From a bacterium (GTDB taxonomy: Bacteria; Hinthialibacterota; Hinthialibacteria; H5-UNCL2), in contig JABTUV010000001.1 in assembly GCA_015075175.1 (NCBI GenBank), positions 1,103,677 through 1,167,676 on the forward strand: a stretch of 64,000 bases of DNA, in the 5' to 3' direction. Under the pieces are notes generated by a model. It searched no databases, had not been told where the DNA came from, and saw nothing but the letters and a program-made list of their open reading frames with translations. Positions 1 to 64,000 of the stretch are shown here, piece by piece; position 1 is the first letter of the stretch; every line of letters starts with the position of its first letter. The position numbers were made by a program, and so were the translations under genes.

Positions 1-92
1 CCGACGGCGGTGGTGGCGATGAGTTCGATCTCGCCGTTGGAGATGTGGATGCAGTTGGGCCATCCGCCCCAGGTGGTCAGTGCTTGTTTCAT
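1..92 (-). CDS. 5' end of a hypothetical protein (partial; N-terminus MKQALTTWGGWPNCIHISNGEIELIATTAV, gene continues off the window)
   Basis: ATG at 92..90 on the minus strand with an open frame running to the window edge; no recognisable motif in this short stretch. Confidence 0.3.
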   Translation of the reverse strand, partial: MKQALTTWGGWPNCIHISNGEIELIATTAV

Positions 93-99
93 GCAGGTT

Positions 100-340
100 C
101 CCCCTCACCCGGCGCTGCGCGCCGACCTCTCCCTCAGGGAGGTGGAATCCTCTCCCTGAGGAGAGAGGTCCCTCTCCCTGAGGGAGGGTTAGTGAGGAGG
201 GTGCGACATCGAGGTTCCCCTCACCCGGCGCTACGCGCCGACCTCTCCCGGGAGGTGAAGAACGCGCTACGCGCCGACCTCTCCCTCCAGGGAGAGGTGA
301 AGAACGCGCTGCGCGCCGACCTCTCCCGTGGGGAGAGGTA
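100..340. repeat. Cluster of GC-rich palindromic REP-like repeats (family B: CGCGCCGACCTCTCCC-N3-7-GGGAGAGG, plus CCCCTCACCC units)
   Basis: At least 5 tandem imperfect copies seen directly. Each copy contains the inverted repeat CCTCTCCC/GGGAGAGG. The same family recurs at 28040-28200. Confidence 0.7.
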
Positions 341-1327
341 TCACTCCGCCGCGCGGCGGTGGCGCAGGCGATCCAGCGCCCCCGCCAACACGATGATAGC
401 ACCGGTAATGATCTCTTGCACCCAATTCGGCACGCCGCTCTGGGAGCATCCCGAGCGGATGACCTCCATGATGAGCGCGCCCACGAGCGTGCCCAGAATG
501 GAACCTTCGCCGCCCGCCAGGCTGCCGCCGCCGATCACGACCGCGGCGATGACCGGCAGCTCGAGGCCCTGCGCTACGGTGGGATCGCCGACCGTCAGGC
601 GCGAGAACTGCAGGAGGCCGGCGATGCCCGCAAATAGCCCCGAGGCGACGTAGACGGTGATTTTCACGCGCGGTACGGGGACGCCGCAAAGGCGCGCCGT
701 CTGCTCGTTGGAGCCGACGGCGAAAACATGCCGGCCCAGGCGCGTGTAACGCAAAAGCCCGGCCACCAGCAGCGCCAGCGCCAGCATGAGCCAGACGCCG
801 CTGGGCACGAGCATCCACCGCTGGCCGCCGCCCAGGGAAGCCAGGAGGTCGTCCAGCCATGCGAGCGACTCGGGCGGCACGTCGATCTTCTGCTCGCGTC
901 CCAGGCCCTTGGCGGCGCCGCGCACGATGAGAAGCGTGCCCAGCGTCACGATGAAAGGCACGACGCGCAGACCCGTAATCAAGGCGCCGTTGAAGAGGCC
1001 GCAAAGCGCGCCGGCCGTGACACCCGCGGCCGCCGCCGTCAACGGTCCGGCGCCGCGCTCCAGCATGGCCGCGATCACCACCGTCGAAAGCGCGATCATC
1101 GAACCCGCCGAGAGATCGATGCCGCCGGCAATGATCACCAGCGTCATGCCCAACGCGGCCGTGCCCACGATGGCGCTCTGCCGCAAGATGGTCTCGACGT
1201 TGCGCAGGCTCAGAAAGCTCTCCGGCACGACGAAGGCGAAGATGGCATAAACGAGCAGGAGACCCAGCAATGGAGCTAGGCGATTGAGCCAGCGCAGGAG
1301 CTCGGATGCCGGCGCGCCGCCGCTCAT
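341..1327 (-). CDS. ABC sugar transporter permease (RbsC/AraH family)
   Basis: About 330 aa with multiple TM segments and a GGIDLSAGS motif. ATGA overlap with the upstream ATPase gene. Confidence 0.8.
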   Translation of the reverse strand: MSGGAPASELLRWLNRLAPLLGLLLVYAIFAFVVPESFLSLRNVETILRQSAIVGTAALGMTLVIIAGGIDLSAGSMIALSTVVIAAMLERGAGPLTAAAAGVTAGALCGLFNGALITGLRVVPFIVTLGTLLIVRGAAKGLGREQKIDVPPESLAWLDDLLASLGGGQRWMLVPSGVWLMLALALLVAGLLRYTRLGRHVFAVGSNEQTARLCGVPVPRVKITVYVASGLFAGIAGLLQFSRLTVGDPTVAQGLELPVIAAVVIGGGSLAGGEGSILGTLVGALIMEVIRSGCSQSGVPNWVQEIITGAIIVLAGALDRLRHRRAAE

Positions 1328-2838
1328 GCCGCCTGCCCTCCCGTCGCCGCCAGCATCAGGCTGTGTTCGTCCCAATCGGAAACGGGTTTCGCCTCGCCCA
1401 GCCGACCGCGCGCCATCACGGCGATGCGGTCCGAGACGCCTAGAAGTTCCGGAAGATAGCTGCTGACAATGAGGACGGCGCAGGGGCGATCCCCCAGTCG
1501 GCCGGCCGCCAGGTCGTCGATGAGTTGATAGATGAGCGCCTTGCTGGCGACGTCGATGCCGCGCGTGGGTTCATCCAGAAGCAGCACGTCGGCGCCGTGA
1601 TGAAGCAGTCGTGCCAGGGCGATCTTCTGCTGGTTGCCGCCGGAAAGATCGCGCACGCGCTGCGACGGTCCGGCGCAGCGGATGCCGAGCCGCTCGATCC
1701 AACGTTGCGTATTATGGTATTGCCGTGACGGAAGGACAAGCAACGGCAGGCGCGAAAGCGTGGCGTTATCGGCCAGCGAAAGCCCGAGCGCCAGCCCCTC
1801 CGCCTTGCGATCCTCCGATAGCATCCCCACTCCCTGGTCCCAGCGCCGCGTCGGCGACGCAACTCCCGTGATCGCCTTGACTCTCACGCTCCCCCGGCGC
1901 ACCGGGTCCAGTCCGAACACGGCGCGCAGAAGTTCGGTGCGTCCCGCGCCTACCAGGCCCGCGATTCCCAGCACTTCGCCGCGCCGCAGCGACAGGCTGG
2001 CGCACTGCGGCCGCGCCGTCCCCGCCAGCTCGCGAATCTCCAGCACCACTTCTCCCGCTTTTCGCTCCGAGCGTGGGTAGAGTTGTTCGACGCGACGGCC
2101 GATCATGTGGCCGACGATGTCCGAGACGCCCGCTTCCGCCGTCGCGCCCGTCGCCACGCAGCGCCCGTCGCGCAGGACCGTGTAGCGGTCGGAGATGCGC
2201 TTGACTTCCTCGATGAAGTGGGAGATGTAAACGATGGCGTGTCCCTGCGACTTCAAGCGCGCGATGACGGCGAACAGGCGCTCGATGTCCTGCCGCGACA
2301 GGCTGCTGGTGGGTTCGTCGAGCACGAGAATCCGGCATCCCACGGCCAGCGCGCGGGCGATCTCAACCAGTTGCTGGAGCCCGACGGAGAGCCGTCGCAC
2401 GGGCAGGTCGAGCGGGATTTCGGGATGCTCCAGTTGGCGGAGCGCGTCCAGCGCGCGACGCCGGACCTCGCCTCGTTGCACGAGACCCCAGCGGCTCGGC
2501 TCCATGCCCAGCGTGATGTTCTCCTCGACCGTGAGGTGTGGGGCGAGCGAGAGTTCCTGGTAGATCATGGCCACGCCGGCGCGGCGCGCCTCCAGGGGAC
2601 GCCGGGGCGCAAACGCCGCGCCGTCGATCAGCATCCGTCCCGCGTCGGGGAGGATCGCGCCCGACAGCACCTTCACCAGCGTGCTCTTGCCCGCTCCGTT
2701 CTCGCCCACCAGGGCGTGCACCTCTCCGGACGCGACGGCGAAGTCCACCCCCTCCAATGCCACGGTGGCGCCGAAGCGCTTGCGGATGCCCCGCATCGCC
2801 AGCCGTGGAACCGTATCCTCTGCGCCTACAGCGTTCAT
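1324..2838 (-). CDS. ABC sugar transporter ATP-binding protein with two nucleotide-binding domains (RbsA/MglA-like)
   Basis: Walker A GENGAGKST plus a duplicated NBD architecture; 504 aa. Confidence 0.85.
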   Translation of the reverse strand: MNAVGAEDTVPRLAMRGIRKRFGATVALEGVDFAVASGEVHALVGENGAGKSTLVKVLSGAILPDAGRMLIDGAAFAPRRPLEARRAGVAMIYQELSLAPHLTVEENITLGMEPSRWGLVQRGEVRRRALDALRQLEHPEIPLDLPVRRLSVGLQQLVEIARALAVGCRILVLDEPTSSLSRQDIERLFAVIARLKSQGHAIVYISHFIEEVKRISDRYTVLRDGRCVATGATAEAGVSDIVGHMIGRRVEQLYPRSERKAGEVVLEIRELAGTARPQCASLSLRRGEVLGIAGLVGAGRTELLRAVFGLDPVRRGSVRVKAITGVASPTRRWDQGVGMLSEDRKAEGLALGLSLADNATLSRLPLLVLPSRQYHNTQRWIERLGIRCAGPSQRVRDLSGGNQQKIALARLLHHGADVLLLDEPTRGIDVASKALIYQLIDDLAAGRLGDRPCAVLIVSSYLPELLGVSDRIAVMARGRLGEAKPVSDWDEHSLMLAATGGQAA

Positions 2839-3814
2839 TCGGCCATCTTGGGGGCCAGCAGCGCCTGCGCCTCGGGCGTGTTCATGTTCCGGCGCGTCAC
2901 GATCATCACGCCCGTATCGATGCGCTTCTCCACCGCCGCGCCGGAAAGATGTGCGACCATCGTCTTCACGGCCAGATAGCCCATCTTATAGGGATTCTGA
3001 AGCGTCAGGGCATCCAGATGGCCCTGGCGCAGGGCGTCGACCAGTTGCGGCGAACTGTCAAAGCCGATGAAGCGCACCTTGCCGGCCAGACCGCCGTCGC
3101 GCAGCGCGCGCAACATGCCGAAGGTGGACGACTCGTTGGGGCAAAAGATGCCGTCGATGGTCAGCGAGCCGTCGCCCACGCGCAACGGGGCCAGGAGATT
3201 TTCGCTCGCCTTGTAGGCCGATTCGGTCGTGGGGCCGGCGTACTGATTGGCGCTGATGACCTGAATGCCGGGATGGGCGGCGATGGCCTCCAGGAACCCT
3301 GCTCGCGCTGGCTGGTGCTGTCGGAGCCTTCCTGGTAGCGCAACACGGCCAGCGTGCCGCTCACTCCCACCAGCCGCGCCATTTCTTCTCCTGCCAGCCG
3401 GCCTCCCATCCTGTTGTCGGTCGCCACGAAGCTGACGTAATCTTCGCTCTTGAGTCCCGAGTCGAAGATGACGACGGGAATGCCGGCCTTGACGGCATCC
3501 GCCACGGGCGCGCGCAGGGCGGTATCGTCCAGCGGCGCCAAGACGATGCCGGAGACCCGGCGCGAGATGAAGTCCTCGACGACGGAAATCTGCTGGTCCC
3601 GGTCGTCTTCCTTCAGCGGGCCTTTCCAGATGATCGCCACGCCCAGTTCGGCGCCCGCGTCGGCGGCGCCGGCGTGCACGGACTTCCAGAACTCGTGCGT
3701 CGTGCCCTTGGGAATCACGGCGATGGTGGTCTTGTCGGGCTTTCCCCCGCAGGAGGAGAACAGGCACACGCCGGCCGACAGGAGAGACGCGAGAAGGAGA
3801 GACTTGCGCATCAT
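2835..3814 (-). pseudogene. Periplasmic sugar-binding lipoprotein (RbsB-like PBP) with an apparent -1 frameshift near 3295
   Basis: The N-terminal part (lipoprotein signal LLLASLLSAGVCLFSSCGG and PBP N-lobe) and the C-terminal part (PBP C-lobe) lie in two different frames that join at ...REQG|FLEA. A single missing T in GGTTCC explains the break. Confidence 0.7.
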
Positions 3815-4065
3815 CGTGGGTACCGCCTGGATGAGATTACGTATCACGATACTAACGAGTCGGGGCGGCGTCAATGCGTTGCAAGGGTCCCGTATCCAGC
3901 TGCGGGAATCTCAGCAGTGAGGGGCTGAAGCCGCGGACGCCCGGGCGCATACTGGCGCGGCGGCCAGCAGCCGCACTCCACACTGGTTTCCGGCTTGACA
4001 GCGCCGCGGCAGCGTCCATCATGGCAGTCCCTCGCTCAAGTTCCACACCAGGTGGAGGTGCACTC

Positions 4066-4518
4066 GTGAACCTCGAGCTCTTCGCAGCCCTGCTCATGCG
4101 CTGGGCGCACATCCTGGCGGCCATCGTGGCGCTGGGCGGTTCGATCTTCTTCCGATTTGTGTTCCTGCCGGCGGCGGGCGCATGTCTAACCGGCGACCAG
4201 TCGGCGCGATTGCGGCAGACCTTCATGGTCCGCTGGAAGCGCATCGTGCACACCTGCATCGCCCTTTTTCTCATCAGCGGCCTTTACAATTATCTCGTCA
4301 TCCAGAGGCCCCAACACGAGGGGCAGGCGCTGTATCACGCCCTTTTCGGCGTCAAGTTCCTCCTGGCCCTGGCGGTGTTCTACCTGGCCCTGGCGCTCAC
4401 GGCCTCCGGCGCGTTCGGCTCGAGCTTGCGGCGCCGCGCGGCCTACTGGCTGGCGATGTTGGTCGCGTTGGCCGTGATCGTGGTCCTGATCTCGGGTTAC
4501 ATGCGCACCGCGTTCTGA
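4066..4518 (+). CDS. Hypothetical integral membrane protein (4 TM)
   Basis: Hydrophobic segments in ORF 3874..4518; the start is uncertain (GTG 4066 or ATG 4021). Confidence 0.45.
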   Translation: MNLELFAALLMRWAHILAAIVALGGSIFFRFVFLPAAGACLTGDQSARLRQTFMVRWKRIVHTCIALFLISGLYNYLVIQRPQHEGQALYHALFGVKFLLALAVFYLALALTASGAFGSSLRRRAAYWLAMLVALAVIVVLISGYMRTAF

Positions 4519-4593
4519 AACCGGCGAAAGCGCAAGATCCCTCAAATCCGCGCCAACCCTCCTATCAGTGGAACACTGACAGGAGGGACCTCC

Positions 4594-5829
4594 ATGCCCA
4601 AGCGCAGTCGCATCGCCCTGGCGGTTGGGGCGATTCTTCTCTTCTCCATCGTCGGGGGCGCGTCCGGCCTGATCCGCAAGGAGCAGATCGAGGACGCCTA
4701 CGTCCGCAAGCCGTCGGACGGCATGGCCGGCACGCTCACCGTCGCCCACGTCAAAAGCAGTACCGGGACCAATACGCTGGGCGGCAACGTCGATCTCGCC
4801 CACAGTTCACAACCCACCCTCACCTTTCGCTCCAACGACGCCGCGACCGCCCAGCCGGACGGCTTCATCAACTGGTACGGCGCGACCTGGGGCGCCGGCG
4901 TGGTCTCCAATCTGGCTCGCATCGTCGGCGGCAAGGACGGCACGACCGACAACCAGCAACGCGGGTTCCTTTCCTTCCACACGTTGCGGGACGGCGACAA
5001 CACGCTGTGGGAATGGGTCAGATTGCATCAGAGCGGCTTCTTGGAGCTGGAGGGGCGCGCGTCCGCCGGCGCCTGGTCCGTTCCGCTCGTCATTTCCAAC
5101 AAAGTCGCCGCCGACAACACCGGCGCGGGGCTGGCCTTCAGCCTGCGCGGAGACCTCGACCCCGCCCTCTACCAGAAGTGCATGATCGTTCTGGACGGCG
5201 TCAACGATGGTGGACTCGGTTGGGGCAGAGGATACCTCAAAATCCTGATGAACAACACCTCCTCAAGCGTCAATGCGACCCTCTCAGACGCGGTACTGAC
5301 CATCGACAACCTCGGCAATCTCTCGACCGTAGCCGACTACACGCTGGGCGACGCGGGCGGCGATCAGGGGCGGCTGCACGGCGGCGTCACCATCGGGACC
5401 ACGACCGGCGCGAACACCTGCAAGGTCGTGGGGCGGCTTGAGGGCTACGTCATCCCGCTGGTCTTTTCCACGACGGACGAGACGATCTCGGGCGGCGGTT
5501 ACGGCTACTACGGGGCGCTGCGCGGCGACGGCTCGCGGGGCTGGGTGGCCCCCGGCGCCGGTTCGGTGTGCGCCGTCTCCGGCAGCTACGCGACGACCGC
5601 GCTGGCCAACGACATCGAAGTGCGACGCAACGGCACGAGTCTCTGGTCCGTCGGCGTCCAGTCGGAACAGGCGCTGGCGGACGTATACAAGAGCCGGGCC
5701 AAGGACTCGGCGGCGTTTTCCAAGGGCGACCACATCGAAGTGTATTTCGGGGCCGGCGTCTACAACTCGGTCATTACGGTGTTGGTCGCAGTGGACACCT
5801 GGGACGACGACGGAGTGGAGGAGAACTGA
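4594..5829 (+). CDS. N-terminally anchored, Gly-rich secreted protein; possibly phage tail-fibre or receptor-binding-like
   Basis: N-terminal TM/signal segment RIALAVGAILLFSIVGGASG, 411 aa, Gly/Thr/Ser-rich beta-type composition; sits immediately upstream of a lysis-like cassette. Confidence 0.45.
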   Translation: MPKRSRIALAVGAILLFSIVGGASGLIRKEQIEDAYVRKPSDGMAGTLTVAHVKSSTGTNTLGGNVDLAHSSQPTLTFRSNDAATAQPDGFINWYGATWGAGVVSNLARIVGGKDGTTDNQQRGFLSFHTLRDGDNTLWEWVRLHQSGFLELEGRASAGAWSVPLVISNKVAADNTGAGLAFSLRGDLDPALYQKCMIVLDGVNDGGLGWGRGYLKILMNNTSSSVNATLSDAVLTIDNLGNLSTVADYTLGDAGGDQGRLHGGVTIGTTTGANTCKVVGRLEGYVIPLVFSTTDETISGGGYGYYGALRGDGSRGWVAPGAGSVCAVSGSYATTALANDIEVRRNGTSLWSVGVQSEQALADVYKSRAKDSAAFSKGDHIEVYFGAGVYNSVITVLVAVDTWDDDGVEEN

Positions 5830-6090
5830 TGAACAACCGGATCATGTTCGGAGTTGCGTTGCTGGTGGGCGTGGGGGTGTGGGAGGGCGTGTTCGCGCAG
5901 AGCCAGCGGCCGCGCGCGCTGGCTGAATCCGGCCTTGGCGGAGGCGCTCAACGCCGAGCCGGCGGACGTGGTGGTCGAATATCTCTTGTCGGCGATGTCG
6001 CCGGCGGCGGTCGACGAGGCGACGGCGGCGCTGGCGGCGCGCTATCTTGTCCCGCGCGCGAGCGTCTGGAAGAGCGCCGGCGGCGCTTGA
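5829..6090 (+). pseudogene. Small secreted hypothetical protein, frameshifted near 5900
   Basis: Signal peptide MNNRIMFGVALLVGVGVWEGVFA in one frame; a protein-like continuation WLNPALAEALNAEPADVVVEYLLSAMSPAAVDEATAALAARYLV in another frame. Confidence 0.3.
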
Positions 6091-6175
6091 GGAGACCGAG
6101 CGCAAGTTGGACCAGGGCGTGATCGTGTCCGACTCGACCCAGGACGCGACGGGCGCCGCCTCTCCCGGCTTCTCA

Positions 6176-6621
6176 ATGAGCGTGGAACTGGACTTTGCGC
6201 TTTCGCCGCACGTGCGCGCGGCGGAAACCGCCTGCTGCTGCGGGCGCTGTGGGTTGTGGCGCGTCTCCGCTGGAGGTGTTAAGCCTGTTCGAGACTTTGC
6301 GGGCGGCGGTCAATCAGGCGCGACGGCGCGCCGGCCGACGGCAAGCGGGCTGACCATCACTTCCGGCGTGCGTTGCGGCGCCCACCAGCAGCGAGTCAAC
6401 CCCGGTTCCTGCATCGCATGCACGTGCCCGGCTCGGACGGCCTGGGCCACGCCTTGGACGTGGCGGCGCCGCGCGACCTGCCGGTGGCGCGCTTTTTCGC
6501 TCTGGCGGAAGCCGTCGCGGCAGAGTTCCCGCAGGCAGGGTTGGGTTTTTACCCGCGCCGCGCCTTCGTGCACCTGGACGACGGCGCGGGCTTGCCGGCG
6601 GGCCGCAGGTGGACGGAGTGA
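6176..6621 (+). pseudogene. Peptidase M15 / DUF882-family cell-wall peptidase (endolysin-like) with at least 3 frameshifts
   Basis: Three fragments in different frames together rebuild the family pattern: FALSPHVRAAETACCCGRCG, then SPLEVLSLFETLRAAVN, then LTITSGVRCGAHQQRVNPGS, and finally S-HRMHVPGSDGLGHALDV...GLGFYPRRAFVHLDDG...RRW. This matches C-x-CG...itSGyRc..hN..vGG..SxH..G.A.D...GiG.Y...FvHvD.R...W. Confidence 0.5.
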
Positions 6622-6914
6622 AGGCGTTTCTCTCCCTCCTGTTTTCCGCGCTCATCGCGGCGGTGCAACGCTGGTGGAACGCGCGCCGGGAGTCGGCGGC
6701 GCGCGCGGAGGCGGAGCGGCTGCGCGATGCCCTGGCCTCCGTCGGCGATGCGCGCGCGCTGGAGGAGGACTTGCACAGGCGCGCGCAAGGCTACCCGCCG
6801 GCGAGTACTCCAACCGCCGGCCAACGGCGCGTCGATCTCGCCACGGGGCGCATTCAAGTCTGGACGGGAACCGAGTGGCGGGAACTCTCCGGCCACGAGC
6901 CATTCTTTCCATGA
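6609..6914 (+). CDS. i-spanin (Rz)-like protein: N-terminal TM followed by a coiled coil
   Basis: TM segment AFLSLLFSALIAAV followed by a charged helical region. Overlaps the peptidase stop and overlaps the next ORF start by ATGA. Confidence 0.4.
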   Translation: MDGVKAFLSLLFSALIAAVQRWWNARRESAARAEAERLRDALASVGDARALEEDLHRRAQGYPPASTPTAGQRRVDLATGRIQVWTGTEWRELSGHEPFFP

Positions 6915-7219
6915 AACCGCTGCTGACGGTGTGCCTCGCTCTCGCGTTGGCGGTCGCGTCGCCGGGTTGCGGGACGGCGCGCCCCGCGCGCATCGGACCG
7001 CTTCTACCCATCCTGCCGCATCCCGCAGCGCCCGCGTTGGCCCAGGTCTCCGCCGCCGAGCTGGCTTTAGTCTCGCCCGAGACCGCCGCCCGCCTCCTCT
7101 CCCGCGACGCCGCACTCCAGGAGCACATCGGCCGCTACCGCGACGTGGTGGAAACCTACAACACCTGGGCGCGGGAACAGAATCGACAGCATGGTTACGA
7201 AAGGAGCCATCTACCGTGA
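6911..7219 (+). CDS. o-spanin (Rz1)-like small lipoprotein or secreted protein
   Basis: Signal peptide ending LALAVASPGC (non-canonical lipobox), 102 aa, Pro-rich; the ATGA start overlap is typical of Rz/Rz1 pairs. Confidence 0.35.
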   Translation: MKPLLTVCLALALAVASPGCGTARPARIGPLLPILPHPAAPALAQVSAAELALVSPETAARLLSRDAALQEHIGRYRDVVETYNTWAREQNRQHGYERSHLP

Positions 7220-7398
7220 AACCCTGGTATCGACAGATGACCTTCTGGACGGCAATCGCCGCGATCGTGACGGCGGTCGGCGGACTCTGGTCCGGAGCGC
7301 TGACCGAAGAGCAGATCGACGCGCTGGTCCTGTCGTTGGTCGCTCTCTCGCAGATTTTCCTGCGACGCGCGGTCAACGAAACCGCCGGCGGCAAGTAG
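7217..7398 (+). CDS. Holin-like small membrane protein (53-60 aa, 2 TM)
   Basis: Hydrophobic segments TFWTAIAAIVTAVGGLW and ALVLSLVALSQIF with a charged C-terminus; position inside the lysis-like cassette. Confidence 0.35.
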
Positions 7399-7429
7399 CC
7401 CTCTCGCCGCCGGACGGTCGGACATGGGG

Positions 7430-7466
7430 AAGGCCCCGGGCGCCAACGTCCGGGGCCTTCTCTTGT
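7430..7466 (+). terminator. Rho-independent terminator-like hairpin
   Basis: GGCCCCGG-gcgccaacgt-CCGGGGCC followed by TTCTCTTG. Confidence 0.5.
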
Positions 7467-7617
7467 AGGGTCGGTTCCACCCACCAACGCCTTCCTGCCG
7501 GTGGTACGTAAGACCCCACCCTGCGGGCTGCGCAAGAATTGCGCGCCCCCTCCTGCCCCCCGTGTGACGTTCATGCGCAGCACCGGCGTAACACTCGAGA
7601 ATTCCATCCGTTAATTC

Positions 7618-7633
7618 TGGCACGAGGCTTGCT
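7618..7633 (+). promoter_or_regulatory. Sigma-54 (RpoN) -24/-12 promoter
   Basis: TGGCAC-gaggc-TTGCT is an exact GG-N10-GC match. It lies about 75 bp upstream of the 7710 start and reads toward the secretion cluster. Confidence 0.6.
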
Positions 7634-7709
7634 CCCATAAGACGGCAGAGCGGAGGACCCGATAGCCTGCCGCTCAATATTTTTACCCCTTGGGGGAGGA
7701 GAAGGTACG

Positions 7710-8282
7710 ATGGGCAAATTGATTCGCAGCAGTGTAGCGGCAGGGTTTGTACTGTTCCTGTGCCTGGCCAGTGGCGTGGCGATGGCACAGGAAGAGGGCC
7801 AGCGCGGGCAGCGCGGCCTGCGGGGCGGCCCGGGCGGCCAGTTCGATCCGCAGCAGATGCGCGAGCGCATGATGGAGAGTATGCGTGAGCAACTCGGCGC
7901 CACCGACGAGGCGGAATGGAACGTGATCCAGCCGCTTCTGTCCAGCGTGGTGGAAAAGCGTTTTGAGACGCAGCGCAATCGGATGCGCATGGGCGCGGGC
8001 ATGTTCGCCCGCGGCGGGCGCGGCGGCGGGCCGGCCGGTCCCGGCGGTCCTGGCGGCCCTCGCGGCGGCTTCTTCGGTGAACCCAGCGCCGAGCAGACCG
8101 CTCTCGGCAACCTGTTGGAGTCTCCCAACGCCAAGAGCTCCGACATCAAGAGCGCGCTCAAGAACCTGCGCGACGCGCGCAAGAAGCAGGAAGCCGAGCT
8201 GGAGAAGGCCTGCGAGGACCTCAAGAAGGTCCTCTCCGTCAAGCAGGAAGCCCAGCTGGTACTCATGGGAGTGCTGGACTGA
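7710..8282 (+). CDS. Periplasmic Spy/CpxP-family (LTXXQ-like) protein
   Basis: Signal peptide, all-helical charged composition, Gly-rich linker; 190 aa. Confidence 0.55.
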   Translation: MGKLIRSSVAAGFVLFLCLASGVAMAQEEGQRGQRGLRGGPGGQFDPQQMRERMMESMREQLGATDEAEWNVIQPLLSSVVEKRFETQRNRMRMGAGMFARGGRGGGPAGPGGPGGPRGGFFGEPSAEQTALGNLLESPNAKSSDIKSALKNLRDARKKQEAELEKACEDLKKVLSVKQEAQLVLMGVLD

Positions 8283-8335
8283 GGCGCGCCCGTAGTTGCG
8301 CAGCGCGCTGCGCGCGGCCTCTGCCGGCGATAGGG
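8283..8335. repeat. GC palindrome of family C (GTAGTTGCGCAGCGC|GCGCTGCGC)
   Basis: Perfect 9-bp inverted repeat directly after the stop codon. Confidence 0.5.
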
Positions 8336-8356
8336 CGAACTTTGCGCGGGGACAGC

Positions 8357-10096
8357 GACATGAGGGACGTGGACGGTATCATGCATGATCTTCTGGACAA
8401 AATGGTGGCGGCGCGGCAGCTCTCCTCCGCCGACGCGGTCGCACTGCAACGACAGTGCGCCGCTGGAGAGCTCCCCGCCCCCCAGTCCGAAGAGGATGTC
8501 CTGCGCTGGCTGGCGCGGGAATACGATCTGCCTTATACCGATCTGGACAACGTCGAGCCGGACCGGGCCCTCTTGTCGCTGTTCCCCGCGCGGGTCCTCT
8601 TGAAGGAGGAGATTCTCCCGCTGCAGAGGGTTAACGGCAGCGTCGAGGTCGCCGTCTCCCGCCTGTTTGCTACCGAAGGGTTGGACACGCTCAAGGCCCT
8701 CACGGGCCTCTCGCTCTCGCCCGTGCTGGCTCCCTCCGGCGCCATCGCCCGTGAGATGAAAAAGCGGCTCGGCGTCGGCGCGGATACGCTGGACACGCTG
8801 GAGGAGGAAACCCCCCTGCAAGTCGTCGACGAGGCGGCCTCCGACGACGCCAACCTGGACGAGGCCGCCGAGGACGCCTCCATCATCCGCTTCGTCAACC
8901 AGGTGCTGGCCGACGCCATCGCCCTGCGCGCCACCGACATCCACCTGGAGCCGTTTGAAGAGGAGTTTCGCATCCGCTACCGGATCGATGGGATGCTCCA
9001 AGAGGTGCCCGTGCCGGTGCAGATCAAGCGCTTCCAGCCCGCCATCGTGTCGCGCGTGAAGATTCTCTCGCATCTGGACATCGCCGAGAAGCGCTTGCCG
9101 CAGGACGGCCGCATCAAGGTGCGGGTCGAGGGCGCCGAGGTGGATGTGCGCGTCTCCGTCATCCCCATGCTCCACGGCGAGGCCGTGGTCATGCGTCTCC
9201 TGCGCCAGGGCACGACGCTTTTGGGACTCTCCGAACTGCGCATGGCCGAGCGCGAGGCCCGCATCTTCCGCCGCATTCTCTCCTTGCCGCACGGCATCGT
9301 GCTCGTCACCGGCCCCACCGGCAGCGGCAAGACCACCACCCTTTATTCGGCGCTCTCCGAGATCAACGACGCGGTCCGCAAGATCATCACCATCGAGGAC
9401 CCGATCGAGTACCACATGCACGGCGTCAACCAGATTCAAGTGTCGGAGAAGGCGGGGCTTACGTTCGCCCGCGGTCTGCGCTCGATCCTCCGGCACGACC
9501 CGGACGTGGTGCTGGTGGGGGAAATCCGCGACTCGGAGACGGCGCAAATCGCCGTGCAGGCGTCGCTGACGGGACACCTGGTGTTTTCGACGCTGCACAC
9601 CAACGACGCGCCGGGGGCGCTGACGCGCCTCGTGGACATGGGAGTCGAGCCGTACCTGGTCGCCTCCTCGCTGGAGGCGGTGCTGGCGCAGCGGCTGGTG
9701 CGGGTGCTTTGCCCGCGCTGCAAGGTCGAGGAGACTTCGCAAAAGGCGCTGGCCTTCCGCGCCGAACTGGGCCTGCCCGAGGACCGGCCCATCTATCGCG
9801 CCGTGGGCTGCCCCGCCTGCCGGCATACCGGCTTTCACGGACGCCGCGCGGTCTTTGAATTGATGGACATGAACGACGAAATCCGCTCCATGGTTCTGCA
9901 TTCATGCTCCTCGGGCGAGATTCGCGCCGTGGCGCGCAAGACCGGCATGAAGTCGCTGTGCGAGGACGGCTGGCGGATCGTGGCGGAAGGCGAGACCACC
10001 CTGGAGGAGGTGCTGCGGGTGACCCGCAGCGACCGCTCCGACGGGGCCTCGCGCCTGGCGGAGGACGCGCAGATTTCCACCACGGAGAGCGCGTAA
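8357..10096 (+). CDS. gspE: Type II secretion / type IV pilus assembly ATPase (GspE/PilB)
   Basis: N-terminal GspE_N-like domain, Walker A GPTGSGKTT, and a CPxC...CPAC tetracysteine motif; about 580 aa. Confidence 0.9.
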   Translation, partial: DMRDVDGIMHDLLDKMVAARQLSSADAVALQRQCAAGELPAPQSEEDVLRWLAREYDLPYTDLDNVEPDRALLSLFPARVLLKEEILPLQRVNGSVEVAVSRLFATEGLDTLKALTGLSLSPVLAPSGAIAREMKKRLGVGADTLDTLEEETPLQVVDEAASDDANLDEAAEDASIIRFVNQVLADAIALRATDIHLEPFEEEFRIRYRIDGMLQEVPVPVQIKRFQPAIVSRVKILSHLDIAEKRLPQDGRIKVRVEGAEVDVRVSVIPMLHGEAVVMRLLRQGTTLLGLSELRMAEREARIFRRILSLPHGIVLVTGPTGSGKTTTLYSALSEINDAVRKIITIEDPIEYHMHGVNQIQVSEKAGLTFARGLRSILRHDPDVVLVGEIRDSETAQIAVQASLTGHLVFSTLHTNDAPGALTRLVDMGVEPYLVASSLEAVLAQRLVRVLCPRCKVEETSQKALAFRAELGLPEDRPIYRAVGCPACRHTGFHGRRAVFELMDMNDEIRSMVLHSCSSGEIRAVARKTGMKSLCEDGWRIVAEGETTLEEVLRVTRSDRSDGASRLAEDAQISTTESA

Positions 10097-10102
10097 CCCC
10101 CC

Positions 10103-11327
10103 ATGTCGCAGTTCCGTTATCGCGCGCTGCAAGCGGATGGAGGAATCGCCGAGGGGGCGCTGGATGCGCCCGGCCGGCATGAGGCGATGCGGCTACTGGA
10201 GGCGCGCGGCCTGCGTCCGGTGGGACTCTTTGAGGCCGGCGAAGCCGCCCCCGACCGCGCCGCGCCCCAACCCGAGGTCGCAAAAAAGAAAATCCCCCGC
10301 CGCGTGGTCGAGGACTTCACGCGGCAACTCTCCAGCCTCCTGTCGGCGGGCATTCCCCTCGCCCGGGCGTTGCGCATTCTCTCCAAGGAGGCCGCCAGTC
10401 CCGCCGCCGGCGCCACCTGGCGCGCCGTCCACGACCGCGTGGTCGATGGCGCCGCCCTCGCCGACGCCCTGACTCAATTCCCCTGAGACCTTTCCCCGCG
10501 TCTACGTCGCCATGGTCGCCGCCGGCGAAAGCGGCGGATTCCTGGACGTGGTGCTCAACCAGATCGCCGATTTCCAGATGCGCGAACGCGAACTTCGCTC
10601 CCGCATCATCTCCGCCATGATCTACCCCGCGGTCCTCCTGTGTCTCGCCGTGGCCGTTCTTGTTTTTCTCCTGACGTTCTTCATTCCGCGTTTTCAGGCG
10701 ATCTTTGCCGGATTCGGCGCGCAGTTGCCCCTGATTACACGCATCATTCTCTCCGCCAGCGAGGTTGCGCGGCACTACGGCGTGCTGGTCGTGCTCGTGC
10801 TCGTGGTGGGAGGGTTTCTGGCGCGGCGGGTGCTGGAGACGGAGCGGGGGCGGCGCGCCTGGGAGAGCCTCATCCTGCGCCTGCCCACCTTCGGCAGGCT
10901 TTCCGCCCGCTTCGCCATGACCCGCTTCTGCCGCATGTTGGGGACCTTGATCGGCGCGGGCGTGCCGCTGGTCAACTCGCTTTCCGTCGCCCGCCGCTCC
11001 CTGGGCAACCAGATTCTCGTCGACGCCGTCACCGCCAGCATCGACCGCGTCAAGGAAGGCGAGTCGCTGGCCGCCAGCCTCGCCGACACGCCTACCCTCT
11101 TTCCCGGCTCCATGATCGAGATGATCTCCGTAGCCGAAGAGACGGGACGGCTGGACAGCGAACTGGTGCGCCTGGCCGACGCCGCCGACTCGGACCTGGA
11201 CCGCCAACTGCGTATGGCCGTCGCCCTGGCCGAGCCGGTCATGCTGTTCCTTCTGGCCGGTTTCATCGGAACCATTTTCATCGGCATGGTCATGCCCATT
11301 TTCTCTTTGCAGGACTATATCAAGTAA
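10103..11327 (+). CDS. gspF: Type II secretion system protein F (GspF/PilC) with an apparent +1 frameshift at a C4 run near 10485
   Basis: The two halves of a GspF-like protein sit in two frames: ...ALTQFP* and then ETFPRVYVAMVAAGESGGFLDVVL. An extra T after CCCC explains the break. Confidence 0.8.
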
Positions 11328-11344
11328 TTCCTGGAGGTGATGCC

Positions 11345-11842
11345 ATGAGAATAACATGTTCGCAGCCGCGCCGCCGCCAATTTGAGCGGGTGGGTCGGGC
11401 ACTCTTGCCTGACAAGCCGGGTCAGGCGACCCGGCCTATCCGCGCGGGCTTCACGCTGGTCGAACTCTTGCTCGTACTCCTGATCCTGGCGGTGCTTGCG
11501 GCCATCGTCGTGCCCAAGTTCGTGGGCCGCAGCGAGCAGGCGCGCATCACCGCTGCGCAGACGCAACTGGCCATGTTCGAGTCCCAGCTGGACGCCTTCG
11601 AGGTGGACAACGGGTACTATCCCAAAGGCTCGGACGGCCTCTTGCAGTTGGTCGAGGAGCCGCGCGACGCCAAAAACTGGCGCGGCCCCTACTAGAAGGA
11701 GATTCCCCTCGATCCCTGGGGCAACGCTTACGTCTACGAGTATCCCGGCCGGCACAACGAACGCGGCTACGACCTCATGTCGCTGGGACCGGACGGCCGC
11801 GCGGGCACGGAAGACGACATCTGCAACTGGAGGACGAAGTAA
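11345..11842 (+). CDS. gspG: Major pseudopilin GspG carrying an in-frame TAG at 11693-11695
   Basis: Prepilin motif [23 protein letters not shown]. The conserved W-GPY-L-...-DPWGN-Y-Y motif reads [21 protein letters not shown] in a single frame, so TAG takes the place of the Leu codon. Confidence 0.75.
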
Positions 11843-11846
11843 ACCC

Positions 11847-12326
11847 ATGAAGTCGCCTTCCCGTCGTCGCGGGCTGACCATGATCGAGCTCTTGATCGTG
11901 ATGGCGCTGCTCACCATGGTCATGGCGCTGTCCCTGCCGCGCCTTTCGCGCTTTATGGGCGGGCGCGCGCTGACCGAGGAGACGCGCCGCTTCATCGCCC
12001 TGTCCCGCTATGCGCGCAGCCAGGCGATTACCCTGGGCGTGCCCATGCAACTGTGGTTGGACGCCGAGAACGGCCGCTATGGGCTTTCTCCTCTCTCCGG
12101 TTACGAGGATGCCGACGACCGCCCCGTCACCTTTGGACTGGGCGAGGACCTGCGCCTCCAGTTGCTCGACGGCCTCGCCGACAAGTCCGGCATGGCGTAC
12201 CTGACCTATTGGCCGGACGGGCGACTGGACGAGTCCGGGCCGCAGCGGATTCTCATCTGGAAGGGCGACGAAGAGGTCGTCCTGATCACGCGCTCGGGAC
12301 GCGATTTCGAGGTCAGGGCGGAGTAA
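11847..12326 (+). CDS. Minor pseudopilin (GspH-like)
   Basis: Prepilin-type N-terminus GLTMIELLIVMALLTMVMAL; 159 aa. Confidence 0.6.
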   Translation: MKSPSRRRGLTMIELLIVMALLTMVMALSLPRLSRFMGGRALTEETRRFIALSRYARSQAITLGVPMQLWLDAENGRYGLSPLSGYEDADDRPVTFGLGEDLRLQLLDGLADKSGMAYLTYWPDGRLDESGPQRILIWKGDEEVVLITRSGRDFEVRAE

Positions 12327-12328
12327 CC

Positions 12329-12736
12329 ATGAAGCGGCGCGGCGCATTTACGTTTGCGGAGACGCTGGCGGCGATGGCGTTCGCCGCCTTCGTCGTGCCC
12401 GTGGCCATTCACGCGGTCGTCATCGCCAATCGGGCCGGCGTGGCCGCCGAGCGCAAGCGCGTGGCCGCCGACCTGGCCCGGCATTGCCTGACCGACATCG
12501 TGGTAGGCGGCGATTGGCGCGATGCCGACAAGCGCGGCGATTTCGGCGAGGACCGGCCCGGCTACCGCTGGCAGCTCTCTGACCAGGCCTGGAGCGAGGA
12601 CGCCATGCGCGAGATTACCGTCGAGGTGTTTTACACCGTGCAGGACCGCGAGTATCGCGTCGCGCTCGCCACCCTCGTGCCCGAGACGGAGGAGACGGTC
12701 TCCAGCTCCTCCGCGGAAGGGACGGCGGCGCCATGA
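12329..12736 (+). CDS. Minor pseudopilin (GspI-like)
   Basis: N-terminus RRGAFTFAETLAAMAFAAFVV is prepilin-like; 135 aa. Confidence 0.5.
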   Translation: MKRRGAFTFAETLAAMAFAAFVVPVAIHAVVIANRAGVAAERKRVAADLARHCLTDIVVGGDWRDADKRGDFGEDRPGYRWQLSDQAWSEDAMREITVEVFYTVQDREYRVALATLVPETEETVSSSSAEGTAAP

Positions 12737-12881
12737 CGCGGGCGGTAGGCGCCGTCTCAGGAAAGATTGCAGCGTGCGGCCGTGCTCTCGATACGCGGCC
12801 CGAAGGTGCATCTCGGTACGATGCGCTCCCTCGTCGGGCCGCCCGCGAGGACGTCAGTCTTGTTCTTCTCTCAACCCTTCT

Positions 12882-13577
12882 TTTTTGCCAGCTTGCGCAG
12901 GAGGCTTCACGCTCTTGGAACTCTTGATCTCCAGCGTCATGGTCGCCATCCTCGTGGCCGCGCTGTATCCCGTCTTTCGCGGCGTGGTGCAGATGGAGAA
13001 CACCACGACCGACATGCTGGCGGCGGGCCGTCCCCTCGCCGACCTGGCGTTGCCGCTGCGTTTGGACCTGGAGAACGCCGTCGCGCCCGGCGGCCTTCTG
13101 GCCGGTCCGCTGCTCTCCGAGAAAAACGAGGAGGCCCGCGCCCGCCGCGACCGGCTGGAAATCTATACCACCTCCGCGCGCATCTCCGACAGCAGTCCCT
13201 GGGGCGAAATCTGCAAGGTCGAGTACACCCTGGAAGAGCCGGAAACCGGCGGCCGCGACGCGGGCAGGGAACTCATTCGCACCGTGACCCGCAACCTGCT
13301 GGCTTCCAGCGATTCGACTCCCACGGCGTACCTGCTCATCGACGGCGTGGAGTCGCTGGCCTTCTCGTTCTTTGACGGCGAGACCTGGCAGGACAGCTGG
13401 GACGCCACCAGTGCGGACACGGTGATGCCGGAGGCGATCCGCGTGGACATCACATTCGTTGCCGCAGAGGCTGGCCGGCGCCAGCGGCCGCCCCTGTCGT
13501 GGACGTTCGAGATCGCCGCGCAGCCGGTCAGCACGCCGACAGCCGCGTCCAGCCAGGGCGGGGGAGGGGGACGGTGA
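12882..13577 (+). CDS. Minor pseudopilin (GspJ-like); the start is uncertain because of a possible frameshift in a T6 run
   Basis: Prepilin motif GGFTLLELLISSVMVAILVAA. The nearest ATG (12818) is in another frame, so the candidate start is TTG at 12882. Confidence 0.5.
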   Translation, partial: FLPACAGGFTLLELLISSVMVAILVAALYPVFRGVVQMENTTTDMLAAGRPLADLALPLRLDLENAVAPGGLLAGPLLSEKNEEARARRDRLEIYTTSARISDSSPWGEICKVEYTLEEPETGGRDAGRELIRTVTRNLLASSDSTPTAYLLIDGVESLAFSFFDGETWQDSWDATSADTVMPEAIRVDITFVAAEAGRRQRPPLSWTFEIAAQPVSTPTAASSQGGGGGR

Positions 13578-14953
13578 TGAAAGCGTCTTCCGTGCCCGCC
13601 AAGAGCAGGCTCAAGCCTGTACTCCGGCATCGACGCGCGCGCGGCGCGGTCCTCGTGATCGTGATGTGGATCGCCCTGGGATTGGTGAGCGTGGCGCTGC
13701 TTTTCGGCGGGTCGATGATGCTGGAGTATCGCGCGGCGGACAACGCGGTTGCGGCACGGCAGGCCGAGACCGCGGCCGCGGGGGCCGCCCGCTACGTGCG
13801 CTTCTTGCTCTCCGACCTTACCACCCCGGGCGAGCCCCTGGACGCCGCCGACTACTCCGCCGAGGCCGTCCCCGTGGGCGAGGCCCGCTTCTGGCTGGTG
13901 GGCCGCGATCCCAACGAGGACCCCGACGAGCACCCGCGTTTCGGCCTCGTGGACGAAGCCGGCAAGCTCAACCTCAATACCGCCACCCGCGAGATGCTCG
14001 AGCTTCTGCCCCGCATGACCGCGGAACTGGCCGCCGCCATCGTGGATTGGCGCGACGAGGACGACGACCTCTCCCCCGACGGCGCCGAGTCGGAGACCTA
14101 TCTCAAACTCGACCCGCCCTACAACTGCAAGAACGCCCCCTTCGAGAGCGTGGATGAACTGCGCCTCGTTTACGGTGCGGACCTGGAGATTCTCTACGGC
14201 GAAGACACCAACCGCAACGGCGTCCTGGACCCCAACGAGGATGACGGCGACGCCAGCCCGCCCAGCGACAACGCCGACGGGCGGCTGGATGCGGGCATCT
14301 GCGAGTATCTGACGGTGTACAGCCGGCAGTCCAACACGCAGGCGGACGGCACGCCACGCGTCAATATCAACGGCGGCCGGCGGCAGATTGAAGAGGTCCT
14401 GGTGGAGGCGCTGGGCGAGACGCGTACCGCCGAGATCATGCCACTGCTCGGCCCCGGCGGGCAGTTCAGGAGCCTCCTGGAGTTCTACTATCGCGGCCAG
14501 ATCACCCTGGACGAGGCGGCGCTCCTGGAGGACGTGCTCACCGTGTCCGACGGTGATGAAATCCGCGGGTTGGTCAATATCATCACGGCGCCCGAACCGG
14601 TCCTCCTGTGCCTGCCCGGGATCGGCGAGGAGGGCGCGCCCGCGGTCATCGCCTATCGCCAGAATAAGACCGCCGACGAGCTGGCCACGGTCGCCTGGCT
14701 GCTTGCGGCGCTCGCGCCTGAGCGGGCGCTGGAGGCAGGCCCGTATATTACCGTCAAGAGCTACCAGTGGACGGCCGACGTGGCCGCGACAGGCCGCAAT
14801 GGGCGCGGCCTGGCGCGCATCCAGTGGGTCTTCGACCTCGCCGGCGGGCAACCAACCACGCTCTATCGGCGCGACCTTTCCCATCTCGGCTGGCCGCTGG
14901 GCGTGGACCTGCGCGCGACCTTGACCGCAGAAGCACGGGAGGAGCAGCGATGA
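13577..14953 (+). CDS. gspK: Type II secretion system protein K (large minor pseudopilin)
   Basis: N-terminal TM (VLVIVMWIALGLVSVALLF), about 458 aa, Asp-rich region (calcium-binding-like) and a helix-hairpin-helix-like stretch. Confidence 0.65.
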   Translation: MKASSVPAKSRLKPVLRHRRARGAVLVIVMWIALGLVSVALLFGGSMMLEYRAADNAVAARQAETAAAGAARYVRFLLSDLTTPGEPLDAADYSAEAVPVGEARFWLVGRDPNEDPDEHPRFGLVDEAGKLNLNTATREMLELLPRMTAELAAAIVDWRDEDDDLSPDGAESETYLKLDPPYNCKNAPFESVDELRLVYGADLEILYGEDTNRNGVLDPNEDDGDASPPSDNADGRLDAGICEYLTVYSRQSNTQADGTPRVNINGGRRQIEEVLVEALGETRTAEIMPLLGPGGQFRSLLEFYYRGQITLDEAALLEDVLTVSDGDEIRGLVNIITAPEPVLLCLPGIGEEGAPAVIAYRQNKTADELATVAWLLAALAPERALEAGPYITVKSYQWTADVAATGRNGRGLARIQWVFDLAGGQPTTLYRRDLSHLGWPLGVDLRATLTAEAREEQR

Positions 14954-16374
14954 AAGCCGGATCCCTGCGTTCGGGTGCGCTTTTGGGACTGTCGCTGGAG
15001 CCGGGCAAGCTCTCCTGCGCCATGGTCCAAGTCAGAGGCGGCCGGGCGCAGGTGAAGAAAACGCTGGAGGCGCCCCTGGCGCTGGACCCGCTCTCGGATG
15101 ATCCGGCGCTGGTGGGACGGGAGATTCGCAATCGCCTCTCGGCGGCAGGCATCCGGGCGCGGCGCTGCGCGCTGGCCCTGCCCGCCCGCTGGGTCCTCAC
15201 CCTACGCACCCCCCTGCCTGCCCTGGCGCCCGCCGACGAGGCCAACTACCTGGCCCTCGCGGCCGAGCGCGGATTCCCCTACGCGCCCAAAGACCTCTTC
15301 TGGGCGGTGTCGCGCTTCTCGCCCGCCAAGGGCGAGCTGGAGGCCACGCTGGTCGCCATTCCCGCCAACCACCTGGCCGTCATCGAGCGCGTGCTGCGGG
15401 CGGCGCGGCTCAAGCCGGTAACCATCACCGTGGGCGCCACGTTGCTCCTGCCGCCCCTGGACGACGGCGGCGGCCATGCAGTTGCGCTGGTCCTTTCCGA
15501 GACGGCGCTGGACCTGGCGGTCGGCGCCGGCGGCGGGCTGGTGGCCCTGCGTGCGCTGGGCGTCGAGCACGCGGGCATCGGCGAGGCCGCCCCCAGCGTG
15601 GACGCCATCGTGCGCGAATTGCGCATCACCCTGGGCCAGGCGCCGACCGACCTGCGCGAGCGCATCGACACCCTCTACCTTTGCGGTTCGCCCGCCATCG
15701 TAGACGACCTGGGGGACGCCTTGCGGGCGGGTGTGGCCCGATTGGGATTGACGTTGAATGTGGGCGCTCCACCCGTCGCCGACGGGCAGGCGTGGAGCCG
15801 CGAGCCGGTCGCGCCGACGGCGGCCGCGGCCGCCGCCCAATATCTCCTGGGCCGGCCGCCCCTGATCGCACAGCTGCCTCCCCGCCCCAGCCGCCACGCC
15901 CACTGGACCGGCCGCCTCTCGACCCGCTCGACCGTGTTCTGGGCAGGCGCCGCCGCCGCCCTGGCCGTGGTCGCAGGGCTGGCCTTCTTCGTCCAGCATT
16001 GGCGCCTCTCCCGCCTGGAACGCCAGTGGAGCGCCATCGCCCCTCAAGCGGAAAAACTTGGCGCCCTACAGGAAACCATGCGCCAGGTCCGCCCCTGGTT
16101 CGACGATTCCGCTCCCAGCCTCGTCGCTTTGTCGGCTCTTACCGAAGCCTTTCCCCAGACGGGCGAGGTTTGGACCAAGACCGTCTCCATCAAGGGTTCG
16201 GTCGTAACCTGCGAAGGCAACGCCCGGAGCAACGACGCCTGGCTGGGGATGCTGGCGCGCCTGCAGGCAACCGCGGGCGTCCAGGACTTGCAGGTGCGCG
16301 AGGTGCGCGGGGATTCGCCCCTGCAATTCAAGTTCAGCTTTCGCTGGAGTCCGGGGGACGAGCATGGAGCTTAA
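14950..16374 (+). CDS. GspL / PilM-PilN-like assembly protein: cytoplasmic actin-like domain, one TM, periplasmic domain
   Basis: 474 aa with a single central TM (FWAGAAAALAVVAGLAFFV); position within the cluster. Confidence 0.55.
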   Translation: MKAGSLRSGALLGLSLEPGKLSCAMVQVRGGRAQVKKTLEAPLALDPLSDDPALVGREIRNRLSAAGIRARRCALALPARWVLTLRTPLPALAPADEANYLALAAERGFPYAPKDLFWAVSRFSPAKGELEATLVAIPANHLAVIERVLRAARLKPVTITVGATLLLPPLDDGGGHAVALVLSETALDLAVGAGGGLVALRALGVEHAGIGEAAPSVDAIVRELRITLGQAPTDLRERIDTLYLCGSPAIVDDLGDALRAGVARLGLTLNVGAPPVADGQAWSREPVAPTAAAAAAQYLLGRPPLIAQLPPRPSRHAHWTGRLSTRSTVFWAGAAAALAVVAGLAFFVQHWRLSRLERQWSAIAPQAEKLGALQETMRQVRPWFDDSAPSLVALSALTEAFPQTGEVWTKTVSIKGSVVTCEGNARSNDAWLGMLARLQATAGVQDLQVREVRGDSPLQFKFSFRWSPGDEHGA

Positions 16375-16897
16375 ACGGCGCGAGCGCGTGCTGGCCGTCC
16401 TGGCCATCGCCGTTCTGGCGATATGGGCCGCCGACCAGTTGCTCATCGAGCCGCTGTGGGGCCTCTGGAAGGCGCGCCAGGAGCGGCTCTCGGAGCTGTC
16501 GGCATCGATTCTCCACGGCCGCTCGTTGGTGGACCGGGCGGCGGCCATCTCGGAACGATGGCAGGAGATGCGGGGGCGCAGCCTGCCGGCGGACGAGCCG
16601 GCGGCCGAGCAGGCGGTCCTCGTGGCCGTCTCCCGCTGGGCGGGCACCAGCCGATTGGGCGTCTCGGCCCTGAAGCCCCGCTGGCGGGAGGATGAAGGCG
16701 GACGCCGCCAGATCGAATGGAACGCCGAGGCCCAGGGCGATATCGCCCAAATCGCCCGCTTTCTTTACGAATTGGAACGGGATTCGCTAGCCTTGCGCGT
16801 GGAGGAACTGGATATCACCGCCCGCGACAACCGCGGCGAGACGCTGGCCCTGAAGCTCCGCTTCACCGGGCTCGTCTTTGAGGAGAAGACGTCATGA
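16364..16897 (+). CDS. GspM / PilO-like bitopic inner-membrane protein
   Basis: N-terminal TM VLAVLAIAVLAIWAA, 177 aa; position in the cluster. Confidence 0.45.
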   Translation: MELKRRERVLAVLAIAVLAIWAADQLLIEPLWGLWKARQERLSELSASILHGRSLVDRAAAISERWQEMRGRSLPADEPAAEQAVLVAVSRWAGTSRLGVSALKPRWREDEGGRRQIEWNAEAQGDIAQIARFLYELERDSLALRVEELDITARDNRGETLALKLRFTGLVFEEKTS

Positions 16898-17505
16898 CGA
16901 CCACGGCGGCCATCCCGGCTCGACTGCTGGTGGCGGCGTTCCTGGCGCTCCTCTTGGTGGCGCTGTGGTCGCCCGCATGGGGTCAGGATGAACGCCGCCC
17001 GCGGGATGCGGGCTTCGAGCGCTTCCGCGTGATCGTGGAGCGCAACATCTTTGAACCCAACCGGGGTCCGGCGCGCGGACATCGTCCCGCCCAGGAGGTT
17101 CGCCGCGACGATCCGCCGCCGGTCGAGACCTTGGCGCTTCTGGGCGCCGTCGTCTACGACAGCACGGTCGTCGCCGTCTTCACCGGATCGCGTCCCGATT
17201 TCCGGGCGACGGTGCGGCCCGGCGACAATCTGGCCGATATGCGAGTAGCGGAGATCAGGATTGGCGGGGTAACATTTGAGGGGGCAAGCGGCCGACTGGA
17301 ATTGCCGGTCGGTTGGCATCTGCGCCGGGTCGCCGGTGGGGAGTGGCAGGTCGCGTCCGGGCCGCTCCCGCAGCAGGTGCGGCGCAGGGAAGAGAGTCGC
17401 GCGGTTTCCGCCTCCGGCTCGCAGCCCGGCAGGCCGGCCGGGGTGGTGGAGTCCGACACCGCGCGACGCATGAGGGAGAGACGCGAGAGAGAGGAGTCGG
17501 AGTGA
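16894..17505 (+). CDS. GspC/GspN/PilP-like periplasmic protein
   Basis: Signal or TM N-terminus, 203 aa, charged C-terminus; position immediately upstream of the secretin gene. Confidence 0.35.
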   Translation: MTTTAAIPARLLVAAFLALLLVALWSPAWGQDERRPRDAGFERFRVIVERNIFEPNRGPARGHRPAQEVRRDDPPPVETLALLGAVVYDSTVVAVFTGSRPDFRATVRPGDNLADMRVAEIRIGGVTFEGASGRLELPVGWHLRRVAGGEWQVASGPLPQQVRRREESRAVSASGSQPGRPAGVVESDTARRMRERREREESE

Positions 17506-19026
17506 TGAATATCAAAAAGTCGATGCTCAGAGTGGCACTTCTGGTCGCCCTGGCAGCCATGCTTCCGGTCGTCGGCGCGGCGACCGAAGCGCCACCGCGC
17601 CGCCCGCCGCCTGGTTTCGCAAAACGCCCCCCCCAGTTCCGCCGAGGGCCTGCGCCTCAATTTCCGCGGCGCGCCCCTCGATACCGTGCTCGACTACCTG
17701 TCCGAGGCGGCGGGCTTCGTGATCGTGCGCGAGGCCCAGGTGGACGGGACCGTCGATGTCTGGAGCCACCAGCCGCTTTCCCGCGAGGAGGCGGTGGAAT
17801 TGCTCAACACCGTCCTCTACCAGAAGGGGTACGCCATCCTGCAGCGCGGGCGCATCCTGACCATCGTCTCCCGCAATGCCGCCACCCGCAGCGACATTCC
17901 GGTCAAGACCGGCCGCAAGCCCGAAGAGATTCCCCGCACCGACCAGCTGGTGACCATGGTCATTCCCGTCTCCTACGCCGACGCCGACAAGCTGGTGGAG
18001 AACCTGCGGCCGCTTCTGCCGCCTGAGACCACGCTCTCCTCCAACCACGGCAGCAACTCGCTGATTATCACCGGCCCCCAGACCGACATCCGGCGCATGG
18101 TGGAGATCGTGGACGCGCTGGACACCTCGCTGGCGGCGGTCTCGACCGTGCGCGTTTTTCCGCTGCGCTACGCCGACGCCAAGCAATTGGCCAGCGTGGT
18201 CACGGAAATCTTCAAGCAGGAGGATCAGAGCTCGCGCGACGGCAATCGCATGGAGCGGTTCATCCGCGGGATGCGCGGCGGGCCGTGGGGCGGAGGCGAC
18301 ATCTCCCTGGACGAGGGCGGCCCGGCCGCCCTCCGCGGCAATGTCCGCGTCATCGCCGTCGCCGACGAGCGCACCAATTCCCTCGTGGTCAGCGCCCCCG
18401 AGGAAGTCATGCCCACCATCGCCGGACTCGTCGCCGAGGTGGACACCGTCAGCGAGGATCTGACCCAGATTCGCGTCTTTCCGCTGCAATACGCCAGTGC
18501 GGAGGAGATGGCGCAGGTCATTACCGACATCTTCCAGCAGCGGACCCAGACCGGCCAGACTACCCAGACCCAGCAGGGGCCGCGCTTTTTCGGCTTCGGC
18601 GGGCGTGGTCCTTTCGGCGGCGCCCAGAATAATCAGAACGCCGCCAACACCTCCGCCACCGGCCGTCGCACCGTGCAGGAAAACACCGTGCTGGCGGTCG
18701 CCGATCTGCGCACCAATTCGGTCGTGGTGCGCGCCGCCAGCGAGCTGATGCCGCAGGTCGAGCAGATGATCCGCGGCCTGGACGAGAACCCCGCCAAGGC
18801 CAAGAAGGTCCACGTCTACCGCCTGGAGAACGCCGATCCCGAGCAGGTCGCGCAAATCCTGGAGGGCATGTTGTCGGGTGAGTCCGGCACCTCCAGCTCG
18901 TCCACCGGCAATCGCAACCTGCGTTCGCAGAATACTTCCAACACCCGCGGCAACACGGGGACTTCCGCCAATCGCAACACCGGCACGCGCAATACCGGTA
19001 CGCGCAACACGGGATTCAACTTCTAA
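17505..19026 (+). CDS. gspD: Secretin N-terminal periplasmic domains (N0, N1, N2, N3-like), frameshifted in a C8 homopolymer
   Basis: The signal peptide MNIKKSMLRVALLVALAAMLPVVGAA is in frame 0. The N0 domain (LNFRGAPLDTVLDYLSEAAGFVIV...) is in frame +1, and the junction is the C8 run at 17627-17634. The C-terminus is a low-complexity NTGTRNTGTRNTGFNF tail. No secretin pore domain is present in this ORF. Confidence 0.7.
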
Positions 19027-19049
19027 CGCGGCAGGAAAGGGAAAAAGCA

Positions 19050-20195
19050 ATGCCCATGACATGGAATGGACGACAGGCGCAACCTACCTCGCGCGACAAA
19101 CGGGCAGGCTGGATCGCCGGGCTGCTGTGCGCCGGACTCTTCTGGGCGACCACCGCTTCCGCCCAGTTTTTCCAGCAGCAGTTCGGCGGGGTGCAGTCCC
19201 GCGCCCGCGCCTCGACTTCCGGCGCCGTCAACAAGGCCGGCCTCTCCGAGGATACCGTTATTCAGATCGATCCCGACACCGGCGCCCTCATCATCGTCAC
19301 CGACGAGGAGACCCACGGGCAGTTGTCCGAGGTGATCCGCGAGCTGGACCGTCCCGTCCCGCAGGTGCTCATCAACGTGCTCTTCCTGGAGGTCACGCAC
19401 ACGAAAGACCTCGACCTAGGCGTGGAGGGGAGTTTCGGCTTCGACGGCAGCAGCCCCGCCGACCGCGACACCCTCCGCAGCGCGTTCGGCGTGGCCGCGG
19501 AGACGCGCGGCGGCTTCTATTATCTGCTCGAGCGCAACCTCAACGTGACCTTGCGCGCCCTCTCCGGCGTGGGCAAACTGGAGGTGCTCTCGCGGCCCTC
19601 CATCCTCACCCGCAGCAATCGCGAGGCCGTCATCACCGTCGGTCAGGTGCTGCCCGTCATCCGCAACAGCCGCATCACCCAGGACGGCCAGACCCTCAAC
19701 ACCATCGAGGAGAAGGACGTCGGCATCATCCTGCGCGTCACCCCCTTCATCACTTCCGACGGCCTGGTCGAGATGGACCTCTCGCCGGAGATTTCCACCC
19801 TCACCGGCGACACCGTTCCCATTACCGAGACCATCAACTATCCGGTCATCGCCAAGCGTTCGGCGGAGACGCGCGTGGTCGTGCCCAATGGGCGCACGGT
19901 CGTCATCGGCGGGCTTATGGAGGACAGCAAGACGCAGGAGGTCTCGAAAGTTCCCGTCCTCGGAGACATTCCGCTTTTGGGGTTGGCCTTTCAGCGCCGC
20001 AAGGACGCCAAGTCCAAGACCGAGCTCCTGATCTTTCTGACGCCGCACGTGCTGATGCGCTCCAGCGAGCTGGACGCCATGTCGGAAGCCGAGACCAACC
20101 GCGCCGAGCTGGCCCCCAAGGTCTTCGACCGGCAGCAGATGCAGAAATACCTGGATATTCCCGCGGAGGAGCCGCAGGAGATTGAACAACCCTAG
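19050..20195 (+). CDS. gspD: Secretin C-terminal (pore-forming) domain protein with its own signal peptide
   Basis: Signal-like MPMTWNGRQ...GLLCAGLFWATTASAQ, an N3-like domain, then the secretin domain VLINVLFLEV...PVLGDIPLLGLAF...ELLIFLTPHVL. Its ATG is preceded by an AGGAAAGGGAAAAAG ribosome-binding site. Confidence 0.8.
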   Translation: MPMTWNGRQAQPTSRDKRAGWIAGLLCAGLFWATTASAQFFQQQFGGVQSRARASTSGAVNKAGLSEDTVIQIDPDTGALIIVTDEETHGQLSEVIRELDRPVPQVLINVLFLEVTHTKDLDLGVEGSFGFDGSSPADRDTLRSAFGVAAETRGGFYYLLERNLNVTLRALSGVGKLEVLSRPSILTRSNREAVITVGQVLPVIRNSRITQDGQTLNTIEEKDVGIILRVTPFITSDGLVEMDLSPEISTLTGDTVPITETINYPVIAKRSAETRVVVPNGRTVVIGGLMEDSKTQEVSKVPVLGDIPLLGLAFQRRKDAKSKTELLIFLTPHVLMRSSELDAMSEAETNRAELAPKVFDRQQMQKYLDIPAEEPQEIEQP

Positions 20196-20199
20196 GACG

Positions 20200-20460
20200 G
20201 CGCCGGCGCCTCAGCGCCGCCCGCGCGATTGCCCCGCAATCGCGCTCGTAATCGCAAGCGATTGCGATTTGTCATCGTGCTGTTACGGATGGAGCTGTCA
20301 TTTCGACCGAAGGGAGAAATCCATCTTGCTGTTACCGCGGGGCGGGCGCGATGCAGAAGATCTCTCGCTTCGGTCGAAATGACAGCTACGATTACAGGCA
20401 GGATTAAGGTTACGATTACGAGTGAAACGGCGCCGCAGCCGAGTGCCAAGCAAGGAGAGA
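20200..20460. repeat. Composite element, copy 1: hexanucleotide arrays (CGTAAT-like / ATTACG-like) flanking a 20-bp perfect inverted repeat with a 58-bp core
   Basis: Left arm AGCTGTCATTTCGACCGAAG and right arm CTTCGGTCGAAATGACAGCT. Flanks are cgcaatcgcgctcgtaatcgcaagcgattgcgattt on the left and ctacgattacaggcaggattaaggttacgattacgag on the right. Confidence 0.7.
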
Positions 20461-20470
20461 CGCAAACGTC

Positions 20471-22065
20471 ATGGGCGGAAAGCGCAGCCATCTGGTCTAC
20501 TGGCTGCTCCTCATCGTGTGGGTGCTGATCGACGTCTGGCAGGTGATCGAGCACGATCGGGTCAGGGAGTCGGCCAAGGCGGCCCTGCGGGGACGGGCGC
20601 GCGACATCTCCAACACCGTGGGGATGGTGATCCGCTCGCGCCGCCAGGTCGTGGACCGGGAACGCATCGAGGAAGCCCTGCGTGAGTTGATGGAGTCGGA
20701 CGTGCTGATCTCGGTCGCCCTGCTCAATCGCGCCGGCGAAGTGCTGGCCTCGGCGGGGGAGCCGGTTGACGACGTGCTCAGGCATCTGCCGGAGGGCGGG
20801 GAACGCTGGGAGCGCGACCGCTACGTCAACTTCAACCCGGTAGACCTGGGCGCGGCGGTCGACCCGCAGGACGCGACCGAGGCCACACCCATCCTGTTCG
20901 ACGACAACGAACCGCCGGATGAAATGCGGCGGCCGCGTGCGCCCTGGCCGCCGGGCGTCACCATCGAGCAGACCTCGTCGGAGTTGATCATCCGGCGGCA
21001 ACTGCCGCCGGGCTGGCCGGCACCGGCTACCGGCGTCTGGGACGGCACGGGCGAACGACCGGGCGGTTGGCGGCCCCCTCCGCCTGACGTGGCGTTTTCC
21101 ACTGCCGAGCGCCGCCCGCCGCGGGCCGGCTTCGGCGGCCCTCCGCGCTGGGGCCGCCCCCGCTGGATTTCCGAACAGCAGTGGGCTTCCATGCTCAACC
21201 AGCGAGGTCACTGCGCAGCTTCGTCCTCGTCATGTCCAATCGCCAACGAGGCGAGGAATGCGCCCGTGACTTCGGCTGCGCTGCGCCGTCTCCGCCATCG
21301 CCCTGGTCGCCGTGGCGAGCCTGGCGCGCCTGGCGCAGCGTCGTCCGCTCCGGCGAGCTCGAATTGCGTCTCGTCCGCGCCAGCGAGACCAACGCCCGCC
21401 TGCGCGAAATGAACTTGGCCGCCGCCGGCCTCGCCCACGAAACCCGCAATCCCCTCAACATCGTGCGCGGCCTTGCCCAACTCATCGCCCAGGACTCCGC
21501 CGCCCCCGACGAAGTGCGCGCCCGCTCGCGTCAGATTGCCGAGGAAGTGGACCGCGTCACTGGACGCCTGGTCGAGTTCATCGATTATTCCCGCCCCCGC
21601 GAACCCAAGCCCGCTCCCGTCCAGCTGGCAACCGTCGTGCGCGACGTCATGCGCACCCTGGACGGCGACCGCGAGGAAAAAGCCGTCGAGTTCTCGCTTT
21701 CCGGTCCTGACCTGGTCGTGGAAGCCGACGAATCCCTCTTGCGACAGGTCCTCTTCAATCTTATGCTCAACGCGGTCGAGGCCGTGGACCACGGGGGCCG
21801 GATCGAAGTCAAGGTCGAGAAAGCCGGCCCGGACGAGGCCGCCTTCGAGGTGCGCGACAACGGTCCGGGCGTGCCGGAAGGCCTGCGCGAGGCCATCTTC
21901 CGTCCCTACTTTACCACCCACAAGGAGGGGACCGGCCTGGGCTTGGCGGTGGTGCGGCAGATCGTTTTGGCGCATCGCTGGGAGATCGCCTGCCTGGCCG
22001 GCGACGGCTCCGGCGCCCGCTTCCGCGTCACCGGTATGAAGCTGGCTTCCCGATCCGCCGCCTGA
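20471..22065 (+). CDS. Sensor histidine kinase (PilS/NtrB-like partner of the downstream sigma-54 regulator) with at least 2 frameshifts around TM2
   Basis: TM1 WLLLIVWVLIDVW and a periplasmic domain in one frame; TM2 AVSAIALVAVASLARLA in a second frame; coiled coil, HisKA (LAHETRNPLN) and HATPase (DNGPGVPEG...GTGLGL) in a third. Confidence 0.7.
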
Positions 22066-22069
22066 CCTC

Positions 22070-22420
22070 GTTTGCGGAACGCAATCGTAATCGTAATCGT
22101 AGTCGATTACGGCTCGTCACCATGCTCGTGCTCGCAAGTCGTAATCGTACTCGTACGGATAGATCTGTCATTTCGACCGAAAGATGCTGTCATTTCGACC
22201 GAGAGATGCTGTCATTTCGACCGATGGATGCTGTCATTTCGACCGAGAGATGCTGTCATTTCGACCGAAGGATGCTGTCATTTCGACCGAAGGATGCTGT
22301 CATTTCGACCGAAGGGAGAAATCTTTCTCGCTGTTACCGCCGGGCGGGTGCGATGCAGAAGGTTTCTGCCTTCGGTCGAAATGACGGCTGCGACGACGAG
22401 TACGAACAAGATTAGGATTA
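22070..22420. repeat. Composite element, copy 2: CGTAAT hexamer array, then 7 tandem 22-bp copies of the left-arm motif (nnnGATGCTGTCATTTCGACCGA), then core and right arm, then hexamers
   Basis: Direct reading of 22158-22315. The core CTGTTACCGCCGGGCGGGTGCGATGCAGAAG is nearly identical to the core of copy 1. Confidence 0.75.
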
Positions 22421-22422
22421 CC

Positions 22423-23778
22423 ATGCCCAACCACGCGCGAATCCTCGTTGTGGACGACGACGCCAGCCAGCGCAGTCTCCTGGAATGCTTTCTGCGCGGG
22501 CGCGGTTACGAGGTCTTGACGGCGGATACCGGCGAGGCGGCGCTGGCGATCCTCTCGTCAGAGGCCATCGACATGGTGATCTCGGACGTGCGCATGCCGG
22601 GCATTTCCGGACTGGAGACGCTGCGGCGCGCGCGGCAGTCGCATGCGGTCCTGCCCGTGTTGTTGGTGACCGCCTACGCGGACATCCGCGACGCGGTCGG
22701 CGCGATGCGCGACGGGGCGGTCAATTACCTGGAAAAGCCCATCGACCTGGATGAGCTTCTGGCGACGGTGCAGGCGGCCCTTGGGCCGCGCGAGGCGCCG
22801 CCGCCGTGGCTGCCCGCCGGTCTCAGATTGCCCGAGCACGTGGTCGCCCGCAGCCCGCTCACGCGCGAGGTTTTCCGCCAGGCCGCCCTGGTGGCGCCCT
22901 CGGATGCCCGCGTGCTGATTACCGGCGAGAGCGGCGTGGGCAAGGAAGTGGTCGCCGACGTGATCCACCTTTGGAGTCCGCGCGCCCGCGGACCCTTTCT
23001 CAAAGTCAACTGCGCCGCCATCCCCGAGTCGCTCTTGGAGAGCGAATTGTTCGGCCACGAGAAGGGCGCGTTTACCGGCGCGGTGGGACGCCGCGCCGGC
23101 CGCTTCGAGGAGGCCGAGGGCGGTTCCATCCTCCTGGACGAAATCGCCGAGATGTCCCCGGCGCTCCAGGCCAAGCTGCTGCGCGTCACGCAAGACGGCA
23201 GCTTTGAGCGCGTCGGCTCCAACGAGCGGCAAAGGAGCAACGTGCGCATCCTGGCATCCACCAACCGCAACCTGGAGGCGGAGGTCGCCGAAGGGCGTTT
23301 CCGCGAGGACCTCTTTTTTCGGCTCAACGTGGTGGAGATTTACGTCCCGCCCCTGCGCGAGCGGCAGGCGGACATCCTGGAACTGGCGCACTTGTTCGCC
23401 GAGCGCTTCGCCAAGCGCAAGCTGCGCTTTTCGGCGGCCTTCGCCACCTGCTTGGAACTGTACGACTGGCCGGGCAACGTGCGCGAGTTGGCCAACGCGC
23501 TGGAGCGCGCCGTGCTGCTGGCGGGCAGCGAACTCCTCCTGCCCGAGCACCTCCCCCGACGCATCCAGAAGGCCGGCGTCGCCTCAACCGACGCCGATGC
23601 TCCCGCCAAGGGCACGCGCATGGTGGACATGGAGCGCTCCCTGATTCTCTCCACCCTGCGGGAGCACAACTTCAGTCGTACCGAGACCGCGCGCACCCTG
23701 GGCATGAGCCGCCGCGCCCTGCTCTATAAGCTGCGCCGCTATGCCGAGGAGGGTTACGACGTCGGCTCCCGCTCGTGA
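22423..23778 (+). CDS. Sigma-54-dependent response regulator (NtrC/PilR family enhancer-binding protein)
   Basis: REC domain (VVDDD...D-VISDVRMPG), AAA+ sigma-54 interaction domain (GESGVGKE, GAFTGA, ESELFGHEKGAFTGA) and a C-terminal Fis-type HTH. Confidence 0.9.
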   Translation: MPNHARILVVDDDASQRSLLECFLRGRGYEVLTADTGEAALAILSSEAIDMVISDVRMPGISGLETLRRARQSHAVLPVLLVTAYADIRDAVGAMRDGAVNYLEKPIDLDELLATVQAALGPREAPPPWLPAGLRLPEHVVARSPLTREVFRQAALVAPSDARVLITGESGVGKEVVADVIHLWSPRARGPFLKVNCAAIPESLLESELFGHEKGAFTGAVGRRAGRFEEAEGGSILLDEIAEMSPALQAKLLRVTQDGSFERVGSNERQRSNVRILASTNRNLEAEVAEGRFREDLFFRLNVVEIYVPPLRERQADILELAHLFAERFAKRKLRFSAAFATCLELYDWPGNVRELANALERAVLLAGSELLLPEHLPRRIQKAGVASTDADAPAKGTRMVDMERSLILSTLREHNFSRTETARTLGMSRRALLYKLRRYAEEGYDVGSRS

Positions 23779-23839
23779 TCGTGTCCCCATCCACTCCTCA
23801 GCGTTTGTTCGGAAGAACGGGCCTTGACGGATTCTTAGA

Positions 23840-23935
23840 AAAAGGAGCAAGCCCAGTCCTCGAGTAGCGGCCCGATGATCCCTGCGCCATGATGCACGAT
23901 GTCGCTTCGGGCCGCGTATCGGAAGGACGGCCTGA
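23840..23935. repeat. Structured repeat of family A (A-rich leader, TCCTCGAGTAGCGGCCCG, variable loop, CGGGCCGCGTATCG-AGGA)
   Basis: Sequence seen directly. It sits between convergent genes and may act as a bidirectional terminator. Confidence 0.6.
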
Positions 23936-24005
23936 CTGCGCCCGACCTCGCTTCAGCGTGGCCTCGGCGCTTGTCCTTTGTGCCTGAGGCGACGACCTGC
24001 GCCAA

Positions 24006-24515
24006 TCACCACCACCGACCACGCATAAGCCTCAATGCCTTCTCCAGGGTCTCCGCCTCGCACGCGAATCCCGCGACCGGCAATCCCTTTTGGCGGGCCG
24101 CGATCGTGGCGGCGGTGGCGCCGCGGATCGCCCAGTGCGCTCCCATCCCCGCCAACATGGCCCGCTCCGCGGGCGAAAGGGCCGTCGCATGGGGCACATC
24201 CGCGACGATCCCGTTCTCCCACTCTTTCAGCCCAAGCTCGTCCAGCAGCGCCCGCCCCAGATCAAGATCGTACGCATGATGCATGGCTACGAAGTGCGGT
24301 CCAATCAGGGCCGGTTCGCCTGCAAGCAGGCGAAGGTGGTCGTGCACCTGTATCGGTTGCGCCTGCGAGCCCAGCGGCGCGCCCGCCGCCCACCAGATGA
24401 CGGCCTCGGCGTTTTTTACCAGTCCCGCAAGGTCGGAAATCGCCGGATTGACCAAGGCCTCATCGACTCCCGCAATTGCCTCGGGAGTATAGAAAAGCAC
24501 GCGTCTGGCGGTCAC
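24006..24515 (-). CDS. Hypothetical protein (169 aa)
   Basis: Clean ORF with protein-like composition; family not recognised. Confidence 0.4.
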   Translation of the reverse strand: MTARRVLFYTPEAIAGVDEALVNPAISDLAGLVKNAEAVIWWAAGAPLGSQAQPIQVHDHLRLLAGEPALIGPHFVAMHHAYDLDLGRALLDELGLKEWENGIVADVPHATALSPAERAMLAGMGAHWAIRGATAATIAARQKGLPVAGFACEAETLEKALRLMRGRWW

Positions 24516-24820
24516 GAGTCCGTGTCCTTGATGAGTGCCGTGAGGGTTGCCGCGAGGCGCCGCGAGTCCGCGCCATGCACCTCCAGCGTCTTGTCGCGGC
24601 TGGTATGGCCGGCGACCACGGAGAGGCAGCGCGCCGGGCAGTCCAATGTCTCCGCCAGCAGCTCAAGCAGCTCGCGGTTGGCCTTGCCCTTCTCCGGCGC
24701 CGCATGGAGGGCGACTTTCAGCCGCTCGCCGACTACCCCGACAATCCCCCGCCGGGAGGACTTGGGAACGACTCGCACCGCGATGCGTATTCCTTCGGGA
24801 ATGATTGAGAGATATTTCAC
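24512..24820 (-). CDS. DUF167 / YggU-family protein
   Basis: Pattern AVRVVPKSSRRGIVGV..LKVALHAAPEKGKANRELLELLAETL...VVAGHTSRDKTL is characteristic of UPF0235. Confidence 0.7.
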   Translation of the reverse strand: MKYLSIIPEGIRIAVRVVPKSSRRGIVGVVGERLKVALHAAPEKGKANRELLELLAETLDCPARCLSVVAGHTSRDKTLEVHGADSRRLAATLTALIKDTDS

Positions 24821-24842
24821 CGCGACGCCCCGCTCACGCTGG

Positions 24843-24893
24843 CCATTCCCTTTCGTAATCGTAATCCTAATCGATTACGAGCACGACTCGCTG
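24843..24893. repeat. Solo hexanucleotide array (cgtaatcgtaatcctaatcgattacgagcacgactcgctgcg)
   Basis: Same CGTAAT/ATTACG motif as at 20.2 kb and 22.1 kb. Confidence 0.6.
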
Positions 24894-24907
24894 CGCGAAT
24901 CGTGGGA

Positions 24908-26663
<1,756 letters not shown>

Positions 26664-26674
<11 letters not shown>

Positions 26675-26936
26675 CAAACTTGCGGTCGATCAACGCTTGG
26701 ATGGCGTCCAACGCCTCGTCCGCGTCCTCCCCCCTCGCCAGAACCTCGATGGTCGAGCCGAACTCCGCCGCCAGCATCATCACCCCCATGATGCTCTTGC
26801 CGTTGACCGACTCCCCGTCCTTGGTGATGACGATCTCCGACTCAAAGGGCTGCACGGTCTCGACCAGCAGCGCGCAGGGACGCGCGTGCAGGCCCGCCTG
26901 GTTGCTGATGGTGAAGGTGCGCCTCTTTTCCTTCAT
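26664..26936 (-). CDS. ptsH: Phosphocarrier protein HPr
   Basis: MKEKRRTFTISNQAGLHARPCALLV... (HPr family, active His15 in the GLHARP context). Its ATG is preceded by a GGGAGCAGCGAGG ribosome-binding site. Confidence 0.8.
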
Positions 26937-27902
26937 ACCTCGCTGCTCCCTTCCGCCTGCGGCGGACGGTTCTTTCCCGATGACCTCGCGCAGGCGGTCG
27001 TCCAGCTCGCGGCTGGAGTGAATGCCCATCGACTTCAGGGTCTGGTTGAGCGCGCCCACCTCGATGATGGTCCCGATGTCCCGGCCCGGTCGAACCGGTA
27101 TGGTGATATGCGGCAACTCGACCTCCAGGATTTCAAACTTGTTGTCGTCGATGCCCAGCCGGTCCGAGAACCCCTGTTCGCCGCCTTCCACCAGCGTGAC
27201 CACCAACCGGATGCGCTTGCGCGGCCGCACCGCCTTGGCCCCGAACATGCGCTGCACATCAATTACTCCCAGCCCCCGGATCTCCATGTGGTGCGAGATC
27301 ACCGGCGAACAGGCGCCGATCAGGATCGAGCCTCCCAAGCAGCGGATGTCCACCACGTCGTCGGCGACCAGGATATGGCCGCGGGTGACCAGTTCCAGGG
27401 CGCATTCGCTCTTGCCCACGCCGCTGGCGCCGCGGATCAATACCCCCAAACCGTACACGTCCAAGAGCGAGCCGTGCACCAGCGTGCGCGGCGCGAACTC
27501 CGGCTCCAGCGAGTCCCACAGCCGCAGCGTCAACTTGGGCGTGGGCAGTGGCGTCACGAACACCGGTGTCGCGAACCGCTCCGCCAGCCCCAACACGAAC
27601 TCCGGCGGCCGGTAGCCCTTGGAGAAGATCACGCACGGTGTTGCGGGAGCGCCCAGGATGAACTCGCACGCCCGCCGCACCTGCTCGTCGCCCTGCGCCA
27701 GGTGCTCGTCCAGGTACGCCGACTCCCCGCTGCCGAAAATCTGAATCCGCTCCGCCCGGTAGCGGCTGTGGTAGCCCGTCAACTCGAGCGCCGGCCGATT
27801 CAGCTCCGCCGTCGTAATCTCACGTTCCAGGCCCTGGACCCCCGCCAGCAGCGTCAGGCCGAGCGCCGGTTCAGCCGCCAGGTTTGAGACTCGGTATGCC
27901 AT
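26937..27902 (-). CDS. hprK: HPr kinase/phosphorylase. No stop is observed before ptsH (an apparent read-through fusion, probably a 3' indel)
   Basis: Walker A GASGVGKSE and HprK family motifs. In the -1 frame a TGA overlaps the ptsH ATG (ATGA), which suggests a frameshift error near 26960. Confidence 0.75.
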
Positions 27903-28039
27903 AGTACCAAACGACGGAACTTCCTTCCCGGCCGATCTTCAGCTTCGACCTGACGTCACGGGCAAGATCATAGACGACTCCCGTGCGCCTGTAAATCACC
28001 CATGTCAGGTGGGTGCAGCCGTGAGATTCTGAGGCTGCG

Positions 28040-28200
28040 GCATCTTCACCTCTCCCTGGAGGGAGAGGTCAGCGTCCTGAGCGAAGACGAAGGGTGCCGG
28101 GTGAGGGGGAACGCCCGCCCGCCGCACCCCCTCACCCTTACCCTCTCCCCAAGGGAGAGGGAACTCCCACCTCCTCCCCTGGGAGAGAACACCATGTCAG
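28040..28200. repeat. Family B REP-like GC palindromes (CCTCTCCCTGGAGGGAGAGG; CCCCTCACCC...CCCTCTCCCCAAGGGAGAGGG)
   Basis: Same motifs as at 100-340. Confidence 0.6.
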
Positions 28201-28279
28201 GTCTGGCCAAACCCATCTCCGAGCGGTAGTCTTAAGCCTCGCGTGACGGCCCGCTTGTATCTACGAAGGAGGACGTGAC

Positions 28280-30322
28280 ATGAGTCATCGTCTTACCCGG
28301 CGCGACTTTCTGGCGACGACTGGACTGGCGACGGTCGCCGGACTTGCTCCCGCCTGGGTCCACGGGCGCGCCCCCGGCCCAATATCCTCATCATCCTGGC
28401 CGACGACTTGGGCTTCTCCGACATCGGCTGCTTCGGCGGCGAAATCCACACCCCCAACCTGGACGCGCTGGCGGGCAACGGCCTGCGCATGACGCACTTC
28501 TACAATACCGCCCGCTGCTGTCCCAGCCGCGCCAGCCTGCTCACGGGTCTCTACCCCCACCAGGCGGGCGTCGGCTGGATGGTCGCCGATTACGACAAGC
28601 CCGGCTATCGCGGCTTTCTCTCCGACCGCGTTGTGACCATCGCCGAGGCCCTGCGTCCGGCCGGCTACACGACCCTCATGTCCGGCAAGTGGCACGTCGG
28701 TGAGGTCCGCCCCCACTGGCCCGTGGACCGCGGTTTCGACGAGTATTACGGCATCGTCTCCGGCGGCAGCAACTACTGGAAACTGGACCGGGGCGCGTCT
28801 TCGCCCGCAACGACCAGCCCATCGTGCCGGACGCCCCCGGCTTTTACATGACCGACGCCTTCACCGACAACGCCCTCTCCTTTCTGGACCGGTACGCTGG
28901 CGGAGACAAGCCCTTCTTCCTGTATCTCGCTTACACCGCCCGCACTGGCCGCTGCACGCTTGGCCGGAGGACATCGAGAAGTATCGCGGCCGGTATCTCT
29001 GCGGGTGGGATCGGCTACGGCGGCGGCGGCATGAACGCATGATCGGCATGGGCATCGTCCGAAAAGAATGGCCGCTGACGCCCCGCGACTCCGTCGCACC
29101 CGCCTGGGACAGCCTGGGCGAAGACAGGAAACGCGACCTGGACCTGCGCATGGCCATCTACGCCGCGCAGGTGGATCGCATGGATCACAACATTGGCCGC
29201 GTGGTGCAACGACTGCGTCAATTGGGCCGGCTCGATAACACGTTGATCCTCTTTCTGGCCGACAACGGCGGCTGCGCGGAGGGCGGGCCGTTCGGCTTCG
29301 ACCGCGGAGAGGGACCCTTGGGAACCGCCGATTCGTACTCCAGTTACGGCCTCGGCTGGGCCAACGCCAGCAATACGCCTTTCCGCCGTTACAAGCACTG
29401 GGTCCACGAGGGCGGCATCGCCACCCCGCTGATCGCCCACTGGCCGGCAGTTATCAAGGCGCGTGGCACCCTTTCCGATCAGCCCGGCCACATCATCGAT
29501 CTCATGGCGACCTGCCTGGACGTGGCCGGCGCGAAATATCCCCGGGAGTTCGGGGGACATGAAATAACGCCGCTGGAGGGTAAGAGCCTCCTGCCTATCC
29601 TGGAGGGGAAGAAGCGCAAGGGGCACGAGGCCATCTTCTGGGAGCACGAGGGCAACCGCGCCGTGCGCGCCGGCGACTGGAAACTGGTGTCGCGCTTTCC
29701 CGGCAAGTGGGAACTCTACAACCTGCAAGAGGACCGCACGGAACTCCACGACCTGGCCGCCGAGCATCCCCGCAAGGTGCGGGAATTGGAGGCGCTCTAC
29801 AAACAGTGGGCGGAGCGCAGCCAGGTCCTGCCCTGGCCGGTGCGAACTCCGCCGTCTTCCGGCCGGCGCGAGTTCGTGCTCAAGGTCGGGGACCGGCTCG
29901 AGGGCGGGGAGGTTCCCAACATCGCCGAGACGGCGTTGCGCGTGAGTGCGAGCGTTACAGCAACGGGGGACGGCGTGATCGTCGCCCAGGGCGGTTCCCA
30001 GGCGGGCTTCGCGCTCTCCGTCGAGGATGGCCGGCCGGCGTTTACCGTGCGCAGCTGGCAAGCGACCACGACCATTAGGTCGGGACAGTCGATCCTGGGA
30101 CGCAAAGTGACGCTCCGGGCGCAGTTGGACGAAAACGGCGCCATGACGCTCTGGATCGACGACGAGAAGACGGCGAAGGGTTCCGCGCCTATTCTGATTC
30201 ACACCGTGCCCGGTGAGGGCCTTTTTGTAGGACGTGATCCCGGCAATCCCGTGGGCGCCTACGCGGCTCCCAGCGCCTTTGCAGGCACGATCCACGAAGT
30301 GCGCCTTACCCTCTTGCCGTAG
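28280..30322 (+). pseudogene. Arylsulfatase (formylglycine-dependent sulfatase, TAT-secreted) with 3 homopolymer frameshifts
   Basis: TAT signal RRDFLATTGLATVAGLA. Sulfatase motifs NILIILADDLGFSDIGCFGG and CCPSRASLLTG. The frame breaks fall at a C5 run (28371), a G4 run (28790) and a C3 run (28939). Confidence 0.8.
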
Positions 30323-30380
30323 TTGCGCCGCGCCTTGCCCTGAGTAGGCCGCAGGCCGCATCGAGGGGTGCTGCGCGTTG
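30323..30380. repeat. Hairpin repeat directly after the stop (family C/A variant: TAGTTGCGC..CCCTGAGTAGGCC..GGCCGCATCGAGGGGTGCTGCGC)
   Basis: Near-identical copy at 31229-31290. Confidence 0.55.
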
Positions 30381-30628
30381 CCGTGTTGGCGCAGCGTGCT
30401 GCGCGCGCGGAGCGGCATGGGTCCTATAGGACCTATAGGAACGATGGGACGACCTTCACGGCCGGCAATTTCCGCCGACGCCGTTCCATTCGTCCCATAA
30501 TCCTCATTTCGCCGGATCTTCCCTTGCTTCGCCCTTGACGCCGCCCGTGCCCTGTGCGAGATTATTGTCGCCTGCCCCGCTTCTACCGGAACTGTGTGCG
30601 CGTTTGGCGCGTTGGAGGCGCTTTGGCC

Positions 30629-31228
30629 ATGAACAGATTCCTCACCAGCCTCAGTACGTTGGAGACGCTGTTTCTTATTTCCGCCGTGCTGGGCGGCATT
30701 GCCTTTCTGGCGCGCATGGTGATGCAGTTCATGGGCGGCGCGGACGCCGACGCCGACCTGGACGCGGGCGGCCTGGACCACGATTTCGGCAGCCATGAAG
30801 CCGCCCACCACGCCGATTCCGACACCAGTTTCAAGATTCTCACCATCCAGGGCGTGACCGGCTTCTTCATGATATTCGGCCTGACGGGCCTCGCTTTTAT
30901 GCGCGCCACGCCGGTGGGATGGTTCTTTTCTACCGTGATCGCCTTTGTGGCGGGCTACGCCACGCTCTGGATCCTCGGCTGGCTGACCACGGTGATGCTG
31001 TCGCTGCAATCCAGCGGCAACGTGGACCTGCGCAACGCCATCGGCCAGGAGGCGACCGTGTATCTGAAGATTCCCGCCGACGGAACCGGCCAGGCCACGG
31101 TGTGCGTACAGGACCGGCTGCGCATCTTGGACGCGGTCTCCCAAAATCACGAGGAGATTCCCACCGGCCGGCGCGTCCAAGTGGTGGACGTGGGCGAAGA
31201 CAACGTGCTGGTCGTGAAGAAGTCGTAG
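30629..31228 (+). CDS. NfeD-family membrane protein (partner of SPFH/flotillin)
   Basis: N-terminal TM segments plus a C-terminal OB-fold-like domain; sits immediately upstream of the flotillin gene. Confidence 0.65.
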   Translation: MNRFLTSLSTLETLFLISAVLGGIAFLARMVMQFMGGADADADLDAGGLDHDFGSHEAAHHADSDTSFKILTIQGVTGFFMIFGLTGLAFMRATPVGWFFSTVIAFVAGYATLWILGWLTTVMLSLQSSGNVDLRNAIGQEATVYLKIPADGTGQATVCVQDRLRILDAVSQNHEEIPTGRRVQVVDVGEDNVLVVKKS

Positions 31229-31378
31229 TTGCGCAGCGCCTTGCCCCGAGTAGGCCAGAGGCCGTATCGAGGGGTGCTGCGCATCCGCGTACCCCCGCCA
31301 GCTTTGCCGGTACGGCGCAGCACGCTGCGTAACCACAGCCAGGCCTTTGGTACGGGATGATTGGCAAGGAGTGACATC

Positions 31379-32988
31379 ATGCAGTGGTTCGTTCTTCTGG
31401 GCACGGCGTTTTTCATCCTTCTGGTCGCGTCGCTCAGTTTTGTGGCCTCGCGCTACAAGCGCTGCCCCTCCGACAAGATTCTGGTGATCTACGGCAAGGT
31501 GGGGCGCGGGCAGTCGGCCCGCTGCATCCACGGCGGCGGCGCCTTCATTTGGCCGCTCATCCAGGACTACGCCTTCATGCGCCTCACCCCCATGACCATC
31601 TCCATCCCCCTCCAGAACGCCCTCTCGATGCAGAACATCCGCATCAACGTCCCCAGCACCTTCACCATCGGCATCTCGGTCGATCCGGCGGTGATGAACA
31701 ACGCCGCCGAACGCCTCCTGCACCTGGAGGTGCGCGACATCGAGGAGATGGCCAAGGAGATCATCTTCGGACAACTGCGTCTGACCGTCGCCTCGCTGAC
31801 CATCGAGCAGATCAACCAGGACCGCGAGAGCTTTCTGGAGGCGATCCGCAAGAACGTCGAGCCGGAGCTGAACAAGATCGGGCTTTACCTGATCAACGTG
31901 AACATCACCGACATCACCGACGAATCGGACTACATCGACAGCATCGGCAAGAAGGCGGCGGCGGAGGCCATCAATCAGGCCAAGATCGACGTGGCCCAGC
32001 AGGACAAGCTGGGCGCGATCAGCCACTCAGGGCCTGCGCGCGACGGACCATCAAGGTCGCCGAAAACACCCAGGCCGAGAAGAGGAAGGCGGCCAAAGCG
32101 GACCGGCGCGTCTACGATGCAACAGCAGGGAGACGACGGCCTCGGTGGGCAGGCGGCCGCCAATCCGACGCGAGATCAAGGTTGGCCGAAAACCTGGCTC
32201 AGGCGAGAAGGGCAAGAAGGCGGCCGAAGCGGACAAGCGCGTTTACGTCTCCGCCCAGGAGGCCGACGCGGTAGCCGGCGAGAACACCGCCAAGGCGCGC
32301 ATCGCCGACGTGGACGCCGAGCTGGCCGTCAAGCAGGCCGCCGCGCTGCAGCGCGCAGAAGTCGCCCGCCGCGAGGCCCAGGTCGAGATTCAGAAGGCCC
32401 AGTATCGCGCCGAGCAGGAGCGCCTCACCGCCGAAGAGGTGGTCAAACAGGAAATCTCCAAAAAGAAGATCGAGATCGCCGCCGAAGCCCAGGCCGAACG
32501 CCTCCGCCGCGAGGCCAGGGGCGAGGCCGACGCCATCCTGCTCAGGTACGAGGCCGAAGCCAAGGGCATCCGCCAGGTGTTGGAGTCCAAGCGCAGGGCT
32601 ATTCCAGCCTGGTCAAAAGCTGAGGGGCGATGCCAAGGCCGCCGCTACCCTCCTAATGATCGAGAAGATCGAGGAGATCGTGGCCCGCCAGGTGGAAGCC
32701 ATCAAGAACCTGAAGATCGACAAGATCACCGTCTGGGACAGCGGCGGCGCCAACGGGTCATCGACCTCCAGTTTTATCTCCAGTCTGATCAAGAGCCTGC
32801 CGCCGCTGCAGGAGATCGCGCAGATGGCGGGCGTCGAGCTGCCCGGCTACCTGGGACGCATGGCGGCGCCAAGCCCCCGCCAACCGGGCAGAGTCAGGCT
32901 GACACCGCTCATGATTTGCGCATTGTCATCTGGAATTGCGTGTCCCAAAATGGTTGCGGGAACAAGAAAAACCCGAGTCCGGCAGTAG
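31379..32988 (+). pseudogene. Flotillin-like SPFH domain protein (YqiK/FloA-like) with several frameshifts
   Basis: N-terminal TM plus SPFH domain (31379-32020) in one frame; the charged AEA.R/IKVAEN repeat region and C-terminus (DKITVWDSGG...GVELPGYLG) are spread over at least 3 frames. Confidence 0.7.
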
Positions 32989-32989
32989 C

Positions 32990-33720
32990 GGGAAAAATAA
33001 AAAACCCGAGTCCTCGAGTAGCCGGTACTCCGGCGTATCGAGAGGACGGCCGCGACGCGAGCAGGCCGGTGTTACGCCGCCGTGCCTCTCGATACGGCCC
33101 CGAAGTTACCTGTTGTCTCCATTGGAGGTGCCTCGCCGGGGCCTACTCGAGGACACGGCTCAGCTTTTCGCATTCCGGCTTGGAAAGAGTTGTTGAATAG
33201 AGCAGTTCCGAAAGAAAGAAAAACCCGAGTCCTCGGGTAGCCAGAAAAGAAAACCCGAGTCCGACAGTAGCGGGAAAAATAAAAACCCGAGTCCGGCAGT
33301 AGCGGGAAAAACAAAAAACCCGAGTCCTCGAGTAGCCGGTACTCCGGCGTATCGAGAGGACGGCCGCGACGCGAGCAGGCCGGTGTTACGCCGCCGTGCC
33401 TCTCGATACGGCCCCGAAGTTACCTGTTGTCTCCATTGGAGGTACTCGCCGGGCCTACTCGAGGACACGGCTCAGCTTTCATTCCGGCTTGGAAAGAGTT
33501 GTTGAATAGAGCAGTTCGAAAGAAAGAAAACCCGAGTCCTCGGGTAGCCGGAAAAGAAAACCCGAGTCCGGCAGTAGCGGGAAAATAAAACCAGTCCGGC
33601 AGTAGCGGGAAAAACAAAAAACCCGAGTCCTCGAGTAGCCGGTACTCCGGCGTATCGAGAGGGCGGCCCCGATGCGCCCAGCCCGCCTTCGGAGCGGCCC
33701 CGGTCTTTCATCCTCCAAGG
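32990..33720. repeat. Complex repeat block: a ~345-bp unit duplicated in tandem, each copy holding forward and reverse family A hairpins plus 24-bp AAAACCCGAGTCC-N3-AGTAGCGGG subrepeats
   Basis: Direct reading: 33000-33345 is almost identical to 33345-33690. Confidence 0.7.
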
Positions 33721-33773
33721 GTGCGGCGCAGCCTCGTGAGGGCCTGCCTCTCCTCAGTCGCGGCGGCCGCCGA

Positions 33774-34472
33774 TCAGCCCCGCGCGATACAACGCCCAGA
33801 TGAGGCTGCAGAATGGGCGATGGCGCCCGCCACGTAAGTCAGCGCCGCCGCCGTCAACACTTTGCGCGCGCCGTCCGCCTCCACGGTCGAGAGAAAGCCG
33901 TCATTCCGCAAGGCGACCATGGCGCGGCGGCTGGCGTCGAACTCGACCGGCAGCGTAATCAGGGTGAAGAACACGAACCCGCCGAACAGCGCCACTCCCA
34001 GATAGGCCAGCGTCGTGCCCAGGTACGTCTCCAACCCGAAGAGAACCGCGCCTACGATCACGAGCGTGATGCCGATATTGGTCCCCAGTCCCGCGACCGG
34101 CACGACCGCGTTGCGCAGGAACAGCGGCGCGTATCCGGTCGCCTGCTGCAGTGCATGACCCGCTTCGTGCGCCGCCACCCCCAGCGCCGAGATGCTGCTG
34201 CTGTCGTAGACGCTCTGCGACAGGCGCAGCACGTGCGACCTTGGATCATAATGGTCCGTCAGGTGGCCGCCCACCCGCTCGACCGCTACGTCATGGAGGC
34301 CCGCGCGGTCCAGAATCCGCCGCGCGACCTGCGCTCCCGTCAGCCCCCGCGCCGTGCGAATGCGGTTGAAGCGCGCAAACGTCCCTTGCACCAGGAGCGC
34401 CGCCGCCCCGGAGATCACCATCCCTGCCAGGATGACCATCAGGTATACGTGGTCATAAAACATGGGCCACAT
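33774..34472 (-). CDS. YugP-like neutral zinc metallopeptidase (membrane-associated)
   Basis: HEAGHALQ zinc-binding motif, N- and C-terminal TM segments; 232 aa. Confidence 0.7.
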   Translation of the reverse strand: MWPMFYDHVYLMVILAGMVISGAAALLVQGTFARFNRIRTARGLTGAQVARRILDRAGLHDVAVERVGGHLTDHYDPRSHVLRLSQSVYDSSSISALGVAAHEAGHALQQATGYAPLFLRNAVVPVAGLGTNIGITLVIVGAVLFGLETYLGTTLAYLGVALFGGFVFFTLITLPVEFDASRRAMVALRNDGFLSTVEADGARKVLTAAALTYVAGAIAHSAASSGRCIARG

Positions 34473-34613
34473 GGATCATCGCCTCCTTGTCCTCGCTCTT
34501 CCCACGTCGTTAGAATAGCACTTCGACCCGCCGACCGCATCTTTTTGCGGTCCTGCCCCTAATAACGCCGCCTAGGGCGTCCGCGACGAAACAACCGATC
34601 GCCGCAACCGCCG

Positions 34614-35464
34614 TCATTTCCAGTACTTGCCGAAAAAAAACTGGAACAGCTCGCGCTTGTCCGCCGGGATATGCTCGCGGCCGGTCAGGAGGGCGTTGGC
34701 CAGGCTGTTCTCGTATGGGCCGGGCCGGTCCGGGTCGATGCGCGGCACGAGGGTCTTGATCGCCCGCTTCACGTTCTCCACGTTCTTTAACAGATTGGCG
34801 ACCACCACCTCGACGGACACATGCTCCTCGTGCCAGCAATCGTAGTCCGTGCTGCTCGCGATGGTGGCGTAAGACATCTCCGCCTCGCGGGCAAGACCTC
34901 CGGCAGCGCCGTCATGCCGATCACCGACGCGCCCCAGGCCCGATGCATCGCGCTCTCCGCCTTGGTGGAAAACAGCGGTCCCTCCATGCACACGTAAGTC
35001 CCCCCCCGATGTACGGTCAGCCCGATCTCCTCCAAGCAGTCCGCTACCAGCTGGGACAACTCCGGACAGAACGGCTCGGCGAATCCGCAATGCACCGCGC
35101 AGGGATCGAAAAACGTGTTGGGCCGGTGCTTCGTCCGGTCGATGATCTGGTCGGGCACGACCATGTGCAGAGGCTCGATCTCGGGCTTCAGGCTGCCCAC
35201 GGCGGAGATGGTGACGAGCTTCTTCACCCCCAGCATCTTCAGGGCATAGATGTTGGCCTGGTAGGGCACGTGCGTGGGGTTGAACTTATGTCCGCGGCCG
35301 TGCCGGGGCAGGAAGGCAACCGATTGCCCGCCCAACCTGGCCAGCCGGATTTCGTCCGACGGCTTGCCGAACGGCGTGTCCGGGTAAAAGGCGTCATAAT
35401 ACTCCACGCCGTCGATCTCGTACACGCCCGAGCCGCCGATTACGCCGATGCCTGCCTGTGCCAT
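34614..35464 (-). pseudogene. mtnP: S-methyl-5'-thioadenosine phosphorylase (MTAP) with one frameshift near 34893
   Basis: VIGGSGVY...SAVGSL...TYVCMEGP in one frame and AREAEMSYATIASSTDYDCWH in another; a single missing base in GAGGTCTTGCC reconnects them. Confidence 0.8.
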
Positions 35465-35619
35465 GAATCAACCTCCGATGGGGTCGTAAAGATGGGCAGG
35501 ATAGCGGCAAACGAAGGGACAGTCACCCATTTTCCATGCAAGCTCCTGCGCCAACCCCACGTCCCACCCGAAAATGGGCGCCTCCTCGCAAAATCGGCCC
35601 TGACAGGGTTGCGGGAGAA

Positions 35620-35720
35620 AGAAGAACCGAGTCCTCGAGTAGCGGCCCGACGAGCTGGATGCGTCAGCGCGAGCTGTTACTTCGGGCCGCGTATCGAGAG
35701 GACGCCCTCTATGCGTGCAG
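35620..35720. repeat. Family A structured repeat
   Basis: gaaagaagaaccGAGTCCTCGAGTAGCGGCCCGacgag...cttCGGGCCGCGTATCGAGAGGACGcc. Confidence 0.6.
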
Positions 35721-35832
35721 GCCTCCTTCGGAGTGGCCTTCGTTTTTTTGCAGCGAATTTCCCCCGTGGACAAATCCCGCCGTTTCTCCTAAACCTCTGT
35801 CAATCATCCCCTGCATGGAGAGGAACCTCCGC

Positions 35833-37766
35833 CATGCCTCCAGTCAAACCGGCCAAGCTGGGACTGCTCGGTCAGTTCATCCGCTCCAGCGTCTTCCAGA
35901 ACTACGGCATGGTGTTCATTCTCATTCTCCTGGGCGGGGTGGTATCGGTCGCGACCTGGGAGCCGTGGGACTTCCACGCGGGCAGAAAGGGCGGGCGGTT
36001 GGCGGCGGAAGCGGTCGCCGCGGAAGGCGTCAAAGGCGAGGTATTCCTCCTGGCGATTGCCCCGCCCGACCGCGAGCGCGAGTACATCGATGCCTTCGCC
36101 GCCTTCCAGGAGAAGGCGACCGGCGTGCGAACCGCGGAGGCGCGCGTCTTCACCGACATGACCGAGGCCCCGCGGCAACTGCGGCTCCTCCTCAACCAGG
36201 CCGTGACCGCCGAGGCGACTCCCGCCGCTCTCGTCTGCTTCACGCAATCCGGCGCTCAGCGCGCCCGCGAAATCCTCCCTCAATTGGCGACCGCGCTGGC
36301 CCGCCCCGGCCTCGCTCAAGTCCCTATCCTCTCCCCTCCCATGACGAGCCGCTCCATCTTCCTCAGCTACGACAACATCATGACCGTTGTCCGCCAAAGC
36401 GCGCTCACCGCCATCATGGCCGTGGGCATGACTATGGTGATTATCACCGGCGGCATCGATCTGTCGGTAGGTTCGCTCTTGGCCCTCATCGGCGTGATCT
36501 GCGCGCTCGTGCTCAAGTCGGATTACGGCATTCCATGGTGGGGATTGGCGCTGGTGGGCTGGCTGGTGTTTACCGTGGCGGGCAGCCGGACCCCGCGCGT
36601 AGCCGCCCTGCGCCTGCCCGGCGCGCCCTGATCCTGGCCCGCTTGCGCTGGCCCGTGGCAAGTGCCTCCCGCTGACCCGACACCACATCCTCGGCATCGA
36701 GAAGGACGGCCGTGCGACCGCGCGGGCGCTGATCCACCAGGTCGGCGACTCGGGCAAGGTCGCCCTCCTCGTCGATTCGTCCAAGAGCGACAACCGCCGC
36801 ATGGTTGAAGACTTCAAGGCCGAATTGCGCGCCCATCCCGGCCTGCAAATCATCGCCGAGGAGGAGATCGCCGCCCCTGGATGGTACTGGCCGTGGGAAC
36901 GCGGGCCCAGGTTCCAGCGCGCCCACGACGCCGTCGGCCGACTTCTGGACGAGCACGACGACCTCGCCGCCATCGTGCCCGTGGACATCGGCGGCTACGA
37001 CGGCGCGGCCAAGAAACTGACCGAGTCGTTCGTCACCACCAAGGTCGTCTGGCCCGGCATGTCGGCCACGGGCCTGATCCTCTTCGCCATCTTCATGAGC
37101 GTCTTCTGCGGCGCCGTAACCGGCTCGGGCACGGGAGTCCTGGCCACGCGCTTTTCCATCCCGCCCTTCATCGCCACGCTCGCCATCATGCTCATGGCGC
37201 GCAGCCTGGCCATCTCCATGACGCGCTCGGAGGCGATCTCCAACCTGCCGCACGACTTCACCGCCTGGCACAACGGTTTCATCTTCGAGGCGCGCATCGG
37301 CCAGTGGCTGCCCGTGCCCGGTCTCTTCATGGCGCTGATCTACCTGGCCGGGCACGTGCTGATGACGCGCACGCAGTTCGGGCGTTACGTGTACGCCATC
37401 GGTGGCAACGAGGAGGCGACGCGACTCTCGGGCGTGCGCACCGGCAGGATCAAAATATGGGTCTATCTCATCAACGGCGCCCTGGCGGGATTCGTGGCCG
37501 CCCTCACCGCCGCCAAGCTGGCCGCCGGCGATCCCAAGACCGGCGTGCTGAAGGAACTGGACGTGATCGCCTCCGTCGTCGTAGGCGGAACCAGTCTTTC
37601 CGGCGGCGAGGGCAAGGTGCTGGGGACGTTGATCGGCGCGCTCCTCATCGGCGTAGTCCGCAACGCGCTCAACCTGCTGGGATTCCCGGACACGCTGCAG
37701 GACTTCGCCATCGGCGCGGCCATCCTGGGCGCGGTACTCTTGGACGTGGCCAAGAAGAGACTGTAA
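35833..37766 (+). CDS. ABC sugar permease (RbsC-like) with two inserted PBP-like (LacI/RbsB-type) segments; reading frame broken at 36631
   Basis: Permease motifs (N-terminal TM, FLSYDNIMTVVRQSALTAIMAVGMTMVIITGGIDLSVGS, IPPFIATLAIM, and C-terminal GG-S-GGEG--LGTLIGAL) are interleaved with PBP-like blocks: the N-lobe around 35990-36330 and the C-lobe GKVALLVDSSKSDNRRMVEDFKAEL...AAIVPVDIGGYDGA around 36700-37000. Confidence 0.45.
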
Positions 37767-37805
37767 GACGCCGAGTGGGGACGGGGTTTCCGCCAACGGC
37801 GCAAT

Positions 37806-39869
37806 TCACTCCGGCGGTTGAGCCAGCGTCTTTTCGGCTCGCGTGATGAACCCGCGCAGCCCCGACTGGCGGTCGATGTACTCGCCGAACTCGGCGTCGT
37901 AGCGCGCCCGCGCATCCTTCAAGGCCGCCAGCCGTGCCACGGCCTGCCGGCGCGCGCGCGGAAGGCGCGCGGCGGCGTTCTCATCCGGTCCGGCGTAGCA
38001 GGCATCCGCCGCCAGAATCCACGCCGAAAGGACCTCCTGCAGCGCCAGCCCATGTCGGACGTTCTCAAGCAGCCCCGCCGCGCGGCGCGGCTCGATGCGG
38101 GCGGCGACGCGCTCGGCCAGCCTCAGGCCCTCCTGCCGCGCCGCCAGCGCCCGCCGCGCGTCCCGCCGCATCTCCCCACGCCGGCTCCTGTAATGGTCAA
38201 AAATGTATTTTACCGGATCGTCAGTGGACACGCCGTCCTCGGAGGCGATCAGTTCGCCCGCGTAAAAGTAATTGCGGTAGACGGGAAACATGGGATGCCA
38301 GGGATTCTCGTCGCAGACGGCGCGCACGTACATGCCGCGGTCGCGCGCCTCTTCGGACAGCTCCATGATGCGGGCGTAGTCCGCCGCCGCCTCACGACCC
38401 ACCTTGAGCACGGCGAATTCCCGCAGCAACCGTCTCGCATCGGCCCTCGGCGTCCACGCCAGCCGACCGATGAGATAAACGTTCGCCTCGGTCCAGTCGT
38501 CAAAACCGTAGAAGTACGGCAGGCGGTATTTCCCGCCCGAACCGCCGAACTTGACCCACGCCCAGACGCCCGCGGGCCGCGCGCTCTCCAGCTGTCGGAA
38601 GCGCTTCGAGTAATGCCGCGCCGGTACCACGGGCACTGCGCCCATGCCGTCGTACTCGCGGCAACCCTGGTACTCGACGATCACGGGATGCCTGGCGGCC
38701 GCGATGGTGGGATTGAGCGGCTGGCCGCCCCAGAATTCATGTGTATTCTTGATACAAACCCAGCTGGATCCGGATCGCAACCGGGACACCGCGGTCGCGT
38801 ACATGGCGGGATCGGTGTGGATGCTGGGATGTCCCACCCACCAGGTGCGGGCGATGAACTGCTTGTCCAGCTCGCCCGCCACGAGGTTCTCCATGGCGCC
38901 GAAGAAGTCCGCCACGCGCTCTGGCTCGCCCCGGCGATGGTCGCGACCGACGGGCCGAAAGACGACCGCGCCCGGCTCGCCCAATTCTCCCACGCGAAAG
39001 AGATAGCCCGCCATCTGCGGATAGGTGCGCGCGAAATAGCGATATTTGGTTTCCAGCGCCTCCAAGAGCGCGGGATGCCGCACATCGGCGGCGGCCGCGC
39101 GCCCCCGGCCTTGCACCGCGCCGGCCCGCTGCAGGGACGCCATCACCGCCGGTGGAAACGTCACCTCGCTGTTCCAGAGATAGCAGCGAAACCCGTAGGC
39201 CGTCCCGATGTCCAACAGCCGCGCGTAGAGATCGCGCCAGGCGGCCAGCCTCGCGCGCTCTGTCGCGGCCACGACCACCCCGGGAAAAATCTCCGGGTCT
39301 ACCCAGCGGCTCTCGACCTGGATGAAGAGCAGGGCGTTGTAGCCGTTTTCCAGCATGATCTGGCAGTAACGCTCGAAGCGTTCGGGAATCCGGTTGAAGC
39401 GCGACAGGTCGAGATAGGGCGGCTGGTCGCTGTCGTACATGTTGCGGAAGCCGCCGAGCCAGTAGGGGCGCTCGGGGCGGGCTTCCGGCGGATAGAAGGG
39501 GGCTTCGACTTCGACCATGCGCAGGGGGTAGGCGGGCGATTCGTCGAGGCCCAGGTTTGCGGGAATTTTGCCGGCCAGGGTGATCTCGCGCGCCAGCCGC
39601 AAGGCGCCGTACGCGCGTCCGGCCGGCTCGCGCGCCTCGATGAGAAACGCCCCGCGGCGCCCGCGCGATAGGCGATAGCCCTCTCCCCCCGGTCCGCCCT
39701 CTGCGACCTGCACCGTGCCGCCGCCGTGCGCCTCCAGCGCCGACGCGAGCACCCGGTGCGCGTATCGCCACGCGGCTGACTCCCGGTCGCCCGGCGCCGC
39801 CTCGATGACGGTCGCCGCCAGTCCCGCGGAAGGCACGAGCAGCGCGAAAAGAAGAAGACGCCGGAGCAT
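37806..39869 (-). CDS. Secreted glycoside-hydrolase-like protein (family not determined)
   Basis: Signal peptide MLRRLLLFALLVPSAGLAA, 688 aa, Trp/Tyr-rich TIM-barrel-like composition. Confidence 0.5.
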   Translation of the reverse strand: MLRRLLLFALLVPSAGLAATVIEAAPGDRESAAWRYAHRVLASALEAHGGGTVQVAEGGPGGEGYRLSRGRRGAFLIEAREPAGRAYGALRLAREITLAGKIPANLGLDESPAYPLRMVEVEAPFYPPEARPERPYWLGGFRNMYDSDQPPYLDLSRFNRIPERFERYCQIMLENGYNALLFIQVESRWVDPEIFPGVVVAATERARLAAWRDLYARLLDIGTAYGFRCYLWNSEVTFPPAVMASLQRAGAVQGRGRAAAADVRHPALLEALETKYRYFARTYPQMAGYLFRVGELGEPGAVVFRPVGRDHRRGEPERVADFFGAMENLVAGELDKQFIARTWWVGHPSIHTDPAMYATAVSRLRSGSSWVCIKNTHEFWGGQPLNPTIAAARHPVIVEYQGCREYDGMGAVPVVPARHYSKRFRQLESARPAGVWAWVKFGGSGGKYRLPYFYGFDDWTEANVYLIGRLAWTPRADARRLLREFAVLKVGREAAADYARIMELSEEARDRGMYVRAVCDENPWHPMFPVYRNYFYAGELIASEDGVSTDDPVKYIFDHYRSRRGEMRRDARRALAARQEGLRLAERVAARIEPRRAAGLLENVRHGLALQEVLSAWILAADACYAGPDENAAARLPRARRQAVARLAALKDARARYDAEFGEYIDRQSGLRGFITRAEKTLAQPPE

Positions 39870-39886
39870 GGAACCGACCTCGTGCT

Positions 39887-40938
39887 TCAAGCCTGCCACA
39901 GGCCCTCCCCGTACTCATCCAGCGGCGGCTCGCCGCAGGCGGCGACATAGTCCTGGTTGACCCACACCGCGAAACTCGTGTAGTGGCGGATGCCGCGCTC
40001 TTTGTAGGTCGCCAGGTCCGCGCGGAACAGCTCGCCGTTCCAGGGCAGCGGCTTCGGCTGATTGCGCCGGTAGCCGCAGTGCAGCGACTCGTCCAGGCAG
40101 TATTCGAGGACCTGCGCGCCGTCCGCGCCGAACACGGCCAGCTGCGCATCCAGGTTCTCCAGTTGCTCGGACTGCGCCCGCATGGGAACGTCAAAACGAC
40201 GCCTGATCGGCGCCCACTCCAGAAAGAGGCCGCGCTCCGGTTTGACCTCCTTCGGCGGTTCCCAGGTCGTGCCGTAGGCCAGGTGCGCGAGCGTGGCGCG
40301 ACGGTCCGACTGCCGCAGCGCCGCGATCATCGCGTTCTCCAGGATGACGACCTGGTCCGTGTCCGAAAGAACCCTGCATTTCGGGCAGCGGCACATTCCA
40401 TCGCGTCGTCCACCCAGTAGAAATAGCGCCCCGTGGTGGGACGCAGAATCTCGCCGTACTTGACGGCGTTCTCGCAGACTACCGCAATCGCTTGCTTGGA
40501 ATGCACGCACAGGTTGTAATCCTTCGTGCGCTCGCCCTTTTCGTTCATGCGGAACATCTCGGGGTTTTTCTCGAACAGGCTGCGCGGCAAGAGATCGTAC
40601 ATGGCGTGCAGCTCGTGCTCGATCTCGATTCCCAGCCGGCGGCAATCGGCGTAAAATCGATGCCATTCATCCGTCATGGCAAAGCGGGCGACCTCGCTGG
40701 GGAACTTGTGCGTGGCGATGGTGGAGAGGCCGGCGGCGTGCGCCTTCTCGGGCCAGTTCCAGTTGGGAATGTCGTCGGGGGCGGAGATGACCACGCCGCG
40801 CGTGCGAAAAAAGGGCCTACGACGGGTGGTTCGGTTGGAGCGCGGGGACTGGCACGCCGTGAAAGCAGCTCCCAGCGCAAGCGTGGAGAGAAATCCGCGA
40901 CGCGGCACGGCGGCCACCGGCTCTCGCGTTAAGGACAT
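39887..40938 (-). pseudogene. TAT-secreted hypothetical protein with a frameshift near 40400
   Basis: TAT motif RRGFLSTLALGAAFTA; two frames join at YWVDD|GMCRCPKCRVLSD. Confidence 0.45.
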
Positions 40939-40984
40939 GAACGTACTCCCGTGTCGATATTGTGCGGCTTCTGGCAAAGTACTC

Positions 40985-41085
40985 GGCAAGAAAACAAAAC
41001 CGAGTCCTCAAGTAGCGGCCCGATGAGTCATGTCCATCCCACGGAGACGTAACGACGGGCCGCATATCGAGCGGACGGCTTCTTG
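40985..41085. repeat. Family A structured repeat
   Basis: gaaaacaaaaccGAGTCCTCAAGTAGCGGCCCGatgag...CGGGCCGCATATCGAGCGGACGGC. Confidence 0.6.
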
Positions 41086-41166
41086 CCGGCACTTTTCTCG
41101 AAGCAGACTTAATTGTACCATAGCATGCGTCGTTATCGCGTCCAATCGCATAAAGAGGGATCAGCG

Positions 41167-44100
41167 ATGCGTTCCGTGTTCATCTGCACATGGCTGTTGG
41201 TCTGGGGCGCGGCGGTCCAGACACACGCCGGTGATAGAACGCCGTACCCCGCCAAAGTCAACGCCGAGGTTCGACATCCGGCGCGGCCTCTCATTTCCCT
41301 GGACGGTGAGTGGGAATTTGCGACCGATGCGCGTGGCATCGGCGAAGTCCAGCGTTGGTATGCGGTCGATGCGGCTTGGCGGAATGCCCGCTCCATTCGC
41401 GTTCCCGGCTGCTGGGAGGCGCAGGGTGTGGGCGGGCCGGGCGAGAGCAACCCCACGACCCCCGAGGCGGCCCGGCGACGACTTCGCGGCTCCTATGTCG
41501 GCGCGGCCTGGTATCGCAAGCGCGTCGCCGTTCCTGCCGATTGGAAGAACCGTCTCGTGTGGTTGAAGGTCGGCGGGGTGAATTCGCAGGGATGGTTCTG
41601 GATCAACGGAGAGTTTGTCGCCCACGTCGACAGCTACTGCGGCAGTTACCGCTATGATATCAGCGAAGTTGTCGAGCCGGGCAGGGAAGCGGTCGTCGTG
41701 GCGCTGGTGCGCAATGATGTGCCCAGCCGCAAGGGCGTCTTCAACTGGATGCATCGCTTCGGCGGGCTGTACCGCGGCGTGGAGCTGGAGGCGACCGGCG
41801 ATCCGTTCATCGAGAGCGTGTACACCGTGGCCGATGCGACGCGTGGAGGCGTGGTGTGGTGCGCGCGCGTGCGTTCGCTGCGGCGGGCGGGTGCGGGAAG
41901 CCTCCGCTTCGCAGCCGATTTCGACGCGCAACCTGCCGGACGCGCCGAGGGCGCCCTGCGCCTTGCATCGGGGCAGGCGCTGGACGTGAGCGCCGCCATG
42001 CCCCTCGCCCCGCTTCGCTACTGGTCGCCGGAGTCGCCGCATCTCTACGCGGGGACGGCGGAATTGATCGTGGACGGGTCGATTGCGGACGGTCTGCCAT
42101 TGCGTTTCGGCGTCAAGACGTGGGAGGTCCGCAACGGAGACTTCTACCTCAACGGGCGCCCGTATTATTTGAGGGGTTACGGCGACGATTTCGTCTATCC
42201 CCTGACACTTTCTTCGCCCGCGTCAAAGATGTTTCACGTGAAACATTTTGAGATTGCCAAAGGTTTCGGTCTCAACTACGTCCGTTTGCATACGCACTGC
42301 GAGCTGCCGGAATACTTCGAGGCCGCCGACGAAGTCGGCATGATGGTTCAACCTGAGCTGCCGTACTACGGCGCCCGTCCCTCCGCCGGCTCGCGCGAGT
42401 ATTTCCTGCCCGAGGCCGATCTCCGCGAACTCATCGACCACTACCGCGACCACGTCTCGCTGGCGACCTATTGTACCGGCAACGAGGGATGGCTGGGATC
42501 TCCGACTGACGAACACGTGTTTCGACTGGGCAAGCAGGTGGACCCGACGCGGCTTTTCTTGCACCAGGACGGCGGGGTCAATCGACCGAACAATTCGGAC
42601 TACGACACGATCTTCGAGTGGGACGCGCGCCTGCGGTCCGCGACGTTCGCGCCCGCGCGGCCGCTCGTATTGCACGAGTATCTCAACCTGGCGCTGGACG
42701 AGGATCCGCGCCGCCATGCGCGCTACACGGGCGCGTTACTGCCTGCCGGCACGATGGACGACTTCAAGGCGGAGACGGCCCGCCGGCGGCTGGATTCCGA
42801 GTGGGGCTTGCGCTGCTTTGACGCCGGTTATCGCATGCAGAGCTATTGCCAGAAGGAGGGGCTGGAGAAGGCGCGCCGCGATCCACGCCTGGACGGGCAG
42901 ATTTTCTGGACCATCGTGGACGTGGGCGCGCCGTACTCGTCACAAGGTCTCTTGGATCAATTCTGGGAAGCCAAGCACAGCACGCCGCAGTTCTTCCGGC
43001 GGTTCAACGCGCCTACGGTAGTCCTGGCCGAGCTGCCGCGCGATCCGCCCATCTTCACGTCCGGCGAGCGCATCGACGTGCGCTGGATGCTCTCGCACTA
43101 CGAAGCGACGGAGGCGACGCGCGCGCACCTGGCATGGATGCTTGGCCGTGGCCGCAGCGTGGGATTCGGCGCCGGCAGCCCACCGTCCTTCACCCTCCAA
43201 GCCGGAGTGGGTGAAGTGGCGCGTACGCGATGCACGGTCCCGGTCGTGGGACGATCGGAGATACTGACGCTGTACGGACGCGTTGAGACCGAGGATGCCA
43301 CGCCGCCATGCGTGTGGGAGAACGCCTGGGACGTGTGGGTCTTCCCGGCCACGCGGGAGACCCTGCGCTCCGGCGAAGGAATCGCCGCCGGCGACGAGCT
43401 GTTTGCGCGTCTGTCGCCGCGCCTGCCCGGATTGCGCCGGGCAGGCGACACTGGAGCGGGTGACGCGCGCCTCTTGCTTTCGGAACGCTTCGGCGCGCGC
43501 GAACGCGCCTGGTTGAACGATGGACGCGACGTCTTGCTCCTGTCCATGCGCGGATGGCCGGCGGTTCGTCCCGGTGCACGCCCCGGTTGGTGGACGGTAC
43601 GCGGCCAGGCGGGGACCGCCGTCGCCTCCCATCCCGCCTTGGGCGATTTTCCCCACCAGGGCTGGCTTTCGCCCGTCTTTTTCTCGCTCGTGGATCGAGC
43701 CGTCAAGCGCGAGGGTGAGTTCATCAATACCGAACCGATGATCCTCGGACATGGACGGTACGGATACCTCCTGTATGCCTTTCAAGCGCGTGCCGCCGCC
43801 GGACGGCTGCTGGCGAATGGGCTTGATCTCCTTTCCGGTCGCGTGGAGGCCGACGATCTCTTGCGGCGCCTCATCGATTACGCGCTGAGCCCAGAGTTTG
43901 CTCCGCAGGCGACCCTGGAGCTGGCCGAGCTGCCCGACACGGAGCTCCTGAATGGTTGCGCTCGCATCCATGCCGACTCGGTGTGGGAACAAAGTTACGA
44001 CTCGTTTCTGGGACTCGGCCGGTTGTGCTTCGTCCGAGCGGGGGACGGCCGTCAGAGGTTGCGCTGGGAAACCGATCCGATTCCCGAGGATGCTGCGGAT

Positions 44101-44406
44101 GGGGTCTCGCTGCGCATGGTGGCGGGGATGGGATACGCCTCGCAACCGGCGGCGACTTTCACGCTCGCGCTCGACGGCGCTCCCCTACTGGATTTCGGCG
44201 TGACGCTCGCGGACGCGACGTGGTACAACCACGATCGATCGGCTGCGCTTTTTTATGACGTGAAGCAAAATGACCGTGAGGATAGCTCGGGCTTCTTGAT
44301 TCTCAACTTGACCTCGACGTACTTGACTCCGGGCAAGGCTCTTCAGTTGGAGATCCGTCCAGCCGGCGTCGGCAGTCGCCAGTGGTTCGGTTTGTACGAC
44401 TTTTAG
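41167..44406 (+). CDS. Glycoside hydrolase family 2 (beta-galactosidase/beta-mannosidase-like), secreted
   Basis: Signal peptide, GH2 sugar-binding and TIM-barrel segments (FYLNGRPYYLRGYGDD, NYVRLHTHCELPEYF...E); 1079 aa with an intact frame. Confidence 0.8.
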   Translation: MRSVFICTWLLVWGAAVQTHAGDRTPYPAKVNAEVRHPARPLISLDGEWEFATDARGIGEVQRWYAVDAAWRNARSIRVPGCWEAQGVGGPGESNPTTPEAARRRLRGSYVGAAWYRKRVAVPADWKNRLVWLKVGGVNSQGWFWINGEFVAHVDSYCGSYRYDISEVVEPGREAVVVALVRNDVPSRKGVFNWMHRFGGLYRGVELEATGDPFIESVYTVADATRGGVVWCARVRSLRRAGAGSLRFAADFDAQPAGRAEGALRLASGQALDVSAAMPLAPLRYWSPESPHLYAGTAELIVDGSIADGLPLRFGVKTWEVRNGDFYLNGRPYYLRGYGDDFVYPLTLSSPASKMFHVKHFEIAKGFGLNYVRLHTHCELPEYFEAADEVGMMVQPELPYYGARPSAGSREYFLPEADLRELIDHYRDHVSLATYCTGNEGWLGSPTDEHVFRLGKQVDPTRLFLHQDGGVNRPNNSDYDTIFEWDARLRSATFAPARPLVLHEYLNLALDEDPRRHARYTGALLPAGTMDDFKAETARRRLDSEWGLRCFDAGYRMQSYCQKEGLEKARRDPRLDGQIFWTIVDVGAPYSSQGLLDQFWEAKHSTPQFFRRFNAPTVVLAELPRDPPIFTSGERIDVRWMLSHYEATEATRAHLAWMLGRGRSVGFGAGSPPSFTLQAGVGEVARTRCTVPVVGRSEILTLYGRVETEDATPPCVWENAWDVWVFPATRETLRSGEGIAAGDELFARLSPRLPGLRRAGDTGAGDARLLLSERFGARERAWLNDGRDVLLLSMRGWPAVRPGARPGWWTVRGQAGTAVASHPALGDFPHQGWLSPVFFSLVDRAVKREGEFINTEPMILGHGRYGYLLYAFQARAAAGRLLANGLDLLSGRVEADDLLRRLIDYALSPEFAPQATLELAELPDTELLNGCARIHADSVWEQSYDSFLGLGRLCFVRAGDGRQRLRWETDPIPEDAADGVSLRMVAGMGYASQPAATFTLALDGAPLLDFGVTLADATWYNHDRSAALFYDVKQNDREDSSGFLILNLTSTYLTPGKALQLEIRPAGVGSRQWFGLYDF

Positions 44407-44670
44407 ACCACTCAAGAACACTATGTAATATACTTAATTTATTAAGCTTAAATAAAACAGCCGTAAAAAAGTGCTTTTTCGCGTTTTTTCCCTTGTGATT
44501 TCCCTTGGCTTCGACTATATATCGTATTGGATTGGTCCTATATGCCGGAGCAGCCCGCCGGGGTGCACTCCGGGGCGGAGTGCTCCAGCTCTGTCGGCAA
44601 CGCCCGCGCGCATGCCGCTCCGCTGGACCAAGTACCCCGCGACCAAGAGAGAATACGACCGAGGGAGCGT
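44407..44670 (+). promoter_or_regulatory. AT-rich island (suf promoter/operator region) with palindromes CTTAATttATTAAG and ATATA-N17-TATAT
   Basis: GC content drops sharply compared with the flanks; lies upstream of sufB. Confidence 0.45.
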
Positions 44671-46116
44671 TATGTCTTCATCGACGGAAACCATTCAGCA
44701 ACTGGCCGAAAAGGAATACAAGCACGGTTTCGTCACCGATATCGAGGCGGACACCGTACCCTTCGGCCTGTCGGAAGACATCATCCGCATGATCTCGGAA
44801 AAGAAGAAGGAACCCGAGTTCATGCTGGAGTGGCGCCTGCGCGCCTATCGCCACTGGCTGAAGATGACCGAGCCGCACTGGCCCAATGTGGAGTATCCGC
44901 CCATCGACTATCAGAAGATACGCTATTACTCGGCGCCCAAGAGCATGAAGGACCGGCCCAAGAGCCTGGAAGAGGTCGATCCCAAGCTCCTGGAGACCTA
45001 CAACAAGCTGGGCATTCCCCTGGCCGAACAGGAGCGCCTGGCGGGCGTGGCGGTGGACGCCGTTTTCGACAGCGTCTCGGTCGCCACCACGTTCAAGGGC
45101 AAGCTCAACGAGCTGGGCATCATCTTCTGCTCGTTTTCCGAGGCGGTGCGGGAGCATCCGGAGCTGGTGAAAAAGTATCTCGGCTCGGTCGTGCCCTATA
45201 CCGACAACTTTTTTGCGTCGCTCAACTCGGCGGTGTTTTCAGACGGCTCGTTCGTTTACATCCCCAAGGGCGTGCGCTGCCCGATGGAACTCTCGACTTA
45301 TTTCCGCATCAACGCGGCGGACACGGGGCAATTCGAGCGCACACTGATCATCGCCGACGAGGGCGCGTACGTCAGCTACCTGGAAGGTTGCACCGCGCCC
45401 ATCCGCGACGAGAACCAGCTGCACGCGGCGGTGGTCGAGCTGGTCGCGCTGGACAACGCCACCATCAAGTACAGCACGGTGCAAAACTGGTATCCGGGCG
45501 ACGCGGAGGGCCGGGGCGGCATCTATAACTTCGTCACCACGCGGGGCCAGTGCCGGGGCAGAAACTCAAAAATTTCCTGGACGCAGGTGGAGACGGGTTC
45601 CGCCATCACGTGGAAGTATCAGCTGCCTTCTGCTGGGCGAGAAACTCGGTCGGCGAGTTTTACTCCGTGGCCGTCACTGCGCTCAAGCAGCAGGCGGACA
45701 CGGGACCAAGATGGTGCATATCGGCAAGAACGCGACCAGCGATCGTCTCGAGAAGGGCATTTCAAGCGGGCCGGGGCAGAACCTACCGCGGGCTGGTGTC
45801 GGTCGCCCAGAAGCGCGGAAAACGCGCGCAACTACACTTGCAGTGCGACAGCATGCTGATCGGCGACCGCTGCGGCGCGCACACCTTCCCGTATATTGAG
45901 GTGAAAACACCACCGCGCAGGTGGAGCACGAGGCGTCCACGTCCAAGATCGGCGAGGACCAGATTTTCTACTGCGGTAGCGCGGCATCAGCAAGGAGGAC
46001 GCGGTCAGCGCCGATCGTGAACGGCTTCTGTAAGGAGGTCTTCGGCGAACGCCGATGGAGTTCGCGTGGAGGCGCAGAAGCTGCTGGGTATCACGCTGGA
46101 AGGCAGCGTAGGTTAG
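44671..46116 (+). pseudogene. sufB: Fe-S cluster assembly protein SufB; 5' two-thirds intact, 3' third spread over at least 7 frame changes
   Basis: SufB-like sequence is continuous to ...[18 protein letters not shown]. It then switches among three frames ([12 protein letters not shown] / [17 protein letters not shown] / [31 protein letters not shown] / VEHEASTSKIGEDQIFYC / IVNGFCKEVF / EAQKLLGITLEGSVG*). Confidence 0.8.
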
Positions 46117-46219
46117 CGTTGGAGGTTACCCCATGGACCTCGGAGTTCCGTGACTGTTCTAGCGTCGACGTCAAGGCCTCCGCAAGAGACGGAAGTCAAT
46201 CGACGCGACGTCAGAAGAG

Positions 46220-46612
46220 ATGGTGTCCGACTGGAAGAGGCGGCTTGAAGAAATCGTCAATCGTGGAAGTTCCGCGCCAAGTACGCGAGCGATTTTGCGG
46301 CGGAGCGTTTTGACGTCGAGCAGGTTGATGAATACTTGATGAGGACGAAAAAAAGATTAAACCAGGGCTGCCAGCCTGCCGACTTGTAAAAGGGGACACA
46401 TGCATCACGTTTGTGCCCAGCGCACTCTGGATCATCGGCGCCAAGGGTCGCGTCAACGTGTCCGCCGGCAAGAACCAATTCACGCTTTCGACATGGGAGG
46501 CGAGCAGGAAAGCCAAGCAATTGGCAGGTCGCCAGCCGAGACTTCGAGAAGGTGCTTGTACCGTTCAATGCCGACGCGTTTAAGCGCATCATCGGCGGCC
46601 AGATTGTATGAT
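46220..46612 (+). CDS. Small ORF(s) inside a lower-GC insertion (fragmented; possible antitoxin-like partner)
   Basis: Protein-like fragments: FRAKYASDFAAERFDVEQVDEYLMRTKKRLNQ and FVPSALWIIGAKGRVNVSAGKNQFTLSTWEASRKAKQLAG...DFEKVLVPFNADAFKRIIGGQIV. The last one ends TGA overlapping the next ATG (ATGA). Confidence 0.3.
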
Positions 46613-47060
46613 TGCCTTTAAGAAGATTTACGAGGCTTATTGCGTAGCGAATGAAGCCCTCGCGGAAAAAGAGTCGTCAGCAAGGAGCGCTGTGCAGAGG
46701 GCGCGCTGGAGCAGGAAGATGATTCTCAATGACCAGGCGTACTTTGTGATGCTCTTCGCGCAGCTGGAGGACCGCATCACGGGAAAATGCCGCGCCTTGA
46801 TCAAAAGAAAGAGCGCGACCGGCAAGTGGGGTTCGAGACGGTCATGGCAGATTCTAGACGCCCACGACGTGGAACGGATGCCCTTTACCAGGCGCGTTGC
46901 GCTGCTGCTCGAAAAGGGAACGGCTGATTACACGGAAGTTTGCGGCTTTTATAGAGATCGGTGCGCCATTGCACACGGACAATTGGGAAAAGTGAGTCCC
47001 ATAAACCTTCCGCACGTGGCGCGAAAGATACAGTATTTGGCAAGCAAGCTGCAATCGTGA
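46608..47060 (+). CDS. HEPN-like protein (candidate toxin or abortive-infection nuclease)
   Basis: 150 aa, helical-type composition, and an R-x4-H motif (RCAIAH within YRDRCAIAHGQL) in the C-terminal half. Lower GC than the neighbours. Located between sufB and sufC. Confidence 0.4.
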   Translation: MIAFKKIYEAYCVANEALAEKESSARSAVQRARWSRKMILNDQAYFVMLFAQLEDRITGKCRALIKRKSATGKWGSRRSWQILDAHDVERMPFTRRVALLLEKGTADYTEVCGFYRDRCAIAHGQLGKVSPINLPHVARKIQYLASKLQS

Positions 47061-47081
47061 AATGAGGAGAGCTTGGTGGAC

Positions 47082-47852
47082 ATGTTGGAAATCAAGAACC
47101 TGCACGCGAAAGTCGAGGACAATGTCATCCTGCGCGGCATCAACCTGTCAGTGAAGCCAGGTGAGGTGCACGCCATCATGGGGCCCAACGGCTCGGGCAA
47201 GAGCACGCTGGCGCACATTTTGGCGGGCCGCGACGGCTACGAGGTGACCGCCGGAGAAGTCCGCTACAAGGGCTTGGACCTCTTGGAGATGGCTCCCGAG
47301 GAGCGCGCCCGCGAAGGCGTGTTTCTCGCCTTCCAGTATCCGGTGGAAATCCCGGGCGTCAACAGCTCTTACTTTCTCAAGGCGGGCCTCAACGAAATCC
47401 GCAAGCATCGCGGCCTGCCGGAACTGGACGCGATCGACTTTCTGGCTTTGGTGAAGGAGCGGATGAAGCTGGTGGACATGGACGCCTCGCTGCTCAACCG
47501 TCCCGTCAACGAGGGATTCTCCGGGGGGGAGAAGAAGCGGAACGAAATCTTCCAGATGGCCGTTTTGGAGCCGACGCTGTGCGTTTTGGACGAGACCGAC
47601 TCGGGGCTGGACATCGACGCGCTGAAGATCGTGGCCAGGGGTGTGAACGCGCTGCGCAGCCCGGAGCGCGCGTTCGTGCTGGTGACGCACTACCAGCGGC
47701 TGCTCAACTACATCGTGCCGGACTTCGTGCACGTGTTGTCGAAGGGGCGCATCGTGCGCTCGGGGGGCAAGGAGCTGGCGCTGGAGCTGGAGGAGAAGGG
47801 TTACGCGTGGGTGGAAGAGCTGGCGGGTGCGGGCCAGCCGGTGGGGGCTTGA
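47082..47852 (+). CDS. sufC: Fe-S cluster assembly ATPase SufC
   Basis: Walker A GPNGSGKST, signature motif FSGGEKKR, D-loop; intact. Confidence 0.95.
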   Translation: MLEIKNLHAKVEDNVILRGINLSVKPGEVHAIMGPNGSGKSTLAHILAGRDGYEVTAGEVRYKGLDLLEMAPEERAREGVFLAFQYPVEIPGVNSSYFLKAGLNEIRKHRGLPELDAIDFLALVKERMKLVDMDASLLNRPVNEGFSGGEKKRNEIFQMAVLEPTLCVLDETDSGLDIDALKIVARGVNALRSPERAFVLVTHYQRLLNYIVPDFVHVLSKGRIVRSGGKELALELEEKGYAWVEELAGAGQPVGA

Positions 47853-47855
47853 GCG

Positions 47856-49205
47856 ATGGCGGCGACGGAAACCAAACCGGCCCCGGCCGTTTTCCAAGAG
47901 CATTTCGCCGCGCGGGAGGAGGCGCTCTCGGCGCGGGGAGGGCCGCAACTGCACGAGATACGCCGACGCGGGCTGGCGCGTTTCGTCGAGCTCGGCTTTC
48001 CCACCTTCAAGGACGAGGACTGGCGCCAGACGCCGCTGGCGCCCGTCTTGGACGTGGCCTGGACGCCCGCCGAGCCGCCCGCCGCCATGCCGTCCCCCGC
48101 GGCCTTGCGGCCGTTTCTCTTCGGCGACGAAGTTACAGCCCGGCTGGTCTTCGTCAACGGTTGCTTTTCGCCCTCGCTGTCGTTTCGGGGCGAGGTTCCC
48201 GACAATGTCTTCATCGGCAGCCTGGCGGAGGCGCTCTCGACTCAGCCGGACTGGGTGCGGGAGCATCTTGCGCAGCAACTGGGTTTTGAGAATCAGCCTT
48301 TCGCCGCGTTGAATACGGCCTTCATCGCGGACGGCGCGGCGGTATACGTTCCGCGCGGCGTAACGCTTCCGCAGCCGGTTCACCTGCTGTTTCTTTCCAG
48401 CGGGGACGCCGGACCATCGGTAGCGTATCCGCGCAGCCTTGTCGTGGTCGAGGAGAGCGCGGGGCTTTCGCTGGTGGAGCATTACGCCTCGCTCTCGGAC
48501 AGACCGACGCTGACCAACGCCGCCAGCGAGGTGGTGTGCGGGGAGAACTCGCGGGTGGATCATTACAAGGTTCAGTCGGAGGGGAAGGGGGCGCGGCACG
48601 TCGGCGCGATGCAGGCGCGGCAGGCGCGTGGCGCCAACTATACCCACCACTCGATTTCGCTGGGTGCGGCCTGGGCGCGCCACGATCTCTCCACGCTCCT
48701 GGCCGGCGAGGGCGTGGAGGCGCTCCTGCACGGCCTTTTCGTGCTCACCGGCGAACAACTCTGCGACCACCACACGCGCATCGAGCACGCCGCCCCGCAT
48801 TGCCGGAGCTTCGAGCTGTATAAGGGCGTCCTGGACCAGCGCGCGCGCGGCGTTTTCAACGGGCGCATCTACGTGCATCGGGAGGCGCAGAAAACCGACT
48901 CCAAGCAGAGCAACGGCAACCTGCTCTTGTCCGACGACGCGGTCGTCTTTACCAAACCGCAGCTGGAGATCTTCGCCGATGACGTTAAATGCACGCACGG
49001 GGCGACCATCGGGCGCCTGGACGAAGACGCCTTCTTCTACATGCGCTCGCGCGGCATCGGGCGCGAGGAGAGCCGCACCCTGCTCATCTACGCCTTCGCC
49101 AGCGAAGTGATCGACCGCATCAGGATCGAGCCTCTGCGCCGGCAGCTTCTGCGCGCCCTGGTCGAGCACCTGCCCAACGGCCGGATCATCAAGGAGGTCG
49201 CATGA
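47856..49205 (+). CDS. sufD: Fe-S cluster assembly protein SufD
   Basis: Operon position and family similarity (...FYMRSRGI...); 449 aa and intact. Confidence 0.85.
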   Translation: MAATETKPAPAVFQEHFAAREEALSARGGPQLHEIRRRGLARFVELGFPTFKDEDWRQTPLAPVLDVAWTPAEPPAAMPSPAALRPFLFGDEVTARLVFVNGCFSPSLSFRGEVPDNVFIGSLAEALSTQPDWVREHLAQQLGFENQPFAALNTAFIADGAAVYVPRGVTLPQPVHLLFLSSGDAGPSVAYPRSLVVVEESAGLSLVEHYASLSDRPTLTNAASEVVCGENSRVDHYKVQSEGKGARHVGAMQARQARGANYTHHSISLGAAWARHDLSTLLAGEGVEALLHGLFVLTGEQLCDHHTRIEHAAPHCRSFELYKGVLDQRARGVFNGRIYVHREAQKTDSKQSNGNLLLSDDAVVFTKPQLEIFADDVKCTHGATIGRLDEDAFFYMRSRGIGREESRTLLIYAFASEVIDRIRIEPLRRQLLRALVEHLPNGRIIKEVA

Positions 49206-50464
49206 GTCCGCTCGCTGTGGTGGAAAAGGACAGGCGCGGCCCCTCCGCCTACGACGTGGAGGCGGTGCGGCGCGATTTCCCTATTCTGTCGCGCATGGTC
49301 CATGGAAAGCCGCTCGTTTACCTGGACAACGCGGCGACCACGCAGAAGCCGCAGTGCGTGATCGACGCCGTGTCGCGCTACTACCGCGAGGAGAACTCGA
49401 ACATCCATCGCGGCGTGCATTATCTTTCGGAAGTGGCGACCGAGGCGTACGAGGCGGCGCGCATCAAGGTGCAGCGGTTTCTCAACGCGCCTCTGTTCTG
49501 CGAGATCATCTACGTGCGCGGCGCGACCGAGGCCATCAACCTGGTCGTGTCCAGCTACGGCCGGACGCATGTGGGGGCGGGCGACGAGGTGATCATCTCC
49601 GCCATCGAGCATCACTCCAACATCGTGCCGTGGCAGATGTTGTGCGAGGAGAAGGGGGCGCGGCTGCGCGTCATTCCCGTCAACGACCGCGGCGAACTGA
49701 TGCTGGAGGAGTACGAGAAGCTGTTTAATCCGCGCACGAAGTTCGTCTCCCTCGTGCACGTGTCCAACGCGCTGGGGACGGTCAATCCGGTGAAGGAGAT
49801 GATCGATACGGCGCATCGCCACGGGGCGCCGGTGCTGGTGGACGGGGCGCAGGCCGCGCCGCATCTGCCGGTGGACGTGCAGGAGCTGGATTGCGACTTC
49901 TACGTCTTTTCCGGCCACAAGGTGTACGGACCGACGGGGGTGGGCGCGTTGTACGGCAAGGCGAGCCTGCTGAAGGACATGCCGCCGTATATGGGCGGGG
50001 GCGACATGATCCGGTCGGTCAGCTTCGAGAAGACGACCTATAACGACTTGCCGCACCGCTTCGAGGCGGGCACGCCCAACATCGCGGGCGGCATCGGGCT
50101 GGGCGCGGCCATCGACTACGTGACGGCGCTGGGGCCGGAGCGCATCGCCGCGCACGAGCACGACCTGCTCGTGTACGGTACGGAGCGCCTGTCGGAAATC
50201 CCGGGATTGCGCCTCATCGGCACGGCGCGGGAGAAGGCGGGGGTGCTGTCTTTTACGCTTGAGGGCATTCATCCGCACGACATCGGGACGATTCTGGACC
50301 GGGAAGGGATCGCCGTGCGCACCGGGCATCACTGCGCGATGCCGGTGATGGAGCGCTTCGGCGTGCCGGCAACGGCGCGCGCCTCGCTGGGGCTTTACAA
50401 TACGCGGCAGGAGATCGACGCGCTGGTCGCCGGCCTCCACCGCGTGATCCGGGTTTTCTCGTGA
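49202..50464 (+). CDS. sufS: Cysteine desulfurase SufS (class V aminotransferase, PLP-dependent)
   Basis: SGHKVYGPTGVGALYG (PLP-lysine) and the catalytic HHCA motif; ATGA overlap with sufD. Confidence 0.9.
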   Translation: MSPLAVVEKDRRGPSAYDVEAVRRDFPILSRMVHGKPLVYLDNAATTQKPQCVIDAVSRYYREENSNIHRGVHYLSEVATEAYEAARIKVQRFLNAPLFCEIIYVRGATEAINLVVSSYGRTHVGAGDEVIISAIEHHSNIVPWQMLCEEKGARLRVIPVNDRGELMLEEYEKLFNPRTKFVSLVHVSNALGTVNPVKEMIDTAHRHGAPVLVDGAQAAPHLPVDVQELDCDFYVFSGHKVYGPTGVGALYGKASLLKDMPPYMGGGDMIRSVSFEKTTYNDLPHRFEAGTPNIAGGIGLGAAIDYVTALGPERIAAHEHDLLVYGTERLSEIPGLRLIGTAREKAGVLSFTLEGIHPHDIGTILDREGIAVRTGHHCAMPVMERFGVPATARASLGLYNTRQEIDALVAGLHRVIRVFS

Positions 50465-50919
50465 TGAGCGGCGATCTGCGCGAACTCTACCAGGAAGTGA
50501 TTCTGGACCACAGCAAGCGCCCTCGCAACTTCGGGGCGCTGCCCCAGTCCAACCGGCGCGCCGAGGGCTATAATCCGCTTTGCGGCGACCGCATCACCGT
50601 TTACATGCTGGTGGAGGATGGCGTGGTTGCGGCGGTGGCCTTCGAGGGGGCCGGCTGCGCCATTTGCACCGCGTCGGCCTCGATGATGACGCAGGCGCTG
50701 GTGGGCAAGACCGAGGCGGAGGTGGAGGGGCTGTTCCGGGGTTTTCACGCGCTGGTGACGGAGGAGACGGCGCTCAACGCGGACACCTCCAAACTGGGCA
50801 AGCTGTCGGTGTTTGCAGGCGTACGGGAGTTTCCCATTCGCGTCAAGTGCGCGACTTTGCCCTGGCACACCATGCGCGCGGCGCTGGAGAACCAGGCCGC
50901 TCCCGTGACCACGGAGTAA
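50464..50919 (+). CDS. sufU: SUF scaffold protein SufU (NifU/IscU-like)
   Basis: PLCGD...GAGCAICTASASMMT...CATLPW cysteine ligands. Confidence 0.85.
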   Translation: MSGDLRELYQEVILDHSKRPRNFGALPQSNRRAEGYNPLCGDRITVYMLVEDGVVAAVAFEGAGCAICTASASMMTQALVGKTEAEVEGLFRGFHALVTEETALNADTSKLGKLSVFAGVREFPIRVKCATLPWHTMRAALENQAAPVTTE

Positions 50920-50944
50920 GCGCGGACATGGAGGGGGCGAAGCG

Positions 50945-51379
50945 ATGAAGAACTTTCTCTCCAGGTTCCTGGCGCGACAGCGCGAGGGGAGCCTGCCGGA
51001 ACCCGAGCCGTTGATGCCGCCGCCTGCGCCTACGCCTGCGCCTGAGCCGCCACCGCCCGCCGAGCCGGTGGATGTCGCCAGTCTCCAGGACGGCATCCTG
51101 CGCACGCTCAAGACCTGCTACGATCCGGAAATCCCCGTCAACATCTACGACCTGGGGCTGGTGTATGACGTCAAGGTGGAACCGGACGGCGCGGTGCAAG
51201 TCGTGATGACGCTGACCTCGCCGCATTGTCCGGTCGCCGAGTCGCTGCCGGCGGAAGTGCGGGAGAAGATCAGCCTCCTGCCGGGCGTGCGCACCGTCAA
51301 GGTCGACGTGGTGTGGGAGCCGCAGTGGGGGCCGGACATGATGTCGGATGCGGCCAAGCTGGAGCTCAACCTGTTCTGA
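50945..51379 (+). CDS. sufT: DUF59 (MIP18/SufT-like) Fe-S assembly protein with a Pro-rich N-terminal extension
   Basis: IYDLGLVYDVKV...LTSPHCPVAE motif. Confidence 0.75.
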   Translation: MKNFLSRFLARQREGSLPEPEPLMPPPAPTPAPEPPPPAEPVDVASLQDGILRTLKTCYDPEIPVNIYDLGLVYDVKVEPDGAVQVVMTLTSPHCPVAESLPAEVREKISLLPGVRTVKVDVVWEPQWGPDMMSDAAKLELNLF

Positions 51380-51422
51380 CGCATGTGGAGTGCGGCAGCA
51401 GGCTGGCGCAGTCCAGAAACGG

Positions 51423-51896
51423 CTAGGCGCGCATCCCCAGTTCGCGGTCCATCAGGAAGATTCCGCTGGGGGCGTCTTTCACCAGCTTGAGCTTGGCGAC
51501 GATCTGCTGGGCCGTGTCCTCTTCTTCGACCTGCTCGTTGACGAACCAGATGAGGAACGACTCGGTGGCGTGGTCCTTTTCGGCCTTGGCCAGATTGACG
51601 AGATTGTGGATCAACGAGGTGACGTGAGCCTCGTGCTTGCAAGTCGCCTCGAAGACGGCCAGGGGCGATTTCCAGGCGGTTTCGGGCGCGTCAATCGCCG
51701 TCAGCGTGACCTTGCCGCCGCGCGAGTCGATGTAGTCGAAGATCTTCAGCGCGTGCATCAACTCCTCCTGCGACTGCTTCTTCATCCACGTGGCCATGCC
51801 GTTCAGGTTTTCGGCCTGAAAATACGCGGCCATGGAGAGGTAGAGATAGGAGGAGAAATACTCGGCGTTGACCTGCTGGTTGAGAGCGTCCTGCAT
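51423..51896 (-). CDS. ftn: Non-haem ferritin
   Basis: Ferritin-like di-iron ligand pattern (LNQQVNAEYFSSYLYLSMAAYF...EELMHALK...). Confidence 0.85.
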   Translation of the reverse strand: MQDALNQQVNAEYFSSYLYLSMAAYFQAENLNGMATWMKKQSQEELMHALKIFDYIDSRGGKVTLTAIDAPETAWKSPLAVFEATCKHEAHVTSLIHNLVNLAKAEKDHATESFLIWFVNEQVEEEDTAQQIVAKLKLVKDAPSGIFLMDRELGMRA

Positions 51897-52002
51897 TTTC
51901 TTGCTTAACACGGGCGTACTCCTTTGCGTCAGGATGTGTAGTGGGAGCGGGAGGATTCCCCCGGTCGTCAACAGGTTAATCTAGCATGACGGCGGGAGCG
52001 GC

Positions 52003-54318
52003 TCAAGCGCCTTGCGGACGGTGCGGGGTTTCCGCCAGCCGGCGCAGGTAGACGTACCAGGCCAGTCTGCCGAGGGCGGCCAAAGCCGCGACGCCGTGCA
52101 GGGCGTAGGCGATGGACAGCCAGCCGGGCATGGTCTCGGGCCGCAGCGCCAGGGTCGTCCCCGAAACCACCAGCGTCCAGAAAATGACCAAATCAATCGC
52201 CGGCCAGGGAAGCCGCGAGGGGCGGGCGGACAACCTCCACAGGAGGCCGTCTGCGCCCTTCCAGCGGGGGCTTTGCCGGTTGAACAACCACGCCAGTCCC
52301 AAAAGGACCGTCGCGGCGCCGAACACGATCCCCGCCGCGAGGTGTAACTCGACCGCCGAATGTTCGGCGAAGAAGCCGGGCCGCCAGTAGCCGTAGTTGA
52401 GCATGAAGCCCACGCCCGTCAGCGCCAGCGCGTAGAGACCGGCCAGGCCGGCCCAGCGCAGCCAGGCGACCGGCCATCCGCCCTCGGGCGCTACCGGCGC
52501 AGCGCGGCGGATGTGCCTGCGCAAGAAGGCGAAGTGCAGCAAGGCGGCCAAGATGGTTCCCAAGGTACCCAGGGCCACGGCGCGCGCCACCACTCCTTCC
52601 CGCGCCCAGACGGCCAGGTTGCCGAGCGGAATCGTCCAGGCCAACAGCCCCATCAACTCGTGCATGACCGGCGCGGCGGCCCGGTCGGCGGAGACCTTGC
52701 CGTAGAAGAAGCCGGAGTCGCCCGCGTGACAATCGCTGCAGCCGCCCGCGCCCAGCGCCAGGCCGGCGGAGCGCACATTATGGCCGAGCGGCCAGGCGAC
52801 CGGCTGCAAATCGGCGTCCGGCCTGCCCACCAGCGCCGGCGAGCCATCGACAAGCGTCCGCTCATAGGCAAGGCCGCCGCGTACGTAGGCGACGCGATCG
52901 CCGGGAGACTTGGTCAAAGCTGCCAGAACGTTCAGGATCATGGCATCCGTGAGCTCGGGCAGCGCCGTGGCGTCTTTGGCGGGAGGCGCGGGGAGATGCT
53001 CGCGCGCGGCTTTGAGCACCGCCTGCGGCGCGATGGGCGCAAAACGACCGTTCTCTTCGCGCGCCCAATACGCAGGCCAAAAGAGTTTGTGCGGCGCAAT
53101 CTCGCCTGAGGGATTCTTCATGAACACGGGCGCGACCACGGCCGGCGGCTGGAGCCGGCGATCTTCTTCCGTCGTCAGACCTAGTCCATGCGCCAGCGAA
53201 GTCTGGATGCGCGCGGCTTCCCCTCTCGGCCAGGGACCCGAGTGGCAGGCGGTGCACGTGAGCTCTTCCAGATGGAACTCGGGCAGGGCCGCGTGGCGGG
53301 GCCGCGGCGCTCCCAGCCGCCCCGCGATGCGACCATTTTCGCCCAAGTGGCAGCCCCGGCACGAAAGCGTGGCGTTGGCGGGATTGTTTTGGAGGTCCTC
53401 CGCGCTGCCGTCGCCGCGCGTGATCATGTGATTGATGCCGTTCCGGTGGCAGTCGGTGCAGGTCAAGCCCGCCGCCAGGTGCACGTCCGTGTCGTAGGGA
53501 TGAACCGGATCGGGTTCCACGACCGATGTAGTATGGCAGAAGAGGCAGCGATCGGGACCGGGGGACTTGGTTATGTTGAGATAGACGCGGTTGTCGGGAT
53601 TGAAGCGGCCGCGGTCGTAGAGGAGCGTCGGACCGGACCACTCGGGATGGTCGGGATTGGGGCCGAGCAGGGGGTCGTAATCGTCGGGCATGGTCTTGGC
53701 CGCGCCACGGGTGACGCCGAGACCGGCCGCGACGGTATGGGACCACTTAAGGTTCTGGTCCTCGCCGATCTGGCGGGCGCGTTCGATGGGATCGTGTGAG
53801 TTGTCGCCCGAGTGGCAGACGAGGCAGTCGATTTCGAGTTTGCCGGAGAAATTCCAGCGCGTGCCCGGCTCGGGTTCGCCGGGGGGTTCCATGACGCCGC
53901 CGCCCGGACGGTGGCGGCCGAAGGTGAGCGTGAACTCCCAGGCCTCCATGCCGGCGTCAGCGGGCGAAAAGACCCCCGGCCAGGGGCGATACGAGACGGG
54001 CAGCCAGGTTTGCGTGCGCGCGTCGTATAGGACGTGCGGCTCGCCCGGTCGGCCCGCGGCCACGCCCGCCCGCCCGGCGTTGAAATGCCAGCCCGTCGAG
54101 ATGGCCGCGTAATCGTGGCACTTGCCGCAGGTGCGGTTGGTACTGTACGGCTCGGCGGGATCGCTCCTCGGATCGATGATCTCGCCGTGCTCGTTGTAGA
54201 GACTGATGCGGTGCACGTAGCGGGATTGCCCGCCGGTGTGGAGGATCTCACTCCATGCCGGCGCAAGGGCGAACACAGCGGTGAGTGCGAGCCGGGGAAG
54301 GGTTCTTTTGTACACCAT
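52003..54318 (-). CDS. Multihaem c-type cytochrome (7 CxxCH) fused to a C-terminal polytopic membrane domain
   Basis: Signal peptide; haem-binding motifs CGKCH, CLVCH, CLFCH, CTDCH, CRGCH, CTACH and CSDCH; then about 6 TM helices containing conserved His. Confidence 0.7.
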   Translation of the reverse strand: MVYKRTLPRLALTAVFALAPAWSEILHTGGQSRYVHRISLYNEHGEIIDPRSDPAEPYSTNRTCGKCHDYAAISTGWHFNAGRAGVAAGRPGEPHVLYDARTQTWLPVSYRPWPGVFSPADAGMEAWEFTLTFGRHRPGGGVMEPPGEPEPGTRWNFSGKLEIDCLVCHSGDNSHDPIERARQIGEDQNLKWSHTVAAGLGVTRGAAKTMPDDYDPLLGPNPDHPEWSGPTLLYDRGRFNPDNRVYLNITKSPGPDRCLFCHTTSVVEPDPVHPYDTDVHLAAGLTCTDCHRNGINHMITRGDGSAEDLQNNPANATLSCRGCHLGENGRIAGRLGAPRPRHAALPEFHLEELTCTACHSGPWPRGEAARIQTSLAHGLGLTTEEDRRLQPPAVVAPVFMKNPSGEIAPHKLFWPAYWAREENGRFAPIAPQAVLKAAREHLPAPPAKDATALPELTDAMILNVLAALTKSPGDRVAYVRGGLAYERTLVDGSPALVGRPDADLQPVAWPLGHNVRSAGLALGAGGCSDCHAGDSGFFYGKVSADRAAAPVMHELMGLLAWTIPLGNLAVWAREGVVARAVALGTLGTILAALLHFAFLRRHIRRAAPVAPEGGWPVAWLRWAGLAGLYALALTGVGFMLNYGYWRPGFFAEHSAVELHLAAGIVFGAATVLLGLAWLFNRQSPRWKGADGLLWRLSARPSRLPWPAIDLVIFWTLVVSGTTLALRPETMPGWLSIAYALHGVAALAALGRLAWYVYLRRLAETPHRPQGA

Positions 54319-54382
54319 TCGTACCTGTGTGAACGGATATTGCGTGAAGCGCGGTCGCCGGAGTACAGGCTTTAGCCTGCAT

Positions 54383-54494
54383 GAATGCAAACTGAAGTTT
54401 GTACTCCGATGAACAAACTGAAGTTTGTACTCCGGTGAACAAACTGAAGTTTGTACTCCGATGAACAAACTGAAGTTTGTACTCCGGCGACGGA
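54383..54494. repeat. Four tandem 28-bp repeats, each holding a 6-bp-stem hairpin (tGAACAAACTGAAGTTTGtactccgr)
   Basis: Direct reading; CAAACT-GA-AGTTTG palindrome per unit; AT-richer than the flanks; lies in the 5' region of the cytochrome gene. Confidence 0.8.
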
Positions 54495-54549
54495 CGGCGC
54501 CCGGAAATCAGGGACAGTCACCGGTTTTGGGCGCAAGCACGCTGCGCAA

Positions 54550-55935
54550 CTACGCTTTGAACTCTTCCTTTTTGAAGGCGTAACTGTGGCCGTTCTTGAA
54601 GGCCGTGTCCACCATGAGGACCGAGACGGCGGTCTCGAAGGCCGCTTCCGCCGTGCAGTTCAGCTTGACCTTGCCGGGATCGCGCACGGCGGCGAAGAAG
54701 TTCTCCAGGTGCAGTTGATGCGGAGGCTTGTTGGCGTCTTCTTCTTCCTTCATCGCCTCCGCCTTCTGCTCGCCCTGCTTGCGGGAGGCGCCCACCTGGA
54801 GGGCGATCGCCTCCTTGCCCATGCTGTCCACCTTCTTGGCCTCGTCCTCCCATTCGCGCTTGGGCGCGGAGACCTCCTTGAAAAGAAAGCCCTTGGTGGG
54901 GTCCTCGCTGATCATCAGCGTGCCTTCCGTGCCCAGGAACAGCTCGTAGTAACCGTTGAAGCTGGAGGTGGAGACGACCTGGTAGTAAGCACGCACCTTG
55001 CCCCAAGCCGTGTCGTATTCATAGATGGCCATCACGTTGTCGGGGAACTCGCGGTCGCCCTGCAGGACGTCCATGCCGCCGGAGACGGTGACGCGGCTGG
55101 GTGCGCATTGGAAGTACCAATTGAAAATGTCCACCTGGTGGCTGCCGAGGTCGGCCATCAGGCCGCCGCCGAACTGGCGATACCAGCGCCAGTTGCGGAA
55201 GCGCTCCATGGTGTCGTAGCCCTGGGCTTTCAGCACGTCGGCGGGGATTTCACGGCCGGGCGGCCAGCCGTACATCTCCATCGCCAGGCGGTTCCATTGT
55301 CCATAAGCGTGGGTCACGCGGCCCAGGAACTTGTCCTTGTGCAGGAGCTTTTCGCCCAGAAAGTAGCGCGGATTGCTGCGCCGCTGATGGCCGATCTGGA
55401 GCAGCTTGCCGGTCTCGCGCGCCGCCACCACCATCTGCCGGCAGCCCTCCAACGTGTTGGACATCTCCTTCTCGCAATAAACATGGATGCCCGCGTGCAG
55501 GCAGTCGAGGGTCATGGGGGCGTGCAGGAAGTCGGGGGTGGCGATGAGGACGGCGTCCAGGTCCTTCTCTTTTTCCAGCATTTCCCGGTAGTCATGGTAG
55601 GTGTTGACCGGCTGATCGCTCTTCTGGCAGATGCGGGAGGCGTAATCCAGGCTGTAGTCCCAGATGTCGCAGAGGGCCACGAAGCGCACGTTGGGGATGT
55701 TGAGGGTGTTGGTAAGGAGCGTGCGGCCCTGGCTACCGGGGCCGATCATGGCGACGCGGAGTTCCTCGGCGGAATTGACGGCGGCGGTGGCGGAGGAGAT
55801 GACGGCCGGGGCGGTCGCCTCCTGGACGGCTTGGGCGGCGGCCAGGCGGGCGGTCGCCAGCGTCGCGCCTGCCGCGACCATGCCCGACAGGAAATCTCGA
55901 CGCGTCACTGGGGTTTTCTTCTCTTCCATCAGCAA
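54550..55935 (-). CDS. Gfo/Idh/MocA-family NAD(P)-dependent oxidoreductase, TAT-secreted
   Basis: TAT motif RRDFLSGMVAAGATLA; Rossmann motif MIGPGSQG; 461 aa. Confidence 0.85.
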   Translation of the reverse strand: MLMEEKKTPVTRRDFLSGMVAAGATLATARLAAAQAVQEATAPAVISSATAAVNSAEELRVAMIGPGSQGRTLLTNTLNIPNVRFVALCDIWDYSLDYASRICQKSDQPVNTYHDYREMLEKEKDLDAVLIATPDFLHAPMTLDCLHAGIHVYCEKEMSNTLEGCRQMVVAARETGKLLQIGHQRRSNPRYFLGEKLLHKDKFLGRVTHAYGQWNRLAMEMYGWPPGREIPADVLKAQGYDTMERFRNWRWYRQFGGGLMADLGSHQVDIFNWYFQCAPSRVTVSGGMDVLQGDREFPDNVMAIYEYDTAWGKVRAYYQVVSTSSFNGYYELFLGTEGTLMISEDPTKGFLFKEVSAPKREWEDEAKKVDSMGKEAIALQVGASRKQGEQKAEAMKEEEDANKPPHQLHLENFFAAVRDPGKVKLNCTAEAAFETAVSVLMVDTAFKNGHSYAFKKEEFKA

Positions 55936-55936
55936 A

Positions 55937-56872
55937 CTAGTCCTTTCGTGCGAAGTACTTGCCTATTCTATGTACGGCCAACCCCCCCGGCTCGTTATCC
56001 ACGAGGACGGCGGAAATCTCCGGTCGGACTTGACAATAAGTCTCAACCTCTTCCACCGTCAACAGGAGAAAGGCGGTGGAGAGGGCGTCACTGCGGCCCG
56101 CTGTGGGCGCCAAGACCCAGCTGGCGGGCCTCTGGCGGGCCGGCCGTCCGGTGCGCGGATCGACGACGTGACAGTCGCTGGGGCTGCCCGGTTCGGCCAG
56201 GAGCGCTCCGGATCCGCTGCACCCTTGGTTTGTCAGGATCAACACCTCCAGCGGCGGGCGGCCCTCTTCGGGATGGCGCAGCTCGATCGGCCAACCGTCC
56301 CAGCCGGGCGGCGCTCCCAGCGCGTACATGCTGCTGGTCCCGCCGTGGACCAATGCGGCCGGCGCGTCCCACGCCATCAGCCGCTCGATCATCTGATCGA
56401 CCGCGTAGCCCTTGCCCAGCGCCCCCAAGTCGATCTGGACGTGGTCGGCGAACACCTGCACGCTGCGGGAAGCGCGATCCAGGCGCAAGAGTTCGCTTCC
56501 CACCCGCTCGTACAGGCCGGCGAGGGTCACGTCCTCTACCTTCGCGTCCGGACCGACCTGGCGCCAGAAATCCAGGAGCGGGGCGATGGTCACATCCAAG
56601 GCGCCGCCGGTCTCCTGGAAGACTTCCAACGCCAACTCCAAGCACTCGAACGCCGCCGGGCCTAGACGCAGGCTGTCACCCGCCGACAGGCGGGCGATCC
56701 GGCTGACGGCGCTGGTGGGATCGAAGCGCGACAGCTCCCGATCCAGCCGGTGCAATACCTCGAAGGCCGCCTGGGCTGCACCGCGCGCCGTCAACTCGTC
56801 CATGCCGGCGATGCGCACCTCGAAGAGCGAGCCCATCGCCCGCTCCTCGTAGCGATGGACGGCCTGGCTCAT
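55937..56872 (-). CDS. FAD:protein FMN transferase (ApbE family)
   Basis: ApbE-like motifs (IDLGALGKGYAVD). Confidence 0.75.
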   Translation of the reverse strand: MSQAVHRYEERAMGSLFEVRIAGMDELTARGAAQAAFEVLHRLDRELSRFDPTSAVSRIARLSAGDSLRLGPAAFECLELALEVFQETGGALDVTIAPLLDFWRQVGPDAKVEDVTLAGLYERVGSELLRLDRASRSVQVFADHVQIDLGALGKGYAVDQMIERLMAWDAPAALVHGGTSSMYALGAPPGWDGWPIELRHPEEGRPPLEVLILTNQGCSGSGALLAEPGSPSDCHVVDPRTGRPARQRPASWVLAPTAGRSDALSTAFLLLTVEEVETYCQVRPEISAVLVDNEPGGLAVHRIGKYFARKD

Positions 56873-58422
56873 CGCCGCGCCTCCAGCATGGCCGCCCACA
56901 GGTCGTTCCGGACGTACAGCAGGAGGGGCACGTCCGGTCGAAGCCCGAAATATTCTTGATGATAGCCGTCTCCGAGCCGGGATTCAAGTTTTTGGGCGAA
57001 GACCAACGAAGTAATGTAAATGGGCGCGGCGAGGTCCGCGGCGGGCGGGCTGTGCCAATAACCGACCCGGTCGTAGGCTCGCAGGTAGAAGGGGAGCGGC
57101 CAGTACTCGGGCGAGATCACGGCGATGGGGGTACTGCGGCCATCGGGACTGTGGGCGGCGACTTCTGCAATGCGTTGCACCAGGTTGAGCAGGTCGGGGA
57201 CGGTCTGGGCGTAGACGTAGGGGTGGCGGCGGCTGGCGGGATACTTGAAGTTGAGCTGCCAGGACTGCCAGGCGAGATGCAGCGTGCCGGCGGCCAGGAG
57301 CGCGGCCAGCGCCATGCGCAACCCCTTGCGCCGGGCGCGTCGCCACAGCCAGGCGACGGCCGCCGCGGCCAAGAGGATGAAGCCGAAGTGAAAGTTCAGC
57401 GCCAGCCAGGGCGTCTTGTAGCGCAGGCCCGAGTAGATGAGAAACGTCGCCAGGCTATAGAGGGCGAGGAAACGCGCGAGCGGCGTGTTTTCATCGCCGG
57501 ATCTTGAAAGAAAGGCGATGCCCATACCGAAGAGCGCCAGGGCCAGGAGGAACGCCTCGCTCCAGACCGGCGCGCCCAAGTTTTTCGTGAAACCAAGAAT
57601 CGCGAGATAATAGTACCACGGCTGGTCGTGCAGGCTGGTGGCGCCCGTGCGCTGAAAGTAGAAGAGCAGCGCTGCCAGGCTGTCCAGCACCCCACGCGGG
57701 TTTCTGAAGAAGCTCGAGTAGAGGAGAAGTGAAATGAGAAACGCGGTCGCCAGCGTTCCCACGAGGACCCCCACGGGCAAGGGCTTGCTTTCGGCCTCGC
57801 GGGGGCGCGGCACGGGCCGGTAGCGGTCCCAGGCCATCGTCATCAGCGTGGCCAGTCCCATCACCGTCATGGCGATCAAGTAGGTTTCCTTGGTGGTCTG
57901 CATGGCGGCGAGGCTTGCGCCGGCGAGAAAAAACCACCAGGCGTGGCGATTCAGGTAGTAGCGCCAGCCGGCCAGGATGGCGAGCGCGGAGAAGAAGACG
58001 AAGTAGATTTCGTGGATGTAGTCGCGGCTGTAGTAGGTGAAGGCGGGGGAGACGGCGAAAAAGAACATGGCGGCGACGGCGGCGCCCCGCCCCAGTCCCT
58101 GCGCAAAGGGCGGCATGAGGACGACGAGCAGGCTTCCCAGAAGCGCCGGTACGCAGCGAAGCGTCCACTCGTCGATCGCTTCAAACGTGGTCGCGCCGGA
58201 CAGCTTCGCGGCTGCCAGCGTAAGATAGTAAAGCAGCGGACCGTGGTACTCCTCCGGGTCGTAAACGTATCGTCCGGTTTCCAGGAGCTCGGCGAACTTG
58301 AGGGCGTTGATGGCTTCGTCGTGATGCAGGGGACGCAGGGGGAGCTCTGGAAACCGCAGGGCGACGGCGACCGCAAGCGCAAGGATCGCCGCTGCGGCGA
58401 GGATACTGCTTCGTGGCTTCAT
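56869..58422 (-). CDS. GT39/ArnT-like integral membrane glycosyltransferase (TIGR03663-like)
   Basis: About 12 TM helices; N-terminal DE-containing loop (HHDEA); 517 aa. Confidence 0.6.
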   Translation of the reverse strand: MKPRSSILAAAAILALAVAVALRFPELPLRPLHHDEAINALKFAELLETGRYVYDPEEYHGPLLYYLTLAAAKLSGATTFEAIDEWTLRCVPALLGSLLVVLMPPFAQGLGRGAAVAAMFFFAVSPAFTYYSRDYIHEIYFVFFSALAILAGWRYYLNRHAWWFFLAGASLAAMQTTKETYLIAMTVMGLATLMTMAWDRYRPVPRPREAESKPLPVGVLVGTLATAFLISLLLYSSFFRNPRGVLDSLAALLFYFQRTGATSLHDQPWYYYLAILGFTKNLGAPVWSEAFLLALALFGMGIAFLSRSGDENTPLARFLALYSLATFLIYSGLRYKTPWLALNFHFGFILLAAAAVAWLWRRARRKGLRMALAALLAAGTLHLAWQSWQLNFKYPASRRHPYVYAQTVPDLLNLVQRIAEVAAHSPDGRSTPIAVISPEYWPLPFYLRAYDRVGYWHSPPAADLAAPIYITSLVFAQKLESRLGDGYHQEYFGLRPDVPLLLYVRNDLWAAMLEARR

Positions 58423-58425
58423 TGC

Positions 58426-58770
58426 CTCATCTTAATCTTAATCTTACTCTTAATCTTAATCTTGCTCTTGCTCTTGCTCTTACTCTTAATCTTAGTGATA
58501 ATCGGCAGTCCGATGCACCCATAGTGCCATTCGCGCTGACGACTACAATCCTTCACTACCAGTTTGGTGGGCACGCTGTACCGCCGGCATCCATGCCGGC
58601 GACCGCGTATGCTCGGTTAAGAGCGAGATTACTACGATTAGGATCAAGATCAAGATCGAGATCAAGATCAAGATCAAGATCAAGAGCAAGAGCAAGAGCG
58701 AGATTAAGAGCAAGAGCAAGATTAAGATTAAGATTAAGATTAGGATTAAGATTAAGAATTCCTTTTCACT
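58426..58770. repeat. Composite element, copy 3: inverted hexanucleotide arrays (CTTAAT/CTTGCT on the left; GATCAA/GAGCAA/GATTAA on the right) flanking a 120-bp core with a CGCCGGCATccATGCCGGCG hairpin
   Basis: Direct reading. The left array is at 58426-58500 and the right array at 58620-58770, and they are reverse complements in motif content. Confidence 0.75.
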
Positions 58771-59464
58771 TCGGCTTGCCGAAGACCTCCACCTCAATAT
58801 ACTGATTCTGCGCATCCGCCGTGTTGCCCTTGGAGTAGAGCCGTACATAACGCGCGGTCGTATCCTTGACGGGAATCAGCTTGCCCTCGAAGGTCTCGTA
58901 ATACTGTTTGTCCTGGCCGATACCGAGGCCCGTTTCGTTGGTGCTGTCATTGTTGAAGTGCGTCTTGACATTCTCAATGAAATCGGGATCGTCCGCGGTC
59001 TGGACCACGACGCCCCTGAAAACACGGGGGTCTTGATGGAAGTGCCAGAGCGCGACGGCGTAAATCTCGCAGGGCTTCTCCAGGTCGATCTGGACCCACT
59101 GCAGGCCGGGGCCGAGCTCGACAAAGGAGCCGTCCACGGTCGCCTTGTCGCCGTCGGTAATGAGTGAGAGCTCGCCGATGATGGGCTCCATGTCGCTGGA
59201 AGTGACTTTCTTGCCCCGGGCCACGTTGACGGTTCCCTCGGGGACGAAGAGGGGCGGGCGGGGGCCTTTGCGGGGCGGCTCGATGTTGGTCCCCGGCGGG
59301 GCGTTCTTGGGCGTGCCGGAAAACACCGGTCGAGGCAAGTCCAACTTCAGTTCCATCATGCCCTTGGGGGGGGCGGTCGCGGAATCCGCCGCCTGTACCG
59401 GTCGTGCCGATGCCCACAGCCCGATCAGGATGGCCGTGGCCAGGAGAATTTTTCCCGTCTTCAT
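58766..59464 (-). CDS. Secreted discoidin (F5/8 type C) domain protein
   Basis: Signal peptide MKTGKILLATAILIGLWASARPVQA; C-terminal discoidin-like beta-sandwich. Confidence 0.65.
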   Translation of the reverse strand: MKTGKILLATAILIGLWASARPVQAADSATAPPKGMMELKLDLPRPVFSGTPKNAPPGTNIEPPRKGPRPPLFVPEGTVNVARGKKVTSSDMEPIIGELSLITDGDKATVDGSFVELGPGLQWVQIDLEKPCEIYAVALWHFHQDPRVFRGVVVQTADDPDFIENVKTHFNNDSTNETGLGIGQDKQYYETFEGKLIPVKDTTARYVRLYSKGNTADAQNQYIEVEVFGKPK

Positions 59465-59541
59465 CGTTTCGATCTCCATGCGCATACGATTCTCTCACTC
59501 CTTAAAACCGATGGGACGCCGCCTTCGGCGTGTTTATTCGT

Positions 59542-62071
59542 TCAGCGCCCGCCGACGGCGAGGTCCTCGATAGGTTTACCGTGGTCGTCCAGGAAGCGGC
59601 AGAAGACGCCCCATCCGCCGCCGGCGTCCGACACCTTGAGCATGAGGGAATTGGTGCCGGCTTGCAAGCGGACTTTGATCTTGTCGGCATCGGCGACGGC
59701 GCCGCGCAGGACCGCCGCGGAATGCACGACCTGGCCGTTCAGCCACACCTTAAGGCCGTCGTCGCTGCCTACGGCCAGCGTCACCTCGCGGCTGCGCGCG
59801 CATTGGACGCTGGTTTTCAGGTACGCGACGCGTGGCAGCTCGCCGCCGACTCTGGCAAGGCTCACAAATCCGGGGGTCTCGCTGGATGCGGGCAAGCGCA
59901 ATTCCCGCCACTCGACCGAACCGCCGGTCTCGGGCGCAAACGGCGTGTCGATCAGTCCCACCGCGTTCCTGCCCTCGGCGCGGAAGGGTCCGGCGACCTG
60001 CCAGGTGGTCAGAAAGCCGCCCGCCTGGCGCAATTTCGAGAGCAGTTCCGACGCCGCCGCGCGCTCCTTGGGGTCGCGCAGCTTGGGCCCGTACTTCTCA
60101 AGCACCGGCATGACCGTCTCACGATGGCTGCCGGCGATGGGCTCGACGATGTCCATGGCGGCGGCGATGGCCTCGCTCCCGAGGGACTCGCTCTCGGTAT
60201 ACTTGAGCACCACGGCGAGGGCGGCGGGGTCGGGGATCTTGGCCAGTTCGGCGAGCACCATGCGGCGCTCCTCGTCGCGGATCGCCATGTCCATCGCCTC
60301 CTGCAGCCGCCGCACGGTCCCCTGCGGATCGGTCTTGCCCTCCATGCCGGCTTGGCGGATGAAGCCGCGCAGGGCAAGCACTTTGCGGCTGGTTCCGGCA
60401 TCGCTCTTGGCGACCTGGTAGAGGTGTCGCGGGGCCGGCGTCGTTCCATTGGAGGGCGCGCAGGGCGGCCAGGGACGTCCTCGTTGGAGTCGGAAGCGCG
60501 GCGTGAGGGTGGACTGCGCCTGCTGGCCCTGCAAACGTCCCAGGATGCGGGCCAGCGAGGCGCGATAGGCGCCCTCGGCGTCGCCCAGGCAGCCAGGACC
60601 GGCTGGACGCGCTCGGAAGGCGTCCTCGCTGCGGCGGGCGACAGCCACGATGGACTCTGGGCGGCGTCGCGCTCTTGTCGGTCTTGACGGCGTGGGGCCG
60701 CAGCAGCGGGCAGGTCGATGCGGGGCGACGTCGCCCAGGGCCTTCAGGGCGGCGGTACGCGTCAGCTTCGGATCGCGTTCTGCCAGGGCAAGGAGGGTCA
60801 GGACCAGCCATGAGGGCGCCGCGCGCAGCAGAGAGGCGCAAGTTCCGCGCCTGGGCGACTGCGATGCAAGCAGGAGACGATGGCGGCGTTCACGCCCTCG
60901 CCGGCGACGCGATCAGGCTGGCGCAGACGGCAGCGCTCGTGGCCTTGTCCTCAGCGCCCAAGGCGGCGACGAGGAGGGCACGCTGCCGGCGTCGCCCAGC
61001 GCAGGGCAACGAGCGCGGCGCGCCCTCTTCAACGCCTTTCTCCACGACCGTGGTTACGGCGGGCAGCGCCTCCCGGTCGCTGCGCGCCGACAGGCCGGCG
61101 ATGACGTAAGCTTGCAGCGTGGGCGGCAGCTTGGGCAGCTCGCTCGCCATCACCGCCGTCGTCTTGCGGCCGGTCAATGCGGTCATGGCCTGCACGGCGA
61201 TGCGCTGCGCCTCGGCGTCGCCGTGAATCGACTGCACCCAGAGCTTCTCGGCGCGGCTGCCGCCGGCGGTCGTCAACATGCCCAACAGCGCCGCGCTGCG
61301 CACGGTAGTCGGTTCGGCCGGACGGTGGAGTCTTTCATAGAGGCGATAGGCGCCGCTGCGGTCGCCGGAGCGGGCCATGCCTTGGGCCAGGGCCATGACG
61401 GCGTCAGCCAGCTCGCGGTGGACGGGGTCGCTGGGGTCGTCCAGACTGTCGAGGAGAGCGGCGCGAGCGGAGCGGCCGCCGATGCGGGCGAGCGCGCGCG
61501 CCGCCGTGACACGCGCGGTCGTATCGGCGTCGCCTGCCAGAATCCGGCTCAAGGGGCCGACTGAGGCGGGGTCGCCGCGCAGGCCCAGCGTCTGGATCAC
61601 GCCCAATCTTGCCCGCCCCTCGCTCGTGCTTAAGAGCTCCCGCAGCGCCGCGTCGGCCTCGCGCGAGGGAATGTCCTCCAGGGCCAGCAGCGCCATGTCC
61701 CAGAGGTCCTTGTCCTTGACCGCTTTCGCCAGCGCGGGGACGGCCTCGCTGCCGGAAATCTTGGCCAGCTGCCGGATGATCTCGCGCTTGCCCTCCGCGC
61801 CGGCCCAGTAGGCGTCCAGATAACCCAGCAGCGTGTAGCTGAACTGGCGCAGCGCCTTTTCGTCACGGCGGTTCTGCAGCGTGACGATATGGTCGGAGAC
61901 GACGGAGATGGGCAAACGGCTGTGACCAGTTTGGTACATGGCCATCTTGCCCAGCGCCTCCTCGAGCGACATCTCGACGGTCATGCCGGCCGGAAGGGGT
62001 TGCGCCGATGCGGCCAGCGCGAGCGCGAGCATTCCGCACGCACAGACGAGAGGGATGGTGGGCTTTGTCAT
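59542..62071 (-). pseudogene. Secreted HEAT/PBS-lyase-repeat protein with a C-terminal beta-sandwich domain; frame disrupted at 60650-60890
   Basis: Signal peptide MTKPTIPLVCACGMLALALAASA, repeated ...AL.AL..IGG... HEAT-like units, and two ORFs in different frames joined across a ~240-bp garbled zone. Confidence 0.55.
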
Positions 62072-62139
62072 GGTCTCGCTCCGTTCGTTAGTTTTTCCGG
62101 TCCCGTACCACCTGCATGTTGGGACAGCAGCAGGCTGAA

Positions 62140-62245
62140 GCCTGTAGGCCGGCGCAGCACGCTGCGCAACTACAGCCGCACGATATCCCAGCACGCACCG
62201 ATGTCACCTGTACGTCGGCGCAGCACGCTGCGCAACTACAGCGTC
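62140..62245. repeat. Two direct copies of the family C hairpin (GGCGCAGCACGCTGCGCAACTACAGC) 68 bp apart
   Basis: Direct reading; GCGCAGC-ACG-CTGCGC inverted repeat. Confidence 0.65.
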
Positions 62246-63546
62246 CAGGGGGCGCGCATGGGCCGGCTGCGCAGGCCGTCCGCCTCCGCGTCGCCGATGA
62301 AGGCCTCCCGCTGCGGGTCCCAGCGCAACTTGCGCCCCAGCCGGCACGCAATCAGTCCGAGATGACATATGGTGACCGAACGATGCCCGATTTCCACCGG
62401 CGCGGCGGGTTGTTGACGACTGCGCACGCACTGGATGAAATCGGCATAGTGGTTCCGGCTCTCATAGAGATGGATTTCACCCGGCGCAATCGTGCTCCGG
62501 GCCAGGCTCCGAGGCGTAGTCTCCAGCCAATTGCCGCGCGCGACCTTCACCGCGCCTTCCGTGCCGAAGAACTCGATGCGCGGATTTCCGCCGGTGGTGC
62601 AGCGCAGCGTGACGCCGTCCGAGTACGTGTATCGCACGTCAAACGTGGGCGGTGCGTCCCACAGGCTGTCGGGCGGAAAGTACCCCGTGCCTTCGATTTC
62701 GACGGGGCCGGAAAGTTCGGTTCCGTGGCCCCACTGGGCGATATCGATATGATGCGCGCCCCAGTCTGAGAGCATGCCGGGCGTGTAGTCCATGATCCAG
62801 CGGAAGTTCCAATGGACGCGCTCCTCACAATAGGGATGGGCGGGCGCCGGTCCCTGCCACATTTCATAGTCCAGTTCGGGCGGGACCGGTTGCGGCTGGG
62901 GCGTCTTGTTGAGCGTGGGACCGGCGGGCAGGTACACGTCGATGCGGGTCAGTCGACCGATGCGCCCGTTGCGCACCAGCTCGCAGGCGTAGCGGAAGTT
63001 GGCCTCCGAGCGCTGCTGCGTGCCTACCTGCAGCACGCGCCGGTAGCGGTTGACGGCCTCGACCATGGCCCGTCCCTCCGCGATGGTGGCCGACAGCGGC
63101 TTCTGGCAGTAGATGTCCTTGCCGGCCCGGCACGCGGCGATCCCGATCAGCACGTGCCAGTGATCCACCGTCCCGATGTTGATGGCGTCGATGTCGCTGC
63201 GCGCCAGCACTTCCCGAAAATCGGAGTAACCGCGGCAATCTTGGTTGCCGTAATGCTCGTTGACGAGGTTCAGCCCCTTCTGGAGCATCTTCTTGTCCAC
63301 GTCGCAGACGGCGACGACCTCGACACCCGGCAGGTTGAGGAAGTTCTGGGTGTCGTAACGACCCTGGCCGCCGGAGCCGATATTGGCCATCACGATGCGC
63401 TCGGAGGCGGGCGGGATGCCGGCCGCGCCCAGAGCGTTCGTCGTGATGACATAGGGCGCCAGCATGGCCGCGCCCATGCTCCCGATGGCATCTCCCAGGA
63501 AACGCCGGCGCGACAGTCTCGCTTGCTTTTTCATCCTTCCCTCCAC
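62236..63546 (-). CDS. Gfo/Idh/MocA-family oxidoreductase, TAT-secreted
   Basis: TAT motif SRRRFLGDAIGSMGAAMLA; Rossmann motif MANIGSGGQG; 436 aa. Confidence 0.85.
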   Translation of the reverse strand: MEGRMKKQARLSRRRFLGDAIGSMGAAMLAPYVITTNALGAAGIPPASERIVMANIGSGGQGRYDTQNFLNLPGVEVVAVCDVDKKMLQKGLNLVNEHYGNQDCRGYSDFREVLARSDIDAINIGTVDHWHVLIGIAACRAGKDIYCQKPLSATIAEGRAMVEAVNRYRRVLQVGTQQRSEANFRYACELVRNGRIGRLTRIDVYLPAGPTLNKTPQPQPVPPELDYEMWQGPAPAHPYCEERVHWNFRWIMDYTPGMLSDWGAHHIDIAQWGHGTELSGPVEIEGTGYFPPDSLWDAPPTFDVRYTYSDGVTLRCTTGGNPRIEFFGTEGAVKVARGNWLETTPRSLARSTIAPGEIHLYESRNHYADFIQCVRSRQQPAAPVEIGHRSVTICHLGLIACRLGRKLRWDPQREAFIGDAEADGLRSRPMRAPWTL

Positions 63547-63588
63547 GTCAAGAGGTTCATGGGCTATACGGGGGAGTCCCCTCTCCGG

Positions 63589-64000
63589 TCACCGTACCGG
63601 GGCCATGCGCAACGCGCCCATGGGCGGACCGGGCACGATCCAGATGTTGCGGTAGCGGACCTTGTCGCCGTGGTCCTGGAGCATGAGAGGCCCCTTATCC
63701 GCCCAGTCGGCGGCCAGGCCGCCGCCAGGTGAGTTTGAGATCGATGATGACGTTGTTGTGAATGCGCACTCCGTTGTGGAGCACGGAGATACGCGCGGGT
63801 TCAGCATCCGCCCGTCTTTCACCTTGGGCGCGGTGTAAAGATGTCGTAATTCTGCCACTGTTCGGGCGGCAGGCTGGCGCTGGCCTCGGGGGTCGCCACC
63901 TTGTAGATGCCGCCGCACGGGTTGTCGGCGGGCGCGATGCCGTGGCTGTCCAGGACCTGAACTTGTGGCGGCCCAGGAGATAGACGCCGGAGTTGGCGCG
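63589..64000 (-). pseudogene. DUF1080 (LamG-like, 3-keto-disaccharide hydrolase) domain protein, 3' part, with frameshift(s); continues beyond the window
   Basis: C-terminal GPLMLQDHGDKVRYRNIWI motif; the upstream portion lies in another frame. Confidence 0.45.

Follow-up and report, generated by a model that had tools for sequence, protein, structure and literature searches.

An in-frame TAG in a type II secretion gspG gene of a metagenome-assembled contig as a probable single-base consensus error

The TAG codon that interrupts the major pseudopilin gene gspG in the window analysed here (the whole 64-kb stretch of bacterial DNA) is very probably a single-base consensus error, a change of T to A at position 11694 in a noisy metagenome assembly. 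This reading of the sequence is preferred because three run assemblies have TTG at the codon and because the window contains many other frame breaks. Within an ordinary gspE-F-G-H-I-J-K...D operon, the real gene would carry TTG (Leu117) and its product would be a normal major pseudopilin of 165 aa. The in-frame stop is almost certainly not a biological feature. Positions of the genes and lesions are collected in Table 1, in which L001, L002 and L003 are the run assemblies described below.

The gspG reading frame begins with ATG at 11345, preceded by a GGAGG ribosome-binding site, and closes with TAA at 11840-11842. Domain and structure searches of the product were made with the TAG codon taken as Leu. 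Based on these searches, the 165-aa protein matches the Pfam T2SSG model (PF08334) over positions 2-108 of 108 with an E value of 6.7e-34, and the Pfam N_methyl model with an E value of 5.5e-07 and 29.3 bits (cutoff, 21.2). Chains of GspG, PulG, XcpT and EpsG in the PDB match the repaired product with E values of 1e-16 to 9.7e-23. The N-terminal leader of 35 residues is somewhat long, and residues 33-57 comprise a class III (prepilin) signal with the G|FTLVE cleavage/N-methylation motif followed by a hydrophobic helix. The identification of the gene as gspG in the original prediction was correct. The closest relatives in the databases, approximately 75-80% identical, are proteins of Verrucomicrobiota, Omnitrophota and Sumerlaeota MAGs.

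The TAG sits at the hydrophobic position immediately after W-x-G-P-Y. In an alignment of 67 homologues this column was occupied by Leu (50 sequences), Met (12), Val (4) and Ile (1), while W112, G114 and Y116 were invariant. The DPW block and the C-terminal GPDG...DDI segment, both of which lie beyond the TAG, were kept in all of the aligned homologues, the latter in the conserved form GPDGxxGxxDDI. The C-terminal loop of EpsG/PulG binds calcium and is needed for function. As written, the open reading frame ends at residue 116 and about the last 45% of the T2SSG domain is missing. Both the frame and the 67-homologue column therefore agree with the description of the lesion as an in-frame TAG at the conserved GPY-L position.

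Table 1. Location of gspG, its operon, frame breaks and TAG-terminated genes in the window
Feature	Position	Strand	Observation
gspG, major pseudopilin gene	11345..11842	+	165 codons + TAA; TAG at codon 117
In-frame TAG in gspG	11693-11695	+	Base 11694 is A here, T (TTG, Leu117) in L001, L002 and L003
gspE, secretion ATPase	8342..10096	+	Intact; Pfam T2SSE 5.2e-137, MshEN
gspF	10103..11327	+	Split into ORFs 10103-10486 and 10512-11327; T2SSF domain divided between both
GspH-like minor pseudopilin	11847-12326	+	N_methyl 3.3e-07; GspH 20.6 bits, just below the cutoff of 21
Weak GspI-like ORF	12323-12736	+	T2SSI 0.0051, below cutoff
Uncharacterised ORF	Between GspI-like ORF and gspK	+	Downstream of gspG
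gspK	13499-14953	+	T2SSK_1st 2.5e-15
ORF upstream of gspD	16894-17505
gspD, secretin	17509..20195	+	Split between two frames, which overlap at 18882-19026
gspD frame break	18882-19026	+	N0 + Secretin_N in frame 1; Secretin_N + Secretin in frame 2
Periplasmic sugar-binding protein	2838-3910	-	Frame break at ~3300; Pfam 1-142 in one frame, 135-257 in another
Sulfatase	28279-30322	+	Two frameshifts near 28.8 and 29.0 kb; Pfam 1-131, 141-171 and 172-301 in three frames
Flotillin-like (Band 7/SPFH) gene	31361-33200	+	Apparent frame change at 32590-32630; C-terminal ...LLMIEKIEEIVARQVEAIKNLKIDKITVWDSGG... runs on in another frame
ABC permease (BPD_transp_2)	36377-37766	+	Split near 36.6 kb; domain divided between frames
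sufB	44471-46060	+	At least 3 frameshifts in ~500 nt (45.5-46.0 kb); core domain 1-95, 102-192 and 192-216 in different frames
TAG-terminated oxidoreductase	62236-63588		C-terminal domain model ends at last residue before TAG
TAG-terminated second oxidoreductase	54550-55962
TAG-terminated ApbE gene	55937-56983
TAG-terminated ferritin gene	51423-51980
TAG-terminated secretin C-terminal ORF	Ends 20195
TAG-terminated sulfatase C-terminal ORF			Sulfatase + SGSH_C matches

The gene lies in a recognizable type II secretion operon: it adjoins gspE and gspF and is accompanied by minor pseudopilin genes and a secretin gene. Curated Pfam cutoffs were passed in this operon by T2SSE, T2SSF, T2SSK, Secretin_N and Secretin. 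Comparison with the characterized family (GspG/PulG/EpsG/XcpT; PF08334; structures 5wda, 3g20, 2kep, 3fu1 and 1t92) revealed in common the G|FTLVE motif, a full T2SSG domain, the W-x-G-P-Y-[LM]...P-x-DPWG block and the GPDG...DDI segment, as well as the operon neighbours gspE, F, H, I, K and D. With T at base 11694, nothing biological sets the gene apart from known GspG major pseudopilins, among which it is an ordinary member. The break in gspD falls inside a low-complexity linker rich in Asn, Thr and Gly.

The 116-aa stump is present in the public record as MBE7558281.1, "type II secretion system protein GspG [bacterium]", on a MAG contig of 1,277,840 bp, and the TAG thus belongs to the deposited assembly. 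The 90%-identity cluster of the stump also holds a 165-aa protein (P0121) which is identical to the window product except for Leu at residue 117. It is encoded on independently assembled contigs of three public sequencing runs, SRR11593520 (L001), SRR16472569 and SRR33012322. Codon 117 is TTG in L001, L002 and L003, which read CTACTTGAAGG where the window has CTACTAGAAGG, and the TAG is indeed, as had been proposed, one substitution away from TTG. Reads with TTG or CTG at this codon had been named in advance as the sign of an assembly error, and at the level of assemblies TTG is what was found in all three, one of them from the same strain; the sequencing substitution suggested in the original prediction is supported accordingly. 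Logan contigs are assembled from k-mers that were seen repeatedly in a run, so that the agreement among the three runs comes near to a read-level check. No exact match to a 42-mer spanning the gspG codon was found in the genome and metagenome contig collections scanned, and neither MBE7558281.1 nor any of the three run accessions gave a paper in a full-text literature search.

The 3,501-bp contig L001 differs from the window at two positions only: base 11694 is T instead of A, and the window has one T more at 10484. Because nothing else differs over this length, L001 is judged from the alignment to be the same strain as the window. Neither L001 nor L002 carries the additional T at 10484, and both encode an intact 407-aa GspF; in the window it splits gspF into ORFs of 127 and 271 aa. 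Further ordinary SNPs were observed in L002/L003 at 10664, 10766, 10769 and 11945. The only two private differences of the window from L001 both destroy genes, gspG and gspF.

The same comparison bears on whether the stop could be a genuine, strain-private TTG-to-TAG mutation, possibly accompanied by the frameshifts in gspF and gspD, in cells whose type II secretion system is being lost or which rely on secreting neighbours. This is considered unlikely. It would account for the disruption of three genes (gspD, gspF and gspG) in one operon, a pattern that also fits a sub-population in which the secretion system has really been lost, and for the 3.5 kb around gspG being otherwise free of errors relative to L001; with two differences, the rate there is far below that at 45.5-46.5 kb. 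However, the same-strain contig from SRR11593520 has both gspG and gspF intact and no other difference, and gspG shows no extra amino-acid substitutions, though these would be expected under relaxed selection. Frame breaks are also found in sufB, the sulfatase, the binding protein and the flotillin-like gene. Breaks in genes so unrelated show a general error process, under which several hits within a 12-kb operon are to be expected. The true nonsense mutation named in the original prediction is accordingly kept as a rival explanation, but the indel noise in unrelated genes, sufB among them, makes it improbable. A more specific form of it, quite improbable in its turn, would have the A at 11694 and the gspF and gspD frameshifts mark a sub-population of the uncultured organism that recently lost the secretion system while otherwise identical, co-occurring cells keep it. 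If true, the sub-population would be a "cheater" lineage, supported by public goods that its kin secrete.

Frame breaks in the remainder of the window were mapped from stop-to-stop ORFs and from the continuity of Pfam matches across frames. Among the genes affected is sufB (Table 1), in which core positions 123-167 additionally match weakly in a third frame. The SufB pieces still translate to canonical motifs, including CDS..GAHTFPY. SufB is a housekeeping protein of Fe-S assembly and is normally essential. That the pieces of such a gene still translate to conserved sequence speaks for errors in the sequence rather than decay of the gene.

A second contig from SRR11593520 (L004; 1,171 bp), which is of the same strain as the window, was aligned to positions 46051-47198, revealing 13 clustered differences in 1.15 kb. 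Among them are homopolymer changes (A5 vs A7, T4 vs T3, G3 vs G2, C2 vs C1) and deletions of 2-3 nt. An intact ORF of 161 aa is present in L004, while the window has only fragments of it. Substitutions were observed as well, at 46138, 46252 and 46256 within indel clusters and at 46532 in isolation. The claim that all remaining errors in the window are indels was therefore wrong, and substitution-type differences are not limited to gspG. A single sequence motif shared by the window-specific differences, as in a methylation-linked systematic miscall, was sought: of the motifs tried, GARGAG, AGCT and GAAG among them, none accounted for more than 7 of 15 differences, and each occurs at many error-free sites as well.

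Two overlapping genes, of 161 and 150 aa, lie between sufB and sufC (46051-47060), neither with a Pfam match; the 161-aa gene is the one shredded in the window by 13 indel/substitution clusters relative to L004. Downstream of the broken sufB, the sufC (47082-47852), sufD and sufS genes are intact. GC content is lower at 44-48 kb, ~0.60 compared to 0.66. In the ABC permease, a stretch of approximately 150 residues between the N-terminal part and the main part bears a weak resemblance to a periplasmic binding domain and could represent an unusual fusion or further frame errors.

The likely source of the gspG error would be a noisy long-read consensus that was incompletely polished. We infer a long-read origin from the 1.28-Mb length of the MAG contig together with the predominance of indels and homopolymer changes among the errors. 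Long-read metagenome assemblies are prone to residual indels, homopolymer miscounts and occasional substitutions, by which gene calls are split or truncated. In common with such errors, the window shows, relative to k-mer-based run assemblies of its strain, mostly indels of 1-3 nt and altered homopolymers, and unrelated ORFs are broken while their fragments remain conserved. The gspG lesion differs in being an isolated transversion and not an indel, and lone substitutions are less usual than indels as noise in a long-read consensus, which counts against a consensus error.

The uninterrupted frame beyond the TAG and the full conservation of the part downstream are also what would be seen if the codon were decoded, through read-through, a suppressor tRNA or a pyrrolysine-type reassignment, and full-length GspG were made. 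This explanation is extremely improbable. TAG closes at least six Pfam-supported genes of the window at the expected end of the protein (Table 1), and no other in-frame TAG within a domain was seen in the window. No tRNA genes were located in the 64-kb window. The stop is not conserved, since contigs of the same species have TTG and all 80 of 80 related species-representative genomes have sense codons at the aligned position: CTC in 27, CTG in 22, ATG in 11, ATC in 6, TTG in 6, CTT in 4 and single occurrences of others. The residue at codon 117 in these 80 genomes is always Leu, Met, Ile or Val and never a stop. Among the matches listed, none of 119 other protein homologues (complete or fragments) ends at residue 116.

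A regulatory stop, yielding either a deliberate 116-aa pseudopilin or a C-terminal peptide started from AAGGAG, is likewise only barely conceivable. The Shine-Dalgarno-like AAGGAG does follow directly after the TAG (11696-11701), but it is also present in the intact alleles, where it encodes a conserved Lys-Glu, and truncation would drop the invariant DPW block and the GPDG...DDI segment. Re-initiation at the AAGGAG was rejected: the codons that follow are ATT CCC CTC GAT, with no ATG, GTG or TTG at a suitable spacing, and the intact alleles carry the AAGGAG too. Read-through, reassignment and a regulatory stop, all raised in the original prediction, are very improbable even when taken jointly; TAG ends other genes of the window, and the relatives all have a sense codon here.

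If the TAG is a consensus error, its biological significance is small and its practical value lies in a warning on the annotation of this MAG. The 116-aa "GspG" MBE7558281.1 and the split gspF, gspD, sufB, sulfatase and other genes are most likely artefacts. Unless it is polished first, this MAG would mislead counts of pseudogenes, calls on the presence of secretion systems and searches for stop-codon recoding.

Two further features of the window were observed. An intergenic tandem repeat (32953-33746) consists of 2.3 copies of a unit of ~310 bp, the first two being 98% identical, with nested A-rich units of ~30 nt (AAAACCCGAGTCC-NN-CAGTAGCGGG / ...CTCGAGTAGCCGG) and a strong local AT skew of 0.28; it gave no match in Rfam. 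A sigma-54-dependent response regulator (22066-23778, + strand) has, at the level of Pfam matches, an extension of approximately 125 residues in front of its receiver domain. It shares its frame with the histidine kinase upstream, from which a single TGA separates it, and the two are probably adjacent genes.

Follow-up and report, generated by a model that had tools for sequence, protein, structure and literature searches.

The window analysed here, a stretch of 64,000 nucleotides from a bacterial contig, encodes the GspD-type secretin of a type II secretion system (T2SS) in two adjacent genes. The pair is probably the product of an old fission of one gene, with the break in a loop of the pore-proximal N domain, and that domain would be rebuilt in trans from the two polypeptides. 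Secretins are the textbook example of a giant channel assembled from many copies of one polypeptide, and the N3-type domain is considered necessary for the pore to assemble. In the present case, a large and conserved bacterial lineage appears to build its T2SS secretin from two chains, cut through the N3-type domain, and it would offer a natural system for studying the coupling of ring and pore, the sequential assembly of parts, and the role of long low-complexity loops.

The two genes and their operon

The two secretin genes, an N-domain gene (gene 1) and a pore gene (gene 2), lie at the end of a T2SS operon and are followed by two conserved regulatory genes. The operon was annotated by tblastn of the genes of a relative (L008) against the window, together with Pfam and NCBIfam, and the N domains were delimited by Pfam, alignment to the GspD structures 5wq7 and 6hcg, AlphaFold secondary structure and the conservation profile.

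8381..17505, + strand: upstream T2SS operon, gspE to gspC-like
8381-10090, + strand: gspE
10103-11324, + strand: gspF, with a frameshift near 10482
11438-11839, + strand: gspG, with an in-frame TAG at 11693
11868-12347, + strand: gspH
12329-12733, + strand: gspI
about 12903-13550, + strand: gspJ
13631-14950, + strand: gspK
14968-16374, + strand: gspL-like
16364-16897, + strand: gspM-like
16894-17505, + strand: gspC-like
17505-19026, + strand: gene 1 (N-domain gene), TAA stop at 19024-19026
17505..17626, + strand: gene 1 start and signal peptide MNIKKSMLRVALLVALAAMLPVVGAA with variable linker, frame 3
17627..17634, + strand: C8 homopolymer, frame change here or nearby
17635..18783, + strand: N0 to N3 of gene 1
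17647-17871, + strand: N0
17944-18123, + strand: N1
18142-18444, + strand: N2, with a 42-aa loop
18463-18783, + strand: N3, with a 49-aa FG-rich loop
18802..18873, + strand: orphan beta1-alpha1 KKVHVYRLENADPEQVAQILEGML of the pore-proximal N domain, Secretin_N profile positions 1-26 of 69
18874..19026, + strand: 50-aa disordered G/S/N/T/R tail ...NTSNTRGNTGTSANRNTGTRNTGTRNTGFNF and TAA, upstream half of the domain's internal loop
19027..19049, + strand: 23-nt spacer with ribosome-binding site AGGAAAGGG (19033-19041)
19050-20195, + strand: gene 2 (pore gene), ATG at 19050, TAG stop
19050..19250, + strand: gene 2 signal peptide (aa 1-38) and 29-aa low-complexity linker (QFFQQQFGG...), downstream half of the loop
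19251..19349, + strand: orphan beta2-beta3-alpha2 DTVIQIDPDTGALIIVTDEETHGQLSEVIRELD of the same pore-proximal N domain, Secretin_N profile positions 27-69 of 69
19350..20195, + strand: secretin pore domain (19350-20054), then short C-terminal helices and the TAG stop
20471-22065, + strand: downstream conserved histidine kinase, with a frameshift near 21205
22429-23778, + strand: downstream conserved sigma-54 response regulator

The operon context expected of a GspD-type secretin (gspC, E, F, G-K, L and M) is present in the window, and the gene order from gspE to gspC is common to the window, L008, L009/L010 and L013. Gene 1, gspF, gspG and the histidine kinase are disrupted in this assembly.

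The ATG of gene 1 overlaps the stop codon of the gspC-like gene (TGATG). Its product matches N0 (PF21305; 32.8 bits) and, in four stretches, Secretin_N (PF03958; 164 bits), and it aligns to N0-N2 of 5wq7 and 6hcg; the pore domain PF00263 was absent from it in the Pfam search. The initial annotation had described an ORF of N domains, devoid of a pore and ending in a low-complexity tail, and this description is borne out by the Pfam matches and by a frame that is open to the TAA. The N0/N1/N2/N3-like content ascribed to it stands for N0 and three complete N domains and is refined by the addition of the first third (beta1-alpha1) of a fourth. Tails in the gene 1 family are 32-62 aa in length, are 85% G/S/N/T/R/Q and display a conservation of 0.33. 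A tblastn extension of gene 1 upstream to 17557 in the N0 frame was rejected as a weak low-complexity alignment that offers no alternative start.

Gene 2 was said to have its own start behind a strong ribosome-binding site, and indeed AGGAAAGGG ends 8 nt before its ATG, with the distance from the gene 1 stop being 23 nt and not the 24 nt first given. The signal peptide and pore domain likewise attributed to gene 2 are both upheld. Its hydrophobic N-terminus is modelled by AlphaFold as a helix (residues 14-33), and A38-Q39 at the predicted cleavage site are nearly invariant across the gene 2 family; cleavage probably occurs between ASA and Q. The Pfam Secretin domain (PF00263) is matched with 167.5 bits over profile positions 1-168 of 169, phmmer matches XcpQ (5wln) at E=3e-37, and the top Foldseek matches of the gene 2 model are all T2SS GspD proteins. 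A tblastn match running past the gene 2 TAG raised the prospect of a false stop, but an independent assembly has the identical stop and an identical 381-aa product, and the stop is real.

The break inside the pore-proximal N domain

The boundary between the two genes divides a single Secretin_N domain. Gene 1 ends with a match to profile positions 1-26 (23.5 bits) and gene 2 opens with one to positions 27-69 (31.1 bits), which sets the break at positions 26/27 of the Pfam profile, and a composite of both orphan halves matches Secretin_N over positions 1-69 with 54.2 bits, compared to 56.8 bits for the intact N3 and 59.9 bits for N2. The mature N-terminus of gene 2 aligns first to the alpha1-beta2 loop, where the linker meets that of PulD N3, and then to beta2-beta3-alpha2 of the N3 domain of PulD and XcpQ. 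Only a beta-beta-alpha unit precedes the pore in the AlphaFold model of gene 2 (strands 70-73 and 80-83, helix 86-99; pLDDT about 90). These alignments place the break inside the long, predicted disordered alpha1-beta2 loop of the pore-proximal Secretin_N domain, which corresponds to N3 of classical GspD. Conservation over about 120 diverged sequences of each family is 0.68 and 0.68 in the orphan halves, 0.66-0.78 in the intact halves and 0.30-0.33 in the tail and linker, values that place both orphan halves under purifying selection equal to that on the intact N domains. The initial annotation had not recognised that the break cuts an N domain, that the tail is half of this domain's internal loop, or that split secretins have precedents.

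In chain 1, a signal peptide precedes N0, three complete N domains and the beta1-alpha1 part of the last one, and a disordered tail follows. Chain 2 opens with a signal peptide of its own and a short disordered linker, and continues with the beta2-beta3-alpha2 remainder of that domain and with the pore domain. According to the proposed model, both chains would be exported by Sec, and in the periplasm beta1-alpha1 of chain 1 would dock on beta2-beta3-alpha2 of chain 2, such that the split domain is complemented in trans and one N domain is rebuilt. This domain would hold the periplasmic ring stack, which contacts GspC via N0, under the outer-membrane pore, and the resulting channel would plausibly possess two chains per protomer.

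A less likely reading, but one that retains some weight, treats the two genes as independent modules, with gene 2 alone forming a minimal secretin pore, gene 1 forming a free periplasmic ring or adaptor, bound to GspC and contacting the pore no more than loosely or by way of its disordered tail, and the half-domains surviving as leftovers. Short secretins with few N domains have been solved, such as RcpA (8odn) and phage pIV (7ofh). In an AlphaFold virtual fusion of mature gene 1 and gene 2, for which the alignment rows comprised fused relatives and both split families, the orphan beta1-alpha1 adopted the right secondary structure but was placed without confidence (pLDDT only about 50). Against independent modules, the orphan halves are as conserved as the intact ones, which would be unexpected for vestigial fragments unable to fold alone, and the two fragments jointly give a full-score Secretin_N match. 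Reconstitution of the split domain from both chains is the reading better suited to these features.

Probable assembly errors, conservation and probable fission

A frameshift between the signal peptide and N0 of gene 1 was initially reported at the C8 tract (17627-17634) and attributed to an indel in an error-prone assembly, an explanation that gains support here. The signal peptide (ATG at 17505) is in frame 3 and N0 in frame 1, and deletion of one C yields a 506-aa protein. The frameshift can be placed only to 17581-17641, where C8 is the sole long homopolymer, and in homologues of gene 1 the signal peptide, linker and GLRLNFRG are all in one frame. An independent Logan contig (L011), which shows 0 nucleotide differences from the window over 2.4 kb after the C8 region, carries an intact 500-aa gene 1 from which the C tract is absent; over a 60-nt stretch the window differs from it by several indels amounting to a net +19 nt (18+1). 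Elsewhere the assemblies disagree at 8 amino-acid positions, and in 6 of these it is L011 that shares the residue of L008, a more remote relative; the pattern indicates consensus errors in the window. Judged from these sequences, the C8 frameshift most likely arose in assembly and lies outside the biology of the system.

The other possibility raised in the initial annotation, that the C8 tract is a phase-variation switch turning the N-domain gene on and off, appears very improbable. The run does fall between the signal peptide and N0, in a gene that is out of frame as assembled, but the near-identical L011 has an intact gene with no homopolymer, several indels in place of a single C separate the two versions, the amino-acid positions favouring L011 implicate the consensus of the window, and the linker is not conserved in the family. 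Comparison of the window with L011 did not find a tract varying by single units among closely related genomes. The operon may otherwise be decaying in this strain, given that gene 1 is frameshifted here and that gspF, gspG and the kinase are also disrupted.

On sequence evidence, the two-gene secretin is a conserved feature of Verrucomicrobiota and of several candidate phyla. For gene 1, the 120 top-ranking homologues all measure 430-614 aa and bear N0 and Secretin_N with the pore domain absent; for gene 2, the corresponding 120 are without exception pore-only proteins of 306-481 aa, 115 of which display an N-terminal signal-like hydrophobic stretch. An adjacent pair of genes separated by stops is found in 7/7 GTDB genome loci. 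A continuous single ORF, the check proposed at the outset, was looked for in 11 related loci from several phyla, and each contains two separate genes. Two genes are likewise present in an independent short-read assembly of the same population. The closest relative, L008, has an operon running from gspE to gspC followed by the N gene, the pore gene and the histidine kinase; the identical layout occurs in the cultured genus Limisphaera, with the same protein on 24 or more contigs, and on one complete chromosome of 5.99 Mb. A 2,679-aa N-only protein (P0362), considered as a giant version of the split, was rejected as it runs off the end of its contig.

Three readings had been left open for the pair, and a natural two-polypeptide secretin is the one selected by the half-protein homologues (240/240) and the two-gene loci (11/11). 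Programmed recoding, whereby readthrough or frameshifting would fuse both ORFs into a full-length secretin, is barely credible: a gap of 23 nt is short enough to suit it, but across related loci the gap varies from -1 to +147 nt and the frame relation is not conserved either (L001, L002 and L004 have the two ORFs in one frame with several stops, L003 and L005-L007 have them in different frames), and fusion would bury a signal peptide mid-protein. A recent nonsense or indel mutation, or an assembly error, that broke an ordinary single secretin gene here is almost certainly not the explanation, in spite of the frameshifts and in-frame stop in neighbouring genes of this assembly, because the closest homologues are all half-proteins and two genes with differing intergenic lengths and frames occur in the 11 independent loci, and gene 2 has a conserved signal peptide and ribosome-binding site of its own; comparison of orthologues refutes it.

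The closest full-length relatives are fused GspD-like secretins of Planctomycetota (Sedimentisphaerales, Phycisphaerales and Tepidisphaeraceae; 690-1188 aa), which are more distant (32-42% identity across some 80% of the concatenated query). Their architecture is that of the split pair, with a low-complexity loop at the position of the break; this loop of 36-91 aa separates the two halves exactly at the point occupied in the split family by a tail, a stop, a signal peptide and a linker. Unlike the pair, each is one polypeptide in which an internal signal peptide is absent, and a neighbour-joining tree of the pore region places them across the one branch by which its 120 split proteins are divided from its 78 fused ones. 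The single origin suggested by this tree is only indicative, since the fused relatives were sampled by their similarity to the query.

Comparison with known secretins

A GspD-type secretin is a 12-15-mer gated outer-membrane channel. Canonical members (PulD, XcpQ and EpsD; TIGR02517) resemble the split pair in the identical order of N0, Secretin_N repeats and pore, in sequence matches reaching E=3e-37, in the gspC-M operon setting and in the GspD fold matches of the ORF 2 model. The pair differs in consisting of two exported polypeptides broken inside the pore-proximal N domain, in its one extra N domain and in the long low-complexity loops of its N domains; where GspD is a single polypeptide, its two genes are separated by a stop codon and the signal peptide of the second. 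Against the full-length equivalog TIGR02517, gene 1 scores 211.9 bits and gene 2 231.8 bits, and because each half lies below the cut-off of 351, annotation and secretion-system detectors that expect a full-length GspD would score these systems as incomplete.

Split secretins are already known from the rhizobial type III secretion system (T3SS) and the mitochondrial T2SS; a report of a split bacterial GspD was not found in the open-access papers and preprints searched. The Rhc-family T3SS secretin is encoded by two genes (rhcC1/nolW and rhcC2) in rhizobia and in the T3SS-2 of Pseudomonas syringae, a conserved arrangement whose significance has been reported as unknown (PMC3574062, PMC3973906). 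Like the window pair, it has its N- and C-terminal parts in two genes, but these belong to a T3SS and lie apart in the cluster, whereas the window genes are adjacent in a T2SS operon and collinear with fused GspD relatives. Abby and Rocha, cited in PMC4311626, trace RhcC2 to a Tad locus, from which it came by partial replacement, and the Rhc split would therefore not be an in-place fission.

In the mitochondrial T2SS of some protists, GspD is split as GspD, GspDL and GspDN1-3, of which GspDN3 is the N-terminal half and GspDN2 the C-terminal half of Secretin_N, with GspDN2 extending into the beginning of the pore domain (PMC8134430). This system is eukaryotic, is without N0 and GspC and consists of more pieces, whereas N0 and a GspC-like gene are both present in the window. 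Gcp16, which co-occurs with the mitochondrial T2SS, is elsewhere reported only in PVC bacteria (PMC8134430). That the bacterial split-GspD lineage is the long-sought source, or the sister group, of the mitochondrial T2SS of protists nevertheless seems very improbable. The case is made by the rare break between alpha1 and beta2 of the pore-proximal Secretin_N domain that is common to both, but two independent fissions of this exposed loop are no less likely, and the eukaryotic GspDN1, GspDN2 and GspDN3 profiles gave weak and similar scores against split, fused and canonical targets (17.3, 16.3, 12.9 bits), such that sequence scores do not discriminate and the argument comes down to the position of the break. 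In both systems, Secretin_N is divided between polypeptides at the same intradomain position, and the split provides a discrete character with which the origin of the mitochondrial T2SS could be tested.

Two secretin genes at the end of a T2SS-like operon

The window carries a complete T2SS-like operon (gspE, F, G, H, I, J, K, L-like, M and C-like) that is closed by two secretin genes, with genes for a histidine kinase and then a sigma-54 response regulator lying 3' of them. The features of the secretin genes are as follows.

17505-19026, + strand: gene 1, the N-domain-only secretin ORF, with a signal peptide beginning at an ATG (17505) that overlaps the upstream gene's stop (TGATG)
19024-19026: TAA stop ending the open frame of gene 1, the tail of which ends ...NTSNTRGNTGTSANRNTGTRNTGTRNTGFNF
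19033-19041: AGGAAAGGG, upstream of the gene 2 ATG
19050-20195: gene 2, the pore-only secretin ORF, with its ATG at 19050, 23 nt past the gene 1 stop

By Pfam, gene 1 encodes N0 and four Secretin_N stretches with no pore domain, and gene 2 encodes a Secretin pore domain with a partial Secretin_N. The two products cover positions 15-336 and 279-599, respectively, of the NCBIfam full-length GspD model, and each, taken singly, scores under the family cut-off. These ORFs and domains confirm the initial annotation of a secretin encoded as an N-domain ORF and then a pore ORF; the ribosome-binding site described for the latter is present, and the spacing, given there as 24 bp, measures 23 nt.

None of gene 1's 120 top-scoring database homologues (430-614 aa; from Verrucomicrobiota, including the cultured genus Limisphaera, Sumerlaeota, Omnitrophota and others) has a pore domain, and the best 120 of gene 2 (306-481 aa) are pore-only without exception, with a signal-like N-terminus in 115 of them. 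An N-only gene is directly followed by a pore-only gene in 7/7 loci from species-representative genomes (Hydrogenedentota, Omnitrophota, Victivallales and unclassified MAGs), with stops between the genes, gaps of -1 to +147 nt, and frames that are sometimes the same and sometimes different. Whole operons with two secretin genes are found in the closest relative (short-read contig L008; 68% and 74% identity), in Limisphaera, where the same protein occurs on >24 contigs, and on a complete 5.99 Mb chromosome. When 1.8 billion cluster representatives were searched exhaustively, the best 150 matches included about 60 different N-only clusters. Given this conserved two-gene pattern across homologues, loci and operons, neither a recent nonsense or indel event nor an assembly artefact can account for the split, and nor, with the varying gaps and frames, can programmed recoding that joins the ORFs. 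The orthologous loci, proposed at the outset as the arbiter between one ORF and two, carry two genes in every case named here and support a natural two-polypeptide secretin; at the level of sequence, the split is natural and widespread.

Giant proteins of 2,100-5,500 aa (among P0325-P0466, database proteins matched by gene 1) make up about 90 of the best 150 cluster representatives, with 16-48 separate regions of alignment to gene 1. One of these, P0334 (3,695 aa), combines N0 and 35 Secretin_N domains with a Secretin pore at the C-terminus; as a secretin it would have dozens of periplasmic rings, and no description of giant many-Secretin_N proteins was found in the searchable literature.

On either side of the histidine kinase gene, the intergenic region (20230-20437 and 22080-22430) is occupied by a palindromic repeat element with arms GCTGTCATTTCGACCGAAGGGAGAAATC and their inverted copy separated by about 35 nt, the second copy of the element including a 7x tandem 22-mer (22143-22340). 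All 10 copies of its 18-nt core found in the window (0.02 expected) fall in these two regions, and L008 has no palindromic insertion between kinase and regulator.

Position and origin of the break

Gene 1 closes with KKVHVYRLENADPEQVAQILEGML and a low-complexity tail. In gene 2, the signal peptide and a short linker are followed by DTVIQIDPDTGALIIVTDEETHGQLSEVIRELD, which leads into the pore. Scored separately, these orphan fragments (beta1-alpha1 and beta2-beta3-alpha2) reach 23.5 bits over positions 1-26 and 31.1 bits over positions 27-69 of the Secretin_N profile. The composite of the two covers 1-69 at 54.2 bits, on a par with the intact N3 and N2 of gene 1 scored without their loops (56.8 and 59.9 bits). 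Against the N3 domains of PulD and XcpQ, the mature N-terminus of gene 2 aligns first with the alpha1-beta2 loop and next with beta2-beta3-alpha2, AlphaFold models just a strand-strand-helix before the pore (pLDDT about 90), and the best Foldseek matches of this model are T2SS GspD structures. From these profile, alignment and structural results, the cut falls inside the pore-proximal N domain, making the fission intradomain, and the gene 1 tail and gene 2 linker are the two ends of the split domain's internal loop.

A search with both mature proteins concatenated recovered fused full-length relatives that are more distant (32-42% identity, mainly Planctomycetota) and consist of the first half, a Q/G/S/T/N-rich loop of 36-91 aa, the second half and the pore. 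A single branch of a neighbour-joining tree of the pore region divides 120 split from 78 fused proteins. One ancient fission within the loop, gaining a stop, a ribosome-binding site and a signal peptide, is the simplest reading, indicative rather than proven because the sequences were sampled by similarity to the query.

Family conservation of the orphan halves (0.68 and 0.68) equals that of intact N-domain halves (0.66-0.78), and is low in the gene 1 tail (0.33) and gene 2 linker (0.30). From this equality we infer domain completion between chains: once in the periplasm, beta1-alpha1 from chain 1 would complete beta2-beta3-alpha2 from chain 2, and the rebuilt N domain would clamp the N0-N3 ring stack, which contacts GspC in classical systems, beneath the pore. 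AlphaFold of a virtual fusion gives the correct secondary structure for beta1-alpha1, but with a pLDDT of about 50. The main rival holds that the two proteins are loosely associated modules; strong constraint on fragments unable to fold alone is best explained by co-folding.

Phe adjoins Gly far more often than composition predicts in the disordered N3 loop (window 18535-18680; 218 vs 116 +/- 8.5) and C-terminal tail (window 18874-19023; 122 vs 53 +/- 5.5) of the gene 1 family, a pattern resembling FG-type low-complexity regions, although the statistic overstates independence because the family sequences are mutually related. The same test on family alignments found no excess in the N2 loop or gene 2 linker.

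The C8 tract and assembly lesions

The signal peptide and N0 of gene 1 lie in different frames in the window, as initially annotated, at a C8 run (17627-17634) from which removal of one C yields a continuous 506-aa protein. An independent Logan contig, L011 (SRR11593520, 7.5 kb), spans window 12786-20317 at 99.4% identity, with zero nucleotide differences from 17642 to 20060, and bears gene 1 as an intact 500-aa ORF. In the linker between signal peptide and N0 (window 17581-17641; L011 4798-4838), by contrast, a stretch of 60 nt holds about eight separate indels or substitutions, giving the window a net +19 nt (18+1). The window also bears an extra C in a CCCC run of gspF (10482) that shifts the frame, an in-frame TAG in gspG (11693-11695; Y-stop-K) and a frame change in the histidine kinase at about 21205, and L011 matches the more distant L008 at 6/8 amino-acid differences from the window. 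Because of the intact L011 copy, these other lesions and the agreement with L008, the frameshift is most likely an error of the consensus, in a linker that is unconstrained and was poorly resolved, in keeping with the assembly indel first favoured. The suggested phase-variation switch would fit the presence of the run and the out-of-frame gene, but its usual signature, a tract changing by single units, is absent between the window and L011, the linker of which has no C run. The linker difference exceeds a simple homopolymer miscount and may reflect either a consensus that failed locally or a genuine hypervariable allele. Elsewhere, a sulfatase ORF (28700-30322) and a periplasmic-binding ORF (2835-3767) each match only part of a Pfam profile, which suggests more frameshifts in the window.

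Comparison with known split secretins

Split secretins as such are already known. In T3SS of the Rhc family, the secretin is split as rhcC1 and rhcC2 (PMC3574062, PMC3973906), with the C-terminal part reported to come from a Tad secretin (Abby and Rocha, as cited in PMC4311626); these genes lie apart, whereas in the window's family the pore-only gene directly follows the N-only gene. No description of a split bacterial T2SS GspD was found in the open-access literature, and profile comparison of eukaryotic GspD pieces gave no specific link to the bacterial split family. In the mitochondrial T2SS of some protists, GspD is divided into several pieces, among them proteins that correspond to the N- and C-terminal halves of a Secretin_N domain; the authors of that work took the split as eukaryotic and did not succeed in identifying a bacterial donor (PMC8134430). 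The break there occupies the same position as in the window's secretin, to which the present analysis adds that the fission is intradomain, probably ancient and widespread.

Follow-up and report, generated by a model that had tools for sequence, protein, structure and literature searches.

Neisserial intergenic mosaic elements (NIME), known from the genome of N. meningitidis, consist of RS repeat units bounded by dRS3 inverted repeats; they form long RS/dRS3 chains and are often found near genes for surface structures. REP sequences carry a conserved GTAG head. The dRS3 repeat and its extended form in Neisseria, the NTS (CGTCATTCCCGCGMAVGCGGGAATCYRG), share the layout of Ssn-related motifs (SRMs), in which a GTCAT head is followed by a short covarying hairpin and then by a C (Chenal et al., Nat Commun 2025, PMC11893778). 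In the NTS, cutting depends on the three bases that precede the palindrome on its 5' side, whereas for binding by SsnA the most critical position is the C directly after it; loop extensions of the SRM are tolerated, and split half-sites work in trans (PMC11893778). The Ssn proteins are small single-domain GIY-YIG single-strand nucleases (CDD cd10448) whose genes are flanked by the motif. They recognize the folded hairpin in single-stranded DNA (ssDNA) only, not in RNA, and their cut falls a few nucleotides to the 5' side of the head, in the head-bearing strand alone (PMC11893778). The published SRM search pattern, HGTCWYN(0-2)YYVSBRHN(0-5)WNVSBRGN(0-2)RNCYNB, expects a G+C-rich stem half of 7 nt (PMC11893778).

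Here we analyse two composite repeats that bracket a sensor histidine kinase gene in a bacterium of the Hinthialibacterota (assembly GCA_015075175.1, contig JABTUV010000001.1, positions 1,103,677 to 1,167,676; this 64,000-nucleotide stretch is referred to as the window). An earlier note, made from the sequence alone, did not recognize the architecture as a described element class. That view no longer holds for the arms of the repeats, which have the anatomy of the SRM (NTS/dRS3) published in 2025 (PMC11893778); the half-unit arrays and the short-period flanks described below are not mentioned in that paper, and in the literature searched we found neither another description of them nor a follow-up of that paper. 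Sequence-string searches of the literature matched primers by chance and nothing else. We consider it probable, at about 75%, that both elements are non-autonomous mosaic insertions of a cross-phylum ssDNA hairpin motif of the SRM/NTS class, and that their units are putative Ssn nuclease sites.

Two inverted pairs of units bracket a kinase gene

The kinase gene (20471-22065, plus strand) lies between the only two element sites in the window. Each of its flanking intergenic spacers holds one 95-nt hairpin, and the two hairpins agree at 84 of 95 positions (about 88%). In copy 1, a complete SRM-like unit on the plus strand (left arm, 20293-20321; TGTCAT head, ATTTC/GAAAT stem, inner CC/GG around a GAA apex, then C) faces an SRM-like unit on the minus strand (right arm, 20359-20387; AGCTGTCATTTCGACCGAAGCGAGAGATC) that is mismatched once in its outer stem, where ATTTC stands opposite GAGAT, and once in its inner pair. 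The 37-nt loop between them (20322-20358) holds a core, CTGTTACCGCGGGGCGGGCGCGATGCAGAAG, at 20329-20359. Copy 2 repeats this arrangement, with a plus-strand left arm (22296-22325), a 33-nt loop (22326-22358) carrying the same core at 22331-22361, and a minus-strand right arm (22359-22388; GCCGTCATTTCGACCGAAGGCAGAAACC) whose 3' stem half departs from the others (GCAGAAAC for GGAGAAAT). The arms measure 29 nt in copy 1 (93% complementary) and 30 nt in copy 2 (90%). A 16-mer from the arm has 10 matches in the window against 0.64 expected, all at the two element sites, and the core has 2 against 0 expected. Each element consists of a facing pair of units and, between them, a loop that we know from this organism alone.

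The two intergenic regions are homologous beyond the hairpins, through arrays of hexamers, over about 190 bp in total. The left flank of copy 1 (20223-20292) contains small CGTAAT-like hexamer palindromes (GCGCGATTGC/GCAATCGCGC and TCGTAATCGC/GCGATTGCGA) followed by TACGGATGG, and is homologous to that of copy 2 (22078-22164), in which (AATCGT)x3.8 at 22083-22105 runs into CGATTACG and a second CGTAAT run (22139-22156) precedes TACGGATAGAT. The right flank of copy 1 (20388-20425) carries ATTACG/GATTAA-like hexamers, inverted with respect to the left flank, and the right flank of copy 2 (22389-22422) ends in AAGATTAGGATTACC, abutting the ATG of the sigma-54 regulator gene at 22423. All parts of the composite repeat that the earlier note had described were recovered in their places, including the degenerate CGTAAT/ATTACG runs that flank both copies in inverted orientation. 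Its treatment of the hexamer arrays as part of the element needs qualification: they do flank both copies, but they are not private to them, as similar arrays lie at 24850-24885 and 58429-58757. At the first of these the hexamer palindrome module occurs for a third time (TCGTAATCGTAATCCTAATCGATTACGAGCACG), 92.6% identical to 22085-22111 over 27 nt, but by itself, without an SRM pair.

Copy 2 differs from copy 1 by a tandem array that precedes its left arm. Tandem Repeats Finder delimits the array at 22165-22315 (6.9 copies of 22 bp, 94% matches, no indels), and its GTCAT heads lie at 22167, 22189, 22211, 22233, 22255, 22277 and 22299. The period and the seven heads are as the earlier note gave them, but the array does not consist of seven equal copies. 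Six truncated 22-bp units (22165-22296, plus strand), each a spacer of about 4 nt followed by CTGTCATTTCGACCGA(A/G/T)(A/G)G, contain the head and the 5' side of the hairpin as far as the apex but not the 3' half, GGAGAAATC; only the seventh unit, which is the left arm itself, is complete. The spacer that holds copy 2 is open throughout in the frame of the regulator, from 22072. A CRISPR reading of the array was ruled out on its period of 22 without spacers.

The unit is an oriented hairpin whose covariation fits DNA pairing

Each arm can be written as one oriented unit, TGTCAT-TTCGACC-GAA-GGGAGAAA-TC. The TGTCAT head is present in both plus-strand arms, in all seven array heads and in the minus-strand arm of copy 1, and reads CGTCAT in the minus-strand arm of copy 2, so that every arm carries the HGTCWY head of the SRM directly 5' of its palindrome. 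Both plus-strand units have the ATTTC/GAAAT stem with CC/GG around the GAA apex and the C 3' of the palindrome (GAAATC). Among the points against reading the units as SRMs are the stem mismatches in each minus-strand unit and the weak fold of a single unit, which with nearest-neighbour DNA parameters reaches -2.6 kcal/mol and does not beat shuffled sequence. A hairpin formed between the two arms, at -35 kcal/mol, would out-compete the single-unit fold on one strand.

The pairing is conserved across the family. In a set of 108 distinct units, pairing holds in 97.9% of cells, and both sides have changed in 58 cells, compared with 12.3 in shuffles (0 of 500 shuffles reach 58). The pair types include TA/CG in the stem and CG/GC/AT at the inner pair. 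G-T cells number only 3, which fits pairing as DNA rather than as RNA.

This bears on whether the elements might act in the operon transcript, as a REP-like stabilizer, a processing site or an attenuator hairpin. In favour of this, strong RNA folds are predicted for both intergenic regions (-128.9 and -145.4 kcal/mol; z -5.6 and -5.3), the genes on either side of them run in the same direction and probably form an operon, and a weak terminator-like hairpin is found at 20246-20267. However, covariation with almost no G-U intermediates is not what such a role predicts, units at the fetched loci stand in both orientations relative to genes, relatives do without the element, and the characterized partner of the motif acts on ssDNA, not on RNA (PMC11893778). 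Rfam searches of the whole window at the gathering score, of the region at E<=10 and of 15 unit-rich loci returned only a tRNA, with no family matching the element. We regard a function at the RNA level as very unlikely.

The arm and the half-unit array recur across phyla

In a species-representative genome collection, at least 110 genomes, belonging to more than 10 phyla, contain the exact 18-mer of the arm, where our own arithmetic gives a chance expectation of about 17 matches in 596 Gb. The loci listed include Bacteroidia, Verrucomicrobia, Patescibacteria, Clostridia, Acidobacteria, Planctomycetes, Chloroflexi, delta- and gamma-proteobacteria and others, and among the matches listed nearly all continue ...GGAGAAATC. 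At the 18-mer loci we detected 438 units of the form GTCATxyz...z'y'x'AT, against about 85 in shuffles or in a reversed-tail control, and the base after the palindrome is C in 344 of the 438, a total of which about 85 should be chance matches. Natural units at the fetched loci carry loop insertions, and from one genome to another their flanks have nothing in common; SRM pairs, each kind with its private loop, are scattered over several loci in genomes other than this one. Phages were dropped as a vehicle, given that 1 of 2.9 million viral contigs contains the arm.

The core behaves differently from the arm. The 31-nt core has 0 matches in JGI metagenome contigs, a local BLAST of the core with its flanks against the 230 fetched loci gave no match beyond the window and its Logan twins, and a peptide search with the chimeric translation of the hairpin, aimed at spurious open reading frames (ORFs) over other copies, gave none. 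Confinement to these two sites, which the earlier note had named as the mark of a local duplication, is true of the core among the sets searched and untrue of the arm.

Half-unit arrays also recur in unrelated metagenomes. We found 180 of them in 120 metagenome loci; they comprise 3-9 heads each, and their period ranges over 17-32 nt with a mode of 21. In 153 of the 180 arrays the final head belongs to a complete unit, against 1 of 470 inner heads, and an inverted partner lies downstream in 106 of the 180. The identity of the half-units to the full unit extends from -1 to +11 and collapses at the apex. An array of 5' half-units that ends in a complete unit, six followed by one in copy 2, is the standard layout of this repeat family.

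These observations also weigh on the possibility that the locus is a local duplication around the kinase gene, or that the sevenfold array is an expansion error of long-read assembly. The restriction of the core to two sites would fit, as would a cluster of indels in the kinase gene that points to an imperfect consensus. Yet short-read contigs from other organisms commonly contain arrays of 3-9 half-units, and two independent Logan short-read assemblies of this locus contain the hairpins but end precisely where the array has its first and its last unit, as a tandem repeat exceeding the k-mer size would lead one to expect. This evidence speaks against an expansion by the assembler, which the earlier note had allowed for, although the exact count of seven is provisional, and duplication or artefact as the whole explanation is highly improbable. 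The contig break in L112 falls exactly at 20293, which hints at other arm copies in that sample.

The kinase gene, whose fragment carries locus tag HS125_04845, is out of frame between 21208 and 21326. The earlier note had seen two closely spaced frameshifts here; the disrupted frame was borne out, but comparison with an intact 531-aa version gives three indels (21209-10, 21273 and 21324) and a scrambled 11-nt patch. Since the intact version comes from an independent short-read assembly, the differences may reflect either errors in the consensus of the long contig or variation between strains. In the neighbouring secretin a frameshift was ruled out: a signal peptide opens the second ORF, and two genes are likewise present in relatives.

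Units flank small GIY-YIG nuclease genes elsewhere

The only coding partner that we found near the units is a GIY-YIG gene. In the 230 fetched loci there are 19 single-domain GIY-YIG ORFs (PF01541, about 95-135 aa), and 16 of these have heads within 300 nt on both sides, compared with 0.5-1.3% of random 240-nt segments. The neighbouring nucleases belong to a very large family that is 79-92% identical across phyla. Their Y-11-Y-47-E spacing agrees with the mutated SsnA residues Y6, Y17 and E64, a spacing generic to GIY-YIG proteins, and searches against NCBIfam and PDB sequences gave only generic, sub-threshold matches. In the 64-kb window no Ssn-like gene or remnant was detected; tblastn with five Ssn-like proteins gave only a trivial translation of the arm.

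Compared with the SRM, the units here have the same oriented GTCAT head directly 5' of a short hairpin palindrome ending in ...AATC. As a family they are likewise multi-copy, intergenic and clustered around genes in many phyla, in other genomes they stand on both sides of small single-domain GIY-YIG genes, and loop insertions are tolerated. In some members the outer stem is identical, as TCC-variant units at the fetched loci (TGTCATTCCGAGCGMAGCGAGGAATCT) share GTCATTCC...GGAATC with the NTS. By contrast, where the SRM has a 7-bp G+C-rich stem, the present units show an A/T-rich stem of 5 bp, G·A/A·G mismatches and a CC-GAA-GG apex. The published pattern matches none of the four arms, while the Neisseria consensus is matched in the same script. 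The half-unit array and the short-period flanking arrays are further differences, as is the lack of a visible ssn gene in the window.

The elements are insertions rather than operon regulatory sites

Verrucomicrobial relatives with the same order of secretin, kinase and regulator have spacers of 14-62 bp or overlapping genes and no element; one relative has a 217-bp spacer with an unrelated repeat. At the kinase-regulator junctions of the relatives L113, L114 and L115/L116, which measure 14 bp, 41 bp or a 4-bp overlap, both element and array are absent. We therefore interpret the elements as insertions and not as regulatory sites of the operon. The comparison of gene order shows the insertion to be confined to this lineage, within a conserved secretin-kinase-sigma-54 regulator row whose spacers are otherwise very short.

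The earlier note had instead suggested a bank of iteron-like or enhancer-binding-protein sites for the two-component system, that is, upstream activating sequences for the adjacent NtrC-like sigma-54 activator (22423-23778) or for another pilus/T2SS regulator. The 22-bp period is close to two helical turns and the array lies directly upstream of the regulator gene, as head-to-tail iterons or enhancer sites would. Against this, no sigma-54 -24/-12 match was found in either spacer (20196-20470 or 22066-22422), and the only perfect match, at 7618-7633, is 12.5 kb away; scans of the region for sigma-54 promoters, sigma-70 promoters and terminators gave nothing convincing. There is no replication origin nearby, orthologous loci are without any such array, and the sequence is not specific to the system: the repeat is a truncated motif of many phyla that lack this operon, and the same array design recurs in 180 unrelated loci. 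A site bank is the least credible of the readings we weighed. We see no evidence that the elements regulate the two-component system, and any effect on transcription would probably be a side effect of insertion.

A repeat element with partial MITE character

The suggestion of a MITE-like mobile element has fared better. The elements are members of a repeat family, with the same arm in over a hundred unrelated genomes and a MITE-like, non-autonomous character. Like the Correia/NEMIS, RUP and ERIC MITEs, they are of the order of 100-200 bp, palindromic and non-coding, and sit in intergenic spacers, even within operons. The arms also provide terminal inverted repeats (29-30 nt, 90-93% complementary). 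Unlike in those MITEs, no target-site duplication is seen, and the arms are self-folding oriented units common to many phyla rather than ends of a specific insertion sequence (IS).

A classical MITE in the strict sense would be an IS derivative moved by a DDE-type transposase through outer terminal inverted repeats, with the SRM pair as internal cargo. The homology of the two copies does reach past the hairpin into the inverted hexamer flanks (about 190 bp), and three loci of the MAG JACRCD01 each hold an SRM pair enclosed in a 130-bp element whose outer inverted repeats read GAGGCTCTTGCAAAAT, two of these loci with possible flanking 5-bp duplications (CGGAA and TGTTT). At the present locus, however, no direct repeat marks a target-site duplication at the edges of either the hairpins or the 190-bp homologous block, and no transposase is nearby. 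Moreover, it is the inner unit that is conserved and covaries, the outer flanks differ completely between genomes, and hexamer modules also occur without SRM pairs. Movement as a classical MITE is thus an unlikely account, and mosaic insertion of an SRM-class motif is the reading we prefer.

Discussion

The elements share features with two further repeat systems. Like NIME, they are intergenic mosaics in which a variable, lineage-specific segment lies between inverted short hairpin repeats; the differences are that each site here has a single inverted pair plus, in copy 2, a half-unit array, and that the host is a MAG of verrucomicrobial type. Like REP/BIME sequences with their RAYT (IS200/IS605-like Y1), they are short imperfect palindromes that can form ssDNA hairpins, occur as inverted pairs in mosaics and flank the gene of an enzyme that may recognize them, although here the partner is a GIY-YIG nuclease rather than an HUH tyrosine transposase and the head is GTCAT. 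The authors of the Ssn study draw the REP/BIME analogy themselves (PMC11893778).

By extension from Chenal et al. (2025), the units in the window would be binding and nicking sites of a small Ssn-family nuclease, with GIY-YIG as its single domain, whose gene would lie outside the window in the same genome. Such a nuclease would see the folded hairpin only in ssDNA and would cut just the strand that carries the head, a few nucleotides to the 5' side of it (PMC11893778); an inverted pair would then receive two cuts, at its outer edges and on opposite strands. The element may serve as a recombination or nuclease substrate. Likely local consequences would be breakage of incoming or exposed single strands, altering recombination of the bracketed kinase gene, and repeat-driven rearrangement.

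The half-unit arrays invite a more conjectural proposal. A GIY-YIG nuclease might nick ssDNA a few bases 5' of the head; synthesis might then proceed as far as the hairpin apex, and re-ligation would double the stretch from nick to apex. Repeated rounds could leave half-unit arrays as a by-product. Each half-unit would also be a potential extra cut site, because the one 3' half present is able to pair, over a long loop, with any of the 5' halves. That half-unit arrays, and perhaps the short-period arrays 5' of units, are footprints of nick-and-copy repeat growth or mobility, with half-sites as natural split substrates, is a tentative idea that we think less probable than not by a wide measure. 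If true, nick-and-copy would be distinct from DDE, HUH and serine/tyrosine transposition, with the half-sites completed by the one 3' half.

In practice, half-unit arrays break short-read assemblies and keep reading frames open, and in annotation they should not be taken for banks of regulator sites. A puzzling composite is now placed in a family described only in 2025, and one subfamily of it is conserved to an exact 18-mer across many phyla yet escapes the published search pattern. Its stereotyped layout (half-units, a complete unit, an inverted partner and often short-period flanks) predicts nuclease cut positions and repeat growth, and the natural arrays of split half-sites offer a ready-made design for tool work based on Ssn nucleases.

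Two hairpin elements flank the kinase gene

The sensor histidine kinase gene (20471–22065) is flanked by two hairpin elements. Copy 1 (95 nt) lies after the secretin gene, which stops at 20195, and before the kinase, which starts at 20471; its 29-nt arms (20293–20321 and 20359–20387) are 93% complementary around a 37-nt loop. Copy 2 (arms 22296–22325 and 22359–22388) follows the kinase stop at 22065 and precedes a regulator that starts at 22423 and is typed from its Pfam domains as a sigma-54 response regulator. The two hairpins are identical at 84 of 95 positions. A 16-mer of the arm has 10 matches in 64 kb against 0.64 expected, every one at these two copies, and the 31-nt core of the loop has 2 matches against 0 expected. 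The flanks, too, are homologous between the two spacers and carry degenerate hexamer runs, CGTAAT on the left side and ATTACG on the right side. Directly before the copy 2 hairpin, a 22-bp tandem array (22165–22315; 6.9 copies, 94% matches) consists of six truncated units and the complete arm of copy 2. The earlier note's repeat-bracketed kinase gene is thus borne out, because hairpins, core, hexamer flanks and array can all be read in the sequence; its seven 22-bp copies exist as an array, but one of six truncated units plus a complete arm rather than seven equal repeats. The copy 2 spacer, including the array, is open in frame with the regulator (568-aa ORF, 22072–23778, from TTG at 22072), and gene callers may add about 117 residues, translated from the repeat, to the start of the regulator.

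The truncated kinase ORF of the window is HS125_04845, on a 1.28-Mb contig of the NCBI metagenome-assembled genome (MAG), and the locus is also present in two short-read (Logan) assemblies, which are independent and come from different runs. One Logan contig starts at the last array unit and is identical to the window on into the regulator; the other spans 20293–22181, so that copy 1 is complete in it and the kinase intact (531 aa), and ends in the first array unit. A tandem repeat longer than the assembler k-mer is expected to break contigs at its first and last units, so a tandem array is also present in the Logan samples. Two close frameshifts had been reported in the kinase; the frame is indeed disrupted in the window, but the differences from the intact Logan copy, all between 21208 and 21326, are three indels (−2, +1 and +2) plus an 11-nt patch of scrambled sequence, and these would be either consensus errors or a strain-specific pseudogene.

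The arms are units of a widespread hairpin family

An exact 18-mer of the arm, CTGTCATTTCGACCGAAG, was scanned in one genome per species and found at at least 110 loci, against about 17 chance matches in 596 Gb by our own arithmetic. The matches listed include Bacteroidia, Verrucomicrobia, Patescibacteria, Clostridia, Acidobacteria, Planctomycetes, Chloroflexi, Riflebacteria, and delta- and gamma-proteobacteria. In these matches the unit reads CTGTCATTTCGACCGAAG[optional insert]GGAGAAATC, and in many cases a variable loop and an inverted unit come next. Among 2.9 million viral contigs (IMG/VR), only one carries the exact 18-mer, in two copies of opposite orientation (L117, 4231–4248 and 9756–9773). 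In JGI metagenome contigs, in the 230 loci compared and by a peptide search, the core was found nowhere beyond the two window sites and their Logan counterparts, so a purely local duplication is a possible, though unlikely, origin of the pair in this genome.

Compensatory swaps and covariation show that each unit has the sequence signature of a small hairpin. Where some units have the stem ATTTC/GAAAT, others have ATTCC/GGAAT, ATCTC/GAGAT or ATTCT/AGAAT, and G-C or A-T can stand in for the inner C-G pair. Across 108 distinct units, picked without regard to stem complementarity, 97.9% of cells are paired, falling to 17–67% in slid controls; 58 cells are changed on both sides, compared with 12.3 in shuffles, and none of 500 shuffles reaches 58. 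Only three cells are G-T, which fits a DNA hairpin better than RNA. Folding energy is the only point in favour of an RNA element, for which there is no Rfam support. In the DNA folding model, the arm-to-arm hairpin reaches −35 kcal/mol (z −7.5) and would out-compete the unit hairpins on a single strand. A single unit folds at only −2.6 kcal/mol. The C-GAA-G apex and the tandem G·A/A·G step of the units are features of stable DNA mini-hairpins that lie outside the folding model, and their omission may explain this weak score. Both minus-strand units in the window carry mismatches, so the window copies may be decaying.

The units have the same anatomy as a family published in 2025. The NTS of Neisseria, CGTCATTCCCGCGMAVGCGGGAATCYRG, is an oriented extension of the dRS3 repeat and has been generalised to Ssn-related motifs (SRMs) in several phyla (Chenal et al. 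2025, PMC11893778). SsnA is a GIY-YIG protein of 94 aa with a single domain; it recognises the hairpin in single-stranded DNA alone and cleaves that strand, and no other, a few nucleotides 5′ of the hairpin, leaving double-stranded DNA and RNA untouched (PMC11893778). The lengths of the oligonucleotides place this cut 31 nt from the motif's 3′ end, or about 3 nt before its first base (PMC11893778). Cutting is governed by the three bases before the palindrome and binding by the C after it; SsnA tolerates loop extensions and also cuts a site supplied as two halves on separate strands (PMC11893778). The SRM-ssn-SRM layout has been likened to an insertion sequence and compared with REP/BIME and RAYT (PMC11893778). 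TCC-stem members of the family described here have GTCATTCC...GGAATC in common with NTS. The present subfamily fails the published SRM search pattern. The sequence comparisons show each arm to be one oriented hairpin unit of an SRM-like family, and the arrangement of the units to be the composite form usual in that family. The architecture, which the earlier note had not recognised as a described class, is explained in kind by this family (PMC11893778).

The elements are insertions in this lineage

Through kinase homologues we reached three sets of related loci, all sharing the gene order PilO-like, Secretin_N protein, secretin, kinase and sigma-54 regulator. The kinase–regulator spacer measures 14 bp, 41 bp or a 4-bp overlap in relatives and 357 bp in the window; the secretin–kinase spacer measures 45, 62 or 217 bp and 275 bp, respectively. 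Neither hairpin nor hexamers occur in any spacer of the three sets, so the elements are not an ancestral part of the operon control region, and this comparison of loci shows them as insertions in this lineage. Here the secretin comprises two genes, a Secretin_N/N0 protein (17686–19026) and a secretin-domain protein that has a signal peptide of its own (19050–20195); a frameshift was rejected because the split recurs in two relatives (L113 and L114). In another relative, the secretin–kinase spacer is filled (L115, 1790–1860) by a repeat similar to the palindromic repeats of type CCTCTCCC...GGGAGAGG, with periods of 23 and 42, at the start of the window (126–327); the homologous spacer of this relative thus holds another repeat family.

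These loci also bear on the earlier suggestion of an enhancer or iteron array, a bank of enhancer-binding-protein sites serving the two-component system. That reading is contradicted: the orthologous loci lack the array, neither spacer has a sigma-54 promoter match, and the array sequence is of non-specific origin. The repeats do not make up a regulatory array of the two-component system. A perfect sigma-54 consensus, TGGCACGAGGCTTGCT, lies on the + strand at 7618–7633, about 12.5 kb upstream of the element region, and is a likely target of the NtrC-like regulator.

A classical MITE carrying SRMs as cargo is possible. The homology between the copies takes in their flanks, and in another, deltaproteobacterial MAG an SRM pair sits within an element of 130 bp that has outer inverted repeats of its own, GAGGCTCTTGCAAAAT. 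No target duplication is visible at the window elements. The 130-bp element occurs at three loci (L010 3850–4010; L070 1930–2090 and 2650–2760), two of them with possible 5-bp target duplications (CGGAA and TGTTT).

Hexamer arrays are a separate feature

The hexamer arrays are a feature separate from the SRM-like hairpin elements. A hexamer palindrome, TCGTAATCGTAATCCTAATCGATTACGAGCACG, stands without a hairpin element just downstream of the regulator gene (24850–24885), with 92.6% identity over 27 nt to part of the copy 2 left flank. At 58429–58757, a much larger inverted pair, made up of a left array (ATCTTA/CTCTTG)x11 and a right array (GATCAA/GAGCAA/GATTAA)x19, surrounds an unrelated core of about 135 bp. 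On the minus strand this core has a sigma-54-like −24/−12 match, TGGCACTATGGGTGCA (58529–58514), about 90 nt upstream of an ATG at 58423, so the left array would be a 5′ untranslated region.

SRM pairs elsewhere, in loci of Patescibacteria, Christensenellaceae, Pirellulales and others (L028 6270–6560; L040 1840–1920; L075 7400–7615; L111 3830–4030; L011 4205–4228), are likewise flanked by short-period A/T-rich arrays, with periods of 6–8 nt and often inverted left versus right, like the CGTAAT/ATTACG flanks of the window. Their density is 0.33 per kb near units and 0.11 per kb elsewhere, a comparison confounded by intergenic versus coding sequence. The window holds two further repeats. Three tandem units of about 305–314 bp (32953–33746; no Rfam match) each begin with A-rich 30–32-bp sub-repeats, AAAAACCCGAGTCCGGCAGTAGCGGG, and units 1 and 2 agree at 98% of positions over 177 nt. 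The other repeat (54388–54486) comprises 3.8 copies, at 97% identity, of a 26-bp unit, CAAACTGAAGTTTGTACTCCGATGAA, with a small hairpin, ACAAACTGAAGTTTGT, in every unit.

Half-unit arrays are a family trait

Among the genome matches listed, several arrays of three to nine heads stand before a complete unit, with periods of 18–30 nt. A metagenome scan for three exact heads 4–12 nt apart returned at least 120 loci, containing 180 arrays of 3–9 heads with periods of 17–32 nt (mode 21). The 3′-most head belongs to a complete unit in 153 of the 180, inner heads are complete in 1 of 470, and an inverted head follows within 200 nt downstream in 106 of 180. Half-units match the complete unit from −1 to +11 (TGTCATTTCGACC), beyond which identity drops abruptly at the apex. 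By sequence, the window's six half-units, complete unit and inverted partner, at a period of 22, fit this pattern in the upper copy range. Whereas the family is known in kind, we found no description of this stereotyped array, which the Ssn paper (PMC11893778) does not mention.

Small GIY-YIG genes accompany the units

Small single-domain GIY-YIG ORFs (PF01541) number nine in the 110 genome loci listed and ten in the 120 metagenome loci listed. Unit heads lie within 300 nt on both sides of 16 of these 19, compared with 0.5–1.3% of random 240-nt segments from the same loci. Some of the genes begin directly after a unit, whose GGAG then serves as ribosome-binding site, and some end within an inverted unit. 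Homologues of the ORF in locus L046 form a very large protein family: of 8,000 scored candidates, 7,995 had E ≤ 1e-5. Members (P0010–P0129) share 79–92% identity between Chloroflexi, cyanobacteria (Thermosynechococcus) and Desulfobacterota (Dissulfurimicrobium), which points to horizontal spread. Most of their genes lie on very short contigs, as fits horizontal spread and assembly breaks at flanking repeats. Within the 64-kb window, no GIY-YIG gene or remnant was found.

Proposed working

From the published activity (PMC11893778), we infer that a cognate putative Ssn nuclease, encoded elsewhere, would nick single-stranded DNA just 5′ of each head. We conjecture that nicking, synthesis to the apex and re-ligation could duplicate the nick-to-apex stretch and so generate half-unit arrays, and that each half-unit might also reach the single 3′ half over a long loop, pair with it and so be cut. 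By extension from the same work (PMC11893778), an inverted pair would be cut at its two outer edges on opposite strands, and recombination of the bracketed genes, here the kinase, with incoming or exposed single strands would be affected.

What the first reader, a model, noticed from the sequence alone, without database searches (positions are those of the whole stretch)
23840..41085. Widespread family of structured intergenic repeats with the conserved arms TCCTCGAGTAGCGGCCCG ... CGGGCCGCGTATCGAGAGGA (at least 8 copies in 64 kb, including a tandemly duplicated ~345-bp block at 33.0-33.7 kb)
Copies lie at 23840, 30330, 31235, 33000-33700 (several, both orientations), 35620 and 40985. They share an A-rich leader, a perfect 8-bp GC stem (GCGGCCCG/CGGGCCGC), an outer TCCTC/GAGGA stem and a conserved asymmetric internal loop (GAGUA opposite GUAUCGA). 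The loop region varies freely. This is the signature of a selected RNA or DNA structure, not random palindromes. The AGUA/GA-type internal loop resembles protein-binding loop-E/sarcin-ricin-like motifs. All copies lie between genes, several between convergent genes, so they may act as terminators or insulators, REP-like elements, or a small RNA family.
Basis: seen in the sequence. Interest (0 to 1): 0.65.

Follow-up and report, generated by a model that had tools for sequence, protein, structure and literature searches.

The report
Hairpin DNA repeats partnered with GIY-YIG nucleases
The repeats are real and belong to a two-helix hairpin repeat family found in at least seven bacterial phyla; elsewhere these hairpins bracket the gene of a tiny GIY-YIG nuclease, so they most likely work like the recently described Ssn nuclease/hairpin system rather than as a small RNA.

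Summary
A covariance model finds 9 copies in the window (E 1e-12 to 3e-5). There are also 2 degenerate copies, 7 truncated half-units and a tandem block with a 303-314 bp period. Anatomy: P1 (4-6 bp), GA, GUAG, P2 (variable hairpin), C, GUA, UC, GA, P1'. Both helices covary; GAGTA and GTATCGA are invariant. Rfam has no match.

The same motif, with 21 fixed bases, occurs in Sphingomonas, other Proteobacteria, Bacteroidota, Chloroflexi, Gemmatimonadetes, Caldithrix and Candidatus Peribacteria. It is often seen as inverted pairs and sometimes nested.

Seven of the 59 motif-selected loci carry a ~85-100 aa single-domain GIY-YIG gene nearby. In the reverse test on 80 metagenomic homologues, 58 of 66 evaluable loci have a long or short (GAGC..TCGA) form beside the gene and 38 have one on both sides. 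The usual layout is sense copy, gene, antisense copy.

This mirrors the NTS-ssnA-NTS layout of Ssn ssDNA nucleases (Chenal 2025). However, the motif fails their SRM pattern and the protein clade is distinct. A 75%-identical relative lacks the element at an orthologous spacer.

The window has no GIY-YIG gene, so its copies are orphans. The A-rich "leader" is a U-tract on the opposite strand, so some copies may also act as terminators.

Verdict: a REP-like DNA element, a new variant of a known kind. Nuclease recognition is inferred, not shown.

The parts
12782..12850 (-). Degenerate full copy. The 5' arm is CCTCGCGGGC instead of CCTCGAGTAGC. P2 is GCGGCCCG/CGGGCCGC and the 3' arm is GTATCGAGAGCAC. 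An A-rich leader lies at 12851-12895 on the - strand.
   Evidence: Not recovered by the covariance model at E<=10.
23850..23934 (+). Full long-form copy between convergent genes: a sigma-54 activator (22072-23778, +) and a 169-aa gene (24006-24515, -). On the - strand the hairpin is followed directly by UUUUU.
   Evidence: CM 23.2 bits, E 3e-5. Fold. Gene calls confirmed by an independent assembly.
30330..30376 (+). Variant-subfamily copy (CCCTGAGTAGGCCGCAGGCCGCATCGAGGGG), 14 nt after the TAG stop of the sulfatase gene. It has an outer GCGC..GCGC stem and no A-rich leader.
   Evidence: CM 30.8 bits, E 1e-7.
31236..31282 (+). Variant-subfamily copy, 14 nt after the TAG stop of the NfeD gene. 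It is absent from the orthologous NfeD-Band7 spacer of a 75%-identical relative.
   Evidence: CM 45.6 bits, E 1e-12. Relative L145.
32953..33746 (.). Cluster formed by tandem duplication, with periods of 314 and 303 bp (two full copies and a partial third). Each unit holds half-units, a short-P2 full copy on the + strand, a 35-nt spacer and a long-P2 full copy on the - strand.
32972..32992 (+). Half-unit containing only the 5' arm: CCCGAGTCCGGCAGTAGCGGG, preceded by an A-rich leader.
33004..33053 (+). Full copy with a short P2 (CCGG UACU CCGG).
   Evidence: CM 43.7 bits, E 5e-12..
33077..33160 (-). Full copy in inverted orientation with a long P2 (GGCCCCG...CGGGGCC).
   Evidence: CM 41.3 bits, E 3e-11..
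33224..33306 (+). Three tandem half-units at 33224-33244, 33254-33274 and 33286-33306, separated by A-rich spacers.
33318..33367 (+). Full copy; a duplicate of 33004-33053.
   Evidence: CM 43.7 bits.
33391..33472 (-). Full inverted copy; a duplicate of 33077-33160.
   Evidence: CM 41.0 bits.
33531..33609 (+). Three tandem half-units at 33531-33551, 33561-33581 and 33590-33609.
33621..33670 (+). Full copy with a short P2; the last copy of the cluster, about 100 nt from the 3' end of the - strand Zn-peptidase gene (33774-34472).
   Evidence: CM 42.2 bits. Pfam.
35625..35709 (+). Full long-form copy. It shares about 30 nt of upstream similarity (GGTTGCGGGA..AAGAA) with the start of the 33-kb cluster. 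A terminator-like hairpin with a T run follows at 35729-35750 on the + strand.
   Evidence: CM 38.4 bits, E 3e-10.
40998..41082 (+). Degenerate full copy (CCTCAAGTAG ... ATATCGAGCGG), 31 nt upstream of the GH2 ORF. Its A-rich leader pairs with a T-rich 3' flank to give an extended hairpin (z = -4.6).
   Evidence: CM 9.9 bits, E 0.86. Fold.

Best explanation
The window carries orphan copies of a REP-like, single-strand-folding DNA hairpin repeat. The layout is a 5' tag, helix P1, the invariant internal loop GA-GUAG / C-GUA-UC-GA, and a variable helix P2.

The family spans many phyla. Its partner is a roughly 85-100 aa single-domain GIY-YIG nuclease whose own gene is bracketed by a sense copy upstream and an antisense copy downstream.

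By analogy with the Ssn/NTS system, one strand (the top strand as written here) folds when the DNA is single-stranded. The nuclease would read the invariant loop bases plus the helices and nick nearby. Copies multiply and nest as non-autonomous elements.

What is shown:
- the anatomy and the covariation;
- the cross-phylum distribution;
- the flanking of GIY-YIG genes;
- nested copies and a presence/absence difference between relatives.

What is inferred:
- that the nuclease binds or cuts these hairpins;
- that the nuclease drives their spread;
- that the genome behind this window encodes such a nuclease.

Secondary role (inferred): in this genome the A-rich leader is a U-tract after the hairpin on the opposite strand, so some copies probably also terminate or stabilise convergent transcripts.
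For: Structure:
- 9 pairs in P1 and P2 covary. 95.7% of cells are paired against 69% in shuffles and 34-50% when the partner is slid. There are 103 double-sided changes against 31 in shuffles.
- GAGTA and GTATCGA are invariant or nearly so in 83 distinct copies.
- G-T wobbles outnumber A-C mismatches 19 to 7, so one specific strand is the folding strand.

Distribution:
- An exact 21-base two-arm pattern hit at least 59 loci in Sphingomonas, other Alpha- and Gammaproteobacteria, Bacteroidota, Chloroflexi, Gemmatimonadetes, Caldithrix and Peribacteria.
- Copies often sit as inverted pairs.
- No hits in 2.9 million viral contigs.

Partner gene:
- tblastn found a small GIY-YIG ORF in 7 of the 59 motif-selected loci, from 4 phyla. 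Pfam PF01541 was confirmed.
- In the reverse test on 80 metagenomic homologues, 11 carry the strict long form: the + copy ends 10-22 nt before the start of the gene match and the - copy starts 23-51 nt after its end. Shuffles gave 0.
- Counting long and short forms together, 58 of 66 evaluable loci have an element beside the gene and 38 of 66 have one on both sides. There are 197 hits against 3 in shuffles, and 153 of the 197 lie in the gene flanks.
- Short forms also flank the gene in a Sphingomonas parapaucimobilis replicon.

Mobility:
- Nested copies in L053 and L055, and a short form inside the P2 of Sphingomonas long forms.
- The element is absent from the NfeD-Band7 spacer of a 75%-identical relative.
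- Short-read assemblies of this organism end close to where the 30330 and 31236 copies lie in the window.

Precedent:
- Ssn nucleases are small GIY-YIG enzymes that cut ssDNA next to a genome-wide hairpin that also flanks their gene (PMC11893778).
- The UPF0213-type relatives examined (GxGAKYTR loop) have no flanking hairpins by eye. Our clade, like the S. meliloti Ssn-type protein, has a PG[YF]T loop and flanking hairpins.
Against: - No GIY-YIG gene lies in the 64-kb window (tblastn; profile search best E 0.45). The rest of the genome could not be searched.
- The window copies carry a different 5' tag (CCGAGT plus an A-run) from the copies that flank GIY-YIG genes (CCGTTCG).
- The motif does not fit the published SRM pattern: 2 of 80 loci match, which is the chance level.
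- The protein clade scores higher against UPF0213 structures (62.9 bits) than against an NTS-flanked Ssn-type protein (53.5 bits).
- No biochemistry exists for this clade.
- Covariation and wobble bias fit an RNA structure equally well.
- The sense copy just upstream of the gene could be a 5'-UTR regulator rather than a transposon-like end.
- The order sense copy, gene, antisense copy is not universal; Methylobacterium bullatum shows the reverse.
Confidence: 0.6

Rival explanations
1. A family of structured RNAs. The element would be transcribed and would act as RNA, either as a protein-binding small RNA or sponge or as a cis-regulatory leader. The invariant internal loop would be the binding site.
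For: - Strong covariation and a G-U over A-C bias on one strand.
- The sense copy ends 10-40 nt before the GIY-YIG gene in many loci, as a 5'-UTR element would.
- Several window copies lie co-oriented behind + strand genes.
- The copy at 35625 is followed by a terminator-like hairpin with a T run on the same strand.
- The tandem half-units with A-rich spacers resemble sponge RNAs.
Against: - Copies occur in both orientations and typically as tight inverted pairs.
- Copies nest inside each other.
- A relative lacks the element at an orthologous spacer.
- No Rfam family matches.
- Neighbouring genes are unrelated in function.
- The one consistent neighbour is a DNA nuclease. SsnA of the analogous system does not bind RNA (PMC11893778).
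Confidence: 0.15
2. Classical GTAG-tagged REP elements (REPINs/BIMEs) that are recognised and mobilised by a RAYT (Y1 HUH transposase) encoded elsewhere in the genome.
For: - An invariant GTAG lies immediately 5' of a GC-rich palindrome, which is the hallmark of RAYT-associated REPs (PMC3733652).
- Inverted dimers, clusters and intergenic location match REP behaviour.
- The PVC bacterium Opitutus terrae is rich in GTAG REPs.
Against: - The GTAG sits inside an internal loop enclosed by a second covarying helix, and an equally invariant GTATCGA lies on the 3' side.
- tblastn with an E. coli RAYT sequence recalled from memory found nothing in the window or in 59 loci.
- The gene repeatedly bracketed by the elements is a GIY-YIG nuclease.
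- O. terrae REPs encode 7-8 residues (21-24 nt), which is much shorter and a different design.
Confidence: 0.1
3. Mainly Rho-independent terminators or mRNA-end stabilisers that became repetitive. The hairpin plus the U-tract on the strand opposite to the reader's orientation would end convergent transcripts.
For: - The terminator scan flags 5 sites on the - strand that consist of the leader and 5' arm followed by a T run.
- On the - strand the 23850 copy folds into a -44 kcal/mol hairpin followed directly by UUUUU, just downstream of the - strand operon that ends at 24006.
- The 12782 copy is likewise followed by a U-rich run on the + strand.
- The 33-kb cluster lies behind the - strand peptidase gene.
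Against: - In most folds the U-run starts 5-13 nt after the helix.
- The 40998 copy sits between divergent genes, and its A-run pairs with its own 3' flank.
- The 30330 and 31236 copies have no U-tract.
- Copies in Sphingomonas, Bacteroidota and other groups have no U-tract at all.
- A terminator role does not explain the invariant loop bases or the GIY-YIG linkage.
Confidence: 0.15

Closest known systems
Ssn nucleases and their NTS/SRM hairpin repeats (Chenal et al., Nat Commun 2025, PMC11893778); these correspond to the CGTC-tagged REPs of Di Nocera et al. 2013
   Same: - A roughly 90-100 aa single-domain GIY-YIG protein whose gene is bracketed by hairpin repeats.
- The same repeats are dispersed in many copies through the genome.
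- Invariant non-palindromic bases give the hairpin an orientation.
- Repeats cluster and are mostly intergenic.
- The system occurs in many phyla.
   Different: - Ssn repeats have a single 8-9 bp stem with a 5' CGTC tag and a CCA-type tail. This motif has two helices separated by an invariant asymmetric loop (GAGTAG / CGTATCGA), or the short form GAGC-loop-TCGA.
- It does not match HGTCWY...RNCYNB.
- The protein clade shares 37% identity with an NTS-flanked S. meliloti protein and is closer to UPF0213.
- ssDNA cleavage has not been tested for this clade.
GTAG-tagged REP / REPIN / BIME elements with RAYT (TnpA-REP) transposases
   Same: - GTAG lies 5' of a GC-rich palindrome.
- Inverted dimers and mosaic clusters occur.
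- The gene of the associated enzyme is flanked by the repeats (REPtron-like layout).
- The repeats probably fold as single-stranded DNA.
   Different: - The associated gene is a GIY-YIG nuclease, not an HUH Y1 transposase.
- An outer helix and an invariant 3' GTATCGA are present.
- The invariant loop bases and outer arms (21 fixed bases) are conserved across phyla, whereas classical REP families are typically confined to one species or a few related ones.
IS200/IS605 subterminal hairpins
   Same: Imperfect hairpins at both ends of a small nuclease gene; recognition presumed to be strand-specific and on single-stranded DNA.
   Different: Different enzyme fold. No evidence here for excision or integration chemistry or for a target tetranucleotide.
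Intrinsic terminators carried by repeat elements (for example REPs downstream of genes)
   Same: In this window several copies present a hairpin followed by a U-run on one strand, downstream of genes.
   Different: The U-tract is specific to this genome and is often separated from the helix. The invariant loop has no role in termination.

Membership tests
Ssn / SRM system (PMC11893778) | A hairpin repeat present in many copies per genome | tested here: met
   The window holds 9 model-supported copies, 2 degenerate copies and 7 half-units in 64 kb. At least 13 loci come from one Sphingomonas genome.
Ssn / SRM system (PMC11893778) | The repeats flank the gene of a small single-domain GIY-YIG nuclease | tested here: met
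   Met for the family: 58 of 66 loci have an element beside the gene and 38 of 66 have one on both sides. The long form has fixed spacing in 11 of 80 loci. Not observable in the window itself, which has no GIY-YIG gene.
Ssn / SRM system (PMC11893778) | The repeat matches the SRM search pattern HGTCWYN(0-2)YYVSBRHN(0-5)WNVSBRGN(0-2)RNCYNB | tested here: not met
   2 of 80 GIY-YIG loci match, against 2.2 in shuffles. None of the window elements match. The regex does detect a literal NTS.
Ssn / SRM system (PMC11893778) | The protein belongs to CDD cd10448, or matches N. meningitidis SsnA at E<1e-10 | not testable with these tools
   No CDD library or SsnA sequence was available. Proxy scores: 53.5 bits and 37% identity to an NTS-flanked S. 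meliloti protein, and 62.9 bits to UPF0213 BH0048. NCBIfam gave no hit.
Ssn / SRM system (PMC11893778) | Strand-specific binding and cleavage of ssDNA next to the hairpin, with no activity on dsDNA or RNA | not testable with these tools
   This needs biochemistry. The only indirect hint is the wobble bias: 19 G-T against 7 A-C, so one strand folds.
GTAG REP / RAYT | A GTAG tag at the 5' end of a GC-rich palindrome | tested here: met
   GAGTA is found in 82 of 83 copies, and the following G in 82 of 83. However, the tag is internal to a larger hairpin.
GTAG REP / RAYT | A RAYT (Y1 transposase) gene associated with and flanked by the repeats | tested here: inconclusive
   tblastn with a RAYT sequence recalled from memory found nothing in the window or in loci L001-L059. 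A RAYT elsewhere in the genome cannot be excluded. The flanked gene that was actually found is a GIY-YIG nuclease.
Loop E / sarcin-ricin RNA motif | A G-bulged module with AGUA opposite GAA | tested here: not met
   The 5' strand has AGUA, but the opposite strand reads GUAUCGA. The consistent pairing is GA/UC plus a GUA/GUA loop and a GA bulge (sequence inspection).
Any Rfam 15 family | A match at or near the gathering score | tested here: not met
   No hit in the window at the gathering threshold. Only noise at E<=10 in 32800-33800. None on the elements in 30 related loci.
Rho-independent terminator | A GC-rich hairpin immediately followed by a U-run on the transcribed strand, downstream of a gene | tested here: inconclusive
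   Five - strand sites were flagged. The 23850 copy fits well, other copies have a 5-13 nt gap, and the 40998 copy does not fit. No transcript data were available.

The most novel reading that the evidence does not exclude
The long form (GAGTAG-P2-CGTATCGA) and the short form (GAGC-loop-TCGA), together with their dedicated clade of roughly 90-aa GIY-YIG proteins, would be a second, undescribed class of Ssn-like pairs of ssDNA nuclease and recognition hairpin. It could even be a GIY-YIG-driven mobile element that inserts into hairpin loops. It would span at least seven phyla, including the candidate phyla radiation, and recognition would go through an invariant asymmetric internal loop between two helices.
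Probability: 0.35. Interest if true: 0.8.

Novelty: new variant of a known kind. Interest (0 to 1): 0.6.

Why it matters
Site-specific nucleases that cut only single-stranded DNA were first described in 2025, with one type of recognition hairpin. If this family is what it appears to be, three things follow.

1. It adds a structurally different recognition site (two helices plus an invariant internal loop) and a distinct protein clade, which would widen the toolbox for cutting ssDNA.
2. It explains a very common but unnamed class of intergenic palindromes (CCGTTCG..GAGC..TCGA and its long form) in Sphingomonas and other Proteobacteria, Chloroflexi and Bacteroidota and in metagenomes.
3. The nested copies give a concrete way to test whether small GIY-YIG nucleases spread their own hairpins.

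For annotating this window, the result means these sites should be marked as repeat elements. They should not be called sRNA genes.

Tried and rejected
- Rfam at gathering and E-value thresholds on the window and 30 loci found nothing on the elements.
- Literature string searches for the arms returned only cloning primers and GAGUA reference hairpins. Searches for the short form returned nothing.
- The REP literature describes GTAG and CGTC families that are single-stem designs. O. terrae REPs are 21-24 nt and unrelated.
- Kink-turn, hammerhead (CUGAUGA..GAAA) and sarcin-ricin readings of the loop were checked by hand and rejected.
- A sigma-54 promoter reading of the leader was rejected because GG-N10-GC fits in only one copy.
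- A type III toxin-antitoxin reading of the tandem half-units was rejected because there is no downstream toxin gene.
- A replication-origin reading of the GC-skew switch near 40 kb found no DnaA-box cluster.
- The source organism could not be identified. Two exact-protein look-ups failed and there is no plasmid match. Two look-ups found only short contigs labelled "bacterium". The nearest named relatives of the NfeD protein, at 32-48% identity, are from several phyla (Sedimentisphaerales/Planctomycetota, Acidobacteriota and others).
- An attempt to reach N. meningitidis SsnA through a homologue search with the S. meliloti protein listed almost only rhizobial proteins.

Full report
**Observation**

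The repeat is real. A looser 5' arm (CCGAGTCCNNNNGTAGC, up to 2 mismatches) gives 16 hits against 2.5 expected. A two-arm pattern gives 6 exact hits against none in shuffles.

A covariance model (R1) was built from 34 sequences, 32 of them from other organisms. It recovers 9 window copies at E 1e-12 to 3e-5 and a tenth, degenerate copy at 40998-41082 (E 0.86).

The block at 33 kb is a tandem duplication with periods of 314 and 303 bp, not 345 bp. It also holds seven 21-nt half-units that have only the 5' arm. The GCGGCCCG stem is a feature of four copies, not of the family, and the octamer alone is not enriched. The copies at 30330 and 31236 form a subfamily without the A-rich leader, and each starts 14 nt after a TAG stop codon.

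**Anatomy**

- a short 5' tag;
- helix P1 (4 bp, extendable to 6 in the window);
- GA;
- GUA;
- helix P2, which begins with a G-C pair and has a free-form top of 11 to about 60 nt;
- GUA;
- UC, which pairs with the GA on the 5' side;
- a GA bulge;
- P1'.

In 83 distinct copies from the window and other genomes, GAGTA is found 82 times and GTATCGA 76 times. Every P1 position and P2 positions 2-6 switch among C-G, G-C, U-A and A-U.

On a 34-sequence alignment, 95.7% of cells are paired, against 69% in shuffles and 34-50% with slid partners. There are 103 double-sided changes against 31 in shuffles. G-T wobbles outnumber A-C mismatches 19 to 7, so one particular strand is the one that folds.

The loop is not a loop-E or sarcin-ricin module: the strand opposite AGUA has no GAA. 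It also does not fit a kink-turn or a hammerhead core. Rfam 15 has nothing for it.

**Distribution outside the window**

They came from Sphingomonas (many per genome), other Alpha- and Gammaproteobacteria, Bacteroidota, Chloroflexi, Gemmatimonadetes, Caldithrix and Candidatus Peribacteria.

In Sphingomonas the copies are usually tight inverted pairs. In Bacteroidota they form alternating arrays. In Caldithrix they form a 32-nt tandem array. The pattern is absent from 2.9 million viral contigs.

A repeat that keeps its loop bases across phyla, while its helices drift with compensation, is being read by something conserved.

**The partner**

One Bacteroidota locus has a roughly 100-aa ORF between the copies. 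tblastn with that ORF hit 7 of the 59 motif-selected loci, from four phyla. Pfam confirms a lone GIY-YIG domain in the four representative ORFs tested.

The reverse test used an alignment of four of these proteins to fetch 80 metagenomic loci.
- Eleven carry the strict long form. The sense copy ends 10-22 nt before the start of the gene match and the antisense copy starts 23-51 nt after its end. Shuffles gave none.
- Most of the others are flanked by a short form, CCGTTCG-P1-GAGC-(3-5 nt)-TCGA-P1'. This is the same design with a small loop in place of UAG-P2-CGUA.
- Counting both forms, 58 of 66 evaluable loci have an element beside the gene and 38 have one on both sides. There are 197 hits against 3 expected, and 153 of them lie in the gene flanks.

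The same arrangement is seen in a Sphingomonas parapaucimobilis replicon and, with nested short forms, in Sphingomonas sp. ac-8.

**What is known**

Chenal et al. 2025 (PMC11893778) described Ssn. These are single-domain GIY-YIG proteins of about 94 aa that bind a hairpin repeat (NTS, generalised as SRM) only as single-stranded DNA. They cut a few nucleotides upstream of the hairpin, on one strand only, and do not act on dsDNA or RNA. Their genes lie in an NTS-ssnA-NTS arrangement, and the repeats are dispersed in hundreds of copies. Those repeats are the CGTC-tagged REPs of Di Nocera et al. 2013.

The system found here has the same logic but differs in detail.
- The motif does not match the SRM pattern: 2 of 80 loci match, which is chance, and the regex does detect a literal NTS. 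It has two helices around an invariant loop rather than a tagged single stem.
- The protein clade is 37% identical (53.5 bits) to an S. meliloti GIY-YIG that is flanked on both sides by NTS-type hairpins.
- It scores 62.9 bits against the UPF0213 structure 1zg2, whereas the S. meliloti protein scores only 23.4 bits against it.
- Three UPF0213-type proteins with the GxGAKYTR loop showed no flanking hairpins by eye. Our clade and the S. meliloti Ssn-type protein share a PG[YF]T loop and both have flanking hairpins.

Membership in Ssn as delimited by CDD cd10448 could not be tested.

**DNA or RNA**

The evidence favours a DNA-level element:
- both orientations and inverted pairs are common;
- copies sit inside the P2 or loop of other copies (L053, L055; Sphingomonas long forms contain a short form);
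- a contig from a relative whose NfeD is 75% identical has a 60-nt NfeD-Band7 spacer with no element, where the window has 132 nt including the 31236 copy;
- short-read assemblies of this organism end close to where the 30330 and 31236 copies lie in the window;
- the neighbouring genes in the window have unrelated functions.

None of this excludes transcription. The sense copy just ahead of the GIY-YIG start codon could also be a leader.

**Features specific to this window**

The A-rich leader is best read on the other strand. There, the leader plus the 5' arm form a small hairpin followed by a U-run (five sites), and the whole element forms a long hairpin upstream of that U-run.

- The 23850 copy fits a terminator for the minus-strand operon that ends at 24006.
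- The 12782 copy and the 33-kb cluster are placed similarly.
- The 40998 copy is not. Its A-run pairs with its own 3' flank.

The U-tract is absent from the family in other genomes, so termination is at most a local side-role.

The half-units keep the leader, the tag, GTAG and the first P2 bases, and then restart. They look like repeated partial duplications of the 5' end. I cannot say how they arise.

No GIY-YIG gene is present in the window and no RAYT-like ORF was detected (using a probe from memory). The copies here are therefore orphans, and the link to a nuclease in this genome is inferred.

**Verdict**

This is a real, selected hairpin repeat. The most likely reading (about 0.6) is a REP-like ssDNA hairpin family partnered with a distinct clade of small GIY-YIG nucleases, working like Ssn/SRM. 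It is a new variant of a known kind.

The rivals are an RNA family (0.15), RAYT-type REPs (0.10) and terminators as the main function (0.15). The last of these is compatible with the main explanation as a secondary role.

Noticed in passing
window 100-345 (- strand) and 28040-28190 (+ strand); also L145 55-110: A second, unrelated repeat family: CCTCTCCC-N4-GGGAGAGG followed by TCGGCGCGYAGCGCCGGGTGAGGGG. The palindrome core gives 3 hits against 0.07 expected. The 28-kb copy contains GTCCTGAGCGAAGACGAAGGG, which resembles the short-form GIY-YIG hairpin (GAGC..TCGA) with one change. The same family occurs in the 75%-identical relative.
   Followed up: partly
window, whole; switch near 40 kb: Cumulative GC skew falls steadily to a minimum near 40 kb and then rises, as at a replication origin. 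No DnaA-box cluster was found (2 near-matches against 3.2 expected). Eight of the 11 copies lie on the + strand, all but one of them left of the switch.
   Followed up: partly
L032 4781-4874 (+), next to the element at 4889-4939 (-): In a Chryseobacterium genome the element lies 15 nt from a Flavo-1 RNA (RF01705, 67.7 bits), a motif of unknown function.
   Followed up: no
L055 1100-1600 (- strand); L140 1495-2543: In Sphingomonas the GIY-YIG gene sits at a conserved position directly upstream of a SpoU-type RNA methyltransferase gene. In L055 it is in one open frame with it, read through a flanking hairpin. This suggests a resident, domesticated locus rather than a freely moving one.
   Followed up: partly
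L053 7349-7405 and about 7430-7480 (- strand); L055 1180-1225 and 1505-1570: Elements are nested precisely inside the apical part of other elements (long in long, short in short). This hints that hairpin tops are preferred insertion sites.
   Followed up: partly
L047 255-341: In a Caldithrix contig, a 32-nt unit holding a minimal element (P2 reduced to GCGAAGC) is tandemly repeated across an assembly gap, about 100 nt upstream of a 509-aa ORF.
   Followed up: no
window 30418-30500: Between the 30330 copy and the NfeD gene there is a direct repeat, TCCTATAGGA CCTATAGGA. It is followed by the inverted repeat GGAACGATGGGACG ... CGTTCCATTCGTCCCA. These are unrelated to the family.
   Followed up: no
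window 24587, 43530, 56674, 59581: Four matches to the published SRM (Ssn-related motif) pattern against 0.7 in shuffles. The match at 56674 (TGTCACCCGCCGACAGGCGGGCGATCCGG) is a clean hairpin. They are not part of the family studied here.
   Followed up: no
window 44000-48000: G+C drops to about 0.60 from about 0.65-0.70 elsewhere, with a strong positive GC skew at 46-48 kb. This may be an acquired segment.
   Followed up: no
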